NCBI GenBank assembly: GCA_963704725.1
Contig: OY969934.1
Span: forward strand, 2,656,001 to 2,720,000
DNA length: 64,000 bases
Direction: 5' to 3'
Origin: an uncultured Actinomycetes bacterium
Lineage (GTDB): Bacteria > Actinomycetota > UBA4738 > HRBIN12
The notes under the pieces were generated by a model. That model did not search any database. It was not told the origin of the DNA and was given only the letters and a program-made list of their open reading frames with translations. The translations under genes were made by a program, and so were the position numbers. How positions within the stretch are numbered: position 1 is the first letter of the stretch; every line of letters starts with the position of its first letter. This document shows, in pieces, positions 1 to 64,000 of this stretch.

Positions 1-134
1 ATACCGCGGCGACGGGATGCCCGGGGCGCTGTCCCCCGACAGGCTTACGGCACTCACGAACACGGGAGACCGAGATCGACGCGGGTCGAAACGTCGGCAC
101 GACCGAGCCCGGCGCAGGGCGGGCGAGCGGGTAC

Positions 135-428
135 GTGCCCCGGACGCGGAGCGACGTCCTCGCGCTGGACATGGGCGACGGGGTCATCCTCTACGACCAG
201 CACTCGAGCCTGGTTCATCACCTGAACCCCTCGGCGTCGGTCCTGTGGAACCTGTGCGACGGGGAGGCGGACGGCACCGAGCTGGCCGCCGAGATCGCCG
301 AGGCGTTCGGGCTGGATCGCGACGCCGTCGCGGCTCAGGTCGAGGGCTTCATCCAGGAGCTGGACGCGCTCGGGCTCATCGAGGACGCCGGCGGGGCCGA
401 GAGGCCGACCGCGACGGACGGCTCGTGA
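135..428 (+). CDS. PqqD-family / RiPP recognition element (RRE) peptide chaperone
   Basis: 97 aa with the PqqD pattern 'DGVILYD...HHLNPSASVLWNLCDG...LAAEIAEAF...VEGFIQELDALGLI'. The frame is open back to the window start, so the true start may lie further upstream. Confidence 0.85.
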   Translation: MPRTRSDVLALDMGDGVILYDQHSSLVHHLNPSASVLWNLCDGEADGTELAAEIAEAFGLDRDAVAAQVEGFIQELDALGLIEDAGGAERPTATDGS

Positions 429-451
429 GCCCGGAGGAGGGGGAGCCGACG

Positions 452-862
452 ATGGACTCGAGGGATGGGGAGCTGAAGCGGCGCGACTTCCTGCGCCGGG
501 CCGCCGTGACGGGGATGGCCGCGGCGTGGGCGGCGCCGGTCATCCAGACGGTCGCGGCGACCCCGGCGTTCGCGCAGACCCAGGGGAGCCCCCCGTCCGA
601 CGGCGGCTGCTTCCACTCGACGGGGACGAACGGCGGCTGCATGCCCGCCTGCGCGGACCTCGCCGGCTGCGGCGGGAACCAGTGCGGCGGCAACAACCCG
701 AACAGCGCGAACGGGCCGTGCACCGCGTACTGCCCGCCGGGAGCGGGCGGCGGCAACCCGTGCTGCAACCCCGGCCTGTGCGACCCGGCCAACTTCACGT
801 GCAGCACGTCCCAGAACGGCGTGGCGACGTACAACGGGTCGCTGGCCGGCTGCGCCGGCTGA
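452..862 (+). CDS. Tat-leader, cysteine-rich secreted peptide / candidate RiPP precursor
   Basis: ATG at 452 follows a strong RBS (GGAGGAGGGGGAG). The leader has RRDFLRRAA, WAAPVI and an AFA cleavage-like site. The 95-aa Gly/Asn/Pro-rich core has 12 Cys. It lies directly after the PqqD gene. Confidence 0.8.
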   Translation: MDSRDGELKRRDFLRRAAVTGMAAAWAAPVIQTVAATPAFAQTQGSPPSDGGCFHSTGTNGGCMPACADLAGCGGNQCGGNNPNSANGPCTAYCPPGAGGGNPCCNPGLCDPANFTCSTSQNGVATYNGSLAGCAG

Positions 863-879
863 ACACGAGCGGCGGACCG

Positions 880-907
880 AGAGCGGCGGGCGTTCGCCCG
901 CCGCTCT
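880..907. terminator. Hairpin between convergent genes, likely bidirectional terminator
   Basis: Perfect 12-bp stem AGAGCGGCGGGC / GCCCGCCGCTCT with a GTTC loop, between stops at 862 (+) and 914 (-). Confidence 0.7.
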
Positions 908-913
908 TGCGCG

Positions 914-1840
914 TCAGCCCGGAGGGAATCGCTCGTCCAGGAGCTCGGCCCGCTCCGGTGGGGTCCCTCCGGCCAGCTCGAACGCCTCGGCCCGCTCCGC
1001 GACCCGCGAGAGCAGGATCACCCCCCGCTCCGCGTACCGGTACAGGTTCGTCGAGTGCGCGGCCATCCGCTCGACCGCACCGGCCCGGGTGACCGGCGTG
1101 AGCCGCGGGGGGCCCACACGATCCTCCCCGATGAACACGATCCATCGGGGGTCCGTCGGCCCCGCGACCGTCGCGCCGAGGTCCTCCGGGCGCACGTGCC
1201 TGGTGGGGAGCCCGGCGCCGAGCCCCCCGCGGTCCTCGAGGCGCTCGTGCAGGTCTCCGAAGAACGCGAGCGCCTCGTCGTCGACCGCGATCCGCCGCTC
1301 GAACGGATGGATGCGCCCGGTGACGGGATCGATCGCTCCAAGCTCGTCCGACAGGTACGAGAACCCCCGCCGAAGGAGGCCGAGGACGAGCGAGGACTTG
1401 CCCACGTCCGGCCGGGCCGGCAGGAGCATCGCCTCACCCCTCCGCTCGACGGCCCCGGCGTGGATCAGGACGAAGTCGCGGGTGCGGGCCGAGACCTCCG
1501 CGTGCAGCAACCACACGGCGTGCGCGAGAACGCCGCTCAGGTCGTGCTGCGTATAACGGAGCGCGTTCCCCACGAACAGCGAGTACAGGGGCGGGTCGGC
1601 TCCGATGTCCTGCTCCTGCACGTACAGGTCGACGGGGAAGGCCGAGACCTCCGGCGTCGCCCGGCGGAACGGCGCGAGGTGCCAGGCCAGCGCCTCGGCG
1701 AAGCCCTCGTCCGTGGATCGGACGGTGAACGAGAGCGACAGCATCCGGTAGTGATCCTCTGCGACCCAGCCCGGGTCGAAGTCGTCCACTCAGCCGCCGC
1801 CCGACCGCACCGGCGCTCGCTCGTCCGCCACCTCGCTCAC
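914..1840 (-). CDS. HPr kinase-related P-loop protein (intact Walker A) with in-frame UGA at 1790-1792, candidate selenoprotein
   Basis: HprK-like signature 'LIHAGAVERRGEAMLLPARPDVGKSSL...YLSDE'. The annotated ORF 914-1789 is preceded in frame by TGA and 13-16 sense codons (GTG at 1831 or 1840) that begin right after the upstream gene's stop. Confidence 0.8.
1759..1792 (-). promoter_or_regulatory. UGA plus SECIS-like stem-loop (kinase paralog A)
   Basis: mRNA reads UGA-GUGGACGACUU-CGACCC-GGGCU-GGGUCG: an 11-nt spacer, a 6-7 bp stem and a G-rich apical loop, extended by a 3' bulged C and U-A/U-G pairs. Confidence 0.55.
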
Positions 1841-1844
1841 CCCC

Positions 1845-2792
1845 TCACTCGTGCTCTGTCGCCGTGGTCACGAGGAGCTCGGCGGCCTCCGGGATCGACC
1901 CCACGACCAACGTGGCCACCGGCACGGAACCCAGGAGGTCCTGCATGACGAGGAACGCCCGGTCCGTCCAGATGTGCAGGTTGAGGAGGGCCTGGGTGAA
2001 CCGGAACAGCGCCTCGGCGCGCCCGATCTCCTGCAGCTCCGTGGGGCGGCCGGGCGCGAACGTGGGGAACACGATCCACCCCGGGAGCGTCGGCTCGGCC
2101 GCCGCCCCCCGGAACTCCTCGATCCGGACGGGCCGCCGGGGCGTCCTCGCCCCCAGCCTGTCGGGATCGGCGAGCAGCGTCAGGCGCCGCCGCCCCGGCG
2201 CCCGCCCCAGCTCGGGGAACAGACCGATGTCCGTGGTGTCGATCAGCAGCGGCAGGACCGAGCCGTGCGCCCGGCGCAGCACCGGGTCCAGGCTCACGAG
2301 CTCGTCGCCCAAGTAGCCCGCGCCGCGGCGAACCATCGCCCCCACGAGCGCGGGCAGGTGCGGCTCGGGAACCGAGGGCAGCAGCAGCGCCCGCTTCCCG
2401 ATCGCCACGCCGCCGGCGCGGACCCGGATGTACTCGTTCGAGTGCTGCGTCGCGAGGTCGCGGACCCCGGAGATGATCCGGCCGGCCATCTCGTCCCGGT
2501 CGACCCCTTCGAAGATCTTCAGCGCACCGATGTACAGGCGGCTCTTGCCCCGGACGACCTTTCCGCCGGCGAGCACGGTGTCCGGACCGACGTCCGCCGA
2601 GAAGTGATTGACGGCTTCGGCCCGCTCCACGCGGAACGCGCGCAGGTGGGCGCGCAGGAGCTCCAGGAAGCTCTCGTCGGTGGCGCGCACGGTGAAGCCG
2701 AGGGCGTCCACCGTGTAGTGATCCGTAGCGACCCAACCTAGCCGCTCGAGCTCGGCCTCTCAGTCGGTGCGCGGTCGGCGTTCCTCGACCAT
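1845..2792 (-). CDS. HPr kinase-related paralog with degenerate P-loop and in-frame UGA at 2760-2762, candidate selenoprotein
   Basis: Aligns by eye with the neighbouring kinase (GWVATDHYTVDALGFTVRATD vs GWVAEDHYRMLSLSFTVRSTD; YLGDE vs YLSDE). ATG at 2792 has an AGGGGG RBS and reads MVEERRPRTD-TGA-EAELERLGWVATDHY into the annotated ORF 1845-2711. Confidence 0.75.
2723..2762 (-). promoter_or_regulatory. UGA plus SECIS-like stem-loop (kinase paralog B)
   Basis: mRNA reads UGA-13 nt-AGCGGCU-AGGUUG-GGUCGCU, then a bulged A and 3 more pairs. The apical loop is 20 nt from the UGA and is encoded with codons rare at this GC content (CTA GGT). Confidence 0.55.
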
Positions 2793-2831
2793 CCGGCCCC
2801 CTGCCCCGTCTCGTCGTGACGAACGCGGGTC

Positions 2832-2840
2832 ACAGTAGCA
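2832..2840 (-). promoter_or_regulatory. Extended -10 promoter element for the kinase pair
   Basis: Minus strand reads TGC-TACTGT (TGn-TANNNT) about 40 nt upstream of ATG 2792. Confidence 0.4.
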
Positions 2841-2855
2841 AGCTGCGCCCGGTGG

Positions 2856-4220
2856 TCAGCTCGACGGCGCCCAGATGGGTCCGACGCAGTCGTCGCGCAG
2901 GGGGAGCACGGCCGGCCGTCGTGGCTCCCGATCGAAGTCGAAGGCCGACAGGAGGGGCGTCGCGTCGCGATCGCGATGGGTGAGCTGGGTGAGGCCCCAA
3001 TTGTCCTCGATGAAACGTAGCACGCTCGAGAACTCCCCCAGCTCGCTCGAGACCAGGCCCTGCTTGGCGTACGGGCTGATCAGGAGCATCGGGACGCGGA
3101 TCCCGAAGCCGAACTGGTCGACCTGAGGCGGCGGGACGTGGTCGTAGAAGCCCCCGTAGTCGTCCCACGTGAGGAAGATCGCGGTGTCCTTCCACATGGG
3201 CGAGCGCATGATCGCGTCGATGACCTTCGTGCTCCAGTTCTCGCCGTGGCAGAAGTTGAACTCCGGATGCTCGGACAGCTCGAATCGCGGCGTGATCCAC
3301 GTGACGGGCGGCAGCAGCCCCGCCCGGATGTCGTCGATCACGTTGTCGACCGGGTAGATGTGCCGCTGCCAGCGATCGGGATGCATGCGATACCGGTGGA
3401 TCGCGCTGTACGCGGACCAGATGTACCCGCGCTGGTCCTCCTGCGCCGCGTAGTACGCCCACGGGATGCTCGAGCGCGTGAGCAGGTCGCCCTCGGTGAG
3501 GAAGTCGAAGCAGGGCGCGACCATCTTGATCTTGCCCTCGCTGTCGTGCACCTCGACGAGCTGCTGGGCCGGGGCGTCGCACCCGAACGTGTTCGAGCCG
3601 CGGGTCGAGGGGAGGCTCCGTCGCGGGTTGTCGACCGCACCGCCCGAGGTGGCCGCGATCGAGTAGAGGTGGTTGGGGAACGACGGCCCCTGGGCGCTGG
3701 CGAAGAAGTTGTCGAACAGCACGAAGTCCTGGGCCCACGTCCAGTAGTTGGGGAGCTGGTCGCGGACGAGCTGCGAGTACGCCCACTCGGGGTTCTCGCC
3801 CTGCCAGAACCCGTCCATCGCGCCCTCGTTCCAGGCCTCGAGCGCGCACTGGTAGCAGTGTGGCAGGTCACCCGGCAGCCGCCCGTCGGTGCCCGGGATG
3901 AGGGGCCACGCCCGCCCGTCTCGCCGCCCCACGCTCACGCCGTTCGCACCGGGGAACGTGCCGAACAGGTTGTCGAACGTCCGGTTCTCCTTGATCAGGA
4001 ACACCACGTGCTTGATGGGGAACTCGGTCGGCAGCGAGCCGGCATCGAAGGCCTCGGGCGCCCCCGTCGTGATCACGCTCGGACTCGCCGACGCCGAGGG
4101 GGAGGCGGAGGGCGACCGCTGCGAAGCGTCGTCGCCGCCGTCGCAGGCCGCCGCGACCAGCGCGAGGGCGAGGAGGACGGCCGCCCAGCGAAGGGCGCGC
4201 GGGCTACGGGGGTGCCGCAT
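2856..4220 (-). CDS. Phosphoesterase / phospholipase C-family lipoprotein
   Basis: '[20 protein letters not shown]', 'GPSFPNH', '[15 protein letters not shown]', '[12 protein letters not shown]'; lipobox LVAAAC. Confidence 0.9.
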
Positions 4221-4301
4221 CGGTGCGAGGACGGTAGCAGCCCGACCTCGATCGGATCGGCCGGCCGGCCCGGTGATCGATCCCCCCGCCGACGCGCGCG
4301 G

Positions 4302-5135
4302 TCAGAGCGAGCCCAGCACCCCCCGGATCGAGGTGTCGAGCGGAGGGAACGGCGGGAGTCCGAGGTGTGGGACGAACGCGCTCGTCATCGCGCTGTACCG
4401 GGGGCGGGGGGCCCGCAGCGCGAGCTGGTCGGCCCGCTGCTCCTGCACGGTCCCCGGCAGGCCGGCTATCGATCTCGCCCGCGTCAGGACCTCGAACCAC
4501 GTCGTCGGCTCGGGACCGGCCAGGTGGTAGGTGCCGAAGCGGCCGGTGAGCGCCAGCGGGAGCAGGCGCTCGGCCAGGTCCCGCACGAACGTCGGGGTGC
4601 CGACACGGTCGACCAGACCGCCGGCGGGCTCCCCCACCGCCAGCCGGCGGAGCGCCCCGGTGAGGAAGTCCGTTCCCCCGCCGAACACGTACCCCGTCCG
4701 CACGACGAAGGACTCGGGCGCGAGCGCGCGGACGTGCCGCTCGCCGGCGAGCTTGCTCCGCCCGTACACGCTCAGGGGCCCGGTCGCGTCGAGCTCGTCG
4801 TACGGCGCGCCCTTCGCGCCGTCGAACACGTAGTCGGTCGAGACGTGCACCAGCACGGCGCCGGTCGATCTGGCCGCCAGCGCGAGCGACTGCGGACCGA
4901 GGGCGTTGTCACGCGCCGCCCGCGCCGGATCCGCTTCGCACGCGTCGACCTGCGTGAAGGCGGCTGCGTTCACGATCAGGTCGGGCGCGAGCGGCACGAG
5001 CGTGCGCATCACCGCGTGATGGTCGCCGACGTCGAGGTCCTCGTGCCCGAACGGATGCAGGTCGTGATGCGACGGACAGGCGTCGAGGAAGGCCCGCCCG
5101 AGGCCGCCCCCGGCCCCGGTCACGGCGATCCTCAC
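4302..5135 (-). CDS. rfbD: dTDP-4-dehydrorhamnose reductase
   Basis: 'VTGAGGGLG', 'NAAAFTQVDACE', 'STDYVFDG', 'YGRSKLAGE', 'APRP'. Confidence 0.92.
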   Translation of the reverse strand: MRIAVTGAGGGLGRAFLDACPSHHDLHPFGHEDLDVGDHHAVMRTLVPLAPDLIVNAAAFTQVDACEADPARAARDNALGPQSLALAARSTGAVLVHVSTDYVFDGAKGAPYDELDATGPLSVYGRSKLAGERHVRALAPESFVVRTGYVFGGGTDFLTGALRRLAVGEPAGGLVDRVGTPTFVRDLAERLLPLALTGRFGTYHLAGPEPTTWFEVLTRARSIAGLPGTVQEQRADQLALRAPRPRYSAMTSAFVPHLGLPPFPPLDTSIRGVLGSL

Positions 5136-5154
5136 GCGGGAGCCTCCGTTCGGC

Positions 5155-6132
5155 TCACGCGGGCGCCCCCGCGAGCACCTCGCCCACCCAGTCCTGGTGG
5201 TCGCGGTACCAGGCCAGCGTGATGGCCAGCCCGTCCGAGAACGGCGTGGCCGGTCGCCACCCGAGGCCATCGAGCCGATCCCACCGCAGGCCGTACGCGA
5301 GGTCGTGTCCGGGTCGGTCGGGCACGAAGGTGACGAGGCCTTCGTCGACGCCGAGGTAGGAGCAGATGCGCTTGGCCAGCTCGAGGTTGGTCATCTCGGT
5401 GCCGCCGCCGATGTTGTAGCTCGTGCCCGCCTGGCCGTGCTCGAGCACCAGCCCGACGGCCCGAACGAAGTCCCGGACGTACAGCCACTCCCGGCGGTTG
5501 CGGCCGTCGCCGTACACGGGGATGGGAAGTCCTTGCAGCGCAGCGTTCGCCCACGTGGGGATGGCCTTCTCCGGGTGCTGCCGCGGGCCGAACGCGTTCG
5601 TGCCCCGGATCGTCGTGACGGGCAGGCCGTAGGTGATCGCGTACGAGCGGCACAGCAGGTCGGCGCCGGCCTTGCTCGCCGCGTACGGGTTCCGGGGAAG
5701 CATGGGAGCGTCCTCGCCGAACGGCTCGGACTCGCTCGACCCGTAGACCTCGTCGGTCGACACGAACAGCAAGGGCTTGCCCAGCTCGCGGCACGCCTCG
5801 AGCACGACCTGCGTGCCGAGGACGTTCGAGAGCACGAACGCCCGGGCGTCGTCGATGCTGCGGTCGACGAAGGACTCGGCGGCGGCGTGAACGACCTTGT
5901 CCGCCCACTCGACCAGACCGACCACGTCCTGCGGGACCGCCACGTCGCCGAGCACGAAGCGGAACCTCGGATCGGGCTCGTGGTGGACGAGGTTCCGTCG
6001 CGTACCGGCGTACGTGAGCTTGTCCAGCACGGTGACGTCGGTGGTGGGCCGCTCGAGCAGCAGGTCCACGAGGTGGGAGCCGATGAAGCCGGCCCCTCCC
6101 GTGACGAGGACGTGCTCACGACGCTCGGCCAT
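5155..6132 (-). CDS. rfbB: dTDP-glucose 4,6-dehydratase
   Basis: 'VTGGAGFIGS', 'LDKLTYAG', 'AAESFVDRSI', 'VSTDEVYG', 'YAASKA', 'DRPGHD'. Confidence 0.93.
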   Translation of the reverse strand: MAERREHVLVTGGAGFIGSHLVDLLLERPTTDVTVLDKLTYAGTRRNLVHHEPDPRFRFVLGDVAVPQDVVGLVEWADKVVHAAAESFVDRSIDDARAFVLSNVLGTQVVLEACRELGKPLLFVSTDEVYGSSESEPFGEDAPMLPRNPYAASKAGADLLCRSYAITYGLPVTTIRGTNAFGPRQHPEKAIPTWANAALQGLPIPVYGDGRNRREWLYVRDFVRAVGLVLEHGQAGTSYNIGGGTEMTNLELAKRICSYLGVDEGLVTFVPDRPGHDLAYGLRWDRLDGLGWRPATPFSDGLAITLAWYRDHQDWVGEVLAGAPA

Positions 6133-6145
6133 GGTGCGCCCGAGT

Positions 6146-7306
6146 CTACCGGCGGTGCCCTGCGCCGGCGCCCGCCGCCTGCAGCACCTCGGCCGTGCGC
6201 CGGGCCGTCTCCTGCCACGTGTACGCCCGGACCCGTTCGGCCCCGGCGCGGCGCAGCCCCTCCCGGAGCCCCTCGTCGCGCAGGAGGCGATCGAGGCCGT
6301 CGGCGATGGCCGCGGCGTCGAGCGGATCGACGAGCAGCGCGGCCCTCCCCGCCACCTCCGGAAGCGCGGAGGTGTCGGCCGTGAGCACGGGGAGCCCGGC
6401 GGCGAACGCCTCCAGCACGGGGAACCCGAAGCCCTCGTGGAGCGACGGGTACGCGAGCGCCTCCGCCCCGGCGAGGAGCGCACGCTTGTCCGCCTCCGAG
6501 ACGTAGCCCGTGAGGACGACGCGCCGGCGGACGGCCTCGGGGAGCTTCTCGACCGCCGCCCGCAGCCGCCCGGCCTCGTCGGGGATCCAGTTCACCTCAC
6601 CCCCGGCGATCACGAGCCAGGCGTCGGTACCGCAGGCGCGGAACGCCTCGACGAGCCGGACCAGGTTCTTGCGGGGGTCGATCCCTCCGACGAACAGCAC
6701 GTACCGCCCGCCGATGCCGAACCGTTCGCGGACGCCCGCGACCTCGGCCGGCGGCGGCGGCACGAACGCCTCCGCGCCGTGGGCGATCGCGTGGATCCGG
6801 GCCGGGTCGACGTCGTCGTGATGGACCAGGAGATCGCGTCTCGCGCTCTCCGACGGGACGATGACGCCTGCCGCTCGGCGCAGCCATCGACGGAACACCC
6901 GCCGCCAACGGGCGTCGATCTGCGGAGCCATCTCGGGGAAGCGCTCGTACGCGAGATCGTGGACGACGAGCACGACCCCTCGGCTCCTCGTGGCCGGGGG
7001 CAGGAAGTTGGTCGCCAGCAGCGCGTCGAAGTCCAGCCGCAGCCACTCGAGGCGCGGCATCCCGATCCGCCACGTGACCGGCTGGAACACGCGCGCGGGG
7101 AAGCGCGACGGATGCTCGGTGAGGTTCGGCGCGAGGCCCTCGAAGAACCGGCGCCGCGTGACCAGGCCTTTCGCGTGGAGGTACCAGGCGACGTACTCGG
7201 GCAAGGGGTCTTCGGCCGGGAGGTGCCGGAGGATCTGGCGCGTGTAGTGGCCGACGCCGGTGCCGTGCGGATCCAGTGCCGGGCGCGCGTCGATCGCGAT
7301 GCGCAC
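6146..7306 (-). CDS. Glycosyltransferase family 4 (GT-B)
   Basis: 'TGVGHY', 'VHDL', 'PRKNL', 'YPSLHEGFGFPVLEAFAAGLPV'. Confidence 0.9.
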   Translation of the reverse strand: MRIAIDARPALDPHGTGVGHYTRQILRHLPAEDPLPEYVAWYLHAKGLVTRRRFFEGLAPNLTEHPSRFPARVFQPVTWRIGMPRLEWLRLDFDALLATNFLPPATRSRGVVLVVHDLAYERFPEMAPQIDARWRRVFRRWLRRAAGVIVPSESARRDLLVHHDDVDPARIHAIAHGAEAFVPPPPAEVAGVRERFGIGGRYVLFVGGIDPRKNLVRLVEAFRACGTDAWLVIAGGEVNWIPDEAGRLRAAVEKLPEAVRRRVVLTGYVSEADKRALLAGAEALAYPSLHEGFGFPVLEAFAAGLPVLTADTSALPEVAGRAALLVDPLDAAAIADGLDRLLRDEGLREGLRRAGAERVRAYTWQETARRTAEVLQAAGAGAGHRR

Positions 7307-7312
7307 GCCGGT

Positions 7313-8371
7313 TCAGTCGACCTCGACGCGACTCTGGTCGCCGATCACGAGGCGCTGGACGCCCTCCACGCCGGAGTGGCGGACCTCGGCGTTGCGTCCC
7401 AGGATCGAACCGCGTACCGTCCGCACCCCCTCGATGCGCGAACCCTCCATCGCGATCGAGTCCTCGACGCGGCTCGAGGCGACGACGCACGACGCCGACA
7501 GCGCGACGTCGGGTCCGAGAGTGGAGTCCTCGACGAGCGAGCCCGCCCCCACGATCACCGGCCCGACGATCGTCGACCGCACGACCTTCGCGCCGGCCTC
7601 GACGACGACGATCCCGGACAGCTCCGACGCCTCGTCGACCTCTCCCGCGATCCTCGGCTCAAGAACCGAGAGCATCATCCGGTTCGCCTCGAGCAGGTCC
7701 TCGGGGCGGCCGGTGTCCTTCCAATAGCCCGTCACCATCTCGGCCCGGACGGTCCGGCCGTGATCGATCAGCCACTGGATGGCCTCGGTGATCTCGTACT
7801 CGCCCCGCCACGAGGGCTTCAGGGTCGCGGCGGCCTCGAGGATCGAGTCGTCGAACAGGTACACGCCGACGAGCGCGAGGTCCGACAGGAACTCCTTCGG
7901 CTTCTCGACCAGCCGGACGACCCGGTCGCCCTCCAGCACCGCCACGCCGAAGTGCTCGGGCTCGGGTACCCGGGCCAGGAAGATCTGCGCGTCGGGCCGG
8001 TGGCGCTCGAACTCCTCGACGAAGCGCCGGATCCCGCCCATGAGGACGTTGTCGCCGAGGTACATCACGAAGGGCTCGCCTCGGACGAAGTCGGCGGCCG
8101 TCGTCACGGCGTTCGCCAGTCCGAGCGGCGCCGGCTGGTGGATGTAGGTCACGTCCAGGCCCCACGCCGAGCCGTCGCCGACCGCTGCCCGCACCTCGTC
8201 CGCGGTCTGGCCGACGACGAGCCCCACCTCGACGATCCCGGCCTCCGCGATCGCCGACAGCACGTGGAACAGGATCGGGGTGTTGGCAACCGGGATCAGC
8301 TGCTTCGCGTTCGTGTGGGTGATCGGGCGGAGCCGGGAGCCCTCCCCGCCCGAGAGGACGAGCGCTCTCAC
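7313..8371 (-). CDS. rfbA: Glucose-1-phosphate thymidylyltransferase (long form)
   Basis: 'LSGGEGSRLRPITHTNAKQLIPVAN', 'YLGDN', 'VEKP', 'WKDTG', C-terminal beta-helix. GTG 8371 overlaps the upstream stop. Confidence 0.9.
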   Translation of the reverse strand: MRALVLSGGEGSRLRPITHTNAKQLIPVANTPILFHVLSAIAEAGIVEVGLVVGQTADEVRAAVGDGSAWGLDVTYIHQPAPLGLANAVTTAADFVRGEPFVMYLGDNVLMGGIRRFVEEFERHRPDAQIFLARVPEPEHFGVAVLEGDRVVRLVEKPKEFLSDLALVGVYLFDDSILEAAATLKPSWRGEYEITEAIQWLIDHGRTVRAEMVTGYWKDTGRPEDLLEANRMMLSVLEPRIAGEVDEASELSGIVVVEAGAKVVRSTIVGPVIVGAGSLVEDSTLGPDVALSASCVVASSRVEDSIAMEGSRIEGVRTVRGSILGRNAEVRHSGVEGVQRLVIGDQSRVEVD

Positions 8372-9792
8372 GTGGGGCACTCTACCTGTGGACCGGTCTG
8401 CGGCGCAGGGATCCGGTAGCCGCCCGTGATGACGACCGCCACGTCCTGGCCGACCGGCAGCGTTCCGGGGGGCGCCGGGACGAGCTCCAGGTTGGGGAAG
8501 TACGTCCCCACGACCTTGGCCATGTCCTCGGTGCCCTCGCGATACAGGATCATCGCGCCCTTGCGCGGCGCGTCGACCGCCGATGCGTCGACGATCCCCG
8601 GAGACGTGTTGAACCCGCCCTCGGTGAGCACCGTCGACACCTCGGTCGCGACGCCGCCCGACCGCTTGTCCACGACGGAGACGACGATGTTGGCGGGCGA
8701 GGGGGCGACGCCGGCGAGCTCGAGGCCGAGGTCGCCGAGCGGCTGGTTGTCGCGAAGCCGCCTGAACAGCTCATTCGCGTCCGGCTGCACCATGTTCACG
8801 ATCGACAGGAACGTGCCGTTGCTGTCGTAGATCCCCGCGGGGGTGCTCGGCACGGAGCGGAAATCGGCGTTGTCCGTCCCTACGCTGCCGAGCTGGTCCG
8901 CGAGGTACACGAGGTCGGCCACGTTCATCCCCTCGTCGACGACGAGGTTGTCGAGGAGCTCGGGGACGAGGCTCGGCAGGTGGAGCAGCTCTCCCGGTTG
9001 GAGCAGCTTGCTGATGACGGCGCGCAGGAACTGCTGCTGTCGTCCGATCCGGGCGAAGTCGGGGACGCGGTCACAGGGTTGATGGCGTGTCCGCACGTAC
9101 GCGAGCGCCGTGGCCCCGTCGAAGTCCTGGCACCCGGCGCCGATGTCCAGCCCGGTGAGCTCGTCCTGCATCGGATAGGGGACGCACATCCGGACGCCGC
9201 CCAGCGCGTCCACCAGTCCCTCGAAGCCGGCGAGCGACACGTACATCACGTGGTGGACCTGCATCCCGGTGATCTGCGTGACGGTTCGCGCGACCCTGGC
9301 TGCCCCGGCGCCCTTGATACCGCCCGAGAACGCCGAGTTGATCTTGCCCTGCCCCATCCCCGGGATGTCGACCCACAGATCGCGTGGGAAGGACAGGAAC
9401 GTCGCCTCCTTCTGACCGGGGCGCGTGTGGACCAGGATGATCGTGTCGGAACGATTCTCGCCGCCGATGTCGGCGTTCGTGCCGAAATGCTCCTGCTCCT
9501 GCGCGGAGAGCCCTTGCCGCGAGTCGCTCCCCAGCAGGAGGTAGTTGCAGGCGTGCGTCGCGCACTTGCCCAGGATGTCGTGCACGTCGGGCTGCGGCGA
9601 GCCCGAGGGCACGGGCGCGTCGACGATGTCGATCGTCTGTCGCTGGGCGTTCGCCCAGACGTACGCCCCCATGCCGACGGCCGAGCCCAGCATCACGAGC
9701 GCGGCGAACGCGGCAGAGGCGCCGAGCAGCGTGCGGCGCAGGTGGGGATGCGGGTGGCCCTGTCGTGCGGGCGTGGCGGGTCCGTCGGACAT
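8368..9792 (-). CDS. LCP (LytR-CpsA-Psr) glycopolymer transferase with LytR_C domain
   Basis: N-terminal TM, 'LLLGSDSR', 'RSDTIIL', 'SFPRDLWV', 'ALAYVRTR', 'DFARIGRQQ'. Confidence 0.9.
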   Translation of the reverse strand: MSDGPATPARQGHPHPHLRRTLLGASAAFAALVMLGSAVGMGAYVWANAQRQTIDIVDAPVPSGSPQPDVHDILGKCATHACNYLLLGSDSRQGLSAQEQEHFGTNADIGGENRSDTIILVHTRPGQKEATFLSFPRDLWVDIPGMGQGKINSAFSGGIKGAGAARVARTVTQITGMQVHHVMYVSLAGFEGLVDALGGVRMCVPYPMQDELTGLDIGAGCQDFDGATALAYVRTRHQPCDRVPDFARIGRQQQFLRAVISKLLQPGELLHLPSLVPELLDNLVVDEGMNVADLVYLADQLGSVGTDNADFRSVPSTPAGIYDSNGTFLSIVNMVQPDANELFRRLRDNQPLGDLGLELAGVAPSPANIVVSVVDKRSGGVATEVSTVLTEGGFNTSPGIVDASAVDAPRKGAMILYREGTEDMAKVVGTYFPNLELVPAPPGTLPVGQDVAVVITGGYRIPAPQTGPQVECPT

Positions 9793-9847
9793 AGGCTTTC
9801 GCCGACGAGCCTACCCGCAGCCCTCCCAGCCCGATACGGAGGCGCCC

Positions 9848-11782
9848 GTGACGATCGTGTGGCAACCCACCGAGGCCTACCTGGAGCGCGCCAACGTCAC
9901 GCGCTTCATGCGGGCCAACGGCATCGAGACGGAGGAGGAGCTGATCCGGCGCTCGACGACGGACGTCGCATGGTTCTGGGACGCGGTCGTGAAGGACCTC
10001 GGCCTCGAGTTCTTCGAGCCGTACGACCGGGTGCTGGACGTCTCGAACGGTCCCGAGTGGGCGACGTGGTTCGGGGGCGGGACCGTGAACCTGGCGCACG
10101 ACTGCGTCGACCGATGGGCCGAGCGCACGCCGGACGCCATCGCCGTGATCTGGGAGGGCGAGGAGGGCGGGGTCCGGCGCGTCACCTATCGAGAGCTCCG
10201 CGAGACCTCGGACGCGCTCGCGAACGGGCTCGTCGCGCTCGGCGTCGGGACCGGCGACGCCGTGGGGATCTTCCTCCCGATGTGTCCGGAGGCCGTGGCC
10301 TCGGTCATGGCGTGCTCGAAGCTCGGTGCCGTGTGGCTGCCCATCTTCAGCGGGTTCGGCGCCGACGCCGTCGCCACGCGACTGGCCGACGCCGAGGCGA
10401 AGGTGCTCATCACGGCGGATGGCTTCCCCCGTCGCGGCCGCCAGGTCCGGATGAAGGAGGTCGCGGACGAGGCGGTCGCCCTCGCGCCGACCGTGGCGCG
10501 CACGGTGGTGGTCCCCCGCCTCGGCCGCGACGATGTCCCGTGGGACGCGTCGCGCGACGTGATGTGGCAGCGCCTCCTCGACGAGCACACCGGGCCGTTC
10601 GAGACCCGACATCTGGATCCCGAGCATCCGCTGTTCGTCGCCTACACGAGCGGGACGACCGGCCGGCCCAAGGGCGCGGTGCACGTGCACGGAGGCTTCC
10701 TGGTGAAGATCGCCGAGGAGGTCGCGTACCAGGCCGACGTGCATCCCGGCGAGATCCTGTTCTGGTTCGCCGACCTCGGTTGGATCATGGGGCCGTGGGA
10801 GGTCGTCGGCGCCACGGCGCTCGGCGCCACGGTCTTCCTCTACGACGGCGCGCCGAACCACCCCGGACCCGACCGGCTGTGGTCGATGATCGAGCGCCAC
10901 CGGATCACGCACCTCGGCGTCTCGCCCACGCTGGTCCGCGCGCTGATCCCGGCCGGCGAGGAGCCGGTCCGGAGCCACGACCTCTCGTCCCTGCGGATCC
11001 TCGCGTCGACGGGCGAGCCGTGGAACCCCGAGCCCTACCGGTGGTTCCTCGAGGAGGTCGGCAGGGGAGACCTCCCCATCATCAACCTGTCCGGTGGGAC
11101 CGAGGTCGGCGCGTGCTTCCTCTCGCCTCATCCCATCAGCCCGTTGAAGTCGTGCTCGCTGCGGGGGCCGGCGCTCGGCATGGACATCGCCGTCTACCGG
11201 TCCGACGGGACCGAGGCCGCGGCCGGCGAGGTCGGCGAGCTAGTGTGCCGCAAGCCGTGGCCGGCCATGACCCGAGGCCTCCGCGGCGACCCGGAGCGCT
11301 ACCTCGACGCGTACTGGCGGCGATTCCCCGGGGTGTGGACGCACGGAGACTGGGCCAGCGTGGACGAGGACGGCTTCTGGTTCCTCCACGGCCGCAGCGA
11401 CGACACGATGAACGTGGCCGGCAAGCGGCTGGGGCCCGCGGAGGTCGAGAGCATCCTCACGCTCGACACGCGGATCGCCGAGTCGGCCGTCGTCGGCATC
11501 CCCGACGAGCTGAAGGGGGAGGCGATCTGGTGCTTCGTCGTGGCGCGTCCCGGCGTCGAGCCCGAGGAGGGTCTGGGCGAGGAGCTCCGGGCGCTCGTGG
11601 CCCGCCATCTCGGCAAGGCCTTCCGCCCGAGCCGGATCGTGTTCGTGCCCGAGCTGCCGAGGACGCGCTCGGCGAAGATCCTGCGCCGAGCCATCCGGGC
11701 CACCGTCGCCGGCGAGGACCCCGGCGACCTCTCCAGCCTGGAGAACCCCACGGCCATCGAGGCGATCCGAAGCGCCGTCTGA
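9848..11782 (+). CDS. AMP-forming acyl-CoA synthetase (acetate-CoA ligase family)
   Basis: 'YTSGTTGRPKG', 'SGGTE', 'GRSDDTMNVAGKR', 'PRTRSAKILRR'; GGAGG RBS before GTG 9848. Confidence 0.9.
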   Translation: MTIVWQPTEAYLERANVTRFMRANGIETEEELIRRSTTDVAWFWDAVVKDLGLEFFEPYDRVLDVSNGPEWATWFGGGTVNLAHDCVDRWAERTPDAIAVIWEGEEGGVRRVTYRELRETSDALANGLVALGVGTGDAVGIFLPMCPEAVASVMACSKLGAVWLPIFSGFGADAVATRLADAEAKVLITADGFPRRGRQVRMKEVADEAVALAPTVARTVVVPRLGRDDVPWDASRDVMWQRLLDEHTGPFETRHLDPEHPLFVAYTSGTTGRPKGAVHVHGGFLVKIAEEVAYQADVHPGEILFWFADLGWIMGPWEVVGATALGATVFLYDGAPNHPGPDRLWSMIERHRITHLGVSPTLVRALIPAGEEPVRSHDLSSLRILASTGEPWNPEPYRWFLEEVGRGDLPIINLSGGTEVGACFLSPHPISPLKSCSLRGPALGMDIAVYRSDGTEAAAGEVGELVCRKPWPAMTRGLRGDPERYLDAYWRRFPGVWTHGDWASVDEDGFWFLHGRSDDTMNVAGKRLGPAEVESILTLDTRIAESAVVGIPDELKGEAIWCFVVARPGVEPEEGLGEELRALVARHLGKAFRPSRIVFVPELPRTRSAKILRRAIRATVAGEDPGDLSSLENPTAIEAIRSAV

Positions 11783-11803
11783 ACCCGACTACGCTTAGGC
11801 GTC

Positions 11804-12634
11804 ATGCCGGCGCCACCGATGTCCGTCCTCGCCGTGGGCGTGGCGGTGGACGACCTCCCCGGCGCCGCCGTCGAGACGACCGACGACCTCATCGGGGCGC
11901 TCGCGCGGCTGGCGGACGGCGGGCTGGATCTCGTGCTGCTCTCGCTCGAGCTGCCCGACGAGCCCGGTCTCGACGCGATCCGGGCGATCCGCGAGCGCGT
12001 TCCGGAGGTGCCGATCGTCGTCGTGGCCGTCGACGCGCTCGCTTCGTCGGCGCTCGGGGCCGGCGCCGACGAGGTCGTCCCGCCGGACGGTGGATCGCAG
12101 CTCCTCGCTCGCGCCGCCCGGTACGCGGTCGCCCTCCAGCGCATGCGGACCGAGCTCCACCGCCGCGAGATCGTCGACGAGGTCACCGGGCTGTACAACG
12201 CGAGGGGGTTCGAGGAGTTCGCGGCACACCACATGGCGCTCGCGAGCCGCTCGTCGCGGCCGCTCGTCATCCTGTCCGTGCGGATCGACGGCCCATCCGG
12301 CGCGAACGCGGCCGATCGGGGTCCGCGCAGGGACCACTCGCTCGCCGATGCGGCCGAGGTCCTGCGCGCCGCCGTCCGAGACTGCGACGTCCTGGCCAGG
12401 CGAGACGGCGGCGCGTTCTGCGTCCTGCTCACCGGAGACGCCGTCGGCGCCGAGGCGCTGGTGCTCTCGCGGCTGGTGAACGCCCTGGCCGTGAGCAACG
12501 CCCGGGCCGGCCGCACCGGGAACCTCTCCCTCTCGGTGGGAGCGGCCACCTACGACCCCTCGAACCCCCAGACGCTCGGGGACCTCCTCGCCGCCGCCGA
12601 CCGGGTCGGGGCGACCCCCGAGGAGCCCGCGTGA
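11804..12634 (+). CDS. Receiver-like plus degenerate GGDEF domain protein
   Basis: 'DEVTGLYNARGF', 'AVRDCDVLARRDGGAFCVLL', 'LSLSVG', 'LLAAAD'. GGDEF is replaced by DGGAF and the receiver Asp site reads LVLLSL. Confidence 0.75.
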   Translation: MPAPPMSVLAVGVAVDDLPGAAVETTDDLIGALARLADGGLDLVLLSLELPDEPGLDAIRAIRERVPEVPIVVVAVDALASSALGAGADEVVPPDGGSQLLARAARYAVALQRMRTELHRREIVDEVTGLYNARGFEEFAAHHMALASRSSRPLVILSVRIDGPSGANAADRGPRRDHSLADAAEVLRAAVRDCDVLARRDGGAFCVLLTGDAVGAEALVLSRLVNALAVSNARAGRTGNLSLSVGAATYDPSNPQTLGDLLAAADRVGATPEEPA

Positions 12635-12767
12635 GCCCGCCCCGCGCGCCGTCGAGCGATCCGCGGCCCACCCGGCCGCGAATCCCCACCGACGTCCCCC
12701 CGCTCCCGGCGCGCGCGAGTGACTCGGCGAGCGGGTTCGGCGAAGCGACGGCACGAGCGAAGGAGCC

Positions 12768-13397
12768 ATGGCGAGCGCGACCCTGCTCGACCCCAACCGG
12801 GTCGGCCGATCGGAGACGACCGTGGCGCTCGATCTGAGCGAGGCGCGGGATCGCGACCTGGTCCAGCGGATCGAGGCCGGCGACGAGGAGGCGTTCCGGG
12901 GGCTGTTCCGGCGGTACGGCCCCACCGCGACGGCGCTCGCCCGCCAGGTGGCCCGCCAGCCCTTCCTGGCCGAGGAGATCGTCCAGGAGGCCTTCCTGGC
13001 CGTGTGGCGGAACCCGTCCGGATACGACCAAGGGCGCGGCTCCGTGAAGTCCTGGTTGATGGGCATGGTCCACCACCGGGCGGTCGACGCCATCCGCCGG
13101 GAGGAGGCACAGCGCCGGCGCGCCGAGGACGCCCAGGCCACCGACGTCGTCGTCGTGGCGGACCCCGCCGAGGCGGTCGTGGAGGAGCTGGGCCTGCCGG
13201 ACGAGCGCCGGGCCGTCCGCGCCGCGCTCGATCACCTGCCGGCCGAGCAGCGTCAGGTGATCGAGCTGATGTACTTCGGCGGCCTGTCGCAATCCAGGAT
13301 CTCCGAGCGGCTCGGTCTGCCGCTCGGCACGGTGAAGTCACGGACGCTGCTCGGCATGCGCCGCCTGCGGAAGACCTTGATCGGGATGGAGCGATGA
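12768..13397 (+). CDS. ECF RNA polymerase sigma factor (SigK-like)
   Basis: 'AEEIVQEAFLAVWR', 'HHRAVD', 'LPAEQRQVIELMYFGGLSQSRISERLGLPLGTVKSR'. Confidence 0.92.
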   Translation: MASATLLDPNRVGRSETTVALDLSEARDRDLVQRIEAGDEEAFRGLFRRYGPTATALARQVARQPFLAEEIVQEAFLAVWRNPSGYDQGRGSVKSWLMGMVHHRAVDAIRREEAQRRRAEDAQATDVVVVADPAEAVVEELGLPDERRAVRAALDHLPAEQRQVIELMYFGGLSQSRISERLGLPLGTVKSRTLLGMRRLRKTLIGMER

Positions 13398-14107
13398 GGG
13401 ATCACGAGGCGATCGAGGAGCTCCTGGCCGTCCGGGCCCTCGGCGGCCTCGATGCGGACGACGACGAACGGCTCCGCCGGGAGATGGCGGAGCACGGTGA
13501 CGACTGCCAGGAGTGTCGCCGCCTCGAGTTCGAGCTGGGCGAGGTGGCCGGCCGGCTGGCGTTCGCCCTCGACCCCGTGCACGTTCGCGACGGCGCCGAG
13601 AACCGGCTCGTCGCCGCCGCCACGCGCGAGCGGGTCCGGCTCCGGCCGGCGGGCGATCGCGGCCGGCGCTCGACGGGGTGGCCCGGGATGCGACTGCGTC
13701 CCCTGGTGGCGATCGCCGCGTCGGTCGTGCTCTTCGCCGCCGGGCTGGGAGTCGGGGTGGTGGCATCCGGGGGCGGCGACGGCGTGCCGCCCGACGCGCG
13801 GGTCGTGGCGTTCCAGGGCGAGGGCGCGGGGTCGCTGTCGGTGGCCTTCCGGCCGGGGAACGACGGCGTCTACCTGCTGGGCTCGGGCCTGCAGGAGCCC
13901 CCGTCGGGCCGCGTCTACGAGGTCTGGATGTTCCAGGGCGGCACGCCCGTGCCGACGACCTGCTTCCGACCGTCGCAGGACGGGTCGGTCTTCGAGTTCG
14001 TCGACGCCGGTCTGGGAACCACGGACGCGATGGCCGTCACGATCGAGCCGTCTGACTGCCCCTCGGCCCCCACGACCACGCCGATCCTGTCGGCCGAGAT
14101 CGCCTGA
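13394..14107 (+). CDS. Anti-sigma factor (RskA-like)
   Basis: ATGA overlap with the sigma gene; ZAS-like HxxxCxxC, one TM, 'YEVW', 'AVTIEP..PT'. Confidence 0.88.
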   Translation: MRDHEAIEELLAVRALGGLDADDDERLRREMAEHGDDCQECRRLEFELGEVAGRLAFALDPVHVRDGAENRLVAAATRERVRLRPAGDRGRRSTGWPGMRLRPLVAIAASVVLFAAGLGVGVVASGGGDGVPPDARVVAFQGEGAGSLSVAFRPGNDGVYLLGSGLQEPPSGRVYEVWMFQGGTPVPTTCFRPSQDGSVFEFVDAGLGTTDAMAVTIEPSDCPSAPTTTPILSAEIA

Positions 14108-14121
14108 GCGCCCGGACCCGG

Positions 14122-14535
14122 CTAGCGGACGACGAGGACCGGCACCTCGGCGAGGTGCACGACCTTGTGGGCCACGCTGCCCATCAGCAGGCGGCTCCAC
14201 TCCGAGAGCCCACGCGTACCGAGGACGATGAGGCTGACGTTCTCGTCTCGAGCCGCGTCCAGGATCGCGCGCGGCGTCTGACCGAGCGGCACGCGGACGA
14301 TCTCGCCCCGGACGCTGACCCCGTCGTCCTTGAGCTGCCGCACGATCCGATCCACGAGGTTCATCGCCTCGTCCGAGCTCTCCGCATCGACGTCCACCCC
14401 GAGCGCGACCTCGTGCTCGCGGGCGTGGAAGACGAGGATCTCGGACCGATAGCGCTGGGCGAGGTCGATCGCGACCGGGATGGCCTTCGCGCTGTGCCGC
14501 GAACCGTCGACGGCGAGGAGGATCTTCTCGAACAC
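14122..14535 (-). CDS. Universal stress protein
   Basis: 'FEKILLAVDGS', 'LIVLGTRG', 'MGSVAHKVVH..VPVLVVR'; GAGGAGG RBS. Confidence 0.92.
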   Translation of the reverse strand: MFEKILLAVDGSRHSAKAIPVAIDLAQRYRSEILVFHAREHEVALGVDVDAESSDEAMNLVDRIVRQLKDDGVSVRGEIVRVPLGQTPRAILDAARDENVSLIVLGTRGLSEWSRLLMGSVAHKVVHLAEVPVLVVR

Positions 14536-14762
14536 CGCCACCACCTCCTCCTGGCGCGAAGCATCCCGCCCCCGCCCCAGCGCTCCGAGGGCCGTACGGG
14601 CCGCCCCGGGCGGTCCCATCGGCGGGCTCGGCCCACTCCGCTCGAACGCTCGTCCCCGCACGACGCCTCGCAGGCTTACCCAGCCCTTAACCATCACCTG
14701 GAATCCGCCTGAACCACCCGTCCGTAGCGTGACCCCTGTCCCCGGACCGAGGAGGTTGACGG

Positions 14763-15174
14763 ATGAAGAAGCGATCCGCGATGACGATCGCGGGCGGACT
14801 CGTCGCAGCGCTGCTCGCCGGCGCCGTGGCCCTGTCGCTCGGGTTCGCGAGCGGCTCCCCTTCGACGACGGCCGCCCCGACGACCCGAGAGCCCCGCGTC
14901 CGCACGATCGAGCGAACGATCAAGATCCACCGCAAGTCCAAGCACACCCCGGCGCCCGTCGTCCGGACGATCCCGGCGCCCGCCGCCCCAGCCCCGGCCG
15001 CGCCGGCAACGAGGTCCCGGCCGTCCGCCGACCGCCCGTCGTCCGGCACGCCGAGCGGTGGCATGGTCGGAGAGCGACGACGAGTCCGACGACCAGTTCG
15101 AGAGCGAGGAGGACCACAGCCAGGACCACGAGTCCGACGACGATGGCGAGGACGACGGCGGGTTCGATGACTGA
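14763..15174 (+). CDS. Membrane-anchored Pro-rich protein with acidic/His tail (apparent frameshift near 15065)
   Basis: RBS GAGGAGG and a signal/TM segment. An alternative frame from about 15070 encodes ESDDESDDQFESEEDHSQDHESDDDGEDDGGFDD* with normal codon usage. Confidence 0.55.
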
Positions 15175-15568
15175 GCGGTCGGCCGATCACCGTCCCCGGC
15201 GGCGGATCTCACGCCGCGCCCTGCGGATCTGGGCCTGGGTGAGCGGCGGGCTGGCGTTCCTCGCGCCGTTCGCCGCCCTCGGCGCCTCCCCGAAGCCGGC
15301 TGCGAACGTCGCCGGCGAGGCTCGCCGCCCCGTCCTCATCGTCCGCAGGATCACCAGGAAGGTGATCATCCGCGATCCCGCCCCCGCGCCCGTGCGGTAC
15401 GTCTACGCGCCCTCTTCCGGATACACGCCCTCCGGATCGGGCACGGTGGCCGCACCCTCCGGTGGGGGAAGCCCGGGCGGCGGCGGGGGCGGCGGCGCGC
15501 CGGCGCCGGCACCCGCGCCCGCGCCCGCTCCTCCTCCGCCGCCGCCCACCACCACGGGAGGATCGTGA
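15167..15568 (+). CDS. Membrane-anchored Pro/Gly-rich protein ending TTTGGS, candidate ApbE flavinylation substrate
   Basis: N-terminal TM, long PA/G linker, C-terminal TTTGGS; overlaps the apbE start. Confidence 0.65.
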   Translation: MTERSADHRPRRRISRRALRIWAWVSGGLAFLAPFAALGASPKPAANVAGEARRPVLIVRRITRKVIIRDPAPAPVRYVYAPSSGYTPSGSGTVAAPSGGGSPGGGGGGGAPAPAPAPAPAPPPPPPTTTGGS

Positions 15569-16533
15569 TGGCCCCCCTGAGCCGGTCCGCGTTCCGCTCG
15601 ATGGGCACGAACGTGTCGCTCATCGGACCCGCGTCCGACGGCTTCGAGATCGCCGACGCGGCAACTCGGGCGGTCTTCGACCAACAGGACCTGCGCTTCT
15701 CCCGGTTCCGTGCGGACAGCGAGCTGTCCCGGGTGAACGCCCGCGCCGGGAGCTGGACCCGCGTGTCTGAGGAGTTCGCGGCCGTGACCCGTCTCGCGCT
15801 CGCGGCCTGGTACGAGACGGCCGGACGCTTCGACCCCACGGTGCTCGATGCCGTGATCGCGGCGGGCTACGACCGCGACTTCGATGAGCTCCTGGCGGGA
15901 GCGCGGGGAGCGGTCCGCCCACCTCGGCCGTGCGGTCGCGTCCACGAGGTCGAGCTCGAAGACACCATGCTGCGCCTGCCCGAGGAGGTGGGCCTGGACC
16001 TCGGTGGGATCGCCAAGGGGTGGACCGTGGACGTGGCAGCCCAGACCTCGGTGGCCCTCGGCCTGCCGTGGGCCCTCGTGAACGCGGGCGGCGACCTGCG
16101 CGTGGCGGGGTCGCCACCCCCTGAGGGGGTCGAGGTGGGCGTCGAGGATCCACAGGACCCTGACGCCGAGGTGGGACGGCTGATCCTGGACGAGGGCGCG
16201 CTCGCCACCTCCTCCGTCACCCGCCGGGCGTGGGGCGCGGGGCTCCACCACCTGATCGATCCGTGGACGGGCCTGCCGTCCGACGGTGCGGTGCTCCAGG
16301 CCACCGTCTGGGCCCCCACGTGCGCCCAGGCCGAGATCCGGGCCAAGGAGGCGCTCCTGGAGGGCGAGCCCTACCTGGACCGCGGCGCGGCTACGCTCGT
16401 GCTCCGCGACGGTCGGATCGTGACGAACATGGTGGTCCAGGAACCGGGGCCCGACGACGGATCGGGGCCACGCCCCGTCGAGGAGGGCTCGACGGTACCG
16501 GGGGCCCCGCGGAACGAGGAGGTCGTGGCGTGA
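15565..16533 (+). CDS. apbE: FAD:protein FMN transferase (ApbE family)
   Basis: 'FRSMGT', 'FSRFRADSELSRVN', 'FDPTV', 'LDLGGIAKG', 'NAGGD', 'ATS', 'HHLIDP'. Confidence 0.92.
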   Translation: MMAPLSRSAFRSMGTNVSLIGPASDGFEIADAATRAVFDQQDLRFSRFRADSELSRVNARAGSWTRVSEEFAAVTRLALAAWYETAGRFDPTVLDAVIAAGYDRDFDELLAGARGAVRPPRPCGRVHEVELEDTMLRLPEEVGLDLGGIAKGWTVDVAAQTSVALGLPWALVNAGGDLRVAGSPPPEGVEVGVEDPQDPDAEVGRLILDEGALATSSVTRRAWGAGLHHLIDPWTGLPSDGAVLQATVWAPTCAQAEIRAKEALLEGEPYLDRGAATLVLRDGRIVTNMVVQEPGPDDGSGPRPVEEGSTVPGAPRNEEVVA

Positions 16534-17213
16534 CGACGTGGATCGTGCTCCGGGCGGCCGGGATCGGCGCCTACGTGATGCTGTTCCTCTCGGTCGCGTG
16601 GGGGCTGGCGTCGACCACCACGATCCTCGGCAAGCGGTTCTCGAAGGCCTCCATGACGACGGTGCACCAGTTCACCGCGACGTGCGGACTGGTCCTGCTG
16701 GCCGTGCACATCGGCGGCCTGCTGGTCGACACGTTCACGCCGTTCTCCGTCGCGGACGTCACGATCCCGATGTCGACGACGTTCCACCCGGTGGCCGTGA
16801 CGTTCGGCATCGTGGCCATGTACGCGACGGTGTTCGTCATCGTCACGTCGTGGTTGCGCAAGCCGATCGGCACGAAGTGGTGGCGTCGGACGCACCTGTT
16901 GGCCGTCCCGACCTTCGTGCTCTCGATGATCCACGGCGTGTTCGCGGGCACCGACGCCGCCCGGCCGGCGATGTGGTGGACGTACGTGGCGACCGCCCTC
17001 ATCGTGCTGTTCCTGCTCGTGGTCCGCGGCCTCACCAGCGGGTTCCGACCCGAACGCGCCCCGCGGCCCGAACCCCGCCCCCGCGCCGCGGCGGCTGCGG
17101 CGCCCGCCGAACGTCCGGCGCAGCGAGTGCGTGCCGTTGCGGCGCCGTCCGAGCTACCCCCGCCGCCAGGGGATCCCGGGGCCGAGCTCAGAGCGCAGCC
17201 CGCGGTCGTCTGA
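16530..17213 (+). CDS. Ferric reductase-like (MsrQ-like) heme b membrane protein
   Basis: Multiple TM helices with His ligands ('TVHQF', 'AVHI', 'WRRTHLLA', 'IHG'); GTGA overlap with apbE. Confidence 0.85.
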   Translation: MTTWIVLRAAGIGAYVMLFLSVAWGLASTTTILGKRFSKASMTTVHQFTATCGLVLLAVHIGGLLVDTFTPFSVADVTIPMSTTFHPVAVTFGIVAMYATVFVIVTSWLRKPIGTKWWRRTHLLAVPTFVLSMIHGVFAGTDAARPAMWWTYVATALIVLFLLVVRGLTSGFRPERAPRPEPRPRAAAAAAPAERPAQRVRAVAAPSELPPPPGDPGAELRAQPAVV

Positions 17214-17275
17214 CCCCGACCGGACGGGCCGAAGGTCGGCCGGAGCGGCCGGACCGCTCGCCGTAGGATGGCGGC

Positions 17276-19996
17276 ATGGCCATGGCCGCCTTCCCCGACC
17301 ATCTCGTTTCCGACGTCGTGCTCCGGGACGGCTCGACCGTTCGCGTCCGCCCGGCCCGGCCCACCGACGCCACACGCGTCGAGGACTATCTGATCGGGCT
17401 ATCGCCCGAAACGAGGCGGCTCCGGTTCTGGTCCCAGGCCATCGACGTCCGGGCCCTCGCCCGCAAGATCGTCGACGTCGACTACGACGACCACCTCACG
17501 CTGCTCGTCCTGCAGGGCGGCGACGAGGGCCGCATGGTCGGCGGCGCCCAGTACATCCGCATCGAAGGCGGCCGGGCCGAGGTGAGCCTGTCGGCCGCCG
17601 ACGAGTTCCAGGGCAAGGGGATGGGTTCGATCCTGCTCGGGCAGATGGCCCAGGAGGCCGCCCGCCACGGCATCTCGACGTTCGTGGCAGAGGTCCTGCC
17701 CGAGAACCACAAGATGGTGAACGTCTTCCGCGCGAGCGGCTTCACGGTCTCAATCCGCGCGACCCCCGGCTCGATCGAGGTCGAGTTCCCGATCCTGCTC
17801 ACCGAGGATGCCGTCGAGCGCTTCGAGGATCGCGAGACCCAGGCCGCCGTGAATGCCATGCGCACGTTCCTGCGCCCCGGTTCGGTGGCCGTCATCGGGG
17901 CGTCGCGGGACTCGTCGACGATCGGCGGACAGCTCTTCCACAACCTCCTGACGAACGAGTTCCACGGCCCCGTCTACCCCGTCAACCCGAAGGCGGACGT
18001 GGTGCACGGCGTCGTCGCGTATCCGTCCATCAAGGACATCGCCGGAGAGGTGGACGTGGCCTTCGTCTGCGTGCCGGCGGCCTACGTGGCGGGGGTCGCG
18101 CGCGAGTGCGGCGAGAAGGGCGTGCGAGGGCTCGTCGTCATCTCCTCCGGGTTCAGCGAGGTCGGGGGCGACGGGCCGAAGCGCCAGGACGAGCTCGTGG
18201 AGATCGCCCGCGCGTATGGGATGCGGATCATCGGACCGAACTGCATGGGCATCGTGAACACGTCCCCGGAGATCCGGATGGACGGGACGTTCGCGACCGT
18301 CTACCCGCCGCCGGGCCGCGTGGGGTTCCTGTCCCAGTCCGGCGCCCTCGGTCTGGCGGTCATGCAGTACGCGACGGAGCTGGACCTGGGGCTCTCCTCG
18401 TTCGTGTCGATCGGCAACAAGGCGGACATCTCGGGCAACGATCTCGTCGCCTACTGGGACGAGGACGGCGAGACCGACGTGGTGCTGCTGTACCTGGAGT
18501 CGTTCGGCAACCCCCGCAGGTTCGCGCGGCTGGCCCGCGACGTCAGCCGGCGCAAGCCAGTCATCTGCGTGAAGTCTGGACGGAGCGCGGCCGGGGCTCG
18601 CGCAGCGGCCTCCCACACCGGCGCGCTGCTCGCGGCGTCCGACATCACCGTCGACGCGCTGTTCCGCCAGGCCGGCGTGATCCGCACCGACACGCTCGAG
18701 GAGATGTTCGACGTCGCGACGATCCTGGCGAACCAGTCGGCGCCCAAGGGCGATCGCGTGGCGATCGTCACCAACGCGGGCGGCCTGGGGATCCTGTGCG
18801 CGGACACGTGCGAGGGGAACGGTCTGCGGGTCCCACCGCTCTCGGACGAGACGAAGGCGACGCTGCGCACGTTCCTGCCGGCCGAGGCATCCGTCGAGAA
18901 CCCGGTCGACATGATCGCCTCGGCCACCGCGGAGGACTACGAGCGGGCCATCGAGACCGTCGCCGCCGACCAGGAGGTCGACGCGGTCATCGTGATCTAC
19001 ATCCCGCCGCAGGCGACGAAGGCGGTCGAGATCGGCCATGCCATCGTCCGGGCCATCAACGAGGTTGGAGGGCGCATCCCGATCGCGACGACGTGGATGT
19101 CGACGAAGGGCTTGCCTCAGGAGCTGCAGGAGGCCGGGACGCGGATCCCATCCTTCGCCTTCCCCGAGCAGGCCGCGATCGCCATGGCCCACGCGGCCCG
19201 CTACGGCCGGTGGCGCGAGCGCCCGATCGGCTCGATCCCCCGGTTCCACGACACGAACACCGACGAGGCCGTGGCCGTCATCGCTGCCGCCCTGGGACGG
19301 GCGGACGCCGGATGGCTCACGGCGGAGGAGGTGGAACGGCTGTTCGCCTGCTACGGGCTCCGAACCGCCCGATCCGAACGGGTCGCCACGGCGGAGGAGG
19401 CCGGGGACGCCGCGTCGCGGATCGGCACCGCGGTCGCGATCAAGGCCTTCGGACCGGACATCGTCCACAAGACCGAGGTCGGGGCTGTAGCGCTGGGCCT
19501 GTCGGGGCCCGCCGAGACCACGTCGGCGGCCCGGCAGATGGCCGAGCGCGTCGCGGCCGCGGGGCTGACGCTCGAAGGCTTCCTCGTCCAGGAGATGGTG
19601 CAGGAGGGCGTCGAGATGCTCGTGGGCGTGGCGCACGACCCCCTGTTCGGCCCCGTGATCGCCTGCAGCGCGGGGGGCACCACCGTGGAGCTGGTCCGGG
19701 ACGTCGCCGTGCGCCTGACGCCGATCACCGACCTGGACGCGGGCGAGATGGTGCGATCGCTGCGGACCTTCCCGCTCCTGGAGGGGTTCCGCGGCGCGCC
19801 GAAGGTGGACGTCGCCGCCCTGGAGGACGTCCTCCTGCGCGTGAGCGAGCTCGTCGAGAACCACGCGGGGATCGCGGAGATGGACTGCAACCCGGTCATG
19901 GTCCTGCCCCGCGGGGCGCTGATCGTGGACGCGCGGGTCCGGGTGCAGGAGGGGCCGCCGCTGAAACCGCTCGCTGCACGCGCCGCGGCGGGCTGA
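17276..19996 (+). CDS. GNAT / acetate-CoA ligase (ADP-forming) fusion, Pat-type acetyltransferase
   Basis: N-terminal GNAT (QGKGMG), CoA-binding 'VAVIGASR', 'GPNCMG', 'SQSG', 'AASHTGAL', C-terminal ATP-grasp 'HKTEVG', 'EMDCNP'. Confidence 0.9.
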   Translation: MAMAAFPDHLVSDVVLRDGSTVRVRPARPTDATRVEDYLIGLSPETRRLRFWSQAIDVRALARKIVDVDYDDHLTLLVLQGGDEGRMVGGAQYIRIEGGRAEVSLSAADEFQGKGMGSILLGQMAQEAARHGISTFVAEVLPENHKMVNVFRASGFTVSIRATPGSIEVEFPILLTEDAVERFEDRETQAAVNAMRTFLRPGSVAVIGASRDSSTIGGQLFHNLLTNEFHGPVYPVNPKADVVHGVVAYPSIKDIAGEVDVAFVCVPAAYVAGVARECGEKGVRGLVVISSGFSEVGGDGPKRQDELVEIARAYGMRIIGPNCMGIVNTSPEIRMDGTFATVYPPPGRVGFLSQSGALGLAVMQYATELDLGLSSFVSIGNKADISGNDLVAYWDEDGETDVVLLYLESFGNPRRFARLARDVSRRKPVICVKSGRSAAGARAAASHTGALLAASDITVDALFRQAGVIRTDTLEEMFDVATILANQSAPKGDRVAIVTNAGGLGILCADTCEGNGLRVPPLSDETKATLRTFLPAEASVENPVDMIASATAEDYERAIETVAADQEVDAVIVIYIPPQATKAVEIGHAIVRAINEVGGRIPIATTWMSTKGLPQELQEAGTRIPSFAFPEQAAIAMAHAARYGRWRERPIGSIPRFHDTNTDEAVAVIAAALGRADAGWLTAEEVERLFACYGLRTARSERVATAEEAGDAASRIGTAVAIKAFGPDIVHKTEVGAVALGLSGPAETTSAARQMAERVAAAGLTLEGFLVQEMVQEGVEMLVGVAHDPLFGPVIACSAGGTTVELVRDVAVRLTPITDLDAGEMVRSLRTFPLLEGFRGAPKVDVAALEDVLLRVSELVENHAGIAEMDCNPVMVLPRGALIVDARVRVQEGPPLKPLAARAAAG

Positions 19997-20003
19997 CGCC
20001 GGC

Positions 20004-20837
20004 TCAGCCCGGCCGGACCACCAGGACCGAGCAGGGGGCGTGCTGCGCGCAGTACTCGCTCACGCTGCCGAGCAGGACTCGGCGCACTCCGCTCAGCCCG
20101 CGATGGCCCACGACGAGCAGATCGGTCTCGCCACCGCTCGCCGCCTTCACGAGCGCGTGCTCGGGACGTCCCATCGCCACGTCCCGAACGGGGACGACAC
20201 CGCGCGAGGTGGACGCGAACACCGCCGGCTCGAGCTCCGGCGGCGTCGGCTCGTCCTCGTCGAGCGTCCACTCGTTGTCGTCGCCGCGAAAGACCGGGAT
20301 GACGTGCACCAGGCGCAGCTCGGCGCCGGCGGCGGCGGCGATCCCCGCGGCCGCGGCGGCGGTGTCCGCCGAGGCATCCGAGCCGTCAACGCCGCACGCG
20401 ATGCGGCGCGGGAACTCGGGGCCGGCCGCCCGCGCGACGAGAACCGACGCGCGAGACTCGCGCAGGACGTGCGCCGCCACCTGTCCGATCCGGATCGCGC
20501 CGCCGATGAGGCCGGCGTCGGGCCCCACGCAGATCAGGTCGGCGCCCTCCGCGACGGCCTCCTCGAGCAGCGTCCGGGCGGGGTCCCCCGCCAGGATCCG
20601 CGCGTCGACCGTCGCGCCGGCCTCCGCCGCCAGCACGGACGCGCGCGCCAGGGCGTCCTCGGCCTCGCGCTCCACGTCGTCGCGATGGGCACGGCCGGTG
20701 TCGACGACGAAGACGGCCTCGAGCGCGGCGCCCGTGGTCGAGGCGAGCCGCGCCCCCTGACGGACGGCCTCGTCGGCACGCGGGGACCCGTCGGTGGCCG
20801 CCAGGATCCGGGAGGGGAGACCGGGGCTTCCCGTCAA
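20004..20837 (-). CDS. Tandem universal stress protein
   Basis: Two USP domains ('ILAATDGS', 'IACGVDGS', 'LLGSVSEYCAQHAPCSVLVVR'); TTGA overlap with the upstream gene. Confidence 0.88.
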   Translation of the reverse strand: MTGSPGLPSRILAATDGSPRADEAVRQGARLASTTGAALEAVFVVDTGRAHRDDVEREAEDALARASVLAAEAGATVDARILAGDPARTLLEEAVAEGADLICVGPDAGLIGGAIRIGQVAAHVLRESRASVLVARAAGPEFPRRIACGVDGSDASADTAAAAAGIAAAAGAELRLVHVIPVFRGDDNEWTLDEDEPTPPELEPAVFASTSRGVVPVRDVAMGRPEHALVKAASGGETDLLVVGHRGLSGVRRVLLGSVSEYCAQHAPCSVLVVRPG

Positions 20838-21544
20838 CGAGAGACCTTCGGCACGATCGTCGTCCAGGGCAGAGGCAGGTCCGAGGGCGGCGCCGTGTCG
20901 TCGGTCAGGTAGGTGAGACGGTGCTCGAAGGCGACCACGCCCTCGGTCGAGAGCACGAGGCGCTCGAGGACGGGGATCAGGCTGCGACGCTCGAGCTGCC
21001 CTTCGATCGTGACGACGCCGTCGCGGACCACGGCCCGGATCGTATCCGGATCGATCCACAGCGTCCGCCGGATCACGTCCTCGCGGATCTCGTTCGCGAT
21101 GTCGGCGTCCTCGCGGAGGAACACCTTGAGCAGGTCCGTGCGGGACACGATCCCGAGGATCGCGCCGGAGTCAGGGTCCACCACCGGGAGCCGTTTCACG
21201 GTCCGGCGGTGCATGAGCCGGGCCGCCTCGCCCAGGCTCGCGTCCGGCCCGACGGAGATCACGGGCACGCTCATCACCTCCGAGGCGACGAGCCCCGCGG
21301 CCTTGGAGCGGTCGTGCCGGCGGTGGACGCCCTCGAAGAGGTGGGCCTCCCCCTCCAGCTCCGGGTCCTCCTTCAAGATGAGGTCGCCCTCGGAGACGAG
21401 CCCGAGCACCCGCTGGTCCTCGTCGACGACGGGGACCGCGCTCACCCGGTACTCCTGCATGCTCCGCACGATGTCCTTGAACGGCGTGAAGGCGTTCACG
21501 GACACGACGGTGCGGGTCATCACGTCCGAAACGGTCCGCTTCAT
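20834..21544 (-). CDS. CBS-domain plus BON-domain protein
   Basis: 'VSDVMT', 'VSAVPVVD', 'VSEGDLI', 'VKRLPVVD', 'GIVSRTDLL', 'VRDGVVTIEG'. Confidence 0.88.
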   Translation of the reverse strand: MKRTVSDVMTRTVVSVNAFTPFKDIVRSMQEYRVSAVPVVDEDQRVLGLVSEGDLILKEDPELEGEAHLFEGVHRRHDRSKAAGLVASEVMSVPVISVGPDASLGEAARLMHRRTVKRLPVVDPDSGAILGIVSRTDLLKVFLREDADIANEIREDVIRRTLWIDPDTIRAVVRDGVVTIEGQLERRSLIPVLERLVLSTEGVVAFEHRLTYLTDDTAPPSDLPLPWTTIVPKVSR

Positions 21545-21712
21545 CGTCCGTCCCCTTCCACGAGGGAGTGGTGCTCAGGCTCACGGTAGGCCTGTGCTCG
21601 ATCGGCCCCCACGGCCGGAGGACCCTCGTAGGCACGGCCGCGGCCCGACGCGGGCGGGCCGCAGGTCCCGAACCCGCACGGGCCGTTCGGCGCGCGCTAC
21701 GCTTCATGGGGA

Positions 21713-23314
21713 ATGGACCGGCGCAACCGACTGATCCGATCCGGCCTCGCGATCGCCTCGGAGCTGAGCCTCGAGGTCGTGCTCCAGCGCATCGTGGAGG
21801 CGGCCGCCGAGCTGACGGACGCGCGGTACGGCGCCCTGGGGGTCCTGGGATCCGACGGGCGGATCGCCCAGTTCGTGACCACGGGGGTGAGCGCCGAGGA
21901 GCGGGCCCGGATCGGCGATCCGCCCACCGGCCACGGGATCCTCGGCCTCCTGATCCGCGAGGCGCGCCCCCTCCGGATCGCCGTCCTCGCGGACCACCCG
22001 CTCTCGTACGGCTTCCCCGAGAACCATCCCTCGATGACGTCGTTCCTCGGAGCTCCGGTGACCGCCCGGGGACGGGTGTTCGGGAACATCTACCTGACCG
22101 ACAAGCAGGGCGCCGAATCCTTCGACGCGCAGGACGAGGAGTCCCTGGAGATCCTGGCGGCCCAGGCGGGCATCGCCATCGAGAACGCGCACCTGTACGA
22201 GGAGTCGCAGGCTCGCCAGCGCTGGCTGGCCGCAACCGCCGAGATCGCCAGCGCGATCCTGTCCCGCTCCCACCCGGAGGAGGCGCTGCAGCTGGTCACG
22301 TCCAGGGCGCGCGAGCTGGTGAAGGCGGACCTGGCCTGGGTCGTGACCCCGGAGCCGGGCGGGATCCTTCGCGTGGCGTTCGCCGACGGCGCCCGGGCGG
22401 AATCGATCCTGGGGATGGCGGTCCCGCTCGAGGGCTCGATCTCCGGCGAGGTGGTCCGCACCGGCCATGCCGTGGTGGTCACCGACCCCAGGCAGGACGA
22501 GCGGGCGTTCCTTCCCATGGTGGAGGCCGGGAACACCGGACCCGCCGTCATCCTCCCGCTCACCGCGCACGGGCGGGCGTTCGGGACCCTGGCCGCCGCC
22601 CACGAGCCGGGCGAGGGGTTCTTCGACGACGACCAGGTGCGCCTGCTCGAGTCCTTCGCCGATCAGGCGGCGCTGGCGCTCGAGTACGGGCGGGCCCAGC
22701 GGGAGGCGGAGCGGCTGGTGGTGCTCGAGGATCGCGAGCGGATCGCCAAGGAGCTCCACGACGGCGTGATCCAGGCGCTGTTCGCCGTGGGGATGGGGCT
22801 GCAGGGGACGGCGCTGATGTCGGGCGACGACGAGCTGTCGACCCGGATCGAGGGCGCGGTGGGCGAGCTCGACCGCGTGATCCGGGACCTCCGCAACTAC
22901 ATCTTCGGGCTGCGGCCGGGGATCCTGGCCGATCGCCAGCTCGACAAGGCGCTGCGGGCGCTCGTCGAGGAGTTCCAGAGCCGGAGCGGCGTCGTGACGA
23001 TCATCGAGCTGGACGAGTCGGTGGCCTCGGAGATCTCCCCGATGGCCGCCGACATCGTGCAGCTCACCCGCGAGGCGCTGTCGAACGTTGGGCGCCACGC
23101 CTCGGCGACGACATGCCGGGTCTCCCTGTCGCAACGTGACGGGACGGCGGTCTTGGTGATCGACGACGACGGGAGCGGGTTCGACCCGGACACGGTGCGT
23201 CGCGGGGACGGCCTCACGAACCTCGAGGAGCGCGCCGAGGCCCTGGGCGGGAAGGCCTTCATCGAGTCGGCTCCCACCCAGGGCACCACGGTGCGGATCG
23301 AGCTGCCCCTGTAG
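21713..23314 (+). CDS. GAF-GAF sensor histidine kinase (DosS/DevS-like)
   Basis: 'ARYGALGV', 'GFPENHPSMTSFLG', HisKA_3 'ERIAKELHDGVIQ', 'EALSNVGRHA', 'DDGSGF'. Confidence 0.92.
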   Translation: MDRRNRLIRSGLAIASELSLEVVLQRIVEAAAELTDARYGALGVLGSDGRIAQFVTTGVSAEERARIGDPPTGHGILGLLIREARPLRIAVLADHPLSYGFPENHPSMTSFLGAPVTARGRVFGNIYLTDKQGAESFDAQDEESLEILAAQAGIAIENAHLYEESQARQRWLAATAEIASAILSRSHPEEALQLVTSRARELVKADLAWVVTPEPGGILRVAFADGARAESILGMAVPLEGSISGEVVRTGHAVVVTDPRQDERAFLPMVEAGNTGPAVILPLTAHGRAFGTLAAAHEPGEGFFDDDQVRLLESFADQAALALEYGRAQREAERLVVLEDRERIAKELHDGVIQALFAVGMGLQGTALMSGDDELSTRIEGAVGELDRVIRDLRNYIFGLRPGILADRQLDKALRALVEEFQSRSGVVTIIELDESVASEISPMAADIVQLTREALSNVGRHASATTCRVSLSQRDGTAVLVIDDDGSGFDPDTVRRGDGLTNLEERAEALGGKAFIESAPTQGTTVRIELPL

Positions 23315-23324
23315 CGCTCGCGGA

Positions 23325-24695
23325 TCACTGCACGACGAGCGCGGTGACCATCCCGAACATGCCCTGCGGCCCCTCCACGTGCGGCAGGATGTGGCAGTGG
23401 AACGCCCACACGCCGGGGTTGTCGGCGTGCACGAGCACGTCGAACCGCTGGCCGGGGGCGACCATGATCGTGTCGGCCAGGTACCGGTTGGCCCGACTGA
23501 ACGCGTAGCCGTCCTCGGCGACCACCTCGAAATGGAAGCCGTGCAGGTGCATGGGGTGGATCATCGCGCCGTCGTTCGCGATGTGGATCAGCACGTCGTC
23601 GCCGAGCTGGGCCACGATCGGCTGGGTCGCGGGGAAGCCCTTGCCGTTGAGCACGTAGCCGAACGGGCCGTCGCCGAGGAACAGCGTGCTCTCCACCTCG
23701 ACCTTCTGGCCGTAGACGGAGCTCCAGTCGCCGTTCGGCGGATCCACGTAGAGCGCGCCGTACAGACCCTTGCCCACCTGCTCGGTCGAATTGAAGTGGG
23801 AGTGGTAGACGTACATCCCCGGCGGATCCACGATCGGGAACTCGTACGTGAAGAAGCCGCCCGGCAGGATGGGATCCTGCGTGATGTAGGGCACCCCGTC
23901 CATGTCGTTCGGCACTTCGAGACCGTGGAAGTGGACGGTGGTGGGCTGCGACATCTCGTTGCGCACCACGATCCGGACCTTGTCGCCCTGGTTCACGTGG
24001 ATCTCGGGGCCGGGGACGGTCCCGTTGAAGCCCATGGCGTCCACGAAGACGCCCGGGGAGGTCTCCCATCGGACCTCCTGGACCGTGAGCTCGAAGACCT
24101 TGACGCCGTTCTCGATCGTGGGCTCGAGGACCTGGTTGCCTTGGCCCTGCGTCTGGGCGGGGAACGCCTCCATCGCCGCGCGGTGGCCGTCGAGCATCTC
24201 CTGGCTGCTCATCCCGGCATGCGAGCTCATCCCGGGCATCGAGCCCGAGGAGCCGGAGGCCCCGCTCGCACCGGCCGCCACCACGCCTCCGGAGGAGACG
24301 GTCAGCGAGCCGACCATCCCGAGGTCGGCGTGGCCGGCGATCGTGCAGGAGTAGCGGTAGTCGCCCGCGTCGAGCCCCGCGACCTGGAGCGTCTGCGTCT
24401 CGCCGGGCTGCAGCTCGCGGGTCTGCTCGACGCCGCTCCCCGTGTCGACGGCGAAGGTATGGGCGGCCGTGCCGTCGTTCGAGACGTCGAACGACAGGGT
24501 CTGCCCGGAGGGCGCGTCGATGTGGGCCGGTGTGATCGCGAACTCGGTGAGCGAGACGGCGAACGAGGCCGGCGCCGCCTGGGTACCGTCGCCCTCCTGC
24601 GTCCCTCCCCCGTCACCGCCGCACGCCCCGGCCGCCAGCATCAGCACCGCGGCCGCGGCCCCGACCGCGAACGCCTGGACCCGCCTCGTCGTCAT
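23325..24695 (-). CDS. Lipoprotein: cupredoxin plus two-domain multicopper oxidase
   Basis: Lipobox AAGAC; cupredoxin 'CTIAGHADLGM'; 'VHFHG', 'YHSH', 'HPMHLHG', 'FHCHILPH...GM'. Confidence 0.88.
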   Translation of the reverse strand: MTTRRVQAFAVGAAAAVLMLAAGACGGDGGGTQEGDGTQAAPASFAVSLTEFAITPAHIDAPSGQTLSFDVSNDGTAAHTFAVDTGSGVEQTRELQPGETQTLQVAGLDAGDYRYSCTIAGHADLGMVGSLTVSSGGVVAAGASGASGSSGSMPGMSSHAGMSSQEMLDGHRAAMEAFPAQTQGQGNQVLEPTIENGVKVFELTVQEVRWETSPGVFVDAMGFNGTVPGPEIHVNQGDKVRIVVRNEMSQPTTVHFHGLEVPNDMDGVPYITQDPILPGGFFTYEFPIVDPPGMYVYHSHFNSTEQVGKGLYGALYVDPPNGDWSSVYGQKVEVESTLFLGDGPFGYVLNGKGFPATQPIVAQLGDDVLIHIANDGAMIHPMHLHGFHFEVVAEDGYAFSRANRYLADTIMVAPGQRFDVLVHADNPGVWAFHCHILPHVEGPQGMFGMVTALVVQ

Positions 24696-24813
24696 CGAGC
24701 GTCTCCTTCCGTCGTGCGTCCATCGCATGGCGGTAGATGCAACGAGATCGGGAGCGACGCGCTGAGGGCCGGACGGCCCGTTGCGGCCCGGGCGGACGGC
24801 CCCGCGCGGGCGT

Positions 24814-25209
24814 TCAGGCCAGGGTACGGACCGCGGCGACGAGCTCGTCGTGGCTCGGGTGGCGATGGAGCCTGCGCAGCTGGCCGGGGACGTCGTCGCC
24901 CGGGTGCGAGCCGAGCGCGACGACGCGGTGGCCCGACATCAGGTACAGGCCGAGCAGCTCCTCGGCCGGCGTCCCCATGACCACTCCCTCGCTCTGCAGG
25001 CTCATGTCGAGGACGACCAGGTCCGTCTCGGCGGCGAGGGGACACGTCCCCCCTCGCGCTCCGACGCAGGTGTAATCGGGCTCGGTTGGGCCGGGGCAGA
25101 GGACGACCTCGAACCCCTCGCGCTCGAGCCAGCCGCCGAAACGGGCGCGCTCGAGGGGATCCGCCTCGACGATCAGGACGCTGCCGCCCGTGTCCGCCCC
25201 CTCGGCCAT
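24814..25209 (-). CDS. Small receiver-like protein with Cys-rich insert
   Basis: 'VLIVEAD...GFEVVLCPGP..YTC......CPL...DLVVLD'. Confidence 0.6.
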   Translation of the reverse strand: MAEGADTGGSVLIVEADPLERARFGGWLEREGFEVVLCPGPTEPDYTCVGARGGTCPLAAETDLVVLDMSLQSEGVVMGTPAEELLGLYLMSGHRVVALGSHPGDDVPGQLRRLHRHPSHDELVAAVRTLA

Positions 25210-25319
25210 CCGGCCAAGCATGCGCCGACCGGTCGGCCCGGTCGCCGGCTTCGGGTCCCTCGCCGGTGAGGCCCTTCGACCCTGAGTGGCCTACGCGCGG
25301 GACGCCCATCCTAGGTCGC

Positions 25320-25790
25320 ATGTTCGTGCGCTACTTCCTCGACCTGACCGTCCCGTTCGAGGCGGTGGAGGGATCCCTCCTGGACCACTCGGAGACCTGG
25401 GTCCCGGGCCTGCTCCGGGCGGCCGAGGATCGGGGCGAGCGGCTCCTGGCCGAGGTGGGGTTCGCCGTGGAGGCCCGCCGGATCGACAAGGAGGTGGAGA
25501 TCCGGCTCGGTACGCCCTACCGGATCCCGTCCAAGACCCTCCTGCCGATGACGTGGAGCGCGACCGGGGCCGAGCGGATGTTCCCTCAGCTCGACGCCGA
25601 CATCGAGGTCGCCGCGCTCGGGCCGAAGCGGACCCAGCTCTCGATCAGCGCCAGGTACCGCCCGCCGATGGGAGCGGTCGGCCGCGCGCTGGATCGCGCC
25701 ATGCTCCACCGGGTCGCGGAGGCCACCATCAAGGACTTCCTCGACCGGGTCGGCGAACGGATCCTCGCTCACGAGACGACGACCGCCTGA
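25320..25790 (+). CDS. Conserved hypothetical protein (SRPBCC-like fold suspected)
   Basis: 'FPQLDADIEV...YRPPMGAVGRALDR..LHRVAEATIKDFL'; good codon bias; upstream of the response regulator. Confidence 0.65.
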   Translation: MFVRYFLDLTVPFEAVEGSLLDHSETWVPGLLRAAEDRGERLLAEVGFAVEARRIDKEVEIRLGTPYRIPSKTLLPMTWSATGAERMFPQLDADIEVAALGPKRTQLSISARYRPPMGAVGRALDRAMLHRVAEATIKDFLDRVGERILAHETTTA

Positions 25791-25807
25791 GCGGTAGGAT
25801 TCGCCCC

Positions 25808-26488
25808 GTGACCGAGAAGGCAACGAAGCTCCCACCCCTGCGCGTCCTGCTCGTCGACGACCACGAGGTCGTCCGGAGCGGGGTGAAAGCCCTGCTCCAG
25901 GCCACGGAGGACATCGTCGTCACCGCCGAGGCCGGCTCCGTCCGGGAGGCCGTCGACGAGGCCGACCGCACGCGCCCGGACGTGGTCGTCATGGACGTCC
26001 GGCTGGCCGACGGCAGCGGCATCGAGGCGACGCGGGAGATCCGGGCCCGCCACCCCAAGACCCAGGTCGTGATGCTGACCTCGTTCGCCGACGACGAGGC
26101 GTTGTTCGCCTCGATCATGGCCGGAGCCTCCGGGTACGTCCTGAAGCAGGTCAAGGGCGGCGAACTCGTGCGGGCGATCCGCACGGTGGGCAAGGGCGAG
26201 AGCCTGCTGGACCCGGCCGTGACGAGCGCGGTGCTCGACCGCCTCCGCAAGGGCAAGCACCTGCTCAAGGACGAGAAGCTCGCCCGCCTGTCCCCGCAGG
26301 AGGAGCGGATCCTGTCGCTCGTGGCCGACGGCAAGACGAACAAGGAGATCGGCGACGAGCTGAACCTGGCCGAGAAGACGGTCAAGAACTACGTCTCCAG
26401 CATCCTGTCCAAGCTCGAGGTGGCCCGGCGCGCCGAGGCCGCCGCCTACCTCGCCCGCCACACCACCACACCCGGCACCCAGGGCTGA
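25808..26488 (+). CDS. NarL/LuxR-family response regulator (DosR/DevR-like)
   Basis: 'LVDDHEVVR', 'VMDVRL', 'LTSFADDEALFASIMAGASGYVLK', 'AEKTVKNYVSSILSKL'. Confidence 0.93.
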   Translation: MTEKATKLPPLRVLLVDDHEVVRSGVKALLQATEDIVVTAEAGSVREAVDEADRTRPDVVVMDVRLADGSGIEATREIRARHPKTQVVMLTSFADDEALFASIMAGASGYVLKQVKGGELVRAIRTVGKGESLLDPAVTSAVLDRLRKGKHLLKDEKLARLSPQEERILSLVADGKTNKEIGDELNLAEKTVKNYVSSILSKLEVARRAEAAAYLARHTTTPGTQG

Positions 26489-26622
26489 GCCGCGCCCGGC
26501 AGGGGGCCGAACGACCGCCTCTCGGCACGTCCGGCATGGGTCGAACGGCCCCGGTCCGCCCATCTCCGTCGCGCAAGCATGGGTCGAGACTCTGCAGGTA
26601 TGGCGATCACGGGGTGAGGTGG

Positions 26623-30248
<3,626 letters not shown>

Positions 30249-30252
<4 letters not shown>

Positions 30253-31286
30253 CGGCCGACCTTCGGACCACGTACCTGGGACTCTCCCTGTCCAACCCGC
30301 TCGTGCCGTCGGCCTCAACGCTGTCCTCGCGCATCGACAACTTGAAGCGCCTGGAAGACGCGGGTGCCTCGGCCATCGTCATGCAGTCGCTGTTCGAGGA
30401 GCAGATCGAGCACGAGGAACTCCAGATCCACCGCATGCTCGAGACCGGGGCGAACAGCAACCCGGAGTCGCTGACCCACTTCCCCGAGCTCGAGGACTAC
30501 AACACCGGCCCGGATGAGTACCTGCGGCACCTCGAGTCCTGCAAGAAGGAGCTCGAGATCCCGGTGATCGGGTCCCTGAACGGCTCCAGCGACGGTGGAT
30601 GGATCCGCTACGCGAAGCTGATCCAAGAGGCCGGCGCCGACGCCCTGGAGCTGAACGTCTACTTCGTCGCGGCCGATCCGGACGAGAACGGGTGGCAGGT
30701 CGAGCAGCGGTACCTCGAGCTGGTGCGCACGGTCAGAGACAGCGTGACGATCCCGCTCGCCGTCAAGATCGGCCCGTACTTCTCGTCCGTCGCGAACATG
30801 GCGCGCCAGCTCACCGAGGCGGGGGCGGACGGGCTCGTGCTCTTCAACCGCTTCTTTCAGCCGGACATCGATCTCGAGACGCTCGAGGTGGATCCCACGC
30901 TCCACCTGTCGACCTCGGACGAGATGCGGCTGCCGCTTCGGTGGATCGCGATCCTGCACGGGCGCGTCCCATGCTCGTTAGCGGCCACGAGCGGCATCCA
31001 CACGGCCGAGGACGCGGTGAAGCTGCTGCTCGCCGGCGCGGACGTGACGATGATGGCGTCCGCCCTGTTCCAGAACGGCCCCGAGCACCTGGCCACCGTG
31101 CTCACCGGCCTCCGGGAGTGGCTCGACGAGTACGGCTACCTCTCCGTCGAGCAGCTCAAGGGCAGCGTGAGCCAAGCCAACGTCGCCGATCCGTCGGCGT
31201 TCGCGCGGGCCAACTACATGCGGATGCTCGTGAACTACTCGAGCCCGTACGACTGGCGTGAGATCCCGGGGTCCGTCCAGGCCTAG
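30249..31286 (+). CDS. Dihydroorotate dehydrogenase-like flavoprotein (PFOR-associated)
   Basis: 'TTYLGLSLSNP', 'SLFEEQI', 'ALELN', 'LVLFNRF.QPD', 'LLAGAD', 'RANY'; GTGA overlap with nifJ. Confidence 0.88.
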
Positions 31287-32434
31287 ACGAGCGTGAGCTC
31301 GCCGAGCGCGTGCCGGGAGCTCCACGCCCGGAGGCTGCCCCGGTACAGCGCGCGTTCGTGGAAGGCGCCGTCGGGACGCAGACCCGCCGTGCCGCCGCAC
31401 CGGACGAACGCCTCCAGCAGCGGGGCAAGCTGCGTCCCGTACAGCTCCATGCACCGCTTGGGATGCACCCCCGGCCACGAGTAGCACGACACGACGGGTC
31501 GCCGCTCGCCGGTCGGGATCGCCGAAGGGAGCGCGTCCCACGCCGGATCGTCCACCTCGAACACGTACCGGTCGAGGTTGCCCTGAGGGATCCCCTCGAT
31601 CCCCCGGACGGTCGGCGGGTGGGCCTCGAGTAGGTAGGGGTCCACGACCAGATCGCAGATCACCGCGTGCGCGGGGAGCCGGCCGAGCCAGGCGTTGACG
31701 ATCACCGGGACGGACGGATTGTCGCGCTGGGTGGCGTCGACGAGGATGTCGGTCACCTCGAGACGCTCGCGGAGGTACCCCTGGCTGCACGTGAGGTTGC
31801 GACCGATCGTCGTGACCTCGACGCCGGCCAGCCCGTATCGGCTGAGGAGACGGGAGCGCTGGACGTTGCCGTAGTGCGTCGCCGCGTCGACGGCGTGCCG
31901 GCCGATCTCGCCCGCCCCCATCACGGTGACGCGCACCGGGCCCCGCTCGCGGGAGGTGAGGAACGGCCAGGTACGCTCGAGCGTCTCGAACGCCGCCGCC
32001 AGCCCGTTCCAGGCCACCGCCCGACTGTTCACGACGAGACGCCGGCCCTCGTCGTCCTCGATCGAGTCGAGGCTGACGGCCTCCAGGCGGAGCTCCTCGA
32101 GCTCCAGCACCCTTGCGGGCCGCGTGGGGAAGTGGAGCATCGAGATCAGCGTCGAGCCGGGCTGGAGCCACTCGAACCGTCCCACGGGCGCGCGGAGCAC
32201 GAGCACGACGTCCTGCCGATAGACCAGGTCCTCGTCCACCACCCGCACGAGATCCGGGCACGCCGCGACGTAGTCGATGTCCGCGTAGCCCATGCCGGAC
32301 CCGATGCCGGACTCGACGGACACGCGGCAGCCGAGGCTCGCGAGCAGACCGACCAGGGGTGGAAGGAAGTCGCGACGCTCGCCTCGCTCCTTGTGCATCC
32401 GGGGGAATCCGAAGGTGAGGCCCGACAGACACAT
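31283..32434 (-). CDS. Alanine dehydrogenase / PNT-family NAD(P)-dependent oxidoreductase (divergent)
   Basis: 'PRMHKERGERR', 'VESGIGSGMG', 'MLH', Rossmann 'VMGAGEIG', 'AVICDLVVD'. Confidence 0.75.
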   Translation of the reverse strand: MCLSGLTFGFPRMHKERGERRDFLPPLVGLLASLGCRVSVESGIGSGMGYADIDYVAACPDLVRVVDEDLVYRQDVVLVLRAPVGRFEWLQPGSTLISMLHFPTRPARVLELEELRLEAVSLDSIEDDEGRRLVVNSRAVAWNGLAAAFETLERTWPFLTSRERGPVRVTVMGAGEIGRHAVDAATHYGNVQRSRLLSRYGLAGVEVTTIGRNLTCSQGYLRERLEVTDILVDATQRDNPSVPVIVNAWLGRLPAHAVICDLVVDPYLLEAHPPTVRGIEGIPQGNLDRYVFEVDDPAWDALPSAIPTGERRPVVSCYSWPGVHPKRCMELYGTQLAPLLEAFVRCGGTAGLRPDGAFHERALYRGSLRAWSSRHALGELTLV

Positions 32435-32574
32435 CGCGACGCTCCCTGGTGAGCGAAAGCCGCTTGGCCGTGATCGGCATTCACCGTAGGCCGATCCTCT
32501 TGATGCCGCCGGAGTCCATCGGCCCTCGCGCGCCGGGCCGGCCGTGTCCCGGGGGGCCTGGGTGCTGCGCCGGG

Positions 32575-32871
32575 TTACTGGACCGGCGGAGGGGGCGGCG
32601 GCGGCGTGGACCGAGGTGGCGGTTCGGTCGGTCCGGGTTCCTGCTCGACCGATGAGAGCGGCGCCGTCGAACCGGCGGCAACCGCCCGGCCGCGACCGAG
32701 CGGCGCCCACGCCGCCATGGCGAGCCCGAGCACGACGCCCGCGAGTGGGAGCCCGAAGAAGCTGATGTTGTCGAGCGGCCGGATCGAGAACTGCTGGAGC
32801 AGGACCGCCACGCCGACCCCGAGGAAGAACCCCGACACGCCACCCAGCCAGGGGCGTCCCCGGAACCTCAC
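32575..32871 (-). CDS. Small membrane protein
   Basis: Two hydrophobic helices and a Pro-rich tail; GTGA overlap with the upstream gene. Confidence 0.6.
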   Translation of the reverse strand: MRFRGRPWLGGVSGFFLGVGVAVLLQQFSIRPLDNISFFGLPLAGVVLGLAMAAWAPLGRGRAVAAGSTAPLSSVEQEPGPTEPPPRSTPPPPPPPVQ

Positions 32872-33437
32872 CGCACCGCCCTGGGCTTGCGGGCCGCGGC
32901 GGCGGCCCCGACCCCGGCCGCGGCGACGACCGTGACCCCGGCCGCGGCGACGCCGGGGATGGTGCCGAGCGGGTTGCCCTCGATCTTCACGTAGGCGAAC
33001 CCCTCGCAGGTCCCCCCTCGGCCCTCATGCGTCCCCGAGACGCGGAAGATGCCGACGATGTCGATCGGGAGCTTCGCGAGCGCGTCGTCGAGCGCATAGG
33101 TCCCGGTCTTCTCCACCTTCTCGTCGGCGTTCTCCCCCGACCAGTCCGCCACCGTGATGGGGATGGGTCCGACGTCGACGGCGATCGAGCCGTGGTGGTT
33201 CTTGATCACGACACCGCCCGTCGTCCCCGTGTACTGGACGACGATGCCGGATCCGTCCGGGATCAGGACCGGGTTCGAGGGCGTGTCGTTCGCGGGCGTG
33301 TACTTGACGCCCTGGATCGTCACGCTCCCGTCGCAGGGTCCGGTCGTGATGCTCGCGAAGGCAGGCGCGGCGAGCGCGAGCGACAGGCACCCCACGGACC
33401 ACACGACGGCCGCAGCGCGCGCGATCGTCCGCCGCAT
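32868..33437 (-). CDS. Secreted protein with C-terminal membrane anchor
   Basis: Signal peptide ending AFA, a beta-rich domain with 2 Cys, then a C-terminal hydrophobic helix and basic tail. Confidence 0.7.
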   Translation of the reverse strand: MRRTIARAAAVVWSVGCLSLALAAPAFASITTGPCDGSVTIQGVKYTPANDTPSNPVLIPDGSGIVVQYTGTTGGVVIKNHHGSIAVDVGPIPITVADWSGENADEKVEKTGTYALDDALAKLPIDIVGIFRVSGTHEGRGGTCEGFAYVKIEGNPLGTIPGVAAAGVTVVAAAGVGAAAAARKPRAVR

Positions 33438-33498
33438 CCGAGCTCCCCCCATCGCGAGGGCACCGTAGCCGCTTCTCGGTGGCCGAGCAAACCAGCGA

Positions 33499-36230
<2,732 letters not shown>

Positions 36231-36234
<4 letters not shown>

Positions 36235-36758
36235 GACGGTTCCATCGTCCCAGACCCGGTCGCCCGGACCTCGCGCCGGTGGCTGAGGATGGACTCCCGG
36301 TGCGCCAGCCGGGTCTCTCGACGCATCTTCGCCTCGGTCTGCCGGCGGCGCTGGATCTCGGTCTCGGCGACGAGCCGGGGCACGGGCCGGGGCCGGCCCT
36401 CCCGGCCGAGCGCCACGAACACGAGGTACGCGCTCGCGGTGTGCAGGCGCTCCCCCGAGACGACGTCTTCCACCTCGACGCGGACCCCCACCTCGATCGA
36501 GGTCGTGCCCACGTCGTTCACCGACGCCCGCACGGTCACCAGATCGCCGACGTGCACGGGGTGCAGGAACGACATCTCGTCGATCGTGACCGTCACGCAC
36601 ATGCCGCCGGCGTGCTTGATGGCGGCGAGCCCGGCGGCCGTATCGACCAGCTTCATCACCTCGCCGCCGTGCACGATCCCCGCGATGTTCGCGTGGGTGA
36701 TCTCCATGAGCTGGACCAGCGTGGTCTCGGAGTCGGCGACGCGCTTGGCCTCGGCCAT
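36231..36758 (-). CDS. Acyl-CoA thioesterase (hotdog fold)
   Basis: 'HANIAGIVHGG..MKLVD', 'FLHPVHVGD', 'GTTSIEVGV'. Confidence 0.9.
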
Positions 36759-36806
36759 GCGTCGAACCGTAGCAGGCGGGACCGGTACCATCGGAGCGTG
36801 CGGAGC

Positions 36807-37571
36807 GTGAGCCGGCGGGTGGCGCTCGCGGTCGCGCTCATGGCGGCGCTCTCCGCGTGCGGGGACTCGGGCACGGCTGCCACGACCACGCCGAGCCCGA
36901 AGGGAGAGCGTCCCTCGACCGCTCCTTCGTCCTCGACCTCTCCTTCGGAGGAAGCGGACCCGACGCCCTCGGTCGTCGCGTCGGCGCAGCCGCCGCCCGG
37001 ACGGTCCCGCTGCACGCTGGTCCTGGGGATGTCCGTCACCGCGAACTGGTTCCTGGATGGAGCGTTCGAATCCCGACCCGGCATCCTCGACGCCCGATGG
37101 GAGCTGATCTGGGAGAGCGGCTACGACGTGGGGCTGTTCGCCGATCCGAACGGCCTGCCGTACACGGACGCGCCGCTGTCGCCGTGCGCCGACCCCCCCG
37201 ACCGGGTGCTGTTCCAGATCGCGGCCTTCGATTGGCAGGACCCGGTCTCCGTCGAGGCGGAGCTGCGCTCCTCGATCGACAACATCCGTGCGACGTGGCC
37301 GACCCTCCGCACGATCGAGCTCATCCCGATCGTCGGTGGCCCGGGCGGGCGGCCGTGCGACGACCCGCGCGCGCCCGACAAGGGGATCCTGGCCTCGTAC
37401 ATGAACCCGCCCGTGGTCGATGCCATCGCGGCCGTGACGACGGGGGACGTCGTCGCCGGCCCCGACCTCCTCGTCGCCGACTGCTCCCAGTTCCGGGACG
37501 GAACCGGGCACCTCACGATCGACGGATCGAGCTACGTCGCGTCCGTGCTGGCGGACCACTACGGCTCGTGA
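36807..37571 (+). CDS. Lipoprotein, possible SGNH-hydrolase-like fold
   Basis: Lipobox LSAC, S/T/P linker, 'LVLGMSVT' and C-terminal 'DGTGHLT'. Confidence 0.6.
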   Translation: MSRRVALAVALMAALSACGDSGTAATTTPSPKGERPSTAPSSSTSPSEEADPTPSVVASAQPPPGRSRCTLVLGMSVTANWFLDGAFESRPGILDARWELIWESGYDVGLFADPNGLPYTDAPLSPCADPPDRVLFQIAAFDWQDPVSVEAELRSSIDNIRATWPTLRTIELIPIVGGPGGRPCDDPRAPDKGILASYMNPPVVDAIAAVTTGDVVAGPDLLVADCSQFRDGTGHLTIDGSSYVASVLADHYGS

Positions 37572-38359
37572 GGCGGTCGGGGGCGCTCCTCACGCTCGTG
37601 CTGACCCTGGGCCTGCTCGCGGCCTGCGATCGTTCCGGCGGTGACGCAGCCTCGCCGACCCCCGCGTCCTCCCCAAGTCCGAGCCCCTCGGTACCGAACC
37701 CTACGACGGGTCCGCCGCCCACGCCCACCCCCACGCCGAACCCGACGGTGAGCCCGACCCCCTCCCCGGTGCTGCACCTGCCCCCGGACGCCCCCACGAC
37801 CTACGACGGCACGCTGACCGACGACCTCGCGCCGCTCGCACCGCCCGGCGCGACCCTGACGTCGACGGCGAGCTTCTCAACCCCCGAGGATCCGGTCGAT
37901 CTGGTGGCGTTCGCCTGGCGGCGCGGAGATCCGTTCGCCGGCGAGCTCGGCTTCTCCGTGTGGCAGCGCTTCGAGGACTCCCCGGCCTGGCGGGCGGTGT
38001 CGGCGTTCACCGACGGACCCGCCAAGGGCGTCCTCGGGATCACGTTCGGGGCGGCGGACCTGACCGGGGACGGAATCTCGGACTTCCTCACCCGGGAGGA
38101 CCGCGGCGGCAGCGGCGCCTGCGCCACGTGGAGGGTGCTCAGCCCGGCCCAGGGCACCGCGACCCAGGTCTTCCGCCACGGCGGGTGCGACACGTCGATC
38201 GAGCTCGGCGAAGGCGCGTCGCTCACGGTCCGAGAGGCCGTGTTCGAGCCCGGCGACTCCCACTGCTGCCCGAGCGCGTTCCGGACGACGACGCTGGAGT
38301 GGGATGGTTCCGCGTTCGTCGAGACGGACGTCGTCGAGTCACCGGCCCCGAGCCCCTAA
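37568..38359 (+). CDS. Lipoprotein with Pro/Thr linker and CCPS motif
   Basis: Lipobox LAAC, PT-rich linker, 'DLTGDG', 'GGSG', 'DSHCCPS'. The stop TAA is completed by the IS110 left end. Confidence 0.7.
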   Translation: MRRSGALLTLVLTLGLLAACDRSGGDAASPTPASSPSPSPSVPNPTTGPPPTPTPTPNPTVSPTPSPVLHLPPDAPTTYDGTLTDDLAPLAPPGATLTSTASFSTPEDPVDLVAFAWRRGDPFAGELGFSVWQRFEDSPAWRAVSAFTDGPAKGVLGITFGAADLTGDGISDFLTREDRGGSGACATWRVLSPAQGTATQVFRHGGCDTSIELGEGASLTVREAVFEPGDSHCCPSAFRTTTLEWDGSAFVETDVVESPAPSP

Positions 38360-38399
38360 TGGGACCCGACGGCGTGCGTTGGGGCATGCTGTCCCTGAG

Positions 38400-38535
38400 C
38401 CGCCGGCGGGTGAGCACTGCTGAGCCCAGAGCCCTCAAGCTCTACGTCTAGATCGTGCCCCCACCGGTTGGCGAGGGGGTCTGACGGCTGGTGGGATGGC
38501 GTGCCTCGAGCACTGATCCATTAGGTCGCCGCGTA
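38400..38535 (+). ncRNA. Putative IS110 bridge RNA (target- and donor-binding loops); boundaries approximate
   Basis: Four guide segments match the insertion site and the element's own ends, and each pair flanks a small hairpin (details in findings). Confidence 0.8.
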
Positions 38536-38572
38536 CCTCCTCCGGGCTCAGCGGCCCCGGAAAGGAGGAGTC

Positions 38573-39787
38573 GTGATCTTCGTCGGCATCGATTGGGCCG
38601 AGGCGCGCCACGACGTCTGCGTGCTCGATGATCAAGGGCACGTCGTGGCCAAGGGGCGAGTGCCTGACGGCGTGGAGGGCCTCGGCCTCCTGCACGCCAT
38701 GGTGGCCGATCACGCGGAGGACCCGACCGAGGTGGTGGTCGGTATCGAGCTCGACCGTGGACTGCTGGTGGGATCTCTCGTCGAGAGTGGCTACCACGTC
38801 TACGCGGTCAATCCCTTCTCGGTCTCGAGGTACCGCGATCGCCACGCGACCTCCGGCGCCAAGTCCGACCCGGGCGATGCGAAGGTCCTCGCCGATCTCG
38901 TACGCACCGATCGGCAGAACCACCGGGAGGTGGCCGGCGACACCGAGCTCGCCGAGGCAATCAAGGTGCTCGCCCGGGCGCATCAGTCGTTCGTCTGGTC
39001 GCGCCAGCGGCAGGTGAACCAGCTCCGGAGCATGCTTCGAGAGTTCTACCCGGGTGCGCTGCAGGCGCTGAGCGGTGATCTTTCTTCCCACGAGGCGTGC
39101 AGCATCTTGGGAATGGCCCCCACGCCTGAGTTGGGACGACGTCTCACGCGCTCGAGGATCCGGCGCTCCCTCGCTGGCTCTGGTCGCTCACGCAACCTCG
39201 ATCGGAAGGCGGAGCAGATCTATGAGGCCCTGCATGCTCCTCAGCTGGAGGCCCCGTCTGTGCTGGCCGAGGCCTACGGGGAGGTCGTCGGCTCGCTCGT
39301 GCTCGTGATCGATCGCCTCACGCACCAGATCGGACAGCTGGAGCGCCAGCTCGCCCAGCGTTTTGAAGGTCACCCGGACGCCGAGATCCTGCGCAGTCTT
39401 CCCGGACTCGGCCTGATCCTCGGCGCCCGGGTGCTGGCGGAGTTCGGGGACGACCCGACCCGCTACGAAGATGCTAGGGCGAGGAGGTGCTATGCGGGAA
39501 GCGCCCCGGTCACCAGGGCTTCGGGAAAGCGGCTCGTCGTGCTGGCCCGGGTGGCTCGCAACCGCCGCCTCGCCGACGCCTGTTACCTCTGGGCCTTCTC
39601 CGCGCTCAGTGCCTCGCCGGGCGCTCGTCGCTACTACGACGCCCGACGGGCTCGAGGAGCCACCCACCACCAGGCGCTGCGCGCGCTCTCGAACCGCCTC
39701 GTCGGCGTCCTTCACGGGTGCCTCCGACACCGGAGTCACTACTGCGAGGAGATCGCTTGGCCAGGCTCGCTCGATGCCGCGGTTTGA
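38573..39787 (+). CDS. IS110 family transposase / recombinase
   Basis: DEDD RuvC-like residues (GIDWA, GIE, KSDPGDA) and C-terminal 'YAGSAPVTRASG' with the catalytic Ser; RBS AAAGGAGGAG. Confidence 0.95.
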   Translation: MIFVGIDWAEARHDVCVLDDQGHVVAKGRVPDGVEGLGLLHAMVADHAEDPTEVVVGIELDRGLLVGSLVESGYHVYAVNPFSVSRYRDRHATSGAKSDPGDAKVLADLVRTDRQNHREVAGDTELAEAIKVLARAHQSFVWSRQRQVNQLRSMLREFYPGALQALSGDLSSHEACSILGMAPTPELGRRLTRSRIRRSLAGSGRSRNLDRKAEQIYEALHAPQLEAPSVLAEAYGEVVGSLVLVIDRLTHQIGQLERQLAQRFEGHPDAEILRSLPGLGLILGARVLAEFGDDPTRYEDARARRCYAGSAPVTRASGKRLVVLARVARNRRLADACYLWAFSALSASPGARRYYDARRARGATHHQALRALSNRLVGVLHGCLRHRSHYCEEIAWPGSLDAAV

Positions 39788-39808
39788 CGTCTTCGGGCCG
39801 TGGGATGT

Positions 39809-42091
39809 CTAGACGAGCACGGCCGTGCTCCGGCGCCGCCCCGTCTTCTGCACCAGGATCGAGGCGGGGAACTGGTCCTTCACCCGCTCGGCGTGCGTGA
39901 TCACGAAGAGCTGGTGGAAGCGCGACGCGAGCCTGCCGAGCGCGAGGACCATGAGGTCCTTGCGCTCCTCGTCGAGCGAGGCGAGGACCTCATCGAGCAC
40001 CATCATGCCGACGTCGGCGCCCGAGACACGGGAAAGGTGCGTCGAGATCGCCACCCGCAGGGCGAGGTTGGCGAGGTCGGTCTCGGAGCCCGAGAACCGC
40101 CCGATCGGGAAGTACGTGTCGCCGTCGGCGATCTGGATCGACAGGGTCTCCTCGTCGACCCGGAGGTCGTCGTACTCGTGGTTGGTGAGCTCGCGGAACA
40201 GCGACTCGGCCTCTCGGGAGAGCTCGGGGCCGACGCGCCCCACGAGGTGGTCGCGGAACCCGTCCAGGAGCATCGCCACGCGCTCGACGTAGCGAGCCTC
40301 CGACCGCAGCTCCTCGACCTTCGCCTGGATCTCCCTCGCGCGCTCCAGACCCGCGGCGAGCTCGGCCGCTCGCTTCTCGGCGTCCTTGCGCGCGTCGCTC
40401 GCGGTCCGTTCGGCCGCGCGAGCGGCCTCCAGGATGGCGGAAGCCTCCTCGCAGGCCGAGCGGAGCCGCTCGTGCTCGCCCTGGTCGAAGGCCAACCCCT
40501 CGGCCTCCTCGGCGAGCGCGGCCAGCTCGTCCTCGAGCGCGCCCAGGCCGTCCTCCGCCGCCGCCAGGTCGCCCGTCGCGGTCTCGAGATGCTTGCGCTC
40601 GACCCCGAGCTCGGCGACCCGCGCGGCGAGCTCCCTGGCCCGGCCCGCCCGCGCTCGGACCTCGTCCACGTCGGGGATCTCCTGCCCGAACGGCTCGCCG
40701 AGCAGCACGACCTCGGCCCGCATCGTGGCGACCCCCTCGGTCAGCCGCGACCTCGCAGCGCCGGCCTCCCGGGCGGCCCGGCCCGCCACCGCGGCGACAC
40801 GGTGCGCCCGCTCCGCCCGGTCGAGATCGGCGGCCGCGCGCTTCGACGTCCCGTCCGCGGCCTTCGCCGCCTTCGCCGCGTCGGCCGCCGCCGCCCGGCA
40901 GTGCCTCACGTAGTCGGCGAAGTCCGAGCCGAGGGGACGGCCGCACGTGGGGCACGGCTGCTCCGGATCCGCCTCCGCCGTGTGCGCCAGCCGCTCCTCG
41001 GCCTCCCCGAGCGCGGCTTGGCGCTGCCCCAGCTCCGCCTGCGCTTCGGCGGCGGACGTCCGTGCCGCGGCGAGGGCGGCGTCGGCCTCCTCGAGCCCCG
41101 CCTCGGCGGCCTCGACGTCGGGCTCCGGCTGCCCGGCGAGCTCGAGCTCCGCAGCCGCCAGCCGCTCGGAGGCCTCGGCCAGCCGGGTCGCCGCACGCAA
41201 CCGCTCCTCCACGTCGCCGAGCTCTCGCAGCTCCTCGTCCAGCGCCGGAAGGTCCTCCAGGTCGGCGGCCAGCACGTCGACCCGCTGGACCAGCGCGTCT
41301 CGCCGCTCGACGAGCGCGTCGCGCTGCTCGACCTTGCCGGCCAGGCGAACCGTGAGCTTCTCGACGCGCTCGCGAACGGCGTCAAGGTCGGCGAACGCCC
41401 GATCCGCAGCCCGGGCGGCCGCGGTGGCCGTGCGCAGCTCTGCCGCGGCGGCGGTCGATAGCTTCTTCGCCTCGCCCGCCGCTTCTTTCGCGTCCTTCAG
41501 CTCCGCCTCGAGCGCCGCGAGGTCGCCCACCGCCTCCGCCAGCTGGACCGCGCCGGCCTTCGCGGTCCGGGACTCCCGGCGGGCGGCGGCCCTCGCGTCG
41601 TCGACGGGCTTGATGCCGAGCAGCCGAAGCGCCATCTCCTTGCGCTTGCCCGGCGTCACCTCCGAGAACGCGTCGAGCTGCTTCTGCTCCGCATAGACGG
41701 AGGCCTTGAAGATCGGCAGCTCCATGTGCAGGAGGCGACGGACCTCGGCGTCGACGTCGGTGGTGCCCGAGGCGAGCAGGAGGTCGCCGCCCGAGAGCTC
41801 GGCCTCGGGCGTGTGGCCGCGGCCCTTGAGCGAGCGCCGAACCTCGTAGTGCTGCCCGGCGTGCTCAAACACGAGGCGGATCTCGCAGTCGGTGAGGACG
41901 CCGTGGGTGCGGATGGCCTGCTTCTCCGTCCGCGCGGCCTTCACCCCGTACAGGGCTAAGGCGATGGCCTCCAGGAGGGAGCTCTTCCCGCTTCCGTTCT
42001 CGCCGAACACGCCGATCACCCGCGCCGGGAGCTCGAGGTCGACCTCCTCGAACACACGGTAGTTGCGCAGCGACAGCTCCAGGACCCTCAC
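39809..42091 (-). CDS. Rad50/SbcC-type SMC ATPase
   Basis: Walker A 'GENGSGKSS', Q-loop, coiled coil with zinc hook 'CPTCGRPL', signature 'FSGSE', Walker B 'MVLDE..SLD', 'ITH'. Confidence 0.92.
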   Translation of the reverse strand: MRVLELSLRNYRVFEEVDLELPARVIGVFGENGSGKSSLLEAIALALYGVKAARTEKQAIRTHGVLTDCEIRLVFEHAGQHYEVRRSLKGRGHTPEAELSGGDLLLASGTTDVDAEVRRLLHMELPIFKASVYAEQKQLDAFSEVTPGKRKEMALRLLGIKPVDDARAAARRESRTAKAGAVQLAEAVGDLAALEAELKDAKEAAGEAKKLSTAAAAELRTATAAARAADRAFADLDAVRERVEKLTVRLAGKVEQRDALVERRDALVQRVDVLAADLEDLPALDEELRELGDVEERLRAATRLAEASERLAAAELELAGQPEPDVEAAEAGLEEADAALAAARTSAAEAQAELGQRQAALGEAEERLAHTAEADPEQPCPTCGRPLGSDFADYVRHCRAAAADAAKAAKAADGTSKRAAADLDRAERAHRVAAVAGRAAREAGAARSRLTEGVATMRAEVVLLGEPFGQEIPDVDEVRARAGRARELAARVAELGVERKHLETATGDLAAAEDGLGALEDELAALAEEAEGLAFDQGEHERLRSACEEASAILEAARAAERTASDARKDAEKRAAELAAGLERAREIQAKVEELRSEARYVERVAMLLDGFRDHLVGRVGPELSREAESLFRELTNHEYDDLRVDEETLSIQIADGDTYFPIGRFSGSETDLANLALRVAISTHLSRVSGADVGMMVLDEVLASLDEERKDLMVLALGRLASRFHQLFVITHAERVKDQFPASILVQKTGRRRSTAVLV

Positions 42092-43218
42092 ACGGCCTCC
42101 CCGCGCGCGTCGTCGAGGAACCGGGCGCCGAGCGAGACCACCCGTTCGCGCTCGAGCCCGGCGAGGTCTTGGATCTCGACGTATGCCGCCCACTCGCTCT
42201 CGAGCGATCCCACCGTCGGGCCGCCCTGGACCGCGAGCGCCTCGGCCCCGAAGTCGGGCTCCACCTGGACCCACAGGGCGCCGGGCACGGCCTCCTGGAA
42301 CTGGTCGTTCACCACCTGCCGGTACGACGCGGGGTCCACCTCGTTCAGGAAGACGCGGACGACGGCGCCCTCGGGCGTGCCGCGCGTCGCCCGATCGACG
42401 GCGTCGACGAGCTCGCCGGCGGACAGCCCCGCGGCCGGGACGGAGGCCGTCACCAGGGGGCGCTCGCCCGGGTTCGGCACGTGCTCCACCTTCCCGGTGT
42501 CCGTGTCGACCACGACGATCCCCTTGGGGGTCTCGGGCGAATCGGCGAAGGAGAAGGTGTCGGTCGATCCCGCGTACCAGGTCCGCCGCGAGGCCCTCTG
42601 GAGCGCGTGGTAGTGGCCGAGGACCAGGAGGTCGAACCGGCGGTCGAACGCCGACTCCTCCACCTCGATCTCGTTGATGTCCGGGTACGCCCCGGCCGGG
42701 ATCGACGTCAGCGCGACGTGGGCGATGAGCAGGTTAGTGGCATCCGCCGACGCCCGCCCGGCCGCCAGGTCGAGCTGGGTCCGGAAATCGCCGCCGCCGA
42801 GCGTCTGGGGCACCGCGTGGACGGCGACGCCGGCGAGCTCGGCCAGGACGGACTCCATGCGCCACGCGAACGTGACGCCCGGGAACACCCGCTCCAGCGC
42901 GTCGTACGGAGAGCCCGTCCCGCGGACGCGGGGCGTGTCGTGGTTCCCGCTGATGGCGACGCCGCGCAGGCCGGCGTCGGCCAGCCGTTGCAGACCGGCC
43001 AGGACGTGCGCGAACGTGCGGTACGTGGGACGCGCGTGATCGAACACGTCGCCGAGCCACAGGAACCCGTCGGGCTCGAGGCGGATCGTCTCGTCGACGG
43101 CCCAGGCGAACGAGTGGAGGAAGTCCTCCTCGCGGACGTTGCGGCCCCGATCGTCCCGCAGGTGCGCGAGGTGCGAGCGCCCGAGGTGCGCGTCGCCGAG
43201 CGCGACGAGCCTCGTCAT
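42088..43218 (-). CDS. Mre11/SbcD-type metallophosphoesterase nuclease
   Basis: 'GDAHLG', 'GDVFD', 'GNHD', 'LGHYH', 'YAGS'. Confidence 0.92.
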   Translation of the reverse strand: MTRLVALGDAHLGRSHLAHLRDDRGRNVREEDFLHSFAWAVDETIRLEPDGFLWLGDVFDHARPTYRTFAHVLAGLQRLADAGLRGVAISGNHDTPRVRGTGSPYDALERVFPGVTFAWRMESVLAELAGVAVHAVPQTLGGGDFRTQLDLAAGRASADATNLLIAHVALTSIPAGAYPDINEIEVEESAFDRRFDLLVLGHYHALQRASRRTWYAGSTDTFSFADSPETPKGIVVVDTDTGKVEHVPNPGERPLVTASVPAAGLSAGELVDAVDRATRGTPEGAVVRVFLNEVDPASYRQVVNDQFQEAVPGALWVQVEPDFGAEALAVQGGPTVGSLESEWAAYVEIQDLAGLERERVVSLGARFLDDARGEAV

Positions 43219-44784
43219 CTACTCGGCGAACCCCTTCGCCGCGCCCTCGGGCCGGGGCGGGAGGTGCGAAGGACCGGCCACCGACTTCAGGTAGTCCTCG
43301 TACAGGTACACCTGCGCGGGCAGGGCGAAGGGCGCCTCGAGGTTGGTCACGATGGCCTCGCCCGGCATGAGCGTCTGGATCTCGGGCCCGAGATCGGAGA
43401 TGTCCTGCTTCGAGCTGCCCCGCAGGATGTTCCGGTCCTTCTCGTCAGCCAGGCCGAGGATGAAGAACGTGTTGAACTGGGACAGCAGCTCGTCGTCGAT
43501 CAGCTTGGGCTGCTGCGAGACCGCGCACAGCCCGACCTTGAACTTGCGGCCCTCGCGCGCCACGCGCGGGAACACGTTCTCGTCCGATCGCGTCGCACGC
43601 GACAGCACGCGCTGAGCCTCCTCGAGCGCGACGAGCGTGGGCGGCAGCGCCGCGAAGCGCTCCCGGTCGTCCAGGTAGACGTTGCCGTACGCGTCGAGGA
43701 CACGCCGGGTGATCACGGAGGCCACGAGGATCTCCTCCATCGACGACAGCCCGCTCGTGTCGACGAGCACGGAGTACCCGTCCATCAGCTCGTCGACGAT
43801 CCGCTCGGACAGGGAGGGCTGCGACGGGTCGCGGGAGATGCACGGCATGTCGAGGATCCGCTGCGCGCGGCGCTGGATCACCTGGAGCGTGCTCGTCGCG
43901 ACGTTCAGGCTCTCGGCCAGGGCGGCCACGTCCTGCTCCTCGCCGACCCGGACGATCCACTCCTCCCGGAAGAACCGGATCAGCCGGTAGATCGCGTCCT
44001 CTTGCGCGTGGCTCCACTCGTACGCGGTCTGGAGGTCGCCCAGCGTGAGCTCGGAGAGCGAGAGCCGGAGCGCCGTGGCGCCGGCCCCGGCCGCGCGGGT
44101 GGCGTAGACGCGGAGGCGGTCCGCGGCCCACGGGTGGTCGCGCAGCCCCCGGCGGATGCCGCTGCCGCCCTCGAGATACTCGCCGTGCGGGTCGAACAGC
44201 AGGCACGCGTACCTGCCCTGCGACGCGAGGATCTGCCCGGCCATCACCTTCATCAGGTTGGACTTGCCCATCCCGGTGGTGGCGAAGACGCCGACGTGCG
44301 ACGTGAGCGTCTCGCCGCGGATCCCCACCTCGAGGTCGATCGTGTCCTCGCCCGAGCGCAGCAGCCCGACCCGCACGTCGCCCATCCGCTCGCGCAGGAA
44401 GTCGAAGTCGGCCGCGCTGGGGGCCGTGACACGGGCGAACTGGGCGGGCAGCGACTTGGGCTTGCGGAACGTGCCCGCGGCGTCGATGTAGCCGAGCGGC
44501 TGGCACGTCGCCACCTTGTACAGGCGCTGCTCGGGGTCGTGCAGGGTGTACTCGGTCCCCGCGACGTCGCCGGTCATGTACGCGCCGGCCGTGCGCTCGG
44601 ACCACGACGGGTCCGAGGAGTCCGACCCGTAGGTCACCTGGATCACGCGGAACAGGAACCGCCGGGCGCGCTCGGGATCCTCCGCCGCGAGCAGCTCGCC
44701 GAGGAACAGATCCGTGCCGTAGAACGAGCGGAACGTCGACTCGAGGACGTTCTTGCCGAAGATGCGCCCCTTGTATTCCGTCAT
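43219..44784 (-). CDS. herA: HerA-family ATPase/helicase
   Basis: 'HVGVFATTGMGKSN', 'FDPHGEY', 'LEEAQR', 'AREGRKFKVGL..VSQQP'. Confidence 0.88.
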   Translation of the reverse strand: MTEYKGRIFGKNVLESTFRSFYGTDLFLGELLAAEDPERARRFLFRVIQVTYGSDSSDPSWSERTAGAYMTGDVAGTEYTLHDPEQRLYKVATCQPLGYIDAAGTFRKPKSLPAQFARVTAPSAADFDFLRERMGDVRVGLLRSGEDTIDLEVGIRGETLTSHVGVFATTGMGKSNLMKVMAGQILASQGRYACLLFDPHGEYLEGGSGIRRGLRDHPWAADRLRVYATRAAGAGATALRLSLSELTLGDLQTAYEWSHAQEDAIYRLIRFFREEWIVRVGEEQDVAALAESLNVATSTLQVIQRRAQRILDMPCISRDPSQPSLSERIVDELMDGYSVLVDTSGLSSMEEILVASVITRRVLDAYGNVYLDDRERFAALPPTLVALEEAQRVLSRATRSDENVFPRVAREGRKFKVGLCAVSQQPKLIDDELLSQFNTFFILGLADEKDRNILRGSSKQDISDLGPEIQTLMPGEAIVTNLEAPFALPAQVYLYEDYLKSVAGPSHLPPRPEGAAKGFAE

Positions 44785-45830
44785 CGGTTCAGCACCTCGT
44801 GGAAGTCCTGGAACAGCAGCTCGACGTCGTCCTGTCCCATCCCCCGGCGGGCCAGGGCGTCCCGGAACGAGCGGCGGACGTCGACGACGTCGTAGCCGGT
44901 GACCCGGGCCGCCTGGTGCGCTCGGGCGAGCGGGTACGGATAGCCGACGAACGCCGGGTCGTCGGCGAGCGCGGCAAGCCGGCCCAGCACCGCGGCGGGC
45001 GGCTCCGGCCCCCGCGCCACGTCGACGCGGAACGCGTGCGGCGCGGTGGGCGCGAGATGGGCCACGAAGATATCGCCGATGTAGAGCCTGCCGAAGATCG
45101 GGTCCGTCGAGATCCGGGCCGCCCACCGCGTCGGCCCGACCTCGCGGTCGCCCCGCCGCTTCAGCAGCGTGACGAGGGGCGCGTTCCTGCCCCAGTACAG
45201 GGTGGACGCCTTCACGACGCCGGCCAGCGAGACGCCGCGGGCCACGGCCGCGGCGTGCACCCGCTGCACCACCACCTGGGGGACGAGGGGGCCACCGTGG
45301 AGCGAGCCGTCCACGAGCACCAGGTCGCCCGGCGAGGCCTCGGCCACGGTCGCCCCGACCGCCGCCCACTCGGACCACTCTCGGAGCGCGTCGACGGGCC
45401 GCGGCAGCTCGGGCAGGCGCTCGGGCTCGGCCCCGCAGAGCTCGGTCAGCGCGGAGCGAGCCAGACGCGCCATCTCCTCCGGCGAGACCGCCCGCACGAC
45501 GAGCTGCGGCCGGTCCACGCCCACGGTGGCGCCGCCGGAGAACCGGACCCGGGCCGCCCGGTACGCGGCGACCTGGAATGAGCGCCCGTCGGCCACCACG
45601 CACGACCCGCCGTCGACCGCCCACACGGTCCCTGGGTCGGCCGGCTCGACCGGATCCAGCTCGTAACCGTCGGGGTGGCCGGGAACCACGAGCGCCTCGT
45701 CGAGCCCGAGCTGGCCCTCGAGCACGTGGATCTCGGAGGCGGGACGCTCGAGGAGCTCCACGACGAACGTAGCGGCCTCGTCCAACCGACCGGGCTCGAC
45801 GAGGTCGAGGCTGAGCACTCGCGCCTCCAC
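44781..45830 (-). CDS. nurA: NurA-family nuclease
   Basis: 'WAVDGGS', 'VLVDGSL', 'GVVK', 'GYPYPLARAH'; ATGA overlap with herA; start approximate. Confidence 0.85.
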   Translation of the reverse strand: MEARVLSLDLVEPGRLDEAATFVVELLERPASEIHVLEGQLGLDEALVVPGHPDGYELDPVEPADPGTVWAVDGGSCVVADGRSFQVAAYRAARVRFSGGATVGVDRPQLVVRAVSPEEMARLARSALTELCGAEPERLPELPRPVDALREWSEWAAVGATVAEASPGDLVLVDGSLHGGPLVPQVVVQRVHAAAVARGVSLAGVVKASTLYWGRNAPLVTLLKRRGDREVGPTRWAARISTDPIFGRLYIGDIFVAHLAPTAPHAFRVDVARGPEPPAAVLGRLAALADDPAFVGYPYPLARAHQAARVTGYDVVDVRRSFRDALARRGMGQDDVELLFQDFHEVLNR

Positions 45831-45940
45831 CCGCCGAAGCGTACCGGACGCCCCGGACGGACCCCGCAGGCCACGGGAACTCGGCCGGCACGCTGCTCGG
45901 ACGGGCGGCGGGCTCCGAGTACCGGCCGCGTGTCGACGTC

Positions 45941-46300
45941 TTACTCCGTGACCTGCGCGCACTTGGCGACAAGGTCCTGGTACGCAGCGACAACATCGGC
46001 GCGGATCGCCTGGGAATCCACGTCGGCATCACGTGGGGGGTCGCCGAGGACAGCGAAGGATACGAGGAAGGCCGCATCGTGGACGGCGTCAACGACCTCC
46101 CGACCGTCCGGCGGGAATGCCAACTCGAGAACCTCCTCGATGGCCGACAGGTCCTGGTGAGCCCAGGCCTGCTCGAAAGCGTCGCAATGCCGCTTCGTGT
46201 AGGAAGGGGGGGTGCTCTCGCACCCGGAGAGCAGCAGAAGCGCAAGGCCCGCCGCCACGACCATGATGCCGGTGCCCGGCCATCGCCTACCCATGTGCAA
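45941..46300 (-). CDS. Small hypothetical lipoprotein
   Basis: Lipobox LSGC, two further Cys; lower GC than its neighbours. Confidence 0.5.
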   Translation of the reverse strand: MHMGRRWPGTGIMVVAAGLALLLLSGCESTPPSYTKRHCDAFEQAWAHQDLSAIEEVLELAFPPDGREVVDAVHDAAFLVSFAVLGDPPRDADVDSQAIRADVVAAYQDLVAKCAQVTE

Positions 46301-46486
46301 ACGGTATCTGGGAGTCGGCCCGACGGGCTAGGAACGGGGTGTCCTCAGCCGATCTTCAGAGCCGGAACTAGTCATTCCGGGCCATTTCCCCCATCGGGGG
46401 GACTACACCCCGGGGTCCGGGGAGCCGATAGGAGGCTTGACCGCCCGGAGACGACGCCCCAAGGGAGTCTCGAGAGGGGACCCGAG

Positions 46487-47758
46487 ATGATGGCATCCTT
46501 GGCACGACGAGAGCGCCGGCCGCTCTGGGGCATCCTCACCTTCCTTTGCCTCGCCGCCGTGGGCTTCTCACTGTGGGCGGCGATGAACGGCCGCGACGAG
46601 GCCATGCGGCAGGCCTCTCGCGACGCCGAGCTGGCCGCCCAGACCGAGCTCGCCCCCCTGCTCCAAGCCCGGGACCTGAGCACGCCGATGACGAGCACCC
46701 GGGCGCGCGAGCTCGCGTCGGGGATCGAGTCGTCGATCGTGGCGGTGAGCCCGATCCAGGACGTCCGGATCTTCTCCTCGGCCGGTCGCATCCTGTACGC
46801 GTCCGAGACGAAGTACATCGGGACGCGCCCCTCCTACCTGCGGGACCTGGTGCTCGGGGTCGCCGACGGGACGTCGACGAGCGCGGTTCGCGAGGGATTC
46901 CTGCAGACCTACGTGCCCGTATGGATGAACCCGAACGGCGACGTCGCCGTCGCGGAGCTCTCGCAGCCGGTCGGCCCCATCTCGGCGGAGGGAACGGCCG
47001 ACTGGATCAGGCTCGCCGCGATCGCCGGTCTGCTGATGCTCGCGGGCCTGGCCATGGTGGTCGTCACCTCGCGGGCACCGGCGGCGCGTCCGGCGCCGGT
47101 CCAGGTCTACACCTCGACCGTCATGCGTCACGTTCCCCGCGACCATCAGCCGATCTCCGCAGACGCCCCTCTGTACGAGCACGCCGGCTTCCGCGACCTC
47201 GAAGAGGCACGGCGGGAGGCGGAGCGGCGGGCCTACGCGATCGAGGAGAACTTCCGAGCCGTGCAGACGCGGCTGAAGGACTCCCTGGCGCAGGTGAAGG
47301 AGCTCGAGGAGAAGCTGGCGATGAACGAGACGCAGGCCACGACCAACGACGGGGAACTCCAGGCCCTGCGCGACCAGCTCCGCGAGACGTCGGAGCGCCT
47401 GCACAAGGCCGACCTCGACAACAACGCCCTGCGCGAGCGGATGGCCCTGCGGCAGCAGGAGCTCGACGAGGCGCGGCGCCTCCTCGCCGAGGTCCGGCGC
47501 CGGGTCGATGCGGACGAGCTGCGGTCCCGCCTCGCGGCCGCCGACGAGCTCGCAGCCACGTTGGAGCGCCGGATCGATCAACTCGGCGGCCAGCTCGAGC
47601 ACGCGAACGCAGCGGTACACACGAACGGATCCTCGACGGCTCTCCGCGACCTCGATGACGACGACCTGGAGATCGAGGAGGAGGACAACCTCTTCGAGCA
47701 CCCCATGATCATCCGGAACGCGCCGGGCCACTCGACGACGCCCCAGAAGGTGAGGTGA
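46487..47758 (+). CDS. Two-TM sensor-like membrane protein with long cytoplasmic coiled coil
   Basis: TM, extracytoplasmic domain ('VRIFSSAGRILYA', 'YVPV'), TM, then an E/R/L-rich heptad region; no catalytic domain seen. Confidence 0.75.
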   Translation: MMASLARRERRPLWGILTFLCLAAVGFSLWAAMNGRDEAMRQASRDAELAAQTELAPLLQARDLSTPMTSTRARELASGIESSIVAVSPIQDVRIFSSAGRILYASETKYIGTRPSYLRDLVLGVADGTSTSAVREGFLQTYVPVWMNPNGDVAVAELSQPVGPISAEGTADWIRLAAIAGLLMLAGLAMVVVTSRAPAARPAPVQVYTSTVMRHVPRDHQPISADAPLYEHAGFRDLEEARREAERRAYAIEENFRAVQTRLKDSLAQVKELEEKLAMNETQATTNDGELQALRDQLRETSERLHKADLDNNALRERMALRQQELDEARRLLAEVRRRVDADELRSRLAAADELAATLERRIDQLGGQLEHANAAVHTNGSSTALRDLDDDDLEIEEEDNLFEHPMIIRNAPGHSTTPQKVR

Positions 47759-47759
47759 C

Positions 47760-49171
47760 GTGGCCATGGCGGAGTCGGTGGACACGATGCAGGCACAGCA
47801 GCAGACCGAGAGCGACGACCTCGCGCGCACGATCGCGGTGGCCGGACTGCAGGTCTCCCAGGCCGCCGACGAGCTGAAGCAGGCCGCCGCGCACCTGATG
47901 GACGCCGAGGAACACGCTCGCGACGCCGAGGCTCGCCGTCGCACGGCCGAGGAGCAGATGGCGCAGGGGGCCTCGAAGAACGCCGAGCTCCTCGACCTGC
48001 TGAGCCTGGCCCGGCAGGCTCAGAGCGAGGCGGAGGAGCGCGCCCGGAGCGCCGAGCAGCCCCTGCAGGAGGCGCGAGGACGGCCCTGGCCGAGGCCGAA
48101 GAGCGCGCCCGCGCGGCCGGGCAACCGGTCGAGGAGGCTCGCACCGCCCAGGTCGAGGCCGAGGAGCGCGCCCGCCGGGCGGAGCAGCGGGTGAAGATCT
48201 CGATCGAGCGGACCGAGCTCATGGAGGAGCAGCTCAAGGCGCTCGAGTCCCGCGCGCAGGAGGCGGAGTCACGGCCACAGGTCACCGTCATCGTGGACGA
48301 CGAGCGCAACGCCCTCCAGGAGGCCGTCGCGGCCGACGTGCGGCGCCCCCTCACGTCGATCCTGGGTCTCACCCTCGCGCTCAAGCACGCCGACCCGCAG
48401 TCGACCGAGGGCGGGGACATGATCCGTCAGCTCGCCACGAACGCCCGCAAGCTCGACCGCCTCGTCGGCGAGATGCTGGCGCTCGACAAGATCGTGAGCG
48501 GCGCGTTCGAGCCGAACCTGCGTCGGACCGATCTCGAGGCGCTCGTTCGCCGCGTGGTCGAGGAGTCGCCGGATCTCGCGAACCGCGACATCAAGATCGA
48601 GTCCGAGCACGTGGCGATCCAGGTCGACCCGGCGCTCACGGAGCAGATGGTCGAGACGCTGCTCTCGAACGCCGGACGTAGGACCACACCGGGCAACCCG
48701 GTGTGGGTGAAGATCTCCTCGGACCAGGAGGGTGCCGTCATCGCCGTCGACGACACCGGTCCCGAGGTCCCGCCGGGGCTGCGAGGCGCGATGGTCGCAG
48801 CGCTGACGGACGACGGTCCCGCCGCACGGCAGAGAAGGCCGCGAGGCGCGACGGGGCTGACCCTGCTGGCGAGGCTGGCCGAGATCCACGGCGGCAGGGC
48901 CTGGGTCGAGGAGCGGCCCGGCGGCGGCGCATCGTTCCGCGTGTTCCTACCTGCAGCACGGGAGCCGAACACGGAGCCGCGAGTGGATTCCGCGGACGAC
49001 CGCGCCGCCGCACGGGTGCTCGATTCGAGTGACGACCGAGCCGTGGCCCTGGCCAGGGCGCTCGTCAACCGGGACCAGGGAGACACGAACGCGCCGCTGG
49101 ACCGCGCCGTGGTCTCGACGAACGGTCACGGTTCGCCGGACGTCGACGTCTCGGGCGAGGTCGTCCTGTAG
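47760..49171 (+). CDS. Coiled-coil repeat protein fused to a degenerate histidine kinase (frameshift near 48078)
   Basis: Repeats 'EAEERAR.A.Q...EAR.A' continue across the frame change into ORF 48191-49171, which has 'ADVRRPLTSILG', 'LLSNA', 'DDTGP', 'HGGRAWVE..PGGGASF'. Confidence 0.7.
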
Positions 49172-49246
49172 GTCCCCGACTCCCCGGCCCGGGCCGAGCG
49201 TCTGCACCGCCCGACCCGAGGCCGCCGGCGCCGGCTGCCCGGCGGC

Positions 49247-50407
49247 TCAGCCGAACGCCTTCAGCAGCTCCCGGGCGATGACGATGCGCTGGATCTGGTT
49301 CGTTCCCTCGTAGATCTGGGTGACCTTCGCGTCGCGCATGAGGCGCTCGACCGGGTACTCGCGGATGTAGCCGTAGCCACCGAGCACCTGCACCGCGTCG
49401 GTCGTGATGCGCATCGCGGCGTCGGAGGCGAAGCACTTGGCGACGCTGGAGAAGTACGTCATCCGCTTGTCTCCCGCGTCGCAGAGAGCGAGGGCCTTGT
49501 ATACGAGCATCCGCGCCGCCTCGAGCTGCATCGCCATGTCCGCGAGCATGAACGACACGCCCTGGAACTCGCCGATCGGCCGGCCGAACTGATGCCGCTC
49601 GGTAGCGTACCGGGCCGCGAAGTCGAACGCGCCCTGGGCGATGCCGAGCGCCTGCGCGCCGATCAGCGGACGCGAGTAGTCGAGCGTCTGGAGAGCGATC
49701 TTGAAGCCCTCGCCCTCGGTGCCGATCAGGCGGTCGGCCGGGATGCGAGCGTCGGTGAGGATCACCTCGCGCGTCGGCGAGCCGCGGATCCCCATCTTGT
49801 CCTCCTTGCGGCCGAACGAGACGCCCGGATCGTCCTTCATCACGATGAACGCGCTGATCCCCTTCGAGCCCTCGGACCGATCCCGCGTCGCGAACACGAC
49901 GTACGCGTGGCTCACGCCGGCGCCGGTGATGAACCGCTTGGTCCCGCTCAACACGAACCCGTCGCCCTCGGCCGCATACCGCGTCGCCAGGGACGCGGCG
50001 TCGGAGCCGGCGCCGGGCTCGGTGAGCGCGTACGACATGAGGATCTCGCCGCGGACGATGCCACCGATGATCGTCGTGCGCTGCTCCTCGGTGCCGGCCA
50101 GGAGCAGGGGGATCACGCCGAGCTTGCTCACGGCCGGCGCGAGGGCGAGCCCGGCCGCTACGCGAGACAGCTCCTCCACCAGAACCCCGAAGGCGAGGGA
50201 GCCACCCCCCGAGCCTCCATACGCCTCGTCGTAGCCGACGCCGGTCAGCTCGTTCTCCACCAGGACCCGATAGAGGTCGTCCGGCCACTCGTCGGACCGG
50301 TCGATCTCGTCGGCACGCGGCGCGATCTTCTCCTCCGCGATCTGCCGGACGAGCTGACGGAACTCCTCCAGCTCCTCGGGAAGCTCGAACCGCTCCAGGT
50401 CGCTCAT
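49247..50407 (-). CDS. Acyl-CoA dehydrogenase
   Basis: 'YALTEPGAGSD', 'GTKRFIT', 'KMGIRGS', 'QVLGGYGY', 'IYEGTNQIQR'. Confidence 0.95.
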   Translation of the reverse strand: MSDLERFELPEELEEFRQLVRQIAEEKIAPRADEIDRSDEWPDDLYRVLVENELTGVGYDEAYGGSGGGSLAFGVLVEELSRVAAGLALAPAVSKLGVIPLLLAGTEEQRTTIIGGIVRGEILMSYALTEPGAGSDAASLATRYAAEGDGFVLSGTKRFITGAGVSHAYVVFATRDRSEGSKGISAFIVMKDDPGVSFGRKEDKMGIRGSPTREVILTDARIPADRLIGTEGEGFKIALQTLDYSRPLIGAQALGIAQGAFDFAARYATERHQFGRPIGEFQGVSFMLADMAMQLEAARMLVYKALALCDAGDKRMTYFSSVAKCFASDAAMRITTDAVQVLGGYGYIREYPVERLMRDAKVTQIYEGTNQIQRIVIARELLKAFG

Positions 50408-50414
50408 GGCTCGG

Positions 50415-51599
50415 TCACGCGACCCGCCGGATGACCAGGGCGTCCCCCTGGCCGCCGCCGCCGCAGATCGTCGCCGCGCCGAGGTCGACGCTCCGCCGGC
50501 GCATCTCGTGGGCGAGCGTCAAGACGATCCGGGCCCCGCTCATCCCGATCGGGTGGCCGAGCGAGACGGCGCCGCCGTTCACGTTCGTCAGCTCCTCGTC
50601 GAAGCCGAGCACTCGGGTCACGTTCAGCGAGACCGCGGCGAAGGCCTCGTTCACCTCGAGCAGGCCGAGGTCGTGCACGTCGAGCTGCGCCCTCTTCAGC
50701 GCGTGCTGCAGCGCGATCGCCGGGACGGTGTGGAGATAGGTGAAGCGCTCGGCCGACATCCCGTGCGCGACGATCTCGGCGAGCGGCGTCAGCCCGAGCT
50801 GCTCGGCGCGCTCCCGGCTGGTCACCACGACCGCCGCCGCGCCGTCGCTGAGCTGGGAGGCGTTGCCCGCGGTGATCGTGCCGTCCTCGTTGAACGAGGG
50901 CTTCAGCCTCGCCAGGACCTCGGGCGTCGTCTCCGGCCGGATGCCCTCGTCGCGATCGACGACCACCGGGTCGCCCCGACGCTGGGGGATCTCGATCGGG
51001 ACGGTCTCCTCCGCGAGCCGTCCGGACTCCCACCCAGCGTGCGCGCGGACGTGCGACCGCGCCGCCCACGCGTCCTGCTCCTCGCGGGTGATGCCGAGCT
51101 CCGCGTTCACCTCGTCCGACGACGCGCCCATGGGCTGCCGGCGGAAGCTCGACCACAGCCCGTCGTGGACCATCGAGTCGATCATCTGCGTGTGCCCGAG
51201 GCGCGAGCCGTCCCGGGCCGCCGGCACGAGGTACGGAGCCTGGGTCATCGACTCCATCCCGCCGGCGACCACCACGTCCACGTCCCCGGCCCGGATCATC
51301 TGGTCCGCGAGCGCGATCGCCGTGATCCCCGACAGGCACACCTTGTCGACGTTCAGCGCCGGGACCTCTTTGGGGATCCCCGCGGCGACCGCCGCCTGCC
51401 TGGCCGTGACCTGCCCGGTGCCGGCCCGGAGCACCTGCCCCATGACCACGTAGTCCACCCCCGCGCCCTCGACGCCGGAGCGGGCGAGGGCTTTCCGGAT
51501 CGCGGCCGCACCGAGCTCGACCGCGGACAGGCCGGCCAGCGCGCCCCGGAACCGACCGATCGGCGTCCGCGCGCCGGCGACGATGACGGATGCGGTCAT
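50415..51599 (-). CDS. Acetyl-CoA C-acyltransferase (thiolase)
   Basis: 'KVCLSG', 'GGMESM', 'NEAF', 'GHPIGMSG', 'CGGGGQG'. Confidence 0.95.
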   Translation of the reverse strand: MTASVIVAGARTPIGRFRGALAGLSAVELGAAAIRKALARSGVEGAGVDYVVMGQVLRAGTGQVTARQAAVAAGIPKEVPALNVDKVCLSGITAIALADQMIRAGDVDVVVAGGMESMTQAPYLVPAARDGSRLGHTQMIDSMVHDGLWSSFRRQPMGASSDEVNAELGITREEQDAWAARSHVRAHAGWESGRLAEETVPIEIPQRRGDPVVVDRDEGIRPETTPEVLARLKPSFNEDGTITAGNASQLSDGAAAVVVTSRERAEQLGLTPLAEIVAHGMSAERFTYLHTVPAIALQHALKRAQLDVHDLGLLEVNEAFAAVSLNVTRVLGFDEELTNVNGGAVSLGHPIGMSGARIVLTLAHEMRRRSVDLGAATICGGGGQGDALVIRRVA

Positions 51600-51679
51600 G
51601 GCTCGTGCCTTTCGTCGTGGGCGGTATCGTCCAGTCTACGCCGGGGCTTCTCGCAGGATCCCCGGGGGAGGGAGCCCGC

Positions 51680-52612
51680 GTGCAACCACGTTTCGGCGTC
51701 ACGATCATCCCGTCTGCGTCCGGTCGATCGGATCCCATCGAGGAGGCCCGTCGGGCCGAGGAGCTCGGCTTCGACCTCGTCGCGGTGTGGGATCACCCCC
51801 ACGGCGAGCACCCCTCGTTCGAGGCATGGACGTTCATGACCTGGATCGCCGCCCGCACGACCAGGATCTCGATCGCCTCCGACGTGCTCAGCCTGCCGTA
51901 CCGCCTGCCGGCCCTCATCGCGAAGATGGCCGAGAGCCTGGACCGCCTCTCGGACGGCCGGCTGATCCTGGGGCTGGGCGCCGGCTCCTCGGAGCAGGAG
52001 TCCGCCGCGCTCGGGGCTCCCGTCCGTCCGCCCGCCGAGAGGATCGAGGCGCTCGAGGAAGCCATCCGGATCATCCGCGGGGCATGGTCCGAACCCGTCT
52101 TCACCTACGACGGCGCCTACTACCGGAACGAGGAGGCCCGGATCGAGCCGAAGCCGGCCCGAACGATCCCGATCTGGGTGGGCGCGTACGGCCCGCGGGC
52201 CCTCGACCTGACCGGCCGCCTGGCCGACGGCTGGATCCCGTCAATGCCCTACCTGCCCCCGTCCGAGGTGCGGCCGTCGATGGATCGGGTTCGCGCCGCG
52301 GCCGAGCGAGCCGGGAGGAACCCCGACGTCCTCGACTTCGCCTACAACGTCCCGGTGCGGGTAGGGGGCGGGCCCCCGCGTGATCCGGCCCGCCAGATCG
52401 CCGGGGCGCCAGGCGAGGTCGCCGACGGCCTGGCGGGACTGCTCCGCTTCGGCTTCACGGTGCTGAATCTCTCGATCGCCGGCGATCGCGCCGAGCAGAT
52501 GCGCCGCCTGGCCGAGGACGTGCTTCCGGTGGTACGCGGGCTCACGACCGAAGTCGGCGACGCGCCGACGGGCGTCGATCCCGGCGTCGAAGACCCACTT
52601 GCGCCAGGTTGA
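51680..52612 (+). CDS. LLM-class flavin-dependent oxidoreductase
   Basis: 'AEELGFD...WDH', 'LDRLSDGRLILGLGAG', 'GRLADGW'. Confidence 0.9.
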   Translation: MQPRFGVTIIPSASGRSDPIEEARRAEELGFDLVAVWDHPHGEHPSFEAWTFMTWIAARTTRISIASDVLSLPYRLPALIAKMAESLDRLSDGRLILGLGAGSSEQESAALGAPVRPPAERIEALEEAIRIIRGAWSEPVFTYDGAYYRNEEARIEPKPARTIPIWVGAYGPRALDLTGRLADGWIPSMPYLPPSEVRPSMDRVRAAAERAGRNPDVLDFAYNVPVRVGGGPPRDPARQIAGAPGEVADGLAGLLRFGFTVLNLSIAGDRAEQMRRLAEDVLPVVRGLTTEVGDAPTGVDPGVEDPLAPG

Positions 52613-52669
52613 GCCACAACCTTGCGCAAGGTGAATCCGTTCGCAAGGATATCCGTGTGATCGTCCGAG

Positions 52670-53042
52670 CTAAGAACCGTACGGCGCCCGGAGATCTCCC
52701 ATCGTCGGGAAATGCCGGAGGTTCGTCGTTGCGAGCTCGAGGCCGAGCAGCTCCGCCGTCGCGGCGATGACGAGATCCGCGACACCGGTCCCCGTGTGGC
52801 TCCGACGAAGGCCGCGCCCAAGCTCTCCGGCGAGGCGCGCGACCGACTCGTCCACGGCGATCCAGTCTCGAGCCGGCTGGAAGAGCCGTGTTCCGCGGGG
52901 TTCAGAATTGGATCGGCGGAGCACCTCCACGCGCGTCCCCCCCGAGGAGGTCGGGCGTCGGTCAAGCCGGTGAGGAAGTCCACCGCTCCCGCGATCGCCG
53001 CGCAGGACATCGACAGGACCGTCGTGTCGAGGAGGCGATCAC
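52670..53042 (-). pseudogene. vapC: VapC/PIN-domain toxin, frameshifted in this sequence
   Basis: Fragments in different frames: 'LLDTTVL', 'VEVLR', 'VADLVIAATA...LATTNLRHFP'. Confidence 0.7.
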
Positions 53043-53326
53043 GAGCGGCGGCGGCGCTCGAGCTCGCGAGCTCGTGCCGCATCGGCCCGACGCATCTCCT
53101 CGACGCCTCGGCGGCCCTCGGGCGACCGAGCCGCCGTACCTGCGGCCGTGAACTGCGGCCCGGAACGCTTCGAACCGCGCTCGCTCGTCGGCGGCTGACC
53201 TGCCCGGCACCCATCACCGGCCTCGCGGATCAGATGCGATGTCGTCGTGCTCGGCGGCGGCGCGCCGTGCAAGACTGCCTGGGACTCGTCGAGGCTGGGT
53301 GCGTCCCACGATGTAGGAGCAATCAT
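53039..53326 (-). pseudogene. Probable cognate antitoxin (RHH-like), frameshifted or degraded
   Basis: 'LDESQ...TSHLIREA' fragment; GTGA overlap with the PIN gene. Confidence 0.4.
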
Positions 53327-53339
53327 GCCCGCCAGCGGC

Positions 53340-54299
53340 TCACGGCCTCATCGCCCCGTGGGACAACTTGCGGAAGAAGACACGGTCGTAGCCGTCCTGC
53401 TGCTCGCGGCCGGTCTCCTCGAAGCCGAGCCCCGTGTAGAATTGATGGTCTTCCACCATCGCCACGTTCGTGAACAGCCGGAGCTCCCCAAGCCCGAGCT
53501 CGGCCGCCCGGACCTCGGCGAAGCGCATCAACCGGGTCCCGAAACCTCGTCCCTGCGACGCCGGGAGGACGGCGACGTCGCGGACGAGGAGATGATCCTC
53601 GCGGGGTACGAGGACGATCACGGCGTTCCCGTCGTCCGAGACATAGGCCTCCGCGCGGGCGATCGCCTCGCCGAAGTCCTCGAGCATCGCGGCCGGCTCC
53701 CTGCCGATCAGCTCCACGTACGGCGCGAAGGCCGCCCGCACCACGCGTCGGACCCGGCCCGACGTCGGTGGGGACCGCCGTCCGGATGCCGTCCCACCGC
53801 CGCCACCTGCGGAACACCTCGAGACCGTCCGGGCAGAACGGCTCTCGCGCGGCCATGGCCTCGACCTCGGCGGGGTCGGCGAACGCTCCCCACACGACCT
53901 CCTCGGGCTGCCACCGGATCGGCCCATCCCACCGGACGTCGTACACGGCGCCCCACACCCGGCCGCCCGCTCCCTCGTACCGGTGGAGGAACCGGAAGAC
54001 CGGCTTCGCCAGAGACGCCGAGCTCCTCCTCGAGCTCGCGGGCGGCGCATGTGTCGTAGGACTCGCCGGCCGCGTTCACGCCACCGGCGCACACGTCGAG
54101 ATAGCCCGGATAGACGTCCTTCGTCTCGGTCCGTCGATGGACGTACAGCTCGTCCCGCAGCATCCAGCACGAAGACGTATGTGCAGCGGTGCCACAGCCG
54201 GCGCCGCCGCACGACGCGCCTCGGCACCACGTCGACGACGACGTTGGACGCATCAACCACGTCGACGAGCTCGTCCCCCGGATCCGGGTGCTCCGCCAT
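53340..54299 (-). CDS. NUDIX hydrolase-GNAT acetyltransferase fusion (several frameshifts)
   Basis: Nudix box 'GGVNAAGESYDTCAARELEEELG' and 'QPEEV', 'FCPDG', continuing without a stop into GNAT 'VAVLPASQGRGFG...FYTGLGF'. Confidence 0.65.
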   Translation of the reverse strand: MAEHPDPGDELVDVVDASNVVVDVVPRRVVRRRRLWHRCTYVFVLDAAGRAVRPSTDRDEGRLSGLSRRVRRWRERGRRVLRHMRRPRARGGARRLWRSRSSGSSTGTRERAAGCGAPCTTSGGMGRSGGSPRRSCGERSPTPPRSRPWPRESRSARTVSRCSAGGGGGTASGRRSPPTSGRVRRVVRAAFAPYVELIGREPAAMLEDFGEAIARAEAYVSDDGNAVIVLVPREDHLLVRDVAVLPASQGRGFGTRLMRFAEVRAAELGLGELRLFTNVAMVEDHQFYTGLGFEETGREQQDGYDRVFFRKLSHGAMRP

Positions 54300-54316
54300 G
54301 CGCCTATCCTGCCGCG

Positions 54317-54950
54317 ATGATCCGACGAACGGCACCTCGAGCGGTCGTGTTCGACATGGACGGCACCTTGCTGGACTCGCACGGCCGGGTCGTCGACGCC
54401 GTCGCCGCGACCCTGCGGTCCCTCGGCGAGGACCGACACTCGCGCGAGGAGATCGCCGCGACGCTGTTCACCGGGCCGGCCGGCTCGATCCTCACCCATC
54501 TGCTGGGGCGAGCGGCCACCGAGGAGGACGTCGCGCGAGTACCACGCTCACCTGGCGGAGCTCGCGCCCGCCGCGCCCGTCTACCCGGGGATCTCGGCCG
54601 CGCTCGGAGCGCTCGCGACGCCGACGGCGGTCTTCACCGGCGCGAGCAGTCGCTCGGCCGCCATCTTGCTGTCCGCCTCCGGGCTCGCCCGCCACTTCCG
54701 GGTCGTGGTGGGCGGGGACCAGGTGGACCACGTGAAACCGGCCCCGGACGGGCTGCTCGAGGCGAGTCGGCTCCTCGGCGTGCCCGCGGAGGCGGTCGCA
54801 TACGTCGGAGACTCCCCCCACGACGTGGCGTGCGCTCGGGCGGCCGGATCGCTCGCCGTCGCGGCGGGGTGGGGCGAGCTGTTCGACCCGTCAGTCGAAG
54901 CCGACGTCGTGCTGTCGGACCCGCTCGAGGTCCTCGGGCTCGTCGGGTAG
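54317..54950 (+). CDS. HAD-family hydrolase (frameshift near 54535)
   Basis: 'VVFDMDGTLLDS' in one frame; 'KPAPDG', 'YVGDSPHD' in another. Confidence 0.8.
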
Positions 54951-56773
54951 CCGGATCACGTCACGGGAGGACAGCGCAACCTCGATGATCTGCGCGATCT
55001 CCTCGCCGACGAGCTCGTCGCGGGCGATGAGGGAGTCGCGGAGCGCCACGACGACATCGCGATTCTCCTCGAGCAGGGCCGAGACGCGAACGCGCTGCGC
55101 CATGAGCAGCTCCTCGACCCGTTCCTTGCCCCCGGGGTCGGCCAGGACCCTGCCGACGAGGTTCTTCGATCCGATGGGGCCTTCGGCGATCGCGTCGTAG
55201 GAGATCAGGGAGCCGGCCATCCCGAACGAGCCGACCATCTGCGCCGCGAGCGTCGTCGCGTGCTGCAGGTCCGACGCCGGCCCCGTCCCGCTCTCGCCGA
55301 AGAAGACCTCCTCGGCGGACAGGCCACCGAGGGCGATCGCGATCCCGGCCTCGAGCTCCGTGCGGGTCCGCGTGAACCGCTCCTCCTCGTCGCCGTGCGC
55401 GAGCAGTCCGAGCGACTGGCGCCGCTTGATGATGGACAGGACCTCGAGCCGGCGGCCCTTGCCGAGGAAGTATGCGACGGCTGCGTGCCCCGCCTCGTGC
55501 GTCGCGACCGCCACCCGATCGGCCTCCGTGTACACGACCGGCTGCTTGAACCCGAGCTCCTCGGTCAGCTTGGCCTCGTAGACGTCGTCGACGCTCATCT
55601 GCTTGCGGCCGTTCCGCAGCGCGACGAGCAGCGCCTCGTCGAAGAGGTGCTCGATCATGACCGGCGTGTAGCCGAACGTGTCGTGGGCCAGGCGCTCGCG
55701 CGCCTCGTCGTCGTCGAGCAGCTCGTGGTGCGACTTCCGATCGAGGAAGAAGTCGACGAGCTCGCGCCGCCCGTTCTTGGTCGGGACGTCGAAGTAGAGC
55801 CTCCGATCGAAGCGCCCCGGGCGAAGGAGCGCCGTGTCCAGGTTGTCGGCCCGGTTGGTCGCCGCCACCAGCAGGATGTTGTTGTAGGCGGGTTTCCCGG
55901 CGGGGATGCGATGCTCCGGCGACAGGTAGCCGTTGACCGTCTCGATCAGCCGCGCCCGGACGCGGGCACGCCTCGGGGGCTGGTCGAAGGACTGCATCTG
56001 GATCAGCAGCTCGTTGACCATGCCCGTCCCGGCGGGGCCGACGAAGTTCGACGCCACGCGACCGAGACCCGTGGGGTCCGGGCTGGCGCTCGCGCCGCCA
56101 CGATCTCCCTCCGATCGCGTCGATCTCCTCGATGAACCCGATCGCGCCGCCCTCCTTGCGGGCGAGCTTGCGCAGGGTCTTGAAGAACTGACGGATCCGG
56201 GAACCGGTCATTCCGAACCACATCGACTGGAACGCCGGGGCCGAGATGAACAGGAACGGGACGCCCGCCTGCTTGGCCATGGCTTTGGCCAGGTAGGTCT
56301 TCCCGGTCCCCGGCGGACCTTCGAACAGGATGCCGCGACGAGGGTTGCCGCCGAGCTCGTCGCGGAACGTCGCATAGCCCAGGAAGACATCGAGCGTGCG
56401 CGCGACCTCGTCGACCTGGGTGTCGAGGCCGCGGACCTCGTCCAGCCCGACCTCGATCTCCTCGGGACGCACGACCATGTGCGGCGAGCGCCCGCTGAAC
56501 ATGCGGCATCAGCATGACGACGCCCATGAGGAGGATCAGGACCATGAACGGGAGCCAGATCACCCACTCGGACCCCAGGGCCGGGAGCGCGAACGGGTTG
56601 TGCGTCAGGTACCGGTACCAGAGGTAGCCGTCGAAGAGCCCGAGCGTGATGACGAGCCGCCACAGCCGGCGTCGGCGGGTGCGCTCACGGACCCGGGAGA
56701 CGTCGGCCCGACCCTTCTTGAAGACCTCCGACCCCTGCAGGAGGGCGGCGGTGGACCGGTTCGTCTTGTTCAC
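54891..56773 (-). CDS. FtsH-like membrane AAA ATPase / M41 metalloprotease (frameshifts near 56503 and 56060-56110)
   Basis: Two TMs, 'GPPGTGKT', 'FIEEIDAIG', 'ATNR...ALLRPGRFDR', 'HEAGH', 'GPASDL'. Confidence 0.82.
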
Positions 56774-56912
56774 GGCGACTCCAACGGCTGTACGTCGGTT
56801 GCGGGCAACCCTACGTGAGCCGGCCGATGGACGCATCCGGCGTTCGCACTACGCCTTCCGCCGGGGCCTCGAGCCTGTCGACGCCGCAGTCGAGCGGCTA
56901 TCGTGCGGGCTC

Positions 56913-57302
56913 GTGGCCAGGAAGAAGCTGCCTCCGGTCGCCCGGGAGGACGCGAAGGTCGTCGGCGCGCTCCTGCGGAGCCTTCGCCGTGCGGCGGGCT
57001 ACCGCGCGGTGCAGGATGCCGCCTCGGCGACCGGGTTCCCGGCGGCGCGCCAGACGATCTACGCGTACGAGCGCGGCGGCCTGACGCCCTCGCTCCAGCA
57101 GTTCCTCGACCTCGTCGAGTTCTACACGCTCCACGCGCTGCCGACGGACGGCGCGAAGCCGGAGGAGGATCTCCGTGCTCAGGCCGTCGCCGCCGTGGCC
57201 AGGGCGCTGGCCCTGCCCGCCTACCACGTGAAGCGGGCGCAGGATCTGATGGACCGCCTCCAGCCGGCGCTGGGTGCGAGCCGGCGGCGGGCGGCCCGGT
57301 GA
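56913..57302 (+). CDS. XRE-type helix-turn-helix protein
   Basis: 'GALLRSLRRAAGY...RQTIYAYERG..TPS'. Confidence 0.7.
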   Translation: MARKKLPPVAREDAKVVGALLRSLRRAAGYRAVQDAASATGFPAARQTIYAYERGGLTPSLQQFLDLVEFYTLHALPTDGAKPEEDLRAQAVAAVARALALPAYHVKRAQDLMDRLQPALGASRRRAAR

Positions 57303-57715
57303 TGCTCACGCGGATCGACCACGTCGGGATCGCGGTCGAAGACCTCGAGGCCGCCGTCGAGAGCTACCGGCAGGCGTTCGGGATCGAGCCCGTCCATCGG
57401 GAGCGGGTCGACGCTCAGGGCGTCGAGGAGGTGCTGTTCGACGTGGGGGGGTCGTACGTCCAGCTCCTCGGGGCGCTGGCGCCGGACACGCCCGTCGGAC
57501 GGTTCCTGGAACGCAACGGGCCGGGCATGCACCACGTCGGCTACCGCGTCGAGGACCTGGCCGGCGCGCTCGAGCAGTTGCGAGCGCGAGGACTCCGCCT
57601 GATCGACCAGCATCCCCGTCCCGGGTCTCGGGGGACCTCGATCGCGTTCGTCCATCCGAGCGCGACCGGCGGCGTCCTCGTCGAGCTGGTGCAGGAGGGC
57701 GCGTCCGGAGCGTAG
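57302..57715 (+). CDS. mce: Methylmalonyl-CoA epimerase
   Basis: 'IDHVGIAV', 'QGVEE', 'GPGMHHVGYRV', 'FVHP..TGGVLVELV'. Confidence 0.93.
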   Translation: MLTRIDHVGIAVEDLEAAVESYRQAFGIEPVHRERVDAQGVEEVLFDVGGSYVQLLGALAPDTPVGRFLERNGPGMHHVGYRVEDLAGALEQLRARGLRLIDQHPRPGSRGTSIAFVHPSATGGVLVELVQEGASGA

Positions 57716-57729
57716 CCGTGCGACGCCCC

Positions 57730-58971
57730 TCAGGGGAGGCCGGTGAGGCCCCGCCGCGGCGCGTTGACGAGGACGGCGACGTTGCCCTCGGGGAGCTGCC
57801 CGTCGGCCATCAGCTGATGGACCCGTCCCGTCTCCTCGTATTCGTACGCGTGCCCCAGAGTGGTGCGGACGGTCCCCGCCCGCACGAGGTCGTTGAACGC
57901 GGCGGCCTGCTCGTCGTTGAACAGGTGCGAGCCCTGGTAGCGCTTCTGCAGGTACCACAGGTACCGGACGTCGATCACCGTGTCGTAGCCGGTCGTCCCC
58001 GCGCAGATCACGATCATCCCGCCCCGGTCGCACACGAAGTTCGAGGTGGGGATGGTGTCCTCACCGGGATGCTCGAACACGATCCGGGGGTTGGTCCGCT
58101 CCCCCAGGACGTCCCAGATCGCCTTGCCGAACGCCTTGGCCCCCTCGAACCAGTCCTTCCACCCCGGGTCGTTCCACCTCGGAGGCACGCCCCAGTGCGT
58201 GAACCGGGTTCGATCGACGTAGCCGACGGCGCCCAGGTCCATGCAGTACTCGCCCCTGCTCGAGCTGGACACCACGGCGACCGCCCGGCCGCCGGCGATC
58301 GTCACGAGCTGGATCGCGAGCGAGCCGAGCCCTCCCGACCCACCCCACACCAGGACCACGTCGCCCGGTTGCACCGTGTGGGGCGGCCAGCCGTGGAGCA
58401 TCCGGTACGCGGTCGAGCCGGTCAGCGTGGGAGCGGCGGCCTCCTCCCACGTGAGGTGCTCGGCCTTCGGCAGGCACTGGTGGGCCTGGACCTTGCAGAA
58501 CTGCGAGAACGACCCCCAGCACGTGTCGTACCCCCACACCCGGAAGCTCGGCGCGAGGCCGGGGTCGTTCCCGGCGACCGCCCACGGGTCGTCGAGGTCC
58601 CACTGCCCGGCGTGGACCACGACGTGATCGCCGACCTGCACGTTCGTCACCGCGTCTCCGACGGCGGTCACGACGCCGGCCGCGTCCGAGCCCACGACGT
58701 GGAACTCGGTAGGCTCGCCCCACCGAGCCTGGGTCTTGGTCACGTCGACGGGGACGCCGCGGGCCGCCCACACGTTGTTGAAGTTCACCCCGGCGGCCAT
58801 GACGAGCACGAGGGCTTCGTGCGGGCCGAGCTCCGGGACGTCGATCACCTCGTCGCGGATCGACCCCGCCGGCTCGCCGAAGCGATCGGGCCGGACGAGC
58901 TGGGCGTGCATGCGTGCCGGGACCTCGCCCACCGGTGGCAGCTCACCGATCTCGTACACGTCGTTCGGCAT
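57730..58971 (-). CDS. ccrA: Crotonyl-CoA carboxylase/reductase
   Basis: 'MAAGVNFNNVWA', 'GSDAAG', 'TAYRML', 'WGGSGGLG', 'FEHPG', 'CAGTTGY', 'QKRYQGSH'. Confidence 0.92.
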   Translation of the reverse strand: MPNDVYEIGELPPVGEVPARMHAQLVRPDRFGEPAGSIRDEVIDVPELGPHEALVLVMAAGVNFNNVWAARGVPVDVTKTQARWGEPTEFHVVGSDAAGVVTAVGDAVTNVQVGDHVVVHAGQWDLDDPWAVAGNDPGLAPSFRVWGYDTCWGSFSQFCKVQAHQCLPKAEHLTWEEAAAPTLTGSTAYRMLHGWPPHTVQPGDVVLVWGGSGGLGSLAIQLVTIAGGRAVAVVSSSSRGEYCMDLGAVGYVDRTRFTHWGVPPRWNDPGWKDWFEGAKAFGKAIWDVLGERTNPRIVFEHPGEDTIPTSNFVCDRGGMIVICAGTTGYDTVIDVRYLWYLQKRYQGSHLFNDEQAAAFNDLVRAGTVRTTLGHAYEYEETGRVHQLMADGQLPEGNVAVLVNAPRRGLTGLP

Positions 58972-59114
58972 CGGGACCTCTCGAGGGTCGGACGGGTCGG
59001 CGCGGAGCCTAGCCCCGCGCTCGCCGGGGCGACAAGAGACCACTCCAGGGGGATGCGCGAACGGAGGCGACCACCGTATGCTCGGTTTCTCCGACCCGGG
59101 AGCCCGATCCCGAG

Positions 59115-62100
59115 ATGGTGCAACCGACCGACGAACATCCCGGTGCCACGGGGTCGAGGGTCGAGCGCCCGTCTCCCTCGCTGCGCGCCCAGCTGTTCGA
59201 CCGGTTCGCCGATGGGGTCGTGGTCAGCGACCAGCAGGGGCGCTGCGTGGAGGCCAACCTGACGGCCGCCGACCTGCTCGGATACACCCGCGACGAGCTC
59301 ATCGGCCTCCCACTGTCCCTGGTCGTCGCCTCCGAGCCCCCGGATGCTGAGTGGGCCCGGTCGAGCCCCGAGGGCGCCTGGCGGGGGGAGGTCCAGCTGC
59401 GTCGCGCCGACGGAACCACCTTCTCCGCCGAGGCCCGGGAGACCACGATCGAGTCCCAGGACGGACGGTGGGGCGTGCTGATCCTGCGCGAGAGCGGCGA
59501 CGCCGTGGTCCGGGCTCTGCGGGCGACGGAGGCCCAGCTCGCCGCGATCGTCGAGTCCTCCAACGACGCGATCTTCAGTGGGTCGATCGACGGCACGATC
59601 CTTACGTGGAACGAGGGCGCCGAGCGCCTCTTCGGGTACCGACCGGAGGAGATCGTCGGCCGGCACCTCTCGGTCCTCGCGCCGTCCGAGCGGCGCGGAG
59701 AGCCCGAGGGCAAGCTTCGGGCGCTCCAGCGCGGCCGCCGGCTCCGGGAGTTCGAGACGATCCGCCTCCGCAAGGATGGCGTCCCGGCGGAGGTCTCCCT
59801 CTCGGTGTCACCGATCCGCGACACGAGCGGGACGGTCACGGGATTCGCCGAGATCGCCCGCGACGTCTCGGAGCGGCGCGTGGCCGAGCGGCGCGCGCAG
59901 GTGCTCTACCGGCTCATCGAGGCGCTCGGGCGAGCGCGATCGGACGAGCGGATCTTCGAGGCTGCGCTCGACGCACTGCAGCGCGCCCTGCACACCGACC
60001 GGGCCTCGATCCTGCTGTTCGACGAGGACGGCGTCATGCGGTTCCGGGCGTGGCGTGGGCTCGGCGAGGCCTATCGCCAGGCCGTCGAGGGACATAACCC
60101 GTGGGCCGGCGTCGAGGACGGATTCCCGCCGGTTCACGTGCCGGACGCGGAGGCCGACCCCTCGATCGACGCATTCCGCGACTCGGTGCTCGCCGAGGGG
60201 ATCCGAGCCCTCTCATTCGTCGCCCTGCAGCACCAGGGCCGGCTCCTCGGCAAGGTGATGCTCTACTTCGACGCGCCGCGATCGCTGTCCTCCTCCGAGT
60301 CGCAGCTGGCCGTCGCGATCGCCGACCACGTTGCGTTCGCGCTCACGCGGGCGCGCGCGGAGGAGGCGCTGGAACGAGCCCAGGCCCAGCTCGACCTCAT
60401 CACGATCGGTAGCGCGGACGGGCTCACGATCCAGGCCGCCGACGGGCGGGTCGTGTACGCCAACCTCGCGGCGGCGCGGCTGTCCGGGTTCGACTCGGTC
60501 CCCGAGTTCCTGCAGGGGGTCGAGGCGATGGGCGATCGGTGGGAGCTCTTCGACGAGCACGGGATGCCCTTCGAGCCCTCGCAGCTCCCGGGGCGACGCG
60601 CCCTCCTCGGCGAGCCGGGCCCGGAGGCCATCATCAAGATCCGCGATCGCAAGACCGGCGTGGAGCGATGGAGGAGGGTCCGGGCCACGGCGGCCGCCGG
60701 CGAGCACGGGACCGTTCCCTTCGCCATCAACCTGTTCCACGACATCACCGAGGAACGCCGGGCGAGGGAACAGCTCCGATTCCAGGCGGCCCTGCTCCAC
60801 GCGCAGGCGGAGGCCTCGGTCGAGGGCATCCTCGTCGTGGCCACCGACGGGCGCATGGTCTCGTGGAACCAGCGATTCGCCGAGATGTGGGCCATCCCGG
60901 ACGACGTGCTCGCCTCTCGATCGGATCGGCTCGCGATCGACTCGGTGCTGTCCAAGGTCGCGGATCCGGAGGGTTTCCGTAGGCGGATCGACGACCTCTA
61001 TGCCGATCCGGTCATCGAGGCGTCCGACGAGATCGAGTTGCTCGACGGACGCTCGTTCGAGCGCCACACGAAGCCGTTGATCGACGAGGCCGGCGCGGGA
61101 TGGGGACGGATCTGGTTCTTCCGCGACGCGACCGAGGAGCGGCGTCGCGAGGGCTTCCAGCGGCTCCTCGCCGACGCGGGGAGGGCGCTCGCGCTCTCGC
61201 TCGAGGGCGAGACGCGGTTCGGGGCGCTCCTGGACGCCGTGATCCGGTGGAACGCCGACGTCGCCGCCCTGTACGTCGACGAGGGCGACGCGGTCCGGCT
61301 CGTCGACCTCCGCGCGAACGATCCGAGCGCGATCGAGGGCCCGGTCCGGGAGGCGTTCCGGCTCCAGGATCGGCCCAGCCGTTCCGCCCGGGAGGCCGTC
61401 CTGATCCATCGGTCGGTCCTGGTCAACGACGTGGACGACGTCGTCGAGCCTCCCGCCGGGGGACGGGCGCTCTTCGAGCTTGCGAGGCTGGCACGCCTCG
61501 GGAGCGCCGCGATCGTGCCGATCCGCGCCGGCGAGGAGGTGCTGGGCGTCCTCGCCGCCGCTCTGGAGCGGGGCGGGCAACGGTACGACCAGAGCGACCT
61601 GGCTGCCCTCGAGGCCCTGGCCGAGCGCGTCGCGCTCGCCTTCCAGAGCTCGAAGCTGTACGGCGAGCGCGACTTCATCGCGCGGACGCTCCAACGGGGC
61701 CTCCTCCCGGCGGAGATCCCGGAGGTCCCGGGGCTGGAGATTGCGGCGCGGTACCGGGCCGCGGGGGGCGGCGCCGACGTCGGGGGGGACTTCTACGACG
61801 TGTTCGAGCTGAACGAGGCCTCGGTCGCCATCGCCGTGGGAGACGTGTGCGGCAAGGGCCCGACGGCGGCCGTCCTCACGGGTGTGGCGCGCCACACGAT
61901 CCGGACGGCCGCGTCGCTGATGGATCGCCCGGCCCGGATCCTCGAGCTCGTCCACGAGGCGATCCAGCGCGAGGGGCGGGAGGAGGAGTTCTGCACCGTG
62001 GCGCTCGGCCGCTTGGATCGGACCGGCGCGGGGCTCCGGGTCCATCTGAGTCTCGGCGGGCATCCCCGGCCATTGCTCGTGCACGGCGACGGATCCGTCG

Positions 62101-62387
62101 AGCAGCTCGGCGAGCCGGGATCGCTGCTCGGCCTGCTGCCGGACGTTCGCCTGTCCGAGACCGTGCACGATCTCCAGCCCGGCGACACGGTGGTCCTCTT
62201 CACCGACGGCGTGATCGAGCAGCGCACGGGTCAGGAGTTCGGCTCGCCGGAGCTCGCGAACCTCCTCCGAAGCGCCTCCGCGCTGTCGCCCGCGGAGATC
62301 GCGGACCGGATCGAGCAGGCGGTGACCCGGTTCAACCCGGACCCCCGCGACGACGTCGCGGTGCTCGTCGTGCGGGTGACCGCCTGA
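59115..62387 (+). CDS. Multi-PAS/GAF SpoIIE (PP2C) serine phosphatase
   Basis: About four PAS and two GAF domains, then 'LQRGLLP', 'VGGDFYD', 'GDVCGKG', 'GHP', 'FTDG', 'RDDVA'. Confidence 0.92.
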   Translation: MVQPTDEHPGATGSRVERPSPSLRAQLFDRFADGVVVSDQQGRCVEANLTAADLLGYTRDELIGLPLSLVVASEPPDAEWARSSPEGAWRGEVQLRRADGTTFSAEARETTIESQDGRWGVLILRESGDAVVRALRATEAQLAAIVESSNDAIFSGSIDGTILTWNEGAERLFGYRPEEIVGRHLSVLAPSERRGEPEGKLRALQRGRRLREFETIRLRKDGVPAEVSLSVSPIRDTSGTVTGFAEIARDVSERRVAERRAQVLYRLIEALGRARSDERIFEAALDALQRALHTDRASILLFDEDGVMRFRAWRGLGEAYRQAVEGHNPWAGVEDGFPPVHVPDAEADPSIDAFRDSVLAEGIRALSFVALQHQGRLLGKVMLYFDAPRSLSSSESQLAVAIADHVAFALTRARAEEALERAQAQLDLITIGSADGLTIQAADGRVVYANLAAARLSGFDSVPEFLQGVEAMGDRWELFDEHGMPFEPSQLPGRRALLGEPGPEAIIKIRDRKTGVERWRRVRATAAAGEHGTVPFAINLFHDITEERRAREQLRFQAALLHAQAEASVEGILVVATDGRMVSWNQRFAEMWAIPDDVLASRSDRLAIDSVLSKVADPEGFRRRIDDLYADPVIEASDEIELLDGRSFERHTKPLIDEAGAGWGRIWFFRDATEERRREGFQRLLADAGRALALSLEGETRFGALLDAVIRWNADVAALYVDEGDAVRLVDLRANDPSAIEGPVREAFRLQDRPSRSAREAVLIHRSVLVNDVDDVVEPPAGGRALFELARLARLGSAAIVPIRAGEEVLGVLAAALERGGQRYDQSDLAALEALAERVALAFQSSKLYGERDFIARTLQRGLLPAEIPEVPGLEIAARYRAAGGGADVGGDFYDVFELNEASVAIAVGDVCGKGPTAAVLTGVARHTIRTAASLMDRPARILELVHEAIQREGREEEFCTVALGRLDRTGAGLRVHLSLGGHPRPLLVHGDGSVEQLGEPGSLLGLLPDVRLSETVHDLQPGDTVVLFTDGVIEQRTGQEFGSPELANLLRSASALSPAEIADRIEQAVTRFNPDPRDDVAVLVVRVTA

Positions 62388-62388
62388 C

Positions 62389-63339
62389 TCAGCCCACCGC
62401 CGCGGGGACCGCCTGGCTGGAGGGGCAGGACGCGGCGCGCGGGCACCAGGTGCAGTACGGCCCCGGATGCAGGGGAAGGGGTCTGCCGTTCTGCGAGGCG
62501 GACGCGGCGCGGACGGCGTCGACCACGCGATCGGCCGCCCGGGTGAGCACGCGTTCGTCGACGTCCTCCGCCTGCCACTCGCCGGAGTCCAGGTACAGCG
62601 TCGCCACCCGGTACGGGGGAACGCCGAAGCGCAGGGCGAGCAGCAGCGCATAGAACCGCATGTCCTCCGCGTGCTCCGGCCACGCTCGCCCCGTCTTGAG
62701 GTCGATCGCCAGCCGCGTGGCTCGGTTGGGCTCGGCGGCCGAGCCGGACCCGAGCACGAGGTCGAGCTGGCCCGACAGCATCAGCGAGCCGCCGAGCAGC
62801 TCGACCCGCACGTGCCATTCGGTGGAGGGGGCGAGCTCGCGGCGCATGCGCCGGAGCGGCGGCAGCGTCGAGCGGAACAGCTCGAGCGTCTTGGCCGCAT
62901 CCATGAGGGTCTCGTCGCGCCGAATCGGATCCAGCCCGTCCCAGAAGCCGCAGAACGCGCCGTCCTCGCGCAGGCGCTCGGCCGCGGCCTCGACGATGCC
63001 GTGGGGATCGCGATCCTCGCGCCCGGCCACCTCGAGCTCGACCGCCTTGTGCGCGAGCCGTCCGGCAGCGAACCGGGCGGAGAACGAGAACGGACCGCGC
63101 TCGCCGGCGCGCACGGCATCGAACAGCCCGGGACACCGGCCGAGGTCGCTCAGGTTGGACTTGCCGAGCCACAAAGGCTCCTCGAGCTCGAACACCCGCG
63201 CCGTCTCCTCGATCCGGTCCCGGATCCGTGGGACGACGTCCCCGGGGAACACCGGGCGCTCCGCGGTCCCGATCAGCCCGTCGAGCGTCCGGCGCTGCGC
63301 CGGCGTGAGCTCGAGCGCGACCGTTCCGATCGCCGTCAT
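62389..63339 (-). CDS. PD-(D/E)XK nuclease (RecB/AddB/Cas4-like)
   Basis: 'E..V..LSGQLDL...IDLKTG', 'FYAL', N-terminal 'CP' and C-terminal 'CTWCP....C'. Confidence 0.8.
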   Translation of the reverse strand: MTAIGTVALELTPAQRRTLDGLIGTAERPVFPGDVVPRIRDRIEETARVFELEEPLWLGKSNLSDLGRCPGLFDAVRAGERGPFSFSARFAAGRLAHKAVELEVAGREDRDPHGIVEAAAERLREDGAFCGFWDGLDPIRRDETLMDAAKTLELFRSTLPPLRRMRRELAPSTEWHVRVELLGGSLMLSGQLDLVLGSGSAAEPNRATRLAIDLKTGRAWPEHAEDMRFYALLLALRFGVPPYRVATLYLDSGEWQAEDVDERVLTRAADRVVDAVRAASASQNGRPLPLHPGPYCTWCPRAASCPSSQAVPAAVG

Positions 63340-63392
63340 CGCCCCACCGCTCGTGTGTGCACCGCGCCGGGATGGTATGAGGTACCACTGAC

Positions 63393-63944
63393 ATGGCCGA
63401 GACGCCGGACGAGATCCTCCGCGCGCTGGCCGATCCCGAGCGCCTGGCGATCGCCGGGATGCTGGCGAGCGTCGAGGCGACGTCGTCGGAGCTCGCCGAG
63501 CGGCTCGGGCTCCCGGTGGCCCGGGTCCGCCGTCACCTCAACCGACTGACCTCGACCGGGGTGGCCAGGCTCGGGGACGATCGCCGAACCTATCGCCTGG
63601 ACCCCGAAACCCTCCGGTGGGCCGCGGAGCAGGTGGGGCCCCCTCGAGAGGCCGGCCTCGCGCTGGGCGCTGCGAACGAGGACGAGGAGGCCGTGCTGCG
63701 GACGTTCTTCCGGGACGGCCGGCTGACCGAGATCCCGGCGAAGGAGTCCAAGCGCCGGATCGTGCTCGAGCGGATCGCGCTGGAGTTCGAGCCCGGCCTG
63801 CGCTACGACGAGCGCACCGTCAACGCGATCGTGGGGCGATTCTTCAACGACTACGCCGCGATCCGCCGCTACCTCGTCGATGAGGGCCTGCTCTCGCGGG
63901 AACGGGGCGAGTACTGGCGCACGGGCGGTCGCGTGGAGGACTAA
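63393..63944 (+). CDS. ArsR-like HTH plus DUF2087 protein
   Basis: 'LRALADPERLAI', 'GRLTEIPAK', 'YDE..VN', 'DYAAIRRYLVD.GLL.R...YWR'. Confidence 0.85.
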   Translation: MAETPDEILRALADPERLAIAGMLASVEATSSELAERLGLPVARVRRHLNRLTSTGVARLGDDRRTYRLDPETLRWAAEQVGPPREAGLALGAANEDEEAVLRTFFRDGRLTEIPAKESKRRIVLERIALEFEPGLRYDERTVNAIVGRFFNDYAAIRRYLVDEGLLSRERGEYWRTGGRVED

Positions 63945-64000
63945 CGACCCGCTGCGCCCGGGCGCAACGCCACTCACGCGGAACGGCTTGCGCTGCTAGG

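Follow-up and report, generated by a model that had tools for sequence, protein, structure and literature searches.

A four-gene unit in an uncultured Actinomycetota most likely attaches phosphate, and in some relatives sugar as well, to a small disulfide-rich protein before its export. The unit lies in the 64,000-nucleotide stretch of DNA that was analysed (the window) and encodes an RRE protein, a precursor peptide and two HprK-related proteins, K1 and K2. The reading that we prefer, with a probability of roughly 55%, is an RRE-guided protein-modification unit, resembling that of the linear polyphosphorylated peptides (LPPs), that relies on two selenoproteins and feeds into Tat export.

According to this model, SECIS-directed UGA read-through would produce K1 and K2 with selenocysteine (Sec) in a flexible N-terminal tail. 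The RRE protein would bind W26-x-x-P29-x-I31 within the signal peptide; motif and gene linkage were observed, and binding is predicted from them. K1, probably partnered by the dead K2, would phosphorylate Ser46 once or more, five residues past the cleavage site, as we infer from LppK, PadeK and PsmK. Where an NTP_transf_5 or NTP_transf_5-GT4 protein is present, the phosphate might be capped with sugar, as by PsmN. Export would proceed by Tat, a housekeeping signal peptidase would presumably remove the leader between AFA and Q, and the product would be a disulfide-rich miniprotein of ~95 aa, possibly part of the surface polysaccharide or biofilm matrix. The weakest step is the role of Sec, for which our best guess is selenol-disulfide exchange that, ahead of export, would control how oxidized either the Cys-rich cargo or the kinase pair is. 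Since Ser46, W26/P29 and His124/Lys145/Asp162 of K1 are named, the model can be tested in a laboratory host.

Organization of the cassette

The cassette contains the following features.

135–428, + strand: standalone RRE gene (PqqD fold) of the HPr-rel-A system type (PF05402, E 2e-14; TIGR04353)
452–862, + strand: precursor gene, 136 aa, with a Tat/RRE hybrid leader (residues 1–41) and a 95-aa core containing 12 Cys
479–493, + strand: twin-arginine motif RRDFL, residues 10–14 of the precursor
527–544, + strand: predicted RRE-binding motif WAAPVI, with W26 at -16 from the predicted cleavage site between AFA (A41) and Q
587–592, + strand: Ser46-Pro47, at +5 of the core, the predicted phosphorylation site
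878–909, no strand assigned: G+C-rich hairpin separating the convergent genes, a probable bidirectional terminator
914–1831, - strand: K1, 305 aa, HprK/PEPCK-fold kinase with His, Walker-A GKS and SD[ED]; predicted Sec14
1762–1778, - strand: SECIS-like hairpin of K1 (consensus fold and synonymous-codon controls)
1790–1792, - strand: in-frame TGA of K1, codon 14, after Gly-Gly
1845–2792, - strand: K2, 315 aa, predicted pseudokinase paralogous to K1; predicted Sec11
2727–2746, - strand: SECIS-like hairpin of K2, weaker than that of K1
2760–2762, - strand: in-frame TGA of K2, codon 11

An earlier reading made from the sequence alone had described an RRE gene directly followed by a 136-aa Tat-leader peptide with RRDFLRR, WAAPVI and 12 Cys, and all of these were found again. 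The terminator hairpin that it had noted for the convergent HprK-related pair is also real: its folding energy is -38.8 kcal/mol, with z-scores of -4.4 for one strand and -4.2 for the other, and none of 200 shuffled sequences was equally stable. A terminator scan of the window missed it because it lacks a T-run. The two HprK-fold genes were correctly recognized, but each is read here as longer than its plain ORF, with a TGA inside the frame. The true start of the RRE gene possibly lies upstream of 135 as well, judging from relatives that extend further at the N-terminus; the frame is open up to the window edge, with an ATC at 75 as the sole candidate start.

Linkage and gene neighbourhood

The peptide gene directly adjoins K1 in 13 of 16 loci, and the remaining three loci end at K1. 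The RRE gene is present in ten of the 16, which are all ten that reach more than 4.3 kb beyond the peptide. These loci were retrieved using K2, and linkage was therefore measured mainly from the kinase side. Seen from the other side, 27 of 45 peptide matches on contigs of at least 3 kb are paired with a K1 or K2 match on a contig of exactly equal length (control mean, 0.25). Linkage of such peptides to PqqD and kinase genes, on which the sequence-only reading depended, thus extends across relatives. In locus L012, a second leader peptide, a divergent one, is encoded some 1.5 kb away from yet another HprK-related kinase, the third.

Neighbouring proteins were scanned with Pfam (E ≤ 1e-3, best five families per protein) in 15 loci, and 11 loci extend past the peptide. 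An NTP_transf_5 gene was detected in 5/15 loci, fused to GT4 in three of them, and none was seen in the window, whose left side is cut off. Sugar or polysaccharide genes occur in 10/15 loci. Genes for a radical SAM enzyme, lasso cyclase, B2 peptidase, signal peptidase or ABC exporter were not detected among 106 ORFs of the 15 loci; in the window itself, neither a macrolactam synthetase nor a B2 peptidase, archaeal-type signal peptidase or MsbA-like exporter was found. Further enzymes had been expected nearby, an expectation that finds support in the nucleotidyltransferase of those five loci and none for radical SAM, peptidase or ABC genes. Separately, c-di-GMP riboswitches were seen in two of the seven loci scanned for them, and tatA and tatC lie close to the cassette in one of 15 loci (L005).

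RRE protein and leader

The solved structures closest to the RRE protein are LppB (9X8Z_B, E 7.5e-5) and also TfuB1 (6JX3). A WxxP-type motif is present in 92/94 near relatives of the precursor and in 138/150 distant representatives, and in 85 of the 89 near relatives that carry both motifs the Trp stands at -16 from the AxA site, a register that takes the cleavage position from the AxA motif. The leader consensus in relatives is WAAPV[IV]QTVAATPAFA, with the twin-arginine motif upstream. The first proposal of WxxPxI as an RRE motif inside a Tat signal is supported in that WxxPx[IV] is documented for RREs and stands here in the LPP register, binding being the predicted part. Co-folding of the RRE protein with leader residues 1–50, a check suggested earlier, gave 0.47 against 0.26 for the best control, with contacts agreeing to at least 98% between runs and a partner pLDDT of at least 65. 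The mark so reached is met by 116/157 solved complexes and 2/215 mismatches, although scores of 0.60 or less comprise only 18/157 solved complexes and both mismatches, and solved structures of like complexes exist; the model thus lends weak backing to recognition of the leader motif by the RRE protein.

The hallmarks of a Tat signal (RRxFL motif, hydrophobic stretch and AxA site) are present in the precursor family. RRxFL occurs in 75/94 near relatives and a looser RRx-hydrophobic-hydrophobic in 92/94. The Tat profile TIGR01409 matches 56/69 aligned members at E ≤ 0.1; with the Tat HMM, P0001 taken by itself scores 15.7 bits, slightly below the cut-off of 16.7. The Tat signal peptide accordingly houses a predicted RRE-binding motif, and in this way proteins that are exported in folded form could be tagged by RiPP machinery.

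The leader motif family comprises 423 representatives at 50% identity, and the cargoes behind it include Cys-free tails at one extreme and folded domains at the other; one cargo has a sortase-like end. A tentative reading, which we hold to be distinctly less probable than the model above, takes the leader as a general address for hundreds of unrelated surface proteins. A selenium-dependent, RRE-addressed kinase/pseudokinase complex with two Sec residues would read the Tat/RRE signal, set the cargo disulfides with selenols acting in the cytoplasm, and attach a phospho(glyco) tag to one fixed position past the signal. If this were true, RiPP logic, Tat export, phosphoglycosylation and selenoenzyme chemistry would be united in a new protein-sorting route.

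Fold and catalytic motifs of K1 and K2

The kinase fold aligns with PEPCK (Z 15.4, rmsd 5.0, 276 aligned residues) and with HprK (Z 12.1, rmsd 3.2, 132 aligned residues). GK[ST] is found in 107/120 K1 relatives as against 1/117 K2 relatives. The catalytic residues of K1 are His124, Lys145 and Asp162, and it reads His-Lys-Asp-Glu/Asp where lasso kinases have His-Lys-Asp-Asp. K2 lacks the Walker-A Lys, has Arg in place of the His and carries a GDE motif; its closest Atlas clusters are 'HprK-related kinase A' (0.96). Judged by these residues, K1 is a predicted HprK/PEPCK-fold kinase with intact motifs and K2 a predicted pseudokinase that is catalytically dead. Of the two kinase-like proteins proposed originally, only K1 keeps the motifs of a kinase.

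Predicted selenocysteine in K1 and K2

A TGA at fixed spacing from a conserved Trp is found in K2 in 17/17 loci and in K1 in 14/17. K1 of L011 has Cys at the site, and K1 of L010 and L012 has neither a Sec codon nor Cys, so Sec is dispensable there. Upstream of the TGA, 17/17 K2 and 12/14 K1 genes have an in-frame start accompanied by a Shine-Dalgarno-like match; downstream of it, a start so accompanied was detected in 1/17 and 2/14. Substitutions downstream of the TGA concentrate at third codon positions. Homologues with Cys at the UGA position are P0197 for K2 and L011, P0447 and P0468 for K1. They are rare (1/119 K2 matches; 2/120 K1 matches plus L011), and a single clade holds all the K1 cases. 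At the Sec position, Trp stands in one K1 relative and Gly in another. In the K1 tree, TGA genes sit on many separate branches and loss is confined to one nested clade. Most public K1 and K2 protein calls begin downstream of the UGA. A changed genetic code was rejected, since UGA is a normal stop in these DNAs (TGA terminates 121/173 long ORFs), and sequencing error was rejected as the source of a TGA carried by 31 genes.

The consensus hairpin of K1 has a folding energy of -10.4 kcal/mol compared with -4.8 ± 1.0 in synonymous-codon controls, none of which (0/1000) equalled it. Its region uses rare codons (CCA in 13/14 genes, GGT in 12/14), and the hairpin of the window's own K1 is built from common ones. 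For K2, the consensus is -1.7 kcal/mol (1/500 synonymous controls) and rare codons are present; its covariation is not significant (162–363 of 500 shuffles equally high), and as a single-sequence fold it is unremarkable (z 0.2–0.3). We rate the SECIS-like element as strong in K1 and weaker in K2. The generic bacterial SECIS rule was discarded as evidence: it is passed by 14/14 K1 genes and also by 159/200 random TGA sites, and therefore proves nothing. Taken from comparison of the genes, both K1 and K2 are very probably selenoproteins that acquire Sec near the N-terminus by UGA read-through. The sequence-only reading had envisaged Cys/Se chemistry on the peptide; selenium is instead predicted in the two kinase-like enzymes.

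It is unlikely, in our estimate, that Sec is regulatory, acting as a redox or metal sensor or as a selenium-dependent translational gate on both enzymes while the phosphorylation and export pathway stays unchanged. Several observations would suit such a role. The predicted Sec of K1 lies in a flexible or disordered tail (residues 1–16 have pLDDT <50), the sequence preceding Sec is poorly conserved, no partner CxxU/UxxC motif is present, one K1 clade has lost Sec, the tails in L002, L003, L004 and L011 are His-rich, and the known LPP and lasso kinases have been described without selenium. Nevertheless, P0197 and an entire K1 clade retain Cys, for which a translational gate and nothing more would have no use, and all 13 cargoes adjacent to K1 are Cys-rich.

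Alternatively, the UGA could be the real stop of a short upstream ORF, with the kinases starting downstream, the hairpin regulating translation and selenium playing no part. TGA is the commonest stop, also terminating 14/16 K2 genes, and the K2 hairpin is weak. A GTG directly follows the K1 TGA in the window, so K1 could start downstream, and five close relatives are annotated from that GTG. Neither a tRNA-Sec nor a sel gene (selA, selB, selC or selD) was found in the window or among the related loci scanned; Rfam returned SECIS or tRNA-Sec neither for the window nor for the 7 of 16 loci scanned, and ARAGORN found no tRNA-Sec in 16 loci, its only call in the window being a tRNA-Pro inside a coding gene. 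However, K2 has no conserved downstream start and, in 4/17 genes, none within 29 codons. Residues right behind the TGA are conserved as protein, both paralogues have Cys homologues that read through the site, and TAA or TAG stands there in 0/31 genes. We consider a true stop improbable and retain read-through in the preferred model.

Precursor core and predicted phosphosite

The 95-residue core is rich in Gly (21) and Asn (11), with seven Ser and seven Thr. Alignment column 46 is Ser or Thr in 69/69 relatives. [ST]P occurs 14–26 residues past the Trp in 86/92 near and 106/138 distant cargoes, as against 3 and 12, respectively, in the following 13 residues used for comparison. The originally suggested phosphorylation of the peptide is hence likely to concern one conserved Ser/Thr just past the leader rather than the core's numerous Ser/Thr. 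As a separate observation, the residue in column 46 is Thr in 45/69 relatives, which sits against the analogy with LppK, by which Thr is not accepted (PMC13381572).

The Cys count is even in 92/94 near relatives and in 115/127 Cys-bearing representatives, and C105 and C134 disappear jointly across relatives (r 0.82). Parity and paired loss fit a core that would be disulfide-bonded rather than thioether-modified. Thioether or radical-SAM chemistry on Cys finds support neither in this parity nor in the neighbouring ORFs scanned. The Cys core likewise occurs behind Tat-like leaders without WxxP (P0244, P0251, P0259 and P0261), and therefore needs no RRE. The peptide model has a pLDDT of 68 and is confident in the core only; Foldseek gave no match, and a best Z of 2.4 does not establish a new fold. 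Sequence searches of the PDB with the precursor, K1 and K2 returned nothing useful. A resemblance to methylamine dehydrogenase light chain (Atlas rank 19, 0.90, 117 shared features) had a low recognition score and was rejected as mere Cys/Tat likeness.

Tat exports cofactor-loaded proteins with the involvement of private chaperones. It could be argued that the unit performs metal loading and quality control of a Tat substrate, with the RRE protein acting as a chaperone of the Tat signal peptide would, the P-loop pair loading metal into the Cys-rich cargo by way of its Sec/Cys and His-rich tails, and no phosphorylation taking place. The Tat leader, His55 (conserved in 63/69 relatives), the conserved Cys, the Sec/His tails and a second Cys (FSADCG) in 42/64 K2 relatives would be compatible with this. 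The fold, however, is that of HprK/PEPCK and not of a metallochaperone NTPase, even Cys counts and pairwise loss fit disulfides, [ST]P is kept even among Cys-free cargoes (19/22), and the NTP_transf_5 neighbours match phospho-glycosylation systems, which makes metal loading a poor candidate. Poorer still is a RiPP of a classical kind modified on Cys (thioether, sactipeptide or lasso-type), its missing enzymes lying left of the window: the RRE, the Cys-rich core and the position of that DNA outside the window would allow it, but the Pfam scan of 11 loci extending to that side detected no radical SAM enzyme, cyclase or B2 peptidase, and Cys parity speaks against it.

Comparison with known systems

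LPPs are made by LppA/K/B/S/D/N in Paenibacillus alginolyticus (PMC13381572). Both systems have a discrete lasso-like RRE, for which LppB is the best PDB match here, an HprK-like kinase with intact motifs (K1) and no cyclase, and an NTP transferase accompanies the present cassette in 5/15 related loci. They also share an aromatic residue at -16 and Pro at -13 from the cleavage site (Y-16 and P-13 in LppA; PMC13381572), a hydroxyl residue a few positions past a signal-peptidase-type cut, conserved N-termini with variable cores, and polysaccharide loci. The claim that no characterized RiPP class matches is therefore unsupported, as LPPs work as a close analogue. However, the hosts are Actinomycetota here and Bacillota there, and the present cassette has a Tat signal with an AxA site, and neither a dedicated SpI (LppS) nor an MsbA-type exporter was seen nearby. 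It encodes two paralogous kinases, one a pseudokinase, both with predicted Sec. The motif is WxxP instead of YxxP, the hydroxyl residue is Ser/Thr at +5 followed by Pro instead of Ser at +3, and the core is large and of disulfide type. The full LPP leader consensus, YxxPxVLxHQxIxFETxxS, is not matched by the precursor family.

Lasso peptides of the paeninodin/pseudomycoidin type (PadeK, ThcoK, PsmK and PsmN) share the WxxP RRE motif, and their HprK-like kinases with His-Lys-Asp-Asp are comparable to K1. The PsmN-type NTP transferase, which is required for placing hexose on the phosphate, has its counterpart in the NTP_transf_5 of related loci; the natural fusion to GT4 bears on how PsmN-type enzymes add sugar to peptide phosphates. 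In contrast to phosphorylated lasso peptides, no macrolactam synthetase or B2 peptidase was seen nearby, the predicted site is near the core N-terminus instead of at a C-terminal Ser, and the cassette combines a 95-aa core, a Tat leader and predicted Sec.

Compared with the HPr-rel-A system (TIGR04352 and TIGR04353), the RRE protein scores above the TIGR04353 cut-off (46.8 bits; cut-off 35), whereas the two HprK-related genes fall far under that of TIGR04352 (88.6 and 58.4 bits; cut-off 200). In an example from Sphingomonas, genes for an RRE, a kinase and a nucleotidyltransferase follow that of a small protein whose leader is of the RR/AxA kind, but that leader lacks WxxP and a single kinase is listed. 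The cassette offers a direct way to probe the function of such orphan HPr-rel-A cassettes.

Literature searches with most subscription journals outside their scope returned nothing on HprK-related kinases with PqqD, nothing on RRE and Tat with HprK or a Cys-rich precursor, and no report of a novel HPr-kinase selenoprotein. Publications matching selenocysteine with PqqD/RiPP or with HprK look unrelated. The portion of the BSepDB supplement covered mentions no kinase, HprK, PqqD, ATPase or P-loop, and its family table may fall outside that portion. Table 1 of a 2026 catalogue has 119 prokaryotic selenoprotein families and appears to include those of Haft and Tolstoy 2025; it lists SelD, whose Sec sits in a flexible loop at the N-terminus, as well as a SelO-like pseudokinase, and names no HprK/PEPCK-fold kinase or RRE-linked modifying enzyme (PMC13188914). 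If the prediction is true, K1 and K2 would represent two families absent from this table, an HprK/PEPCK-type kinase and a pseudokinase, and Sec would reside in a RiPP-type modifying enzyme and not in a redox enzyme or precursor. With known selenoproteins they share the in-frame UGA, Cys homologues and, more clearly for K1 than for K2, a hairpin with a G-containing loop 17–21 nt downstream. The RiPP-related entry in the same table, selenobacteriocin, has Sec in the precursor, as opposed to the kinases here (PMC13188914).

Organization of the cassette

The four cassette genes lie where the sequence-only reading had placed them, and both HprK-related genes converge on the hairpin at 878–909.

135–428, (+): RRE, a standalone PqqD-fold gene (Pfam PqqD), above the cut-off of TIGR04353 (HPr-rel-A system chaperone)
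452–862, (+): precursor peptide, 136 residues, with RRDFLRR, WAAPVI and 12 Cys
878–909, both strands: hairpin, stability far above shuffled sequences
1831–914, (−): K1, HprK-related, including a TGA at 1792–1790
ATG at 2792, (−): K2, HprK-related, TGA as codon 11

The hairpin had been read as a terminator shared by the convergent genes; it is present and very stable on both strands, but the T-run is absent. K1 was taken to span 1831–914 because the TGA feature was also found in this gene. A comparison of K1 with K2 identified them as paralogues (probability 100 across 282 columns), and each scored under the TIGR04352 cut-off in the HMM search. The RRE frame is uninterrupted up to the window edge (3–134, (+)). 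Upstream of its GTG at 135, the sole start-like codon is an ATC at 75 preceded by GGGAG, GC3 increases from 0.65 to 0.88 near position 75, and a non-canonical start is possible.

In-frame UGA codons

A genome search with the K2 alignment retrieved 16 related loci, every one from Actinomycetota MAGs. In all of them and in the window (17/17), the K2 TGA is located nine codons ahead of a conserved Trp. An upstream in-frame start with a Shine–Dalgarno-like match is present in 17/17 genes, a downstream start with such a match in only 1/17, and four of the 17 contain no start codon within 29 codons downstream of the TGA. K2 relatives in databases are mostly annotated with ragged late starts, and one (P0197) encodes Cys exactly at the TGA position in a frame continuous through the site. 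In locus L008 (~10300), K2 is frameshifted in the MAG, reflecting an assembly error or a pseudogene.

In K1, 14 of 17 loci have the TGA, eight codons ahead of the Trp that corresponds to the one in K2; L011 has Cys at this site, and L010 and L012 have neither TGA nor Cys. Among 120 K1 matches, the majority of which begin too late to cover the site, two more carried Cys, one Trp and one Gly. In a K1 tree of 28 rows, which excluded L008 and whose bootstrap is not fully settled, TGA-bearing genes occupy many branches, while the Cys forms make up one clade and the loss one nested clade. A GTG stands immediately 3' of the TGA in the window K1. The K1 N-termini of L002, L003, L004 and L011 have His/Asp-rich tails before the Sec/Cys, resembling metal-binding tails.

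Evidence on predicted selenocysteine

The UGAs are conserved, and the K1 hairpin is under selection, with a consensus energy of −10.4 kcal/mol versus −4.8 ± 1.0 under synonymous recoding (0/1000 controls). Within it, one codon is CCA in 13/14 genes (12/265 Pro codons elsewhere) and another GGT in 12/14 (20/286 elsewhere), counts that are non-independent because the genes are related; the window K1 hairpin uses common codons, not rare ones of this type. The K2 hairpin is weaker (1/500 controls), contains rare CTA and GGT codons, showed no significant covariation and was not unusual when folded as a single sequence. The consensus SECIS rule (PMC13188914, section 5) was satisfied by 14/14 K1 and 16/17 K2 genes, yet also by 159/200 random TGA sites, so that it carries no weight.

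No tRNA-Sec or sel genes were found within the window or the related loci. According to the available part of 10.64898/2026.04.03.716425, Sec machinery is present in another actinobacterial lineage, and by analogy it is plausible in these Actinomycetota. We infer Sec insertion into K1 and K2 with a probability of about 0.85–0.9. Table 1 of PMC13188914 covers 119 selenoprotein families and names no HprK-like family, nor is an HprK-like selenoprotein named in the accessible portions of PMC12013277 and PMC13326102. K1 and K2 are two unlisted candidate selenoprotein families within a cassette resembling those for linear polyphosphorylated peptides (LPP). As to function, we favour a selenol–disulfide mechanism that controls either the kinase pair or the Cys-rich cargo; the rival proposals are that Sec serves metal loading or is purely regulatory.

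Kinase and pseudokinase

K1 relatives keep GK[ST] (107/120), His (99/120) and SD[ED] (116/120). In K2 relatives, GK[ST] is found in 1/117 and Arg replaces His, so one paralogue is catalytic and the other dead. Since lasso kinases require His-Lys-Asp-Asp (PMC9266682, available text), these motifs make K1 a likely kinase and K2 its likely pseudokinase partner. The pairing of their genes suggests a K1–K2 complex. The K1 model (mean pLDDT 90.5) has a PEPCK/HprK fold, and residues 1–16, the Sec site among them, are disordered. One predicted protein (P0215), possibly frameshifted in its middle, combines an HprK-like kinase domain with a PqqD domain.

Precursor leader and core

The leader motif RR...[WYF]xxPx[ILVM] was present in 92/94 near relatives and in 138 of the best 150 of 423 distant representatives. 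An aromatic residue occurs at −16 from AxA, the predicted signal-peptidase cut, in 85/89 near relatives when the AxA closest to that spacing is picked. WAAPVI had been proposed as an RRE-binding motif. Co-folding of RRE and leader (0.47 versus 0.26 for the best control; contacts at least 98% alike between runs; partner pLDDT at least 65) lends this slight support, and comparable complexes have already been solved; the RRE may bind the leader. Leaders that lack WxxP can also precede the same Cys core, which argues against a strict RRE requirement.

Ser/Thr-Pro follows the cut in 86/92 near relatives, 106/138 distant ones (from the best 150 of 423) and 19/22 Cys-free cargoes, and appears in the following 13 residues in only 3 near and 12 distant ones. 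At the Ser46 position of the alignment, all 69 sequences have S or T. Cys counts are even in 92/94 near relatives, and C105 and C134 are lost jointly, a pattern that points to disulfides in the core; thioethers on these Cys are disfavoured by the same pattern. The cargoes of distant representatives are diverse, from tails free of Cys to folded domains, and one has a sortase-like end.

Gene neighbourhoods

Linkage of homologous peptides to PqqD/kinase genes, on which the earlier proposal depended, was found from both the kinase and the peptide side. The peptide gene adjoins K1 head-on in 13/16 loci, the remaining three stopping at K1, and the RRE is present in 10/16, namely all 10 reaching more than 4.3 kb beyond the peptide. 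By the proxy of equal contig sizes, 27 of 45 peptide matches (contigs of at least 3 kb) shared the contig size of a K1/K2 match (shifted-size control, 0.25).

A Pfam scan covered 106 of 126 candidate ORFs in 15 loci; L008 was omitted, as were a single partial ORF and those encoding the peptide and the RRE. Sugar or polysaccharide genes were detected in 10/15 loci and NTP_transf_5 in 5/15, fused with GT4 in three:

L003 12594–14798: NTP_transf_5–GT4 fusion adjoining the peptide gene
L006 10437–12650: NTP_transf_5–GT4 fusion adjoining the peptide gene
L016 12469–14676: NTP_transf_5–GT4 fusion adjoining the peptide gene

The hexose on the phosphate of pseudomycoidin requires PsmN (PMC6993621, available part), and the fusion is relevant to sugar addition by PsmN-type enzymes. 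No radical SAM, lasso cyclase, B2 peptidase, signal peptidase or ABC exporter was detected by Pfam in the 106 ORFs of these 15 loci. In the window, Pfam identified genes for a phosphoesterase-family lipoprotein, dTDP-rhamnose synthesis (rmlD-, rmlB- and rmlA-like), a GT4 and an LCP phosphotransferase to the right of the kinase genes (2856–9792, (−), same orientation as K2–K1). The LCP protein could attach a glycan to a phosphorylated surface protein.

Comparison with known systems

LppB, the RRE of the Paenibacillus alginolyticus LPP system, is the top PDB match for the cassette's RRE profile. In LppA, the precursor of that system, Y-16 and P-13 are present and polyphosphorylation takes place at Ser+3 (PMC13381572). 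The cassette would function like an LPP cluster but departs from it in leader consensus, peptidase and exporter; it is best described as LPP-like. Sec would be inserted at the UGA of K1 and K2, the RRE would bind the precursor leader, and Ser46 would be phosphorylated, the phosphate optionally being capped with sugar. Tat export and then signal-peptidase cleavage would follow, the Tat signal with its AxA site standing in for the LPP peptidase and exporter, and the product may act at the cell surface. We found no account of this RRE–Tat–HprK system in a literature search whose scope excluded most subscription journals.

A Sphingomonas HPr-rel-A cassette (L017 6978–9601) has a 161-aa protein ahead of it with an RR...AxA leader and no WxxP, and Tat cargo may be general among HPr-rel-A cassettes.

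Additional observations

About 5 kb away from its cassette, L005 (10745–12924) carries tatA and tatC together with genes for a sortase and an LPXTG protein, and Pup-proteasome genes are close by. LuxR-type regulators are directly upstream of K2 in many loci. Riboswitches for c-di-GMP were detected in two of seven loci scanned, both c-di-GMP-I and inside polysaccharide loci containing the cassette (L003 4669–4752; L006 4066–4146). A second, divergent peptide that is Cys-rich and carries the leader is encoded in L012 (18062–20927) near a third HprK-related kinase; this kinase has an intact GKT but runs off the end of the locus, so that its N-terminus lies outside. Elsewhere in the window, an ARAGORN tRNA-Pro call within an acyl-CoA synthetase gene (10209–10289) is probably false, an IS110 transposase accompanies a gene trio resembling HerA–Mre11/SbcD–Rad50/SbcC (38573–46245), and the sRNA Ms_AS-4 has a match at 39397–39478.

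What the first reader, a model, noticed from the sequence alone, without database searches (positions are those of the whole stretch)
914..2840. Two tandem HPr-kinase-like genes each carry an in-frame UGA plus a SECIS-like hairpin: candidate new selenoprotein family in a RiPP-like locus
SEEN: Paralog B reads ATG(2792) MVEERRPRTD-UGA(2760-62)-EAELERL-GWVATDHYTVDALGFTVRATD. Paralog A reads GTG(1840/1831) (MSE)VADERAPVRSGGG-UGA(1790-92)-VDDFDP-GWVAEDHYRMLSLSFTVRSTD. The UGA sits 6-7 codons before the same conserved GWVAxDHY motif in both. In B that motif lies upstream of the first usable start codon after the UGA (GTG 2711), so it can only be translated by reading through. B also has an RBS and an extended -10 (TGCTACTGT) in front of ATG 2792. 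Each UGA is followed 11-13 nt later by a stem-loop with a GG-containing apical loop and a single 3' bulge (A: CGACCC-GGGCU-GGGUCG; B: AGCGGCU-AGGUUG-GGUCGCU). The 5' arms encode different residues yet both pair with the shared GGUCG, and B uses rare CTA/GGT codons there. KNOWN: bacterial Sec insertion uses a hairpin just 3' of the UGA, as in E. coli fdhF. INFERENCE: both proteins contain Sec in an N-terminal tail, either as a redox or metal ligand or as a device that makes expression selenium-dependent. I know of no HprK-like selenoproteins, and a standard ORF caller would truncate both.
Basis: partly seen in the sequence, partly recalled or inferred. Interest (0 to 1): 0.93.

Follow-up and report, generated by a model that had tools for sequence, protein, structure and literature searches.

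The report
Paired kinase-like genes encoding probable selenocysteine
Two neighbouring kinase-like genes each carry a conserved in-frame UGA followed by a conserved RNA hairpin, so they are most likely a previously unrecognised pair of selenocysteine-containing proteins that gene callers truncate.

Summary
Paralog B (1845-2792, minus strand) and paralog A (914-1840, minus strand) each have an in-frame TGA near the 5' end, at 2760-2762 and 1790-1792. A hairpin follows 13 nt (B) and 11 nt (A) downstream.

Comparative data make chance or sequencing error untenable.
- All 29 distinct B-type orthologs, and 20-21 of 42-43 A-type homologs, carry TGA at the same alignment column.
- 24 of 29 B-type and 18 of 20 A-type sequences have no canonical start codon between the TGA and the conserved Trp.
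- In every B-type sequence a start codon with a Shine-Dalgarno-like site lies 8-13 codons upstream.
- Rare codons are conserved only in the hairpin loop (CTA, GGT, CCA, GCT), and the two stem arms covary.
- Cys stands at the UGA column in one B-type and several A-type homologs.
- The genome encodes selA, selB, selD and tRNA-Sec. Its fdhA and AhpD-like SECIS elements have the same geometry.

Evidence against: hairpin stability is not above background, a covariance model built from fdhA SECIS elements misses both hairpins, and some A-type homologs have Trp, Gly, Ala or nothing at the column.

Verdict: a probable new selenoprotein pair (about 0.8) within a conserved cassette of PqqD and a Cys-rich TAT peptide. 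The role of the Sec residues is unknown.

The parts
2832..2840 (-). -10-like element TGCTACTGT upstream of the B gene (candidate promoter)
   Evidence: Sequence read. A similar TAnnnT element lies at a similar distance upstream of the B start in many orthologs, and 9 of 23 match TGnTAnnnT. The two-hexamer consensus scan did not detect it.
2763..2792 (-). B-type N-terminal extension: ATG 2792 plus 9 codons (MVEERRPRTD), preceded by a G-rich Shine-Dalgarno-like site
   Evidence: All 29 B-type sequences have an in-frame start 8-13 codons upstream of the TGA with an SD-like site. The consensus ..RP.N. is conserved at the protein level, with synonymous changes and an in-frame 3-nt indel between close relatives.
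2760..2762 (-). In-frame UGA of paralog B, candidate Sec codon (residue 11)
   Evidence: TGA lies exactly 9 codons before the Trp codon in 29 of 29 distinct B-type sequences. One database homolog, P0223, has Cys at this column.
2727..2746 (-). SECIS-like hairpin of B: AGCGGCU / loop AGGUUG / GGUCGCU. The loop starts 20 nt after the UGA.
   Evidence: -8.7 kcal/mol for the perfect 7-bp stem; -11.2 kcal/mol for the extended stem with one bulge. It meets the published bSECIS constraints (PMC13188914, passages read). Rare codons CTA and GCT are conserved only here. The arms covary.
1845..2759 (-). Remainder of paralog B (304 codons plus stop). A HprK-related fold without a Walker A lysine, so a probable pseudokinase.
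   Evidence: NCBIfam TIGR04352, 58.5 bits, E = 5e-16. AlphaFold model pLDDT 91.5, helix at residues 10-17, strand beta-1 at 22-28. The invariant columns lack GK[ST].
1793..1840 (-). A-type N-terminal extension, from GTG 1840 or GTG 1831 to GGC 1793 (..VADERAPVRSGGG), after the SD-like GAGGGGG
   Evidence: Orthologs carry an acidic, His-rich tail ending in GG before the TGA.
1790..1792 (-). In-frame UGA of paralog A, candidate Sec codon (residue 17 counted from GTG 1840)
   Evidence: TGA lies at -8 or -9 codons from the Trp in 21 of 42 A-type sequences. Cys stands at the column in L082/L147, L057, P0063, P0065, P0073 and P0069.
1762..1778 (-). SECIS-like hairpin of A: CGACCC / loop GGGCU / GGGUCG. 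The loop starts 17 nt after the UGA.
   Evidence: -9.4 kcal/mol. 14 of 15 TGA-bearing A-type sequences pass the bSECIS constraints. Rare codons CCA (11 of 13) and GGT (9 of 13) are conserved only here.
914..1789 (-). Remainder of paralog A (291 codons plus stop). A P-loop protein with an intact Walker A motif (..GKSS).
   Evidence: NCBIfam TIGR04352, 88.6 bits, E = 3.5e-25. G147 and K148 are invariant. AlphaFold model pLDDT 92.8, with residues 6-18 disordered. The best structural matches are PEP carboxykinases.
135..428 (+). PqqD-family peptide-chaperone gene of the cassette
   Evidence: Pfam PF05402, E = 2e-14. NCBIfam TIGR04353 'HPr-rel-A system PqqD family', 46.8 bits against a cut-off of 35. 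Found next to the kinase pair in most loci.
440..862 (+). Cys-rich protein with a twin-arginine (TAT) signal, the likely substrate or precursor of the cassette
   Evidence: Translation. Weak TIGR02811 TAT-target hit, E = 0.0012. Conserved between the PqqD gene and kinase A in most loci.

Best explanation
Both tandem HprK-related genes are selenoprotein genes. Steps 1-5 are inferred from sequence; no incorporation of selenium has been shown.

1. Transcription starts upstream of B.
2. Ribosomes initiate at the SD-preceded start of a short N-terminal extension: ATG 2792 for B, GTG 1840 or 1831 for A.
3. They meet an in-frame UGA after 10-17 codons.
4. A hairpin begins 11-13 nt downstream. It is embedded in the codons for the conserved (F)DPGWV and LERLGWV motifs.
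5. That hairpin acts as a bacterial SECIS, recruiting SelB carrying Sec-tRNA(Sec), so Sec is inserted and translation continues into the kinase-like domain.

The predicted structures place the two Sec residues differently:
- In A, Sec sits in a disordered, acidic, His-rich, glycine-flanked N-terminal tail of a protein with an intact Walker A motif.
- In B, Sec sits at the N-terminal end of a short helix that precedes the first beta-strand. B has lost the Walker A lysine and is a probable pseudokinase partner.

The pair belongs to a conserved four-gene cassette with a PqqD-family peptide chaperone and a Cys-rich TAT-exported protein. It presumably acts on that protein. A selenol-thiol redox or metal-handling role for the Sec tails is inference only.
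For: 1. UGA conservation.
- TGA is at one column in 29 of 29 distinct B-type sequences, and in 21 of 42 or 20 of 43 A-type sequences.
- Protein identity to the window falls to about 38-45%.
- The sequences come from several families of the phylum.

2. Translation must pass through the UGA.
- 24 of 29 B-type and 18 of 20 A-type sequences have no ATG, GTG or TTG between the TGA and the Trp.
- The stretch shows a protein-type substitution pattern.
- A start at GTG 2711 would delete helix 10-17 and strand 22-28 of the B model.
- All 29 B-type sequences have an SD-preceded in-frame start upstream.

3. Cys at the column.
- B-type: P0223.
- A-type: L082/L147, L057, P0063, P0065, P0073, P0069.

4. The RNA element.
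- Among conserved columns with degenerate codons, the only ones whose majority codon is rare lie in the hairpin. In B these are Leu CTA (11 of 21) and Ala GCT (9 of 17), out of 68 columns. In A they are Pro CCA (11 of 13) and Gly GGT (9 of 13), out of 77 columns. Genome-wide usage of these codons is 0.7-7.2%.
- The arms covary through amino-acid changes: 20 arm combinations, with 2 of 5000 permutations reaching the native mean energy.
- The published bSECIS constraints are met by both window hairpins, by 14 of 15 A-type sequences and by 19 of 29 B-type sequences, against 342 of 3000 random TGA triplets (constraints from PMC13188914).
- The geometry matches this genome's own fdhA SECIS (loop GGUCU at +18) and AhpD-like SECIS (loop GGUC at +17).

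5. Sec machinery.
- selA, selB, selD and tRNA-Sec are present in the window's genome.
- selA was found in 22 of 22 TGA-bearing genomes of the class.
- The four TGA-bearing genomes outside the class have Sec markers.
Against: - A covariance model built from 23 fdhA SECIS hairpins of the class gave 71 hits at E <= 10 in the window. Neither kinase hairpin was among them.
- No Rfam family matched in 1600-2900.
- Hairpin stability is not exceptional. z = 0.25 and 0.75 against shuffles. The MFE beats synonymous recodings at the 0.05 level in only 4 of 39 sequences.
- Stem length is largely dictated by the amino-acid motif. The median fraction of recodings that reach the observed stem is 0.17 for B-type and 0.10 for A-type.
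- 11-15% of random TGA triplets pass the bSECIS constraints, and 10 of 29 B-type sequences failed my implementation.
- Cys forms are few: 1 of 117 B-type database proteins.
- Some A-type homologs have Trp (P0022), Gly (P0044) or Ala (L035) at the column, or no N-terminal tail at all.
- In A the Sec lies in a disordered tail, not in a classical redox motif.
- selA is nearly universal in the class (271 of 294 genomes), so co-occurrence within the class carries no weight.
- One TGA-bearing genome (G392) gave no selA hit. It does have selB, selD and tRNA-Sec.
- There is no labelling, proteomic or transcript evidence.
Confidence: 0.8

Rival explanations
1. The UGA is read through without selenocysteine. 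The hairpin stimulates leaky decoding by a near-cognate tRNA, such as tRNA-Trp. The UGA then serves as a translational throttle or regulator, and the inserted residue has no chemical role.
For: - One A-type homolog has Trp (TGG) at the column (P0022). Others have Gly or Ala, or lack the tail, so the identity of the residue is not strictly needed in A-type proteins.
- The hairpins are not recognised by the fdhA SECIS model.
- The hairpins are not unusually stable.
Against: - Cys, the usual Sec replacement, recurs in at least three A-type lineages and one B-type protein, within similar G-C-E/D and A-C-E-E contexts.
- The hairpin position and its G-rich loop fit the bSECIS consensus and this genome's bona fide SECIS elements.
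- Every TGA-bearing genome examined has Sec markers.
- The UGA is kept in 29 of 29 B-type sequences. That would be odd if any sense codon served as well.
Confidence: 0.1
2. The short upstream frame is a separate leader peptide (uORF) that ends at the UGA. The kinase-like proteins are made by coupled re-initiation just downstream, and the hairpin modulates that coupling.
For: - In the window, A has GTG directly after the TGA.
- In a distant B-like group (L065, L038, L028), ATG directly follows the TGA.
- In some TGA-less A-type homologs, an ATG occupies the TGA column (L027, L058).
- The GG codons before the A-type TGA resemble a Shine-Dalgarno site.
Against: - 24 of 29 B-type and 18 of 20 A-type sequences have no ATG, GTG or TTG between the TGA and the conserved Trp. 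The codon after the TGA varies: GAG, GCG, GAA, ACG, ACT in B-type, and GGG, GGC, CGG, CAG, CAC, CTG, ATC, AGG in A-type.
- Cys forms fuse the extension and the domain into one open frame.
- The extension is always in the same frame as the domain.
Confidence: 0.07
3. The TGAs are sequencing errors or inactivating mutations, so these are pseudogenes, and the hairpins are chance by-products of a G+C-rich coding sequence.
For: - Folding energies are no better than shuffles.
- The stems follow largely from the encoded amino acids.
Against: - The same column holds TGA in independent assemblies from dozens of genomes and metagenomes.
- The frames stay open for about 300 codons after the TGA.
- Rare codons are conserved specifically in the loop.
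Confidence: 0.01

Closest known systems
Bacterial SelB/SECIS-dependent selenoprotein genes, e.g. formate dehydrogenase alpha subunit (fdhA/fdhF) and the AhpD-like selenoprotein
   Same: An in-frame UGA is followed 11-13 nt later by a 6-7 bp hairpin whose loop begins with G or GG 17-20 nt after the UGA. This genome's own fdhA and AhpD-like genes have the same layout: loops GGUCU at +18 and GGUC at +17. Cys homologs exist, and the Sec machinery is present.
   Different: - The protein fold is a P-loop kinase-like fold, not an oxidoreductase.
- Sec lies within the first 11-17 residues, outside any CxxU-type motif.
- Two adjacent paralogs both carry it.
- Cys forms are rare.
- The loop sequence (AGGUU or GGGCU) differs from the invariant GGUCU of the class's fdhA, and the fdhA model does not detect it.
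HPr-rel-A system: HprK-related kinase A (NCBIfam TIGR04352) with its PqqD-family chaperone (TIGR04353)
   Same: Both paralogs hit TIGR04352 across nearly its whole length, with E = 3.5e-25 and 5e-16. The neighbouring PqqD gene scores above the TIGR04353 cut-off. The genes form a cassette.
   Different: - The scores (88.6 and 58.5 bits) are far below the equivalog cut-off of 200, so these are distant relatives and not members.
- The second paralog lacks the Walker A lysine.
- No selenocysteine is described for that family in anything I could search.
HPr kinase/phosphorylase and PEP carboxykinase P-loop fold
   Same: The A model (pLDDT 92.8) matches ATP-dependent PEP carboxykinases (Foldseek E about 2e-6, TM-score 0.45-0.54 normalised to the query). 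From recall, this fold class includes HprK/P. There is a weak PF07475 match at the P-loop.
   Different: There is no significant sequence match to Pfam Hpr_kinase_C (E = 0.1) or to any PDB chain. No HprK/P chain appeared among the 50 listed fold matches. An extra N-terminal beta-hairpin and the Sec tail are present.
HPr-kinase-like precursor-peptide kinases of lasso-peptide clusters
   Same: A kinase-like protein is encoded beside a PqqD-type peptide-binding protein and a peptide gene.
   Different: No lasso cyclase or protease was seen in the flanks examined. The putative substrate is a 140-residue Cys-rich TAT-signal protein. The kinases come as a pair, and both carry a UGA.
Selenophosphate synthetase SelD, N-terminal glycine-rich loop carrying Cys or Sec
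   Same: A Cys or Sec flanked by glycines sits in a flexible N-terminal segment of an ATP-using enzyme. This genome's own SelD reads ..HGAG-C-GCK... SelD of G392 carries an in-frame TGA. A-type tails read ..GG-U-G...
   Different: There is no sequence or fold relationship. The analogy is a lead only.

Membership tests
Bacterial selenoprotein gene (SelB/SECIS-dependent) | In-frame UGA conserved among orthologs, with coding conservation on both sides in the same frame | tested here: met
   TGA is at one column in 29 of 29 B-type sequences and in 21 of 42 (or 20 of 43) A-type sequences. 24 of 29 B-type and 18 of 20 A-type sequences have no canonical start codon between the TGA and the Trp.
Bacterial selenoprotein gene (SelB/SECIS-dependent) | SECIS stem-loop just 3' of the UGA. 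Published consensus: loop 3-9 nt with G in its first two positions, upper stem 4-16 bp, 16-37 nt from UGA to loop, MFE <= -7.5 kcal/mol. | tested here: met
   Window A: 6 bp, loop GGGCU at +17, -9.4 kcal/mol. Window B: 7 bp, loop AGGUUG at +20, -8.7 kcal/mol (-11.2 kcal/mol for the extended stem with one bulge). Across sequences, 14 of 15 A-type and 19 of 29 B-type pass, against 342 of 3000 random TGA triplets. The constraints come from passages of PMC13188914. The test discriminates only weakly.
Bacterial selenoprotein gene (SelB/SECIS-dependent) | Homologs with Cys aligned to the UGA | tested here: met
   B-type: P0223. A-type: L082/L147, L057, P0063, P0065, P0073, P0069. There are also one Trp, one Gly and one Ala form.
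Bacterial selenoprotein gene (SelB/SECIS-dependent) | Sec machinery (selA, selB, selC, selD) in the same genome | tested here: met
   All four score above their cut-offs.
Bacterial selenoprotein gene (SelB/SECIS-dependent) | Selenium actually incorporated at the UGA | not testable with these tools
   Needs 75Se labelling or mass spectrometry.
SECIS of the lineage's fdhA (model R1) | Match to a covariance model built from 23 fdhA SECIS hairpins of the class | tested here: not met
   Of 71 hits at E <= 10 in the window, none lies at 1762-1778 or 2727-2746. The model is dominated by sequence specific to fdhA.
HprK-related kinase A, NCBIfam TIGR04352 (equivalog) | Score at or above the curated cut-off of 200 bits | tested here: not met
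   88.6 bits (A) and 58.5 bits (B). These are distant relatives only.
HPr-rel-A system | Adjacent PqqD-family chaperone matching TIGR04353 above its cut-off | tested here: met
   46.8 bits against a cut-off of 35. Adjacency is conserved.
P-loop kinase (HprK/PEPCK-like) | Walker A GxxxxGK[ST] motif | tested here: inconclusive
   In A-type, G147, K148 and S149 are invariant or nearly so. In B-type no GK[ST] is conserved; the consensus is LLLPSxPxPHLPAL. A meets the feature and B does not.
HPr kinase/phosphorylase, Pfam PF07475 | Score at or above the gathering threshold of 33.3 bits | tested here: not met
   12.6 bits, E = 0.1 for A. No hit for B.
Leader peptide / uORF with coupled re-initiation | A usable start codon for the main frame at or just after the uORF stop | tested here: not met
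   Absent in 24 of 29 B-type and 18 of 20 A-type sequences.

The most novel reading that the evidence does not exclude
The two Sec residues may be working parts of a new peptide-maturation chemistry. The ATP-binding A subunit and its pseudokinase partner B would use flexible Sec-bearing N-terminal tails. The A tail is His/Asp-rich and glycine-flanked, reminiscent of the mobile Cys/Sec loop of SelD. The tails would handle sulfur, selenium or a metal on the Cys-rich protein before its TAT export. This would be the first selenoenzyme pair with a kinase fold and the first selenoprotein-dependent RiPP-like pathway. The near-total absence of Cys forms of B (1 Cys form against 29 of 29 UGA forms) would then mean that Sec is chemically indispensable in B.
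Probability: 0.2. Interest if true: 0.88.

Novelty: new member of a known kind. Interest (0 to 1): 0.72.

Why it matters
If confirmed, this adds a selenoprotein family outside the usual oxidoreductases. It would be a kinase/pseudokinase pair with Sec in N-terminal tails, present in many uncultured Actinomycetota.

Every public gene call I looked at for the UGA-bearing genes is N-terminally truncated. The family is therefore invisible to annotation and to homology-based selenoproteome surveys.

The finding links selenium use to a conserved cassette of PqqD and a Cys-rich secreted peptide whose function is unknown. It also gives a concrete, testable handle, the UGA plus its hairpin. The hairpin shows how a SECIS can be built into a conserved protein motif through rare codons.

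Tried and rejected
Tests that gave nothing or went against the Sec reading:
1. Rfam scan of 1600-2900 at E <= 10: only two chance microRNA hits and no SECIS family.
2. Folding energy of the 60 nt after each UGA against dinucleotide shuffles: not significant in 4 of 5 sequences.
3. MFE of the 45 nt after the UGA against synonymous recodings: 4 of 39 sequences at <= 0.05.
4. Stem length against synonymous recodings: not significant, median fraction 0.17 for B-type and 0.10 for A-type. The amino-acid motif itself encodes the complementarity, so stability was dropped as an argument. Rare-codon conservation and arm covariation were used instead.
5. A covariance model of the class's fdhA SECIS searched over the window found neither hairpin.
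6. Association of the UGA with selA inside the class is uninformative, because selA was found in 271 of 294 genomes.
7. A pattern scan for Cys forms of B (C[EA][EA]xLERL[GSV]W) in genome contigs and metagenome contigs found none. The only Cys form of B came from the protein database, P0223.
8. Pfam and PDB sequence searches gave no family or structure for the proteins.
9. A first genome-wide scan for UGA plus hairpin was too strict and missed the known cases. It was relaxed.
10. The promoter and terminator consensus scan found nothing in 800-3000.
11. Literature. 'selenoprotein' with 'HPr kinase' returned one irrelevant paper (listing only). 'HprK-related kinase' returned none. The terms 'HPr' and 'PqqD' occur zero times in the main text of PMC13188914 and PMC12013277 (find mode, passages only). 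Supplementary tables of these and other selenoproteome surveys were not seen and could list this family.

Rejected readings: sequencing error or pseudogene, an alternative genetic code (TGA ends ordinary genes here, including B itself at 1845-1847), and frameshifting (the frame is the same on both sides of the UGA).

Full report
**What is in the window**

On the minus strand two paralogous genes lie head to tail.
- B runs from ATG 2792 to the stop at 1847-1845.
- A runs from GTG 1840 (or GTG 1831) to the stop at 916-914.
- Each frame is interrupted once: TGA at 2762-2760 in B and at 1792-1790 in A.
- After the TGA, B reads EAELERL-GWVATDHY and A reads VDDFDP-GWVAEDHY.
- In B the first canonical start after the TGA is GTG 2711, downstream of the shared motif. 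In A a GTG directly follows the TGA.
A: an 11-nt spacer, CGACCC, loop GGGCU, GGGUCG (1778-1762). B: a 13-nt spacer, AGCGGCU, loop AGGUUG, GGUCGCU (2746-2727).

**What the proteins are**

- Both hit NCBIfam TIGR04352 (HprK-related kinase A) over nearly its whole length, but far below its cut-off: 88.6 and 58.5 bits against 200.
- Pfam gives nothing better than PF07475 at E = 0.1 for A.
- No PDB chain matches by sequence.
- AlphaFold models are confident: A has pLDDT 92.8 and B has pLDDT 91.5.
- The A model matches ATP-dependent PEP carboxykinases (Foldseek E about 2e-6, TM-score about 0.5). From recall, HprK/P shares this P-loop fold class.
- A-type proteins keep Walker A residues G147, K148 and S149. 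B-type proteins have no conserved GK[ST], so B is probably a non-catalytic partner.
- The candidate Sec of A (residue 17) lies in a segment with pLDDT below 50 (residues 6-18).
- The candidate Sec of B (residue 11) lies at the start of a short helix (residues 10-17) before strand 22-28. A start at GTG 2711 (V28) would remove both elements.

**Conservation of the UGA**

I collected orthologous loci from five sources:
- 41 related genomes;
- all 294 genomes held for the class;
- one genome per species of the public genome collection (14 loci);
- metagenome contigs (16 loci);
- a 401-genome sample of the phylum.

The results, counting distinct N-terminal sequences:
- 29 of 29 B-type genes have TGA exactly nine codons before the conserved Trp codon.
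- 21 of 42 or 20 of 43 A-type genes have TGA eight or nine codons before it.
- All 29 B-type genes have an in-frame ATG or GTG 8-13 codons upstream, preceded by an SD-like site.
- The upstream peptide is conserved as protein (..RP.N. in B-type..GG in A-type). Close relatives differ by synonymous changes and by an in-frame three-base indel.
- 24 of 29 B-type and 18 of 20 A-type genes have no ATG, GTG or TTG between the TGA and the Trp. The codon after the TGA is not a conserved start.
- A more distant B-like group (L065, L038, L028, L040) keeps the TGA and the upstream frame. There the TGA is followed by ATG or CTG.

Sequencing error, pseudogenisation and a simple downstream start are therefore excluded for the family. 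The one case a downstream start could explain is the window's own A gene taken alone.

**Cys and other residues at the column**

- Most database gene calls for both types start downstream of the column, at varying places. This is as expected if gene callers stop at the TGA.
- Forms with an uninterrupted frame show Cys at the column in one B-type protein, P0223 (..RPPRNA-C-EEELQRLGW..; 1 of 117 proteins).
- Cys also appears in several A-type lineages: L082/L147 (..RTGG-C-ED..), L057 with P0063, P0065 and P0073 (..TAG-C-E/D..), and P0069 (..PEG-C-EP..).
- Against a strict Sec/Cys requirement, one A-type protein has Trp (P0022), one has Gly (P0044), one has Ala (L035), and many lack the tail or start at the column.

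**The RNA element**

Thermodynamic tests are negative.
- Energies are not better than dinucleotide shuffles or synonymous recodings.
- Stems of 6-8 bp arise almost as often when the same peptide is recoded with the genome's codon usage.

Nucleotide-level selection is nevertheless clear.
- Among all conserved amino-acid columns with degenerate codons, the only ones whose majority codon is rare lie in the hairpin. In B these are Leu CTA (11 of 21) and Ala GCT (9 of 17), out of 68 columns. In A they are Pro CCA (11 of 13) and Gly GGT (9 of 13), out of 77 columns. Val GTC is invariant in A.
- Genome-wide usage of these codons is 0.7%, 3.5%, 3.5% and 7.2%.
- These codons create the loop AGGUU, which almost never arises in recodings (about 0.0001).
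- TGA-less A-type homologs lack CCA at the corresponding position: 0 of the 8 examined have it, and 1 of 8 has GGT.
- The stem arms of B-type genes change together through amino-acid substitutions (ER..VA, DH..VV, DR..AV, EQ..AA, ED..VS, DD..VV). Among 20 distinct arm combinations, only 2 of 5000 permutations of the 3' arms reach the native mean energy. The sequences are related, so this overstates independence.

**Comparison with known SECIS elements**

- The published bacterial consensus requires a loop of 3-9 nt with G in its first two positions, a stem of 4-16 bp, 16-37 nt from the UGA to the loop, and MFE <= -7.5 kcal/mol (PMC13188914; passages of section 5 and the Figure 2 legend).
- Both window hairpins meet it, as do 14 of 15 A-type and 19 of 29 B-type sequences in my implementation, against 342 of 3000 random TGA triplets of this genome. 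With perfect stems only, the figures are 14 of 15, 15 of 29 and 448 of 3000.
- The genome's bona fide selenoprotein genes have the same layout. fdhA (TIGR01591, 621 bits, one in-frame TGA) has an 11-12-nt spacer, a 7-8 bp stem and loop GGUCU at +18. This element is conserved with covariation in 29 distinct fdhA sequences of the class.
- An AhpD-like gene (..RCEF-U-TGAH..), which hits the NCBIfam 'alkylhydroperoxidase-related (seleno)protein' model, has an 11-nt spacer, a 6-bp stem and loop GGUC at +17.
- A covariance model trained on the fdhA hairpins does not pick up the kinase hairpins, and Rfam has no match. The likeness is one of architecture, not of sequence.

**Sec machinery**

- selA, selB, selD and tRNA-Sec are all present above their cut-offs in the window's genome.
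- selA was found in 271 of 294 genomes of the class. All 22 TGA-bearing genomes of the class have it, but this does not discriminate.
- Outside the class, the four TGA-bearing genomes have Sec markers. G294 and G418 have selA. G472 has a partial selA plus selB, selD and tRNA-Sec. G392 gave no selA hit but has a partial selB match (profile positions 2-269), selD and tRNA-Sec.
- G613 has none of the four markers, and its distant homolog showed no TGA in the search.

**Context**

- The pair is part of a conserved cassette. A PqqD-family gene (135-428; TIGR04353 above its cut-off) is followed by a gene for a 140-residue Cys-rich protein with a twin-arginine signal (440-862). The A and B genes converge on these two. 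This arrangement is seen in most loci, with or without the UGA in A.
- The flanks encode glycosyltransferases, an ABC-2 permease, a nucleotidyltransferase and a methyltransferase on one side. A secreted phosphoesterase and rhamnose-pathway genes lie on the other.
- A -10-like TAnnnT element is found at a similar distance upstream of the B start in many orthologs. This fits a transcript whose first SD-preceded start codon is that of the extension.

**Judgement**

The classical computational criteria for a new selenoprotein are met for both paralogs: a conserved UGA flanked by conserved coding sequence, a SECIS-like hairpin in the right place, Cys homologs, and Sec machinery.

They are strengthened by rare-codon conservation confined to the hairpin loop. 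They are weakened by four points: unremarkable hairpin stability, the failed fdhA model, the scarcity of Cys forms, and non-Cys residues in some A-type homologs.

I put Sec insertion at about 0.8, non-Sec read-through at about 0.1, and a uORF with re-initiation at about 0.07.

What the Sec residues do is open. Redox exchange with the Cys-rich substrate, metal handling by the His-rich tails, and a SelD-like mobile loop are all inferences.

I found no mention of HprK-like selenoproteins in the searches I could run (supplements not seen).

Raw-read confirmation, expression and A-B binding therefore remain untested.

Noticed in passing
outside the window: G000:C1:2246244 (minus strand), locus L126 709-1287: An AhpD-like gene with an in-frame TGA in a C-E-F-U-T motif and a SECIS-like hairpin (loop GGUC, 17 nt after the UGA). 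It hits NCBIfam 'alkylhydroperoxidase-related (seleno)protein' and TIGR01926. It is a likely known-type selenoprotein gene that a standard ORF caller would split.
   Followed up: partly
outside the window: G000:C1:1791201-1793069 (+), TGA at 1791429: Formate dehydrogenase alpha gene with one in-frame TGA. Its SECIS (loop GGUCU) is conserved, with a covarying stem, in 29 distinct sequences of the class.
   Followed up: yes
window 440-862 (+): A 140-residue protein with a twin-arginine signal and a C-terminal half rich in Cys, Gly, Asn and Pro. It is conserved between the PqqD gene and kinase A in most loci. It has no Pfam family.
   Followed up: partly
window 863-913: A G+C-rich inverted repeat lies between the convergent Cys-rich-protein gene and kinase A (read). 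The terminator scan did not call it because no T-run follows.
   Followed up: no
outside the window: G000:C1:2838057-2838818 (minus strand): A third HprK-related paralog in the same genome (32% identity to A, E = 4e-25). Its N-terminus and neighbours were not examined.
   Followed up: no
loci L073, L076, L075, L079, L082 and proteins P0069, L065, L038, L040: The N-terminal tails before the UGA or Cys are often rich in His and Asp (runs of the DHDHEHDH type). This suggests metal binding.
   Followed up: no
G392:C32:9189-10097 versus G000:C1:2466260-2467180: The selD of G392 carries an in-frame TGA. The window genome's SelD has Cys in the ..HGAG-C-GCK.. loop.
   Followed up: no
window 14867-14887 (-), 24645-24671 (-), 51498-51527 (-): The best window hits of the fdhA-SECIS covariance model (15.5-17.1 bits, E = 0.005-0.017 with rough calibration). 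I did not check whether an in-frame TGA precedes them. They are probably chance G+C-rich hairpins.
   Followed up: no
window 2856-4220 (-) and 4302-8380: A secreted phosphoesterase-family protein (PF04185, E = 3e-69) lies directly upstream of B. It is followed by frames whose translations look like dTDP-rhamnose pathway enzymes and glycosyltransferases. This was judged from the translations only.
   Followed up: no

Follow-up and report, generated by a model that had tools for sequence, protein, structure and literature searches.

[quoted passage not shown] The locus lies in a window of 64,000 nucleotides, by which we mean the whole stretch of DNA that was analysed (assembly GCA_963704725.1, contig OY969934.1, positions 2,656,001 to 2,720,000), from an uncultured Actinomycetes bacterium. 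An initial annotation, made from the letters of the window, had proposed an IS621-type bridge RNA with four guides matching the element's own target and donor, and every string and coordinate that it gave is present in the window where it was placed. According to the published text available to us, bridge RNAs have been known since 2024, and 85.7% of IS110-group elements are predicted to have one (Durrant et al. 2024, PMC11208160; Hiraizumi et al. 2024, PMC11208158). Because such RNAs are already predicted in most IS110 elements, our main result is a sound annotation rather than a discovery: the window very probably holds one intact IS110-group element with an IS621-type bridge RNA in its left end, inserted at a near-cognate target site.

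The body of this IS110-group insertion sequence spans 38358-39808 on the + strand (1451 bp), and a CT flanks each junction. Its non-coding left end is 215 nt long (38358-38572) and its right end 21 nt (39788-39808), which places the element in the IS110 group and not in IS1111. The IS1111 group and its seekRNA are alike in using the same recombinase family and an RNA that reads both target and donor (PMC13604230 for seekRNA, in the text available), but IS1111 elements are described as carrying their RNA in a long right end and as having longer subterminal inverted repeats (PMC11208160; PMC11208158). The parts that define the insertion are the following.

38356-38357, + strand: core CT, left copy; its exact boundary is ambiguous, the CTA being common to both ends
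39809-39810, + strand: core CT, right copy
38348-38355, + strand: left target arm, host flank CCGAGCCC, the end of the upstream + strand ORF
39811-39815, + strand: right target arm AGACG, host flank; with the core, the end of the SbcC-like gene on the - strand
38358-38362, + strand: right donor arm AATGG, the left end of the element; core and arm together give CTAATGG, which pairs with the right donor guide
39800-39808, + strand: left donor arm GTGGGATGT

The host DNA is high in GC, and the genome is one contig of 3.45 Mb in which the element has a copy number of 1. With a single copy, within-genome evidence for recent movement is absent, and the comparison was made across relatives instead. 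The ORF on the left flank has no Pfam match, and the right-flank gene encodes an SbcC/SMC-like ATPase on the - strand. The element is placed exactly between these two convergent host genes, on a CTAG where both stop codons overlap; its first bases convert the TAG of the left gene to TAA, so that neither gene is damaged. The left-flank gene was present in 29 of the 41 genomes searched (the window's own included). At 3 of the 11 relative loci that were fetched the right flank was also present, and in all three the flanks adjoin each other, while the remaining 8 left-flank loci, which lack the right flank, are uninformative on the empty site. The empty sites read ...CGACGAC-CT-AGACGAGG (L009), ...CGCGCC-CT-AGACGAGC (L006) and ...GGCGG-CT-AGACCAGG (L013), the first two both ending ...CC-CT-AGACGAG with the core present once. 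These genomes belong to other species (70-86% identity) and not to the same strain, and they give the same junction within the shared CTA. Empty sites in three related genomes thus confirm the boundaries predicted for a scarless insertion at the CT core. Further, contigs from two soil metagenomes carry an element that is ~93% identical, with the match to the window spanning 38354-39815 only, and one of these contigs runs on into another left flank, as expected if such an element had inserted a second time under the same right guide.

The gene that fills most of the element is also in good order.

38573-39787, + strand: IS110-family recombinase gene, 404 aa, with PF01548 and PF02371 and conserved catalytic residues

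It is the only long, family-assigned reading frame in the element, and both Pfam domains are matched over the full profile (PF01548, 1.2e-36 and 126.3 bits; PF02371, 3.6e-14 and 53.3 bits). All 48 distinct relatives keep residues D7, E59, D99, D102 and G318, and 47 of the 48 keep S317. D7, D99, D102 and S317-G318 align with D11, D102, D105 and S241-G242 of IS621, for which the chain numbering is offset by two; E59 is probably the equivalent of IS621 E60, the alignment being off by two at that position. The transposase had been called intact, and it is indeed full length with D7, E59, D99, D102 and the S317-G318 pair kept. The nearest solved structures by phmmer are the ISCro4 transposase (PDB 9t56, E = 3.3e-10) and IS621 (E = 2.9e-9). 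ISCro4 is the best solved relative and aligns over both domains but is distant, and the IS621 protein is likewise distant, with 326 aa by the numbering of the published account (a 328-residue PDB chain) against 404 aa here. The two systems, as IS621 is described, nevertheless share a DEDD RuvC-like domain, a Tnp domain with a catalytic Ser-Gly, a long left and a short right end, and a CT core.

Within the left end, the segments that we assign as guides are as follows.

38420-38427, + strand: left target guide (LTG) CTGAGCCC, its position set by homology
38445-38451, + strand: right target guide (RTG) CGTCTAG, the exact reverse complement of CTAGACG at 39809-39815; it reads the core CT and AGACG
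38452-38453, + strand: target-loop handshake guide AU, placed by analogy with IS621; it could pair with the last two left-donor-arm bases, GT, after strand exchange
38491-38500, + strand: left donor guide (LDG) GTGGGATGGC, with 8 matches, a mismatch at donor -1 and then the core C
38518-38524, + strand: right donor guide (RDG) CCATTAG, the exact reverse complement of CTAATGG at 38356-38362
38525, + strand: donor-loop handshake guide G, which pairs with target -1 (C at 38355)

Both right guides score 7/7 in the window, so the proposal that they read the CT core stands. The donor-loop guides match the element's own ends, as had been claimed: besides the complete RDG, the LDG scores 9/10 with the core C included, its sole mismatch lying at donor -1, and the LDG 8-mer GTGGGATG (38491-38498) is identical to 39800-39807. 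In the target-loop handshake, AU would meet donor GT as an A-T and a U-G pair.

How much of this could arise by chance was gauged with 20000 dinucleotide-preserving shuffles of 38358-38572. An exact RTG segment occurred in 242 of them, an exact LDG segment in 226 and an exact RDG segment in 38, and all four segments together in none. The LTG is a different matter. The initial annotation had reported a 7/8 match to the left flank with a mismatch compatible with wobble pairing; the match is present and the mismatch could be a U-G wobble, but an 8-mer that differs from the left flank at no more than one base lies somewhere in 6153 of the 20000 shuffles (31%), and the match sits one base off the register of the family. 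The real left end itself holds a second match of the 7/8 type to the left flank, at 38427-38434. At fixed register, 7/8 to the LTG is reached by 176 of 334,831 genomic CT sites. The LTG match therefore counts only because it is placed where homology defines the LTG.

The relatives provide this homology. Recombinase searches gave matches in 14 of 41 related genomes, a further set of 20 loci on genome contigs and 80 loci on metagenome contigs, at 30-86% identity. We screened 106 sequences and parsed 78 for both loops; 24 without a donor-loop anchor and 4 without target-loop anchors, which are cut by contig ends or distant (30-50% identity), were left out of all counts. Each guide was then compared with its own flank or end against 2000 re-pairings. 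The rows are related, several being insertions of the same or sister elements, and the shuffles ignore relatedness, so the results are counts and not probabilities, and they overstate independence. With that reading, the mean number of matches was 5.83 against 3.38 shuffled for the LTG (66 pairs), 6.65 against 5.06 for the RTG (52 pairs), 8.67 against 7.68 for the LDG (15 distinct pairs) and 7.30 against 6.84 for the RDG (23 distinct pairs), and the observed value was reached in 0 of 2000 re-pairings in each case. The locus L041 offers an example from the donor side, with AATAG at its right donor arm and CTATTAG in its RDG. Three loci fit poorly and were kept in the counts, namely L017 (whose right flank matches its RTG at 4/7), L105 and L092. 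Thus the guide and target covariation for which the initial annotation had proposed looking among relatives is found for all four guides. Other insertions match their own guides and the empty sites show the same boundaries, so that both checks which that annotation had set for itself were passed.

Position by position, the match of the LTG climbs from 0.42 at -7 to 0.98 at -1 (0.25-0.37 shuffled). For the RTG, the core and five further bases match at 0.73-1.00 and the next two are at background. The LDG reads nine bases and the core C, with a match of only 0.40 at donor -1, and the RDG reads the core and five bases. The target guides are also the part of the RNA that changes fastest: against the four closest relatives (73-86% protein identity) they are 0.59 and 0.62 identical, compared with 0.94 for the scaffold and 1.00 for the donor guides, the hypervariable LTG keeping 19 of 32 bases and the scaffold 537 of 573.

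The handshake bases were considered separately. Over 48 pairs, the donor-loop base complements target -1 at a rate of 0.88, compared with 0.38 after shuffling (0 of 2000 re-pairings), and its agreement with its own donor is 0.11 against 0.06 shuffled, a pattern of the kind described for the handshake of IS621. This covariation of the donor loop with the target is absent from the initial annotation. The first base of the target-loop handshake matches donor -1 in 0.77 and is a near-constant A opposite a donor T; being near-constant it cannot covary and is uninformative.

The stems that would hold these guides, all on the + strand, are as follows.

38368-38393, + strand: 5' stem-loop GACGGCGTGC / GCATGCTGTC with two G-U pairs, identified by eye and outside the RNAalifold consensus
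38402-38417, + strand: target-loop basal stems, 5' strand, pairing with 38455-38468
38455-38468, + strand: target-loop basal stems, 3' strand
38428-38443, + strand: target-loop distal hairpin AGAGC/CCTCAA/GCTCT, with compensatory changes in 4 of 4 pairs
38473-38488, + strand: donor-loop basal stems, 5' strands, GAGGGGGT with 38535-38542 and CGGC with 38528-38531
38528-38542, + strand: donor-loop basal stems, 3' strands, CCUCCUC included
38501-38513, + strand: donor-loop distal hairpin GTGC/CTCGA/GCAC

RNAalifold on 48 distinct left ends returned two stem-loops with internal loops, each with its basal and distal stems. Pairing extends to 95.6% of the cells in this consensus, and half of its pairs (16 of 32) are changed on both sides. 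In the helix 54-64/121-129 of the target loop 7 of 9 pairs are changed on both sides, and the outer stem of the donor loop (38473-38480/38535-38542) shows 80% pairing, and for 7 of its 8 pairs at least one sequence carries a change on both sides. None of 500 shuffles reached any observed measure, and sliding the partners by 1-3 columns lowered pairing to 35-51%. The 5' stem-loop is visible in each sequence, where the arms of the relatives differ but are self-complementary at the same place; there the alignment is too poor for a consensus. Folding the left end as a single sequence, the check first suggested for this locus, did not return the two-loop architecture and was not significant (-105.9 kcal/mol, z = -1.87, with 7 of 200 shuffles folding as well). 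Given this weak z-score we dropped the single-sequence fold as evidence, and the two-loop architecture is taken from the comparative data instead. An Rfam search of the left end gave no match, which carries little weight because Rfam 15 may not include a bridge-RNA family. With compensatory changes in the stems of both loops and guides that covary with flanks and ends, the assignment of an IS621-type bridge RNA to the left end holds, and G-U pairs are common on the + strand, consistent with an RNA that is read from it.

These data also bear on whether the left end might be a leader or a set of protein-binding DNA repeats instead of a guide RNA, the matches to the ends of the element then being ordinary subterminal repeats. 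The donor-loop segments taken by themselves would suit such repeats, as in the DNA they repeat the right end directly and the left end in inverted orientation, and they are near-constant in the clade. However, the target-loop segments follow the host flanks and are different at every insertion, and the compensatory changes and G-U pairs in the stems would go unexplained, so that we regard this reading as highly improbable.

The bridge RNA that the left end very probably encodes has three parts, namely a 5' stem-loop followed by a target-binding and a donor-binding loop. In each loop the left guide carries the top-strand sequence, and the right guide corresponds to the core and the right arm in reverse complement. 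In the donor loop, the LDG (38491-38500) would read the right end of the element and the RDG (38518-38524) its left end, and together they would recognise the junction of the circularised element. The base that follows each right guide would serve as a handshake guide to the partner DNA once strands have been exchanged. If the system works as IS621 does, the DEDD/Ser recombinase and its RNA would join the circle junction to the target and exchange strands at CT. IS621 is described as having the same 5' stem-loop and two internal loops, the same guide orientations and the same handshake position, its handshake guides lying directly 3' of the right guides (PMC11208160; PMC11208158).

The point at which the window departs from its family is the register of the LTG at its own site. 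Of 67 non-redundant insertions of related elements, 50 have a single best register in which the final LTG base, next to the hairpin, falls on the core C. The window is one of 3 insertions whose unique best register is shifted by +1; L082, L091 and L109 entered the tally as register -1 through an off-by-one hairpin parse. The suggestion that the left guides skip the core as a variant scheme is therefore not supported in that form, since the left guides of the relatives lie on the core C and the window's LTG is a one-base outlier. In the family register the window's LTG matches 3 of 7 flank bases and the core C (4/8), a score that 1571 of 334,831 genomic CT sites equal or exceed, and shifted by one base it matches at 7/8. 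The two registers become equivalent if one C of the target's four-C run bulges out. Genome-wide and in register, no site scores above 10/12 and the real site, with 8/12, is in the top 0.5% of CT sites; in an alignment with a one-base bulge the real site reaches 11/12, which one other genomic site equals. The motif CTAGACG occurs at 34 genomic sites, none with at least 6/8 to the LTG in the preceding 8-mer, compared with 7/8 at the reconstructed site. L050 behaves like the window, with a perfect LTG match once one extra target C is allowed. As the LTG fits its site only with a target one base longer, by a bulged C or a shifted register, the site is near-cognate and not ideal. Two ways in which the slip could have arisen afterwards seem unlikely: an indel in the C run of the flank after insertion, because the flank is in frame and the relatives end alike ([A/C]CC TAG), and a recent deletion in the LTG, because an identical LTG occurs in L018, another genome.

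The main rival account of this site is that the RTG and core alone directed the insertion, the shifted 7/8 similarity of the LTG being a coincidence of GC-rich DNA. Half-match insertion, that is, pairing across the core and one arm, is reported for IS621 in the available text of a recent study (10.64898/2026.08.31.748434), and here just 3 of 7 flank bases match the LTG in the family register, the flank resembles the family scaffold motif CCGAGCC and, as noted, almost a third of the shuffles hold an LTG-like match somewhere. We nevertheless consider this account unlikely. At fixed position and register, only 176 of the 334,831 CT sites reach 7/8, and once a few registers are allowed the chance is ~0.2%; the three core-proximal bases pair in register; and L050 repeats the pattern, with a perfect match once one extra target C is allowed.

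A near-cognate insertion, at a site that the LTG fits one base out of register, is our preferred reading. Across the clade, at the core C, the LTG matches in 0.95 and the LDG in 0.93 of cases (0.95 and 0.93 shuffled), and at the core T in 0.15 and 0.00. Since the core C is near-constant, a match there is agreement and not covariation. As predicted from these alignments, the left guides of the clade read half the core, the C and not the T. This is unlike IS621, whose LTG is given as 9 nt with both core bases included (PMC11208160; PMC11208158), as opposed to the LTG and LDG of the clade that reach the core C only. Also unlike IS621, the LDG fails to match donor -1 in 60% of the clade. A further difference is the RTG, which is naturally 7 nt here versus the native 4 nt of IS621 from E. 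coli, where, in the text available, 7 nt is a feature of engineered RNAs or of orthologues (Durrant et al. 2024, PMC11208160; Hiraizumi et al. 2024, PMC11208158).

It is possible, and we offer this tentatively, that the soil clade follows a modified pairing rule in which the left guides read the first core base only, the foot of the loop's hairpin stands in for the second, donor -1 is mostly unpaired, and a target one base longer is tolerated (the window and L050, with one C bulged). Separately, and just as tentatively, folding of the RNA might gate translation of the recombinase: CCUCCUC (38536-38542), in the 3' strand of the donor-loop stem, can alternatively pair with the ribosome-binding site of the recombinase (38564-38570).

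The promoter context of the copy in the window was examined as well. The right end holds one candidate.

39784-39789, + strand: TTGACG, a candidate -35-like hexamer overlapping the stop codon, of which TTGAC is kept in relatives

In each of the 47 distinct right ends the motif TTGAC precedes the core by 24-25 nt, and the circle junction would read TCT-AAT in 43 of 44. The arrangement of right-end TTGAC and junction TCTAAT resembles, in its sequence, the circle-junction promoter of IS621, which is described with a -35-like hexamer in its right end as well. Two features qualify the resemblance: the junction -10, TCTAAT, carries at position 2 a C in place of the nearly invariant A and would not be accepted by our scan rule, and the TTGA overlaps the stop codon and C-terminal codons. 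A promoter and terminator scan of the integrated locus returned 0 sites, so for the integrated copy, which has no promoter-like site, only read-through from the upstream gene is possible. Among public sequencing runs, the share of sampled words from the stretch never exceeded 0.15, which is too little to speak on expression; in the metatranscriptome run X13 only conserved pieces were covered, at 90-95% likeness, regions that lack coverage carry no information, and assembled contigs cannot show transcription.

This context could also suggest that the element is an immobile relic, in which RNA and gene look intact and yet the copy no longer moves and is not a usable recombinase. The single copy in a 3.45-Mb genome would fit a relic, as would the LDG mismatch at donor -1, an LTG out of register at its own site and an integrated context without a promoter-like site. 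Of these, the mismatch at donor -1 is common to 60% of the relatives and is therefore not a defect of the window's copy. The full-length frame with all catalytic residues, the intact stems throughout and the ~93% identical element with another left flank in soil metagenome contigs point the other way, and we hold the relic to be rather doubtful.

Taken as an element with intact parts, it has some practical value as a compact, intact recombinase gene from a high-GC host that would come with a natural 7-nt RTG and a working-looking handshake position; in IS621, a longer RTG and handshake pairing are described as improvements when engineered (PMC11208160; PMC11208158). The ~60 natural guide and target pairs amount to a pairing map for this branch of the IS110 family, and the slip of the LTG by one base at a natural site gives a hint on bulge tolerance that bears on off-target prediction. 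Judged by its sequence, the locus belongs to an RNA-guided recombination system that is already known, met here in a divergent branch of soil bacteria.

The IS110-group element occupies the CTAG formed by the overlapping stop codons of two convergent genes (window 38354-38359 and 39809-39811). Both of these genes are left whole because the first bases of the element replace the TAG stop codon of the left gene with TAA. Right target arms in the clade usually start with AG, and the rare tetranucleotide CTAG is therefore often found within the targets of the clade. The left flank of the insertion, CCGAGCC, is the same as a scaffold motif that lies upstream of the target loop and is conserved in the family. 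In the left end of the element, we also observed three GAGCC-type strings resembling this flank, at 38396-38402, 38420-38427 and 38428-38434.

Several related elements have distinctive junctions of their own. At L050, the left flank GAGTACCAGC exceeds the target-loop guide GAGTAC-AGC by one base, again an extra C, making this the second instance of a target that is one base longer than its guide; the recombinase match at this locus ends short, truncated at residue 317. At L017, the right flank matches the element's own right target guide at only 4 of 7 positions. The left guide of L017, with both core bases included, and its donor guides fit well, and the poor match at the right junction may stem either from half-match insertion or from rearrangement at a later time. 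Approximately 45 nt before the left end of L101 there is a right end that belongs to another copy (TTGACA ... GGGGTAT-CT). As just 10 bp separate that right end from the CT at the left end of L101, the two elements lie nearly in tandem on one target.

Within the left end, one segment of the predicted bridge RNA has two alternative partners, involving the following features:

38473-38479 (+), GAGGGGG, first partner
38536-38542 (+), CCUCCUC, shared segment
38564-38570 (+), GGAGGAG, second partner and ribosome-binding site of the recombinase gene

CCUCCUC can pair with GAGGGGG to make the donor loop's outer stem, or with GGAGGAG to give a hairpin that is present in the minimum-energy fold. Both partners are kept in relatives, and the choice between them may act as a switch that selects either RNA folding or translation.

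An Rfam match to Ms_AS-4 (RF02464), an actinobacterial sRNA family, was found antisense to the recombinase gene at 39397-39478 (-), scoring 63.3 bits, above the gathering score of 50. The match covers the conserved PF02371 region, and RF02464 may just be a model of conserved IS110 coding sequence.

Finally, the assemblies of the relatives at 50-66% protein identity (L041-L059) are labeled, according to record titles, as Actinomycetota, Dormiibacterota, Chloroflexia, Egibacteraceae, Acidimicrobiales and Planomonospora. On these labels the clade therefore crosses phyla, for the most part in soil-type samples.
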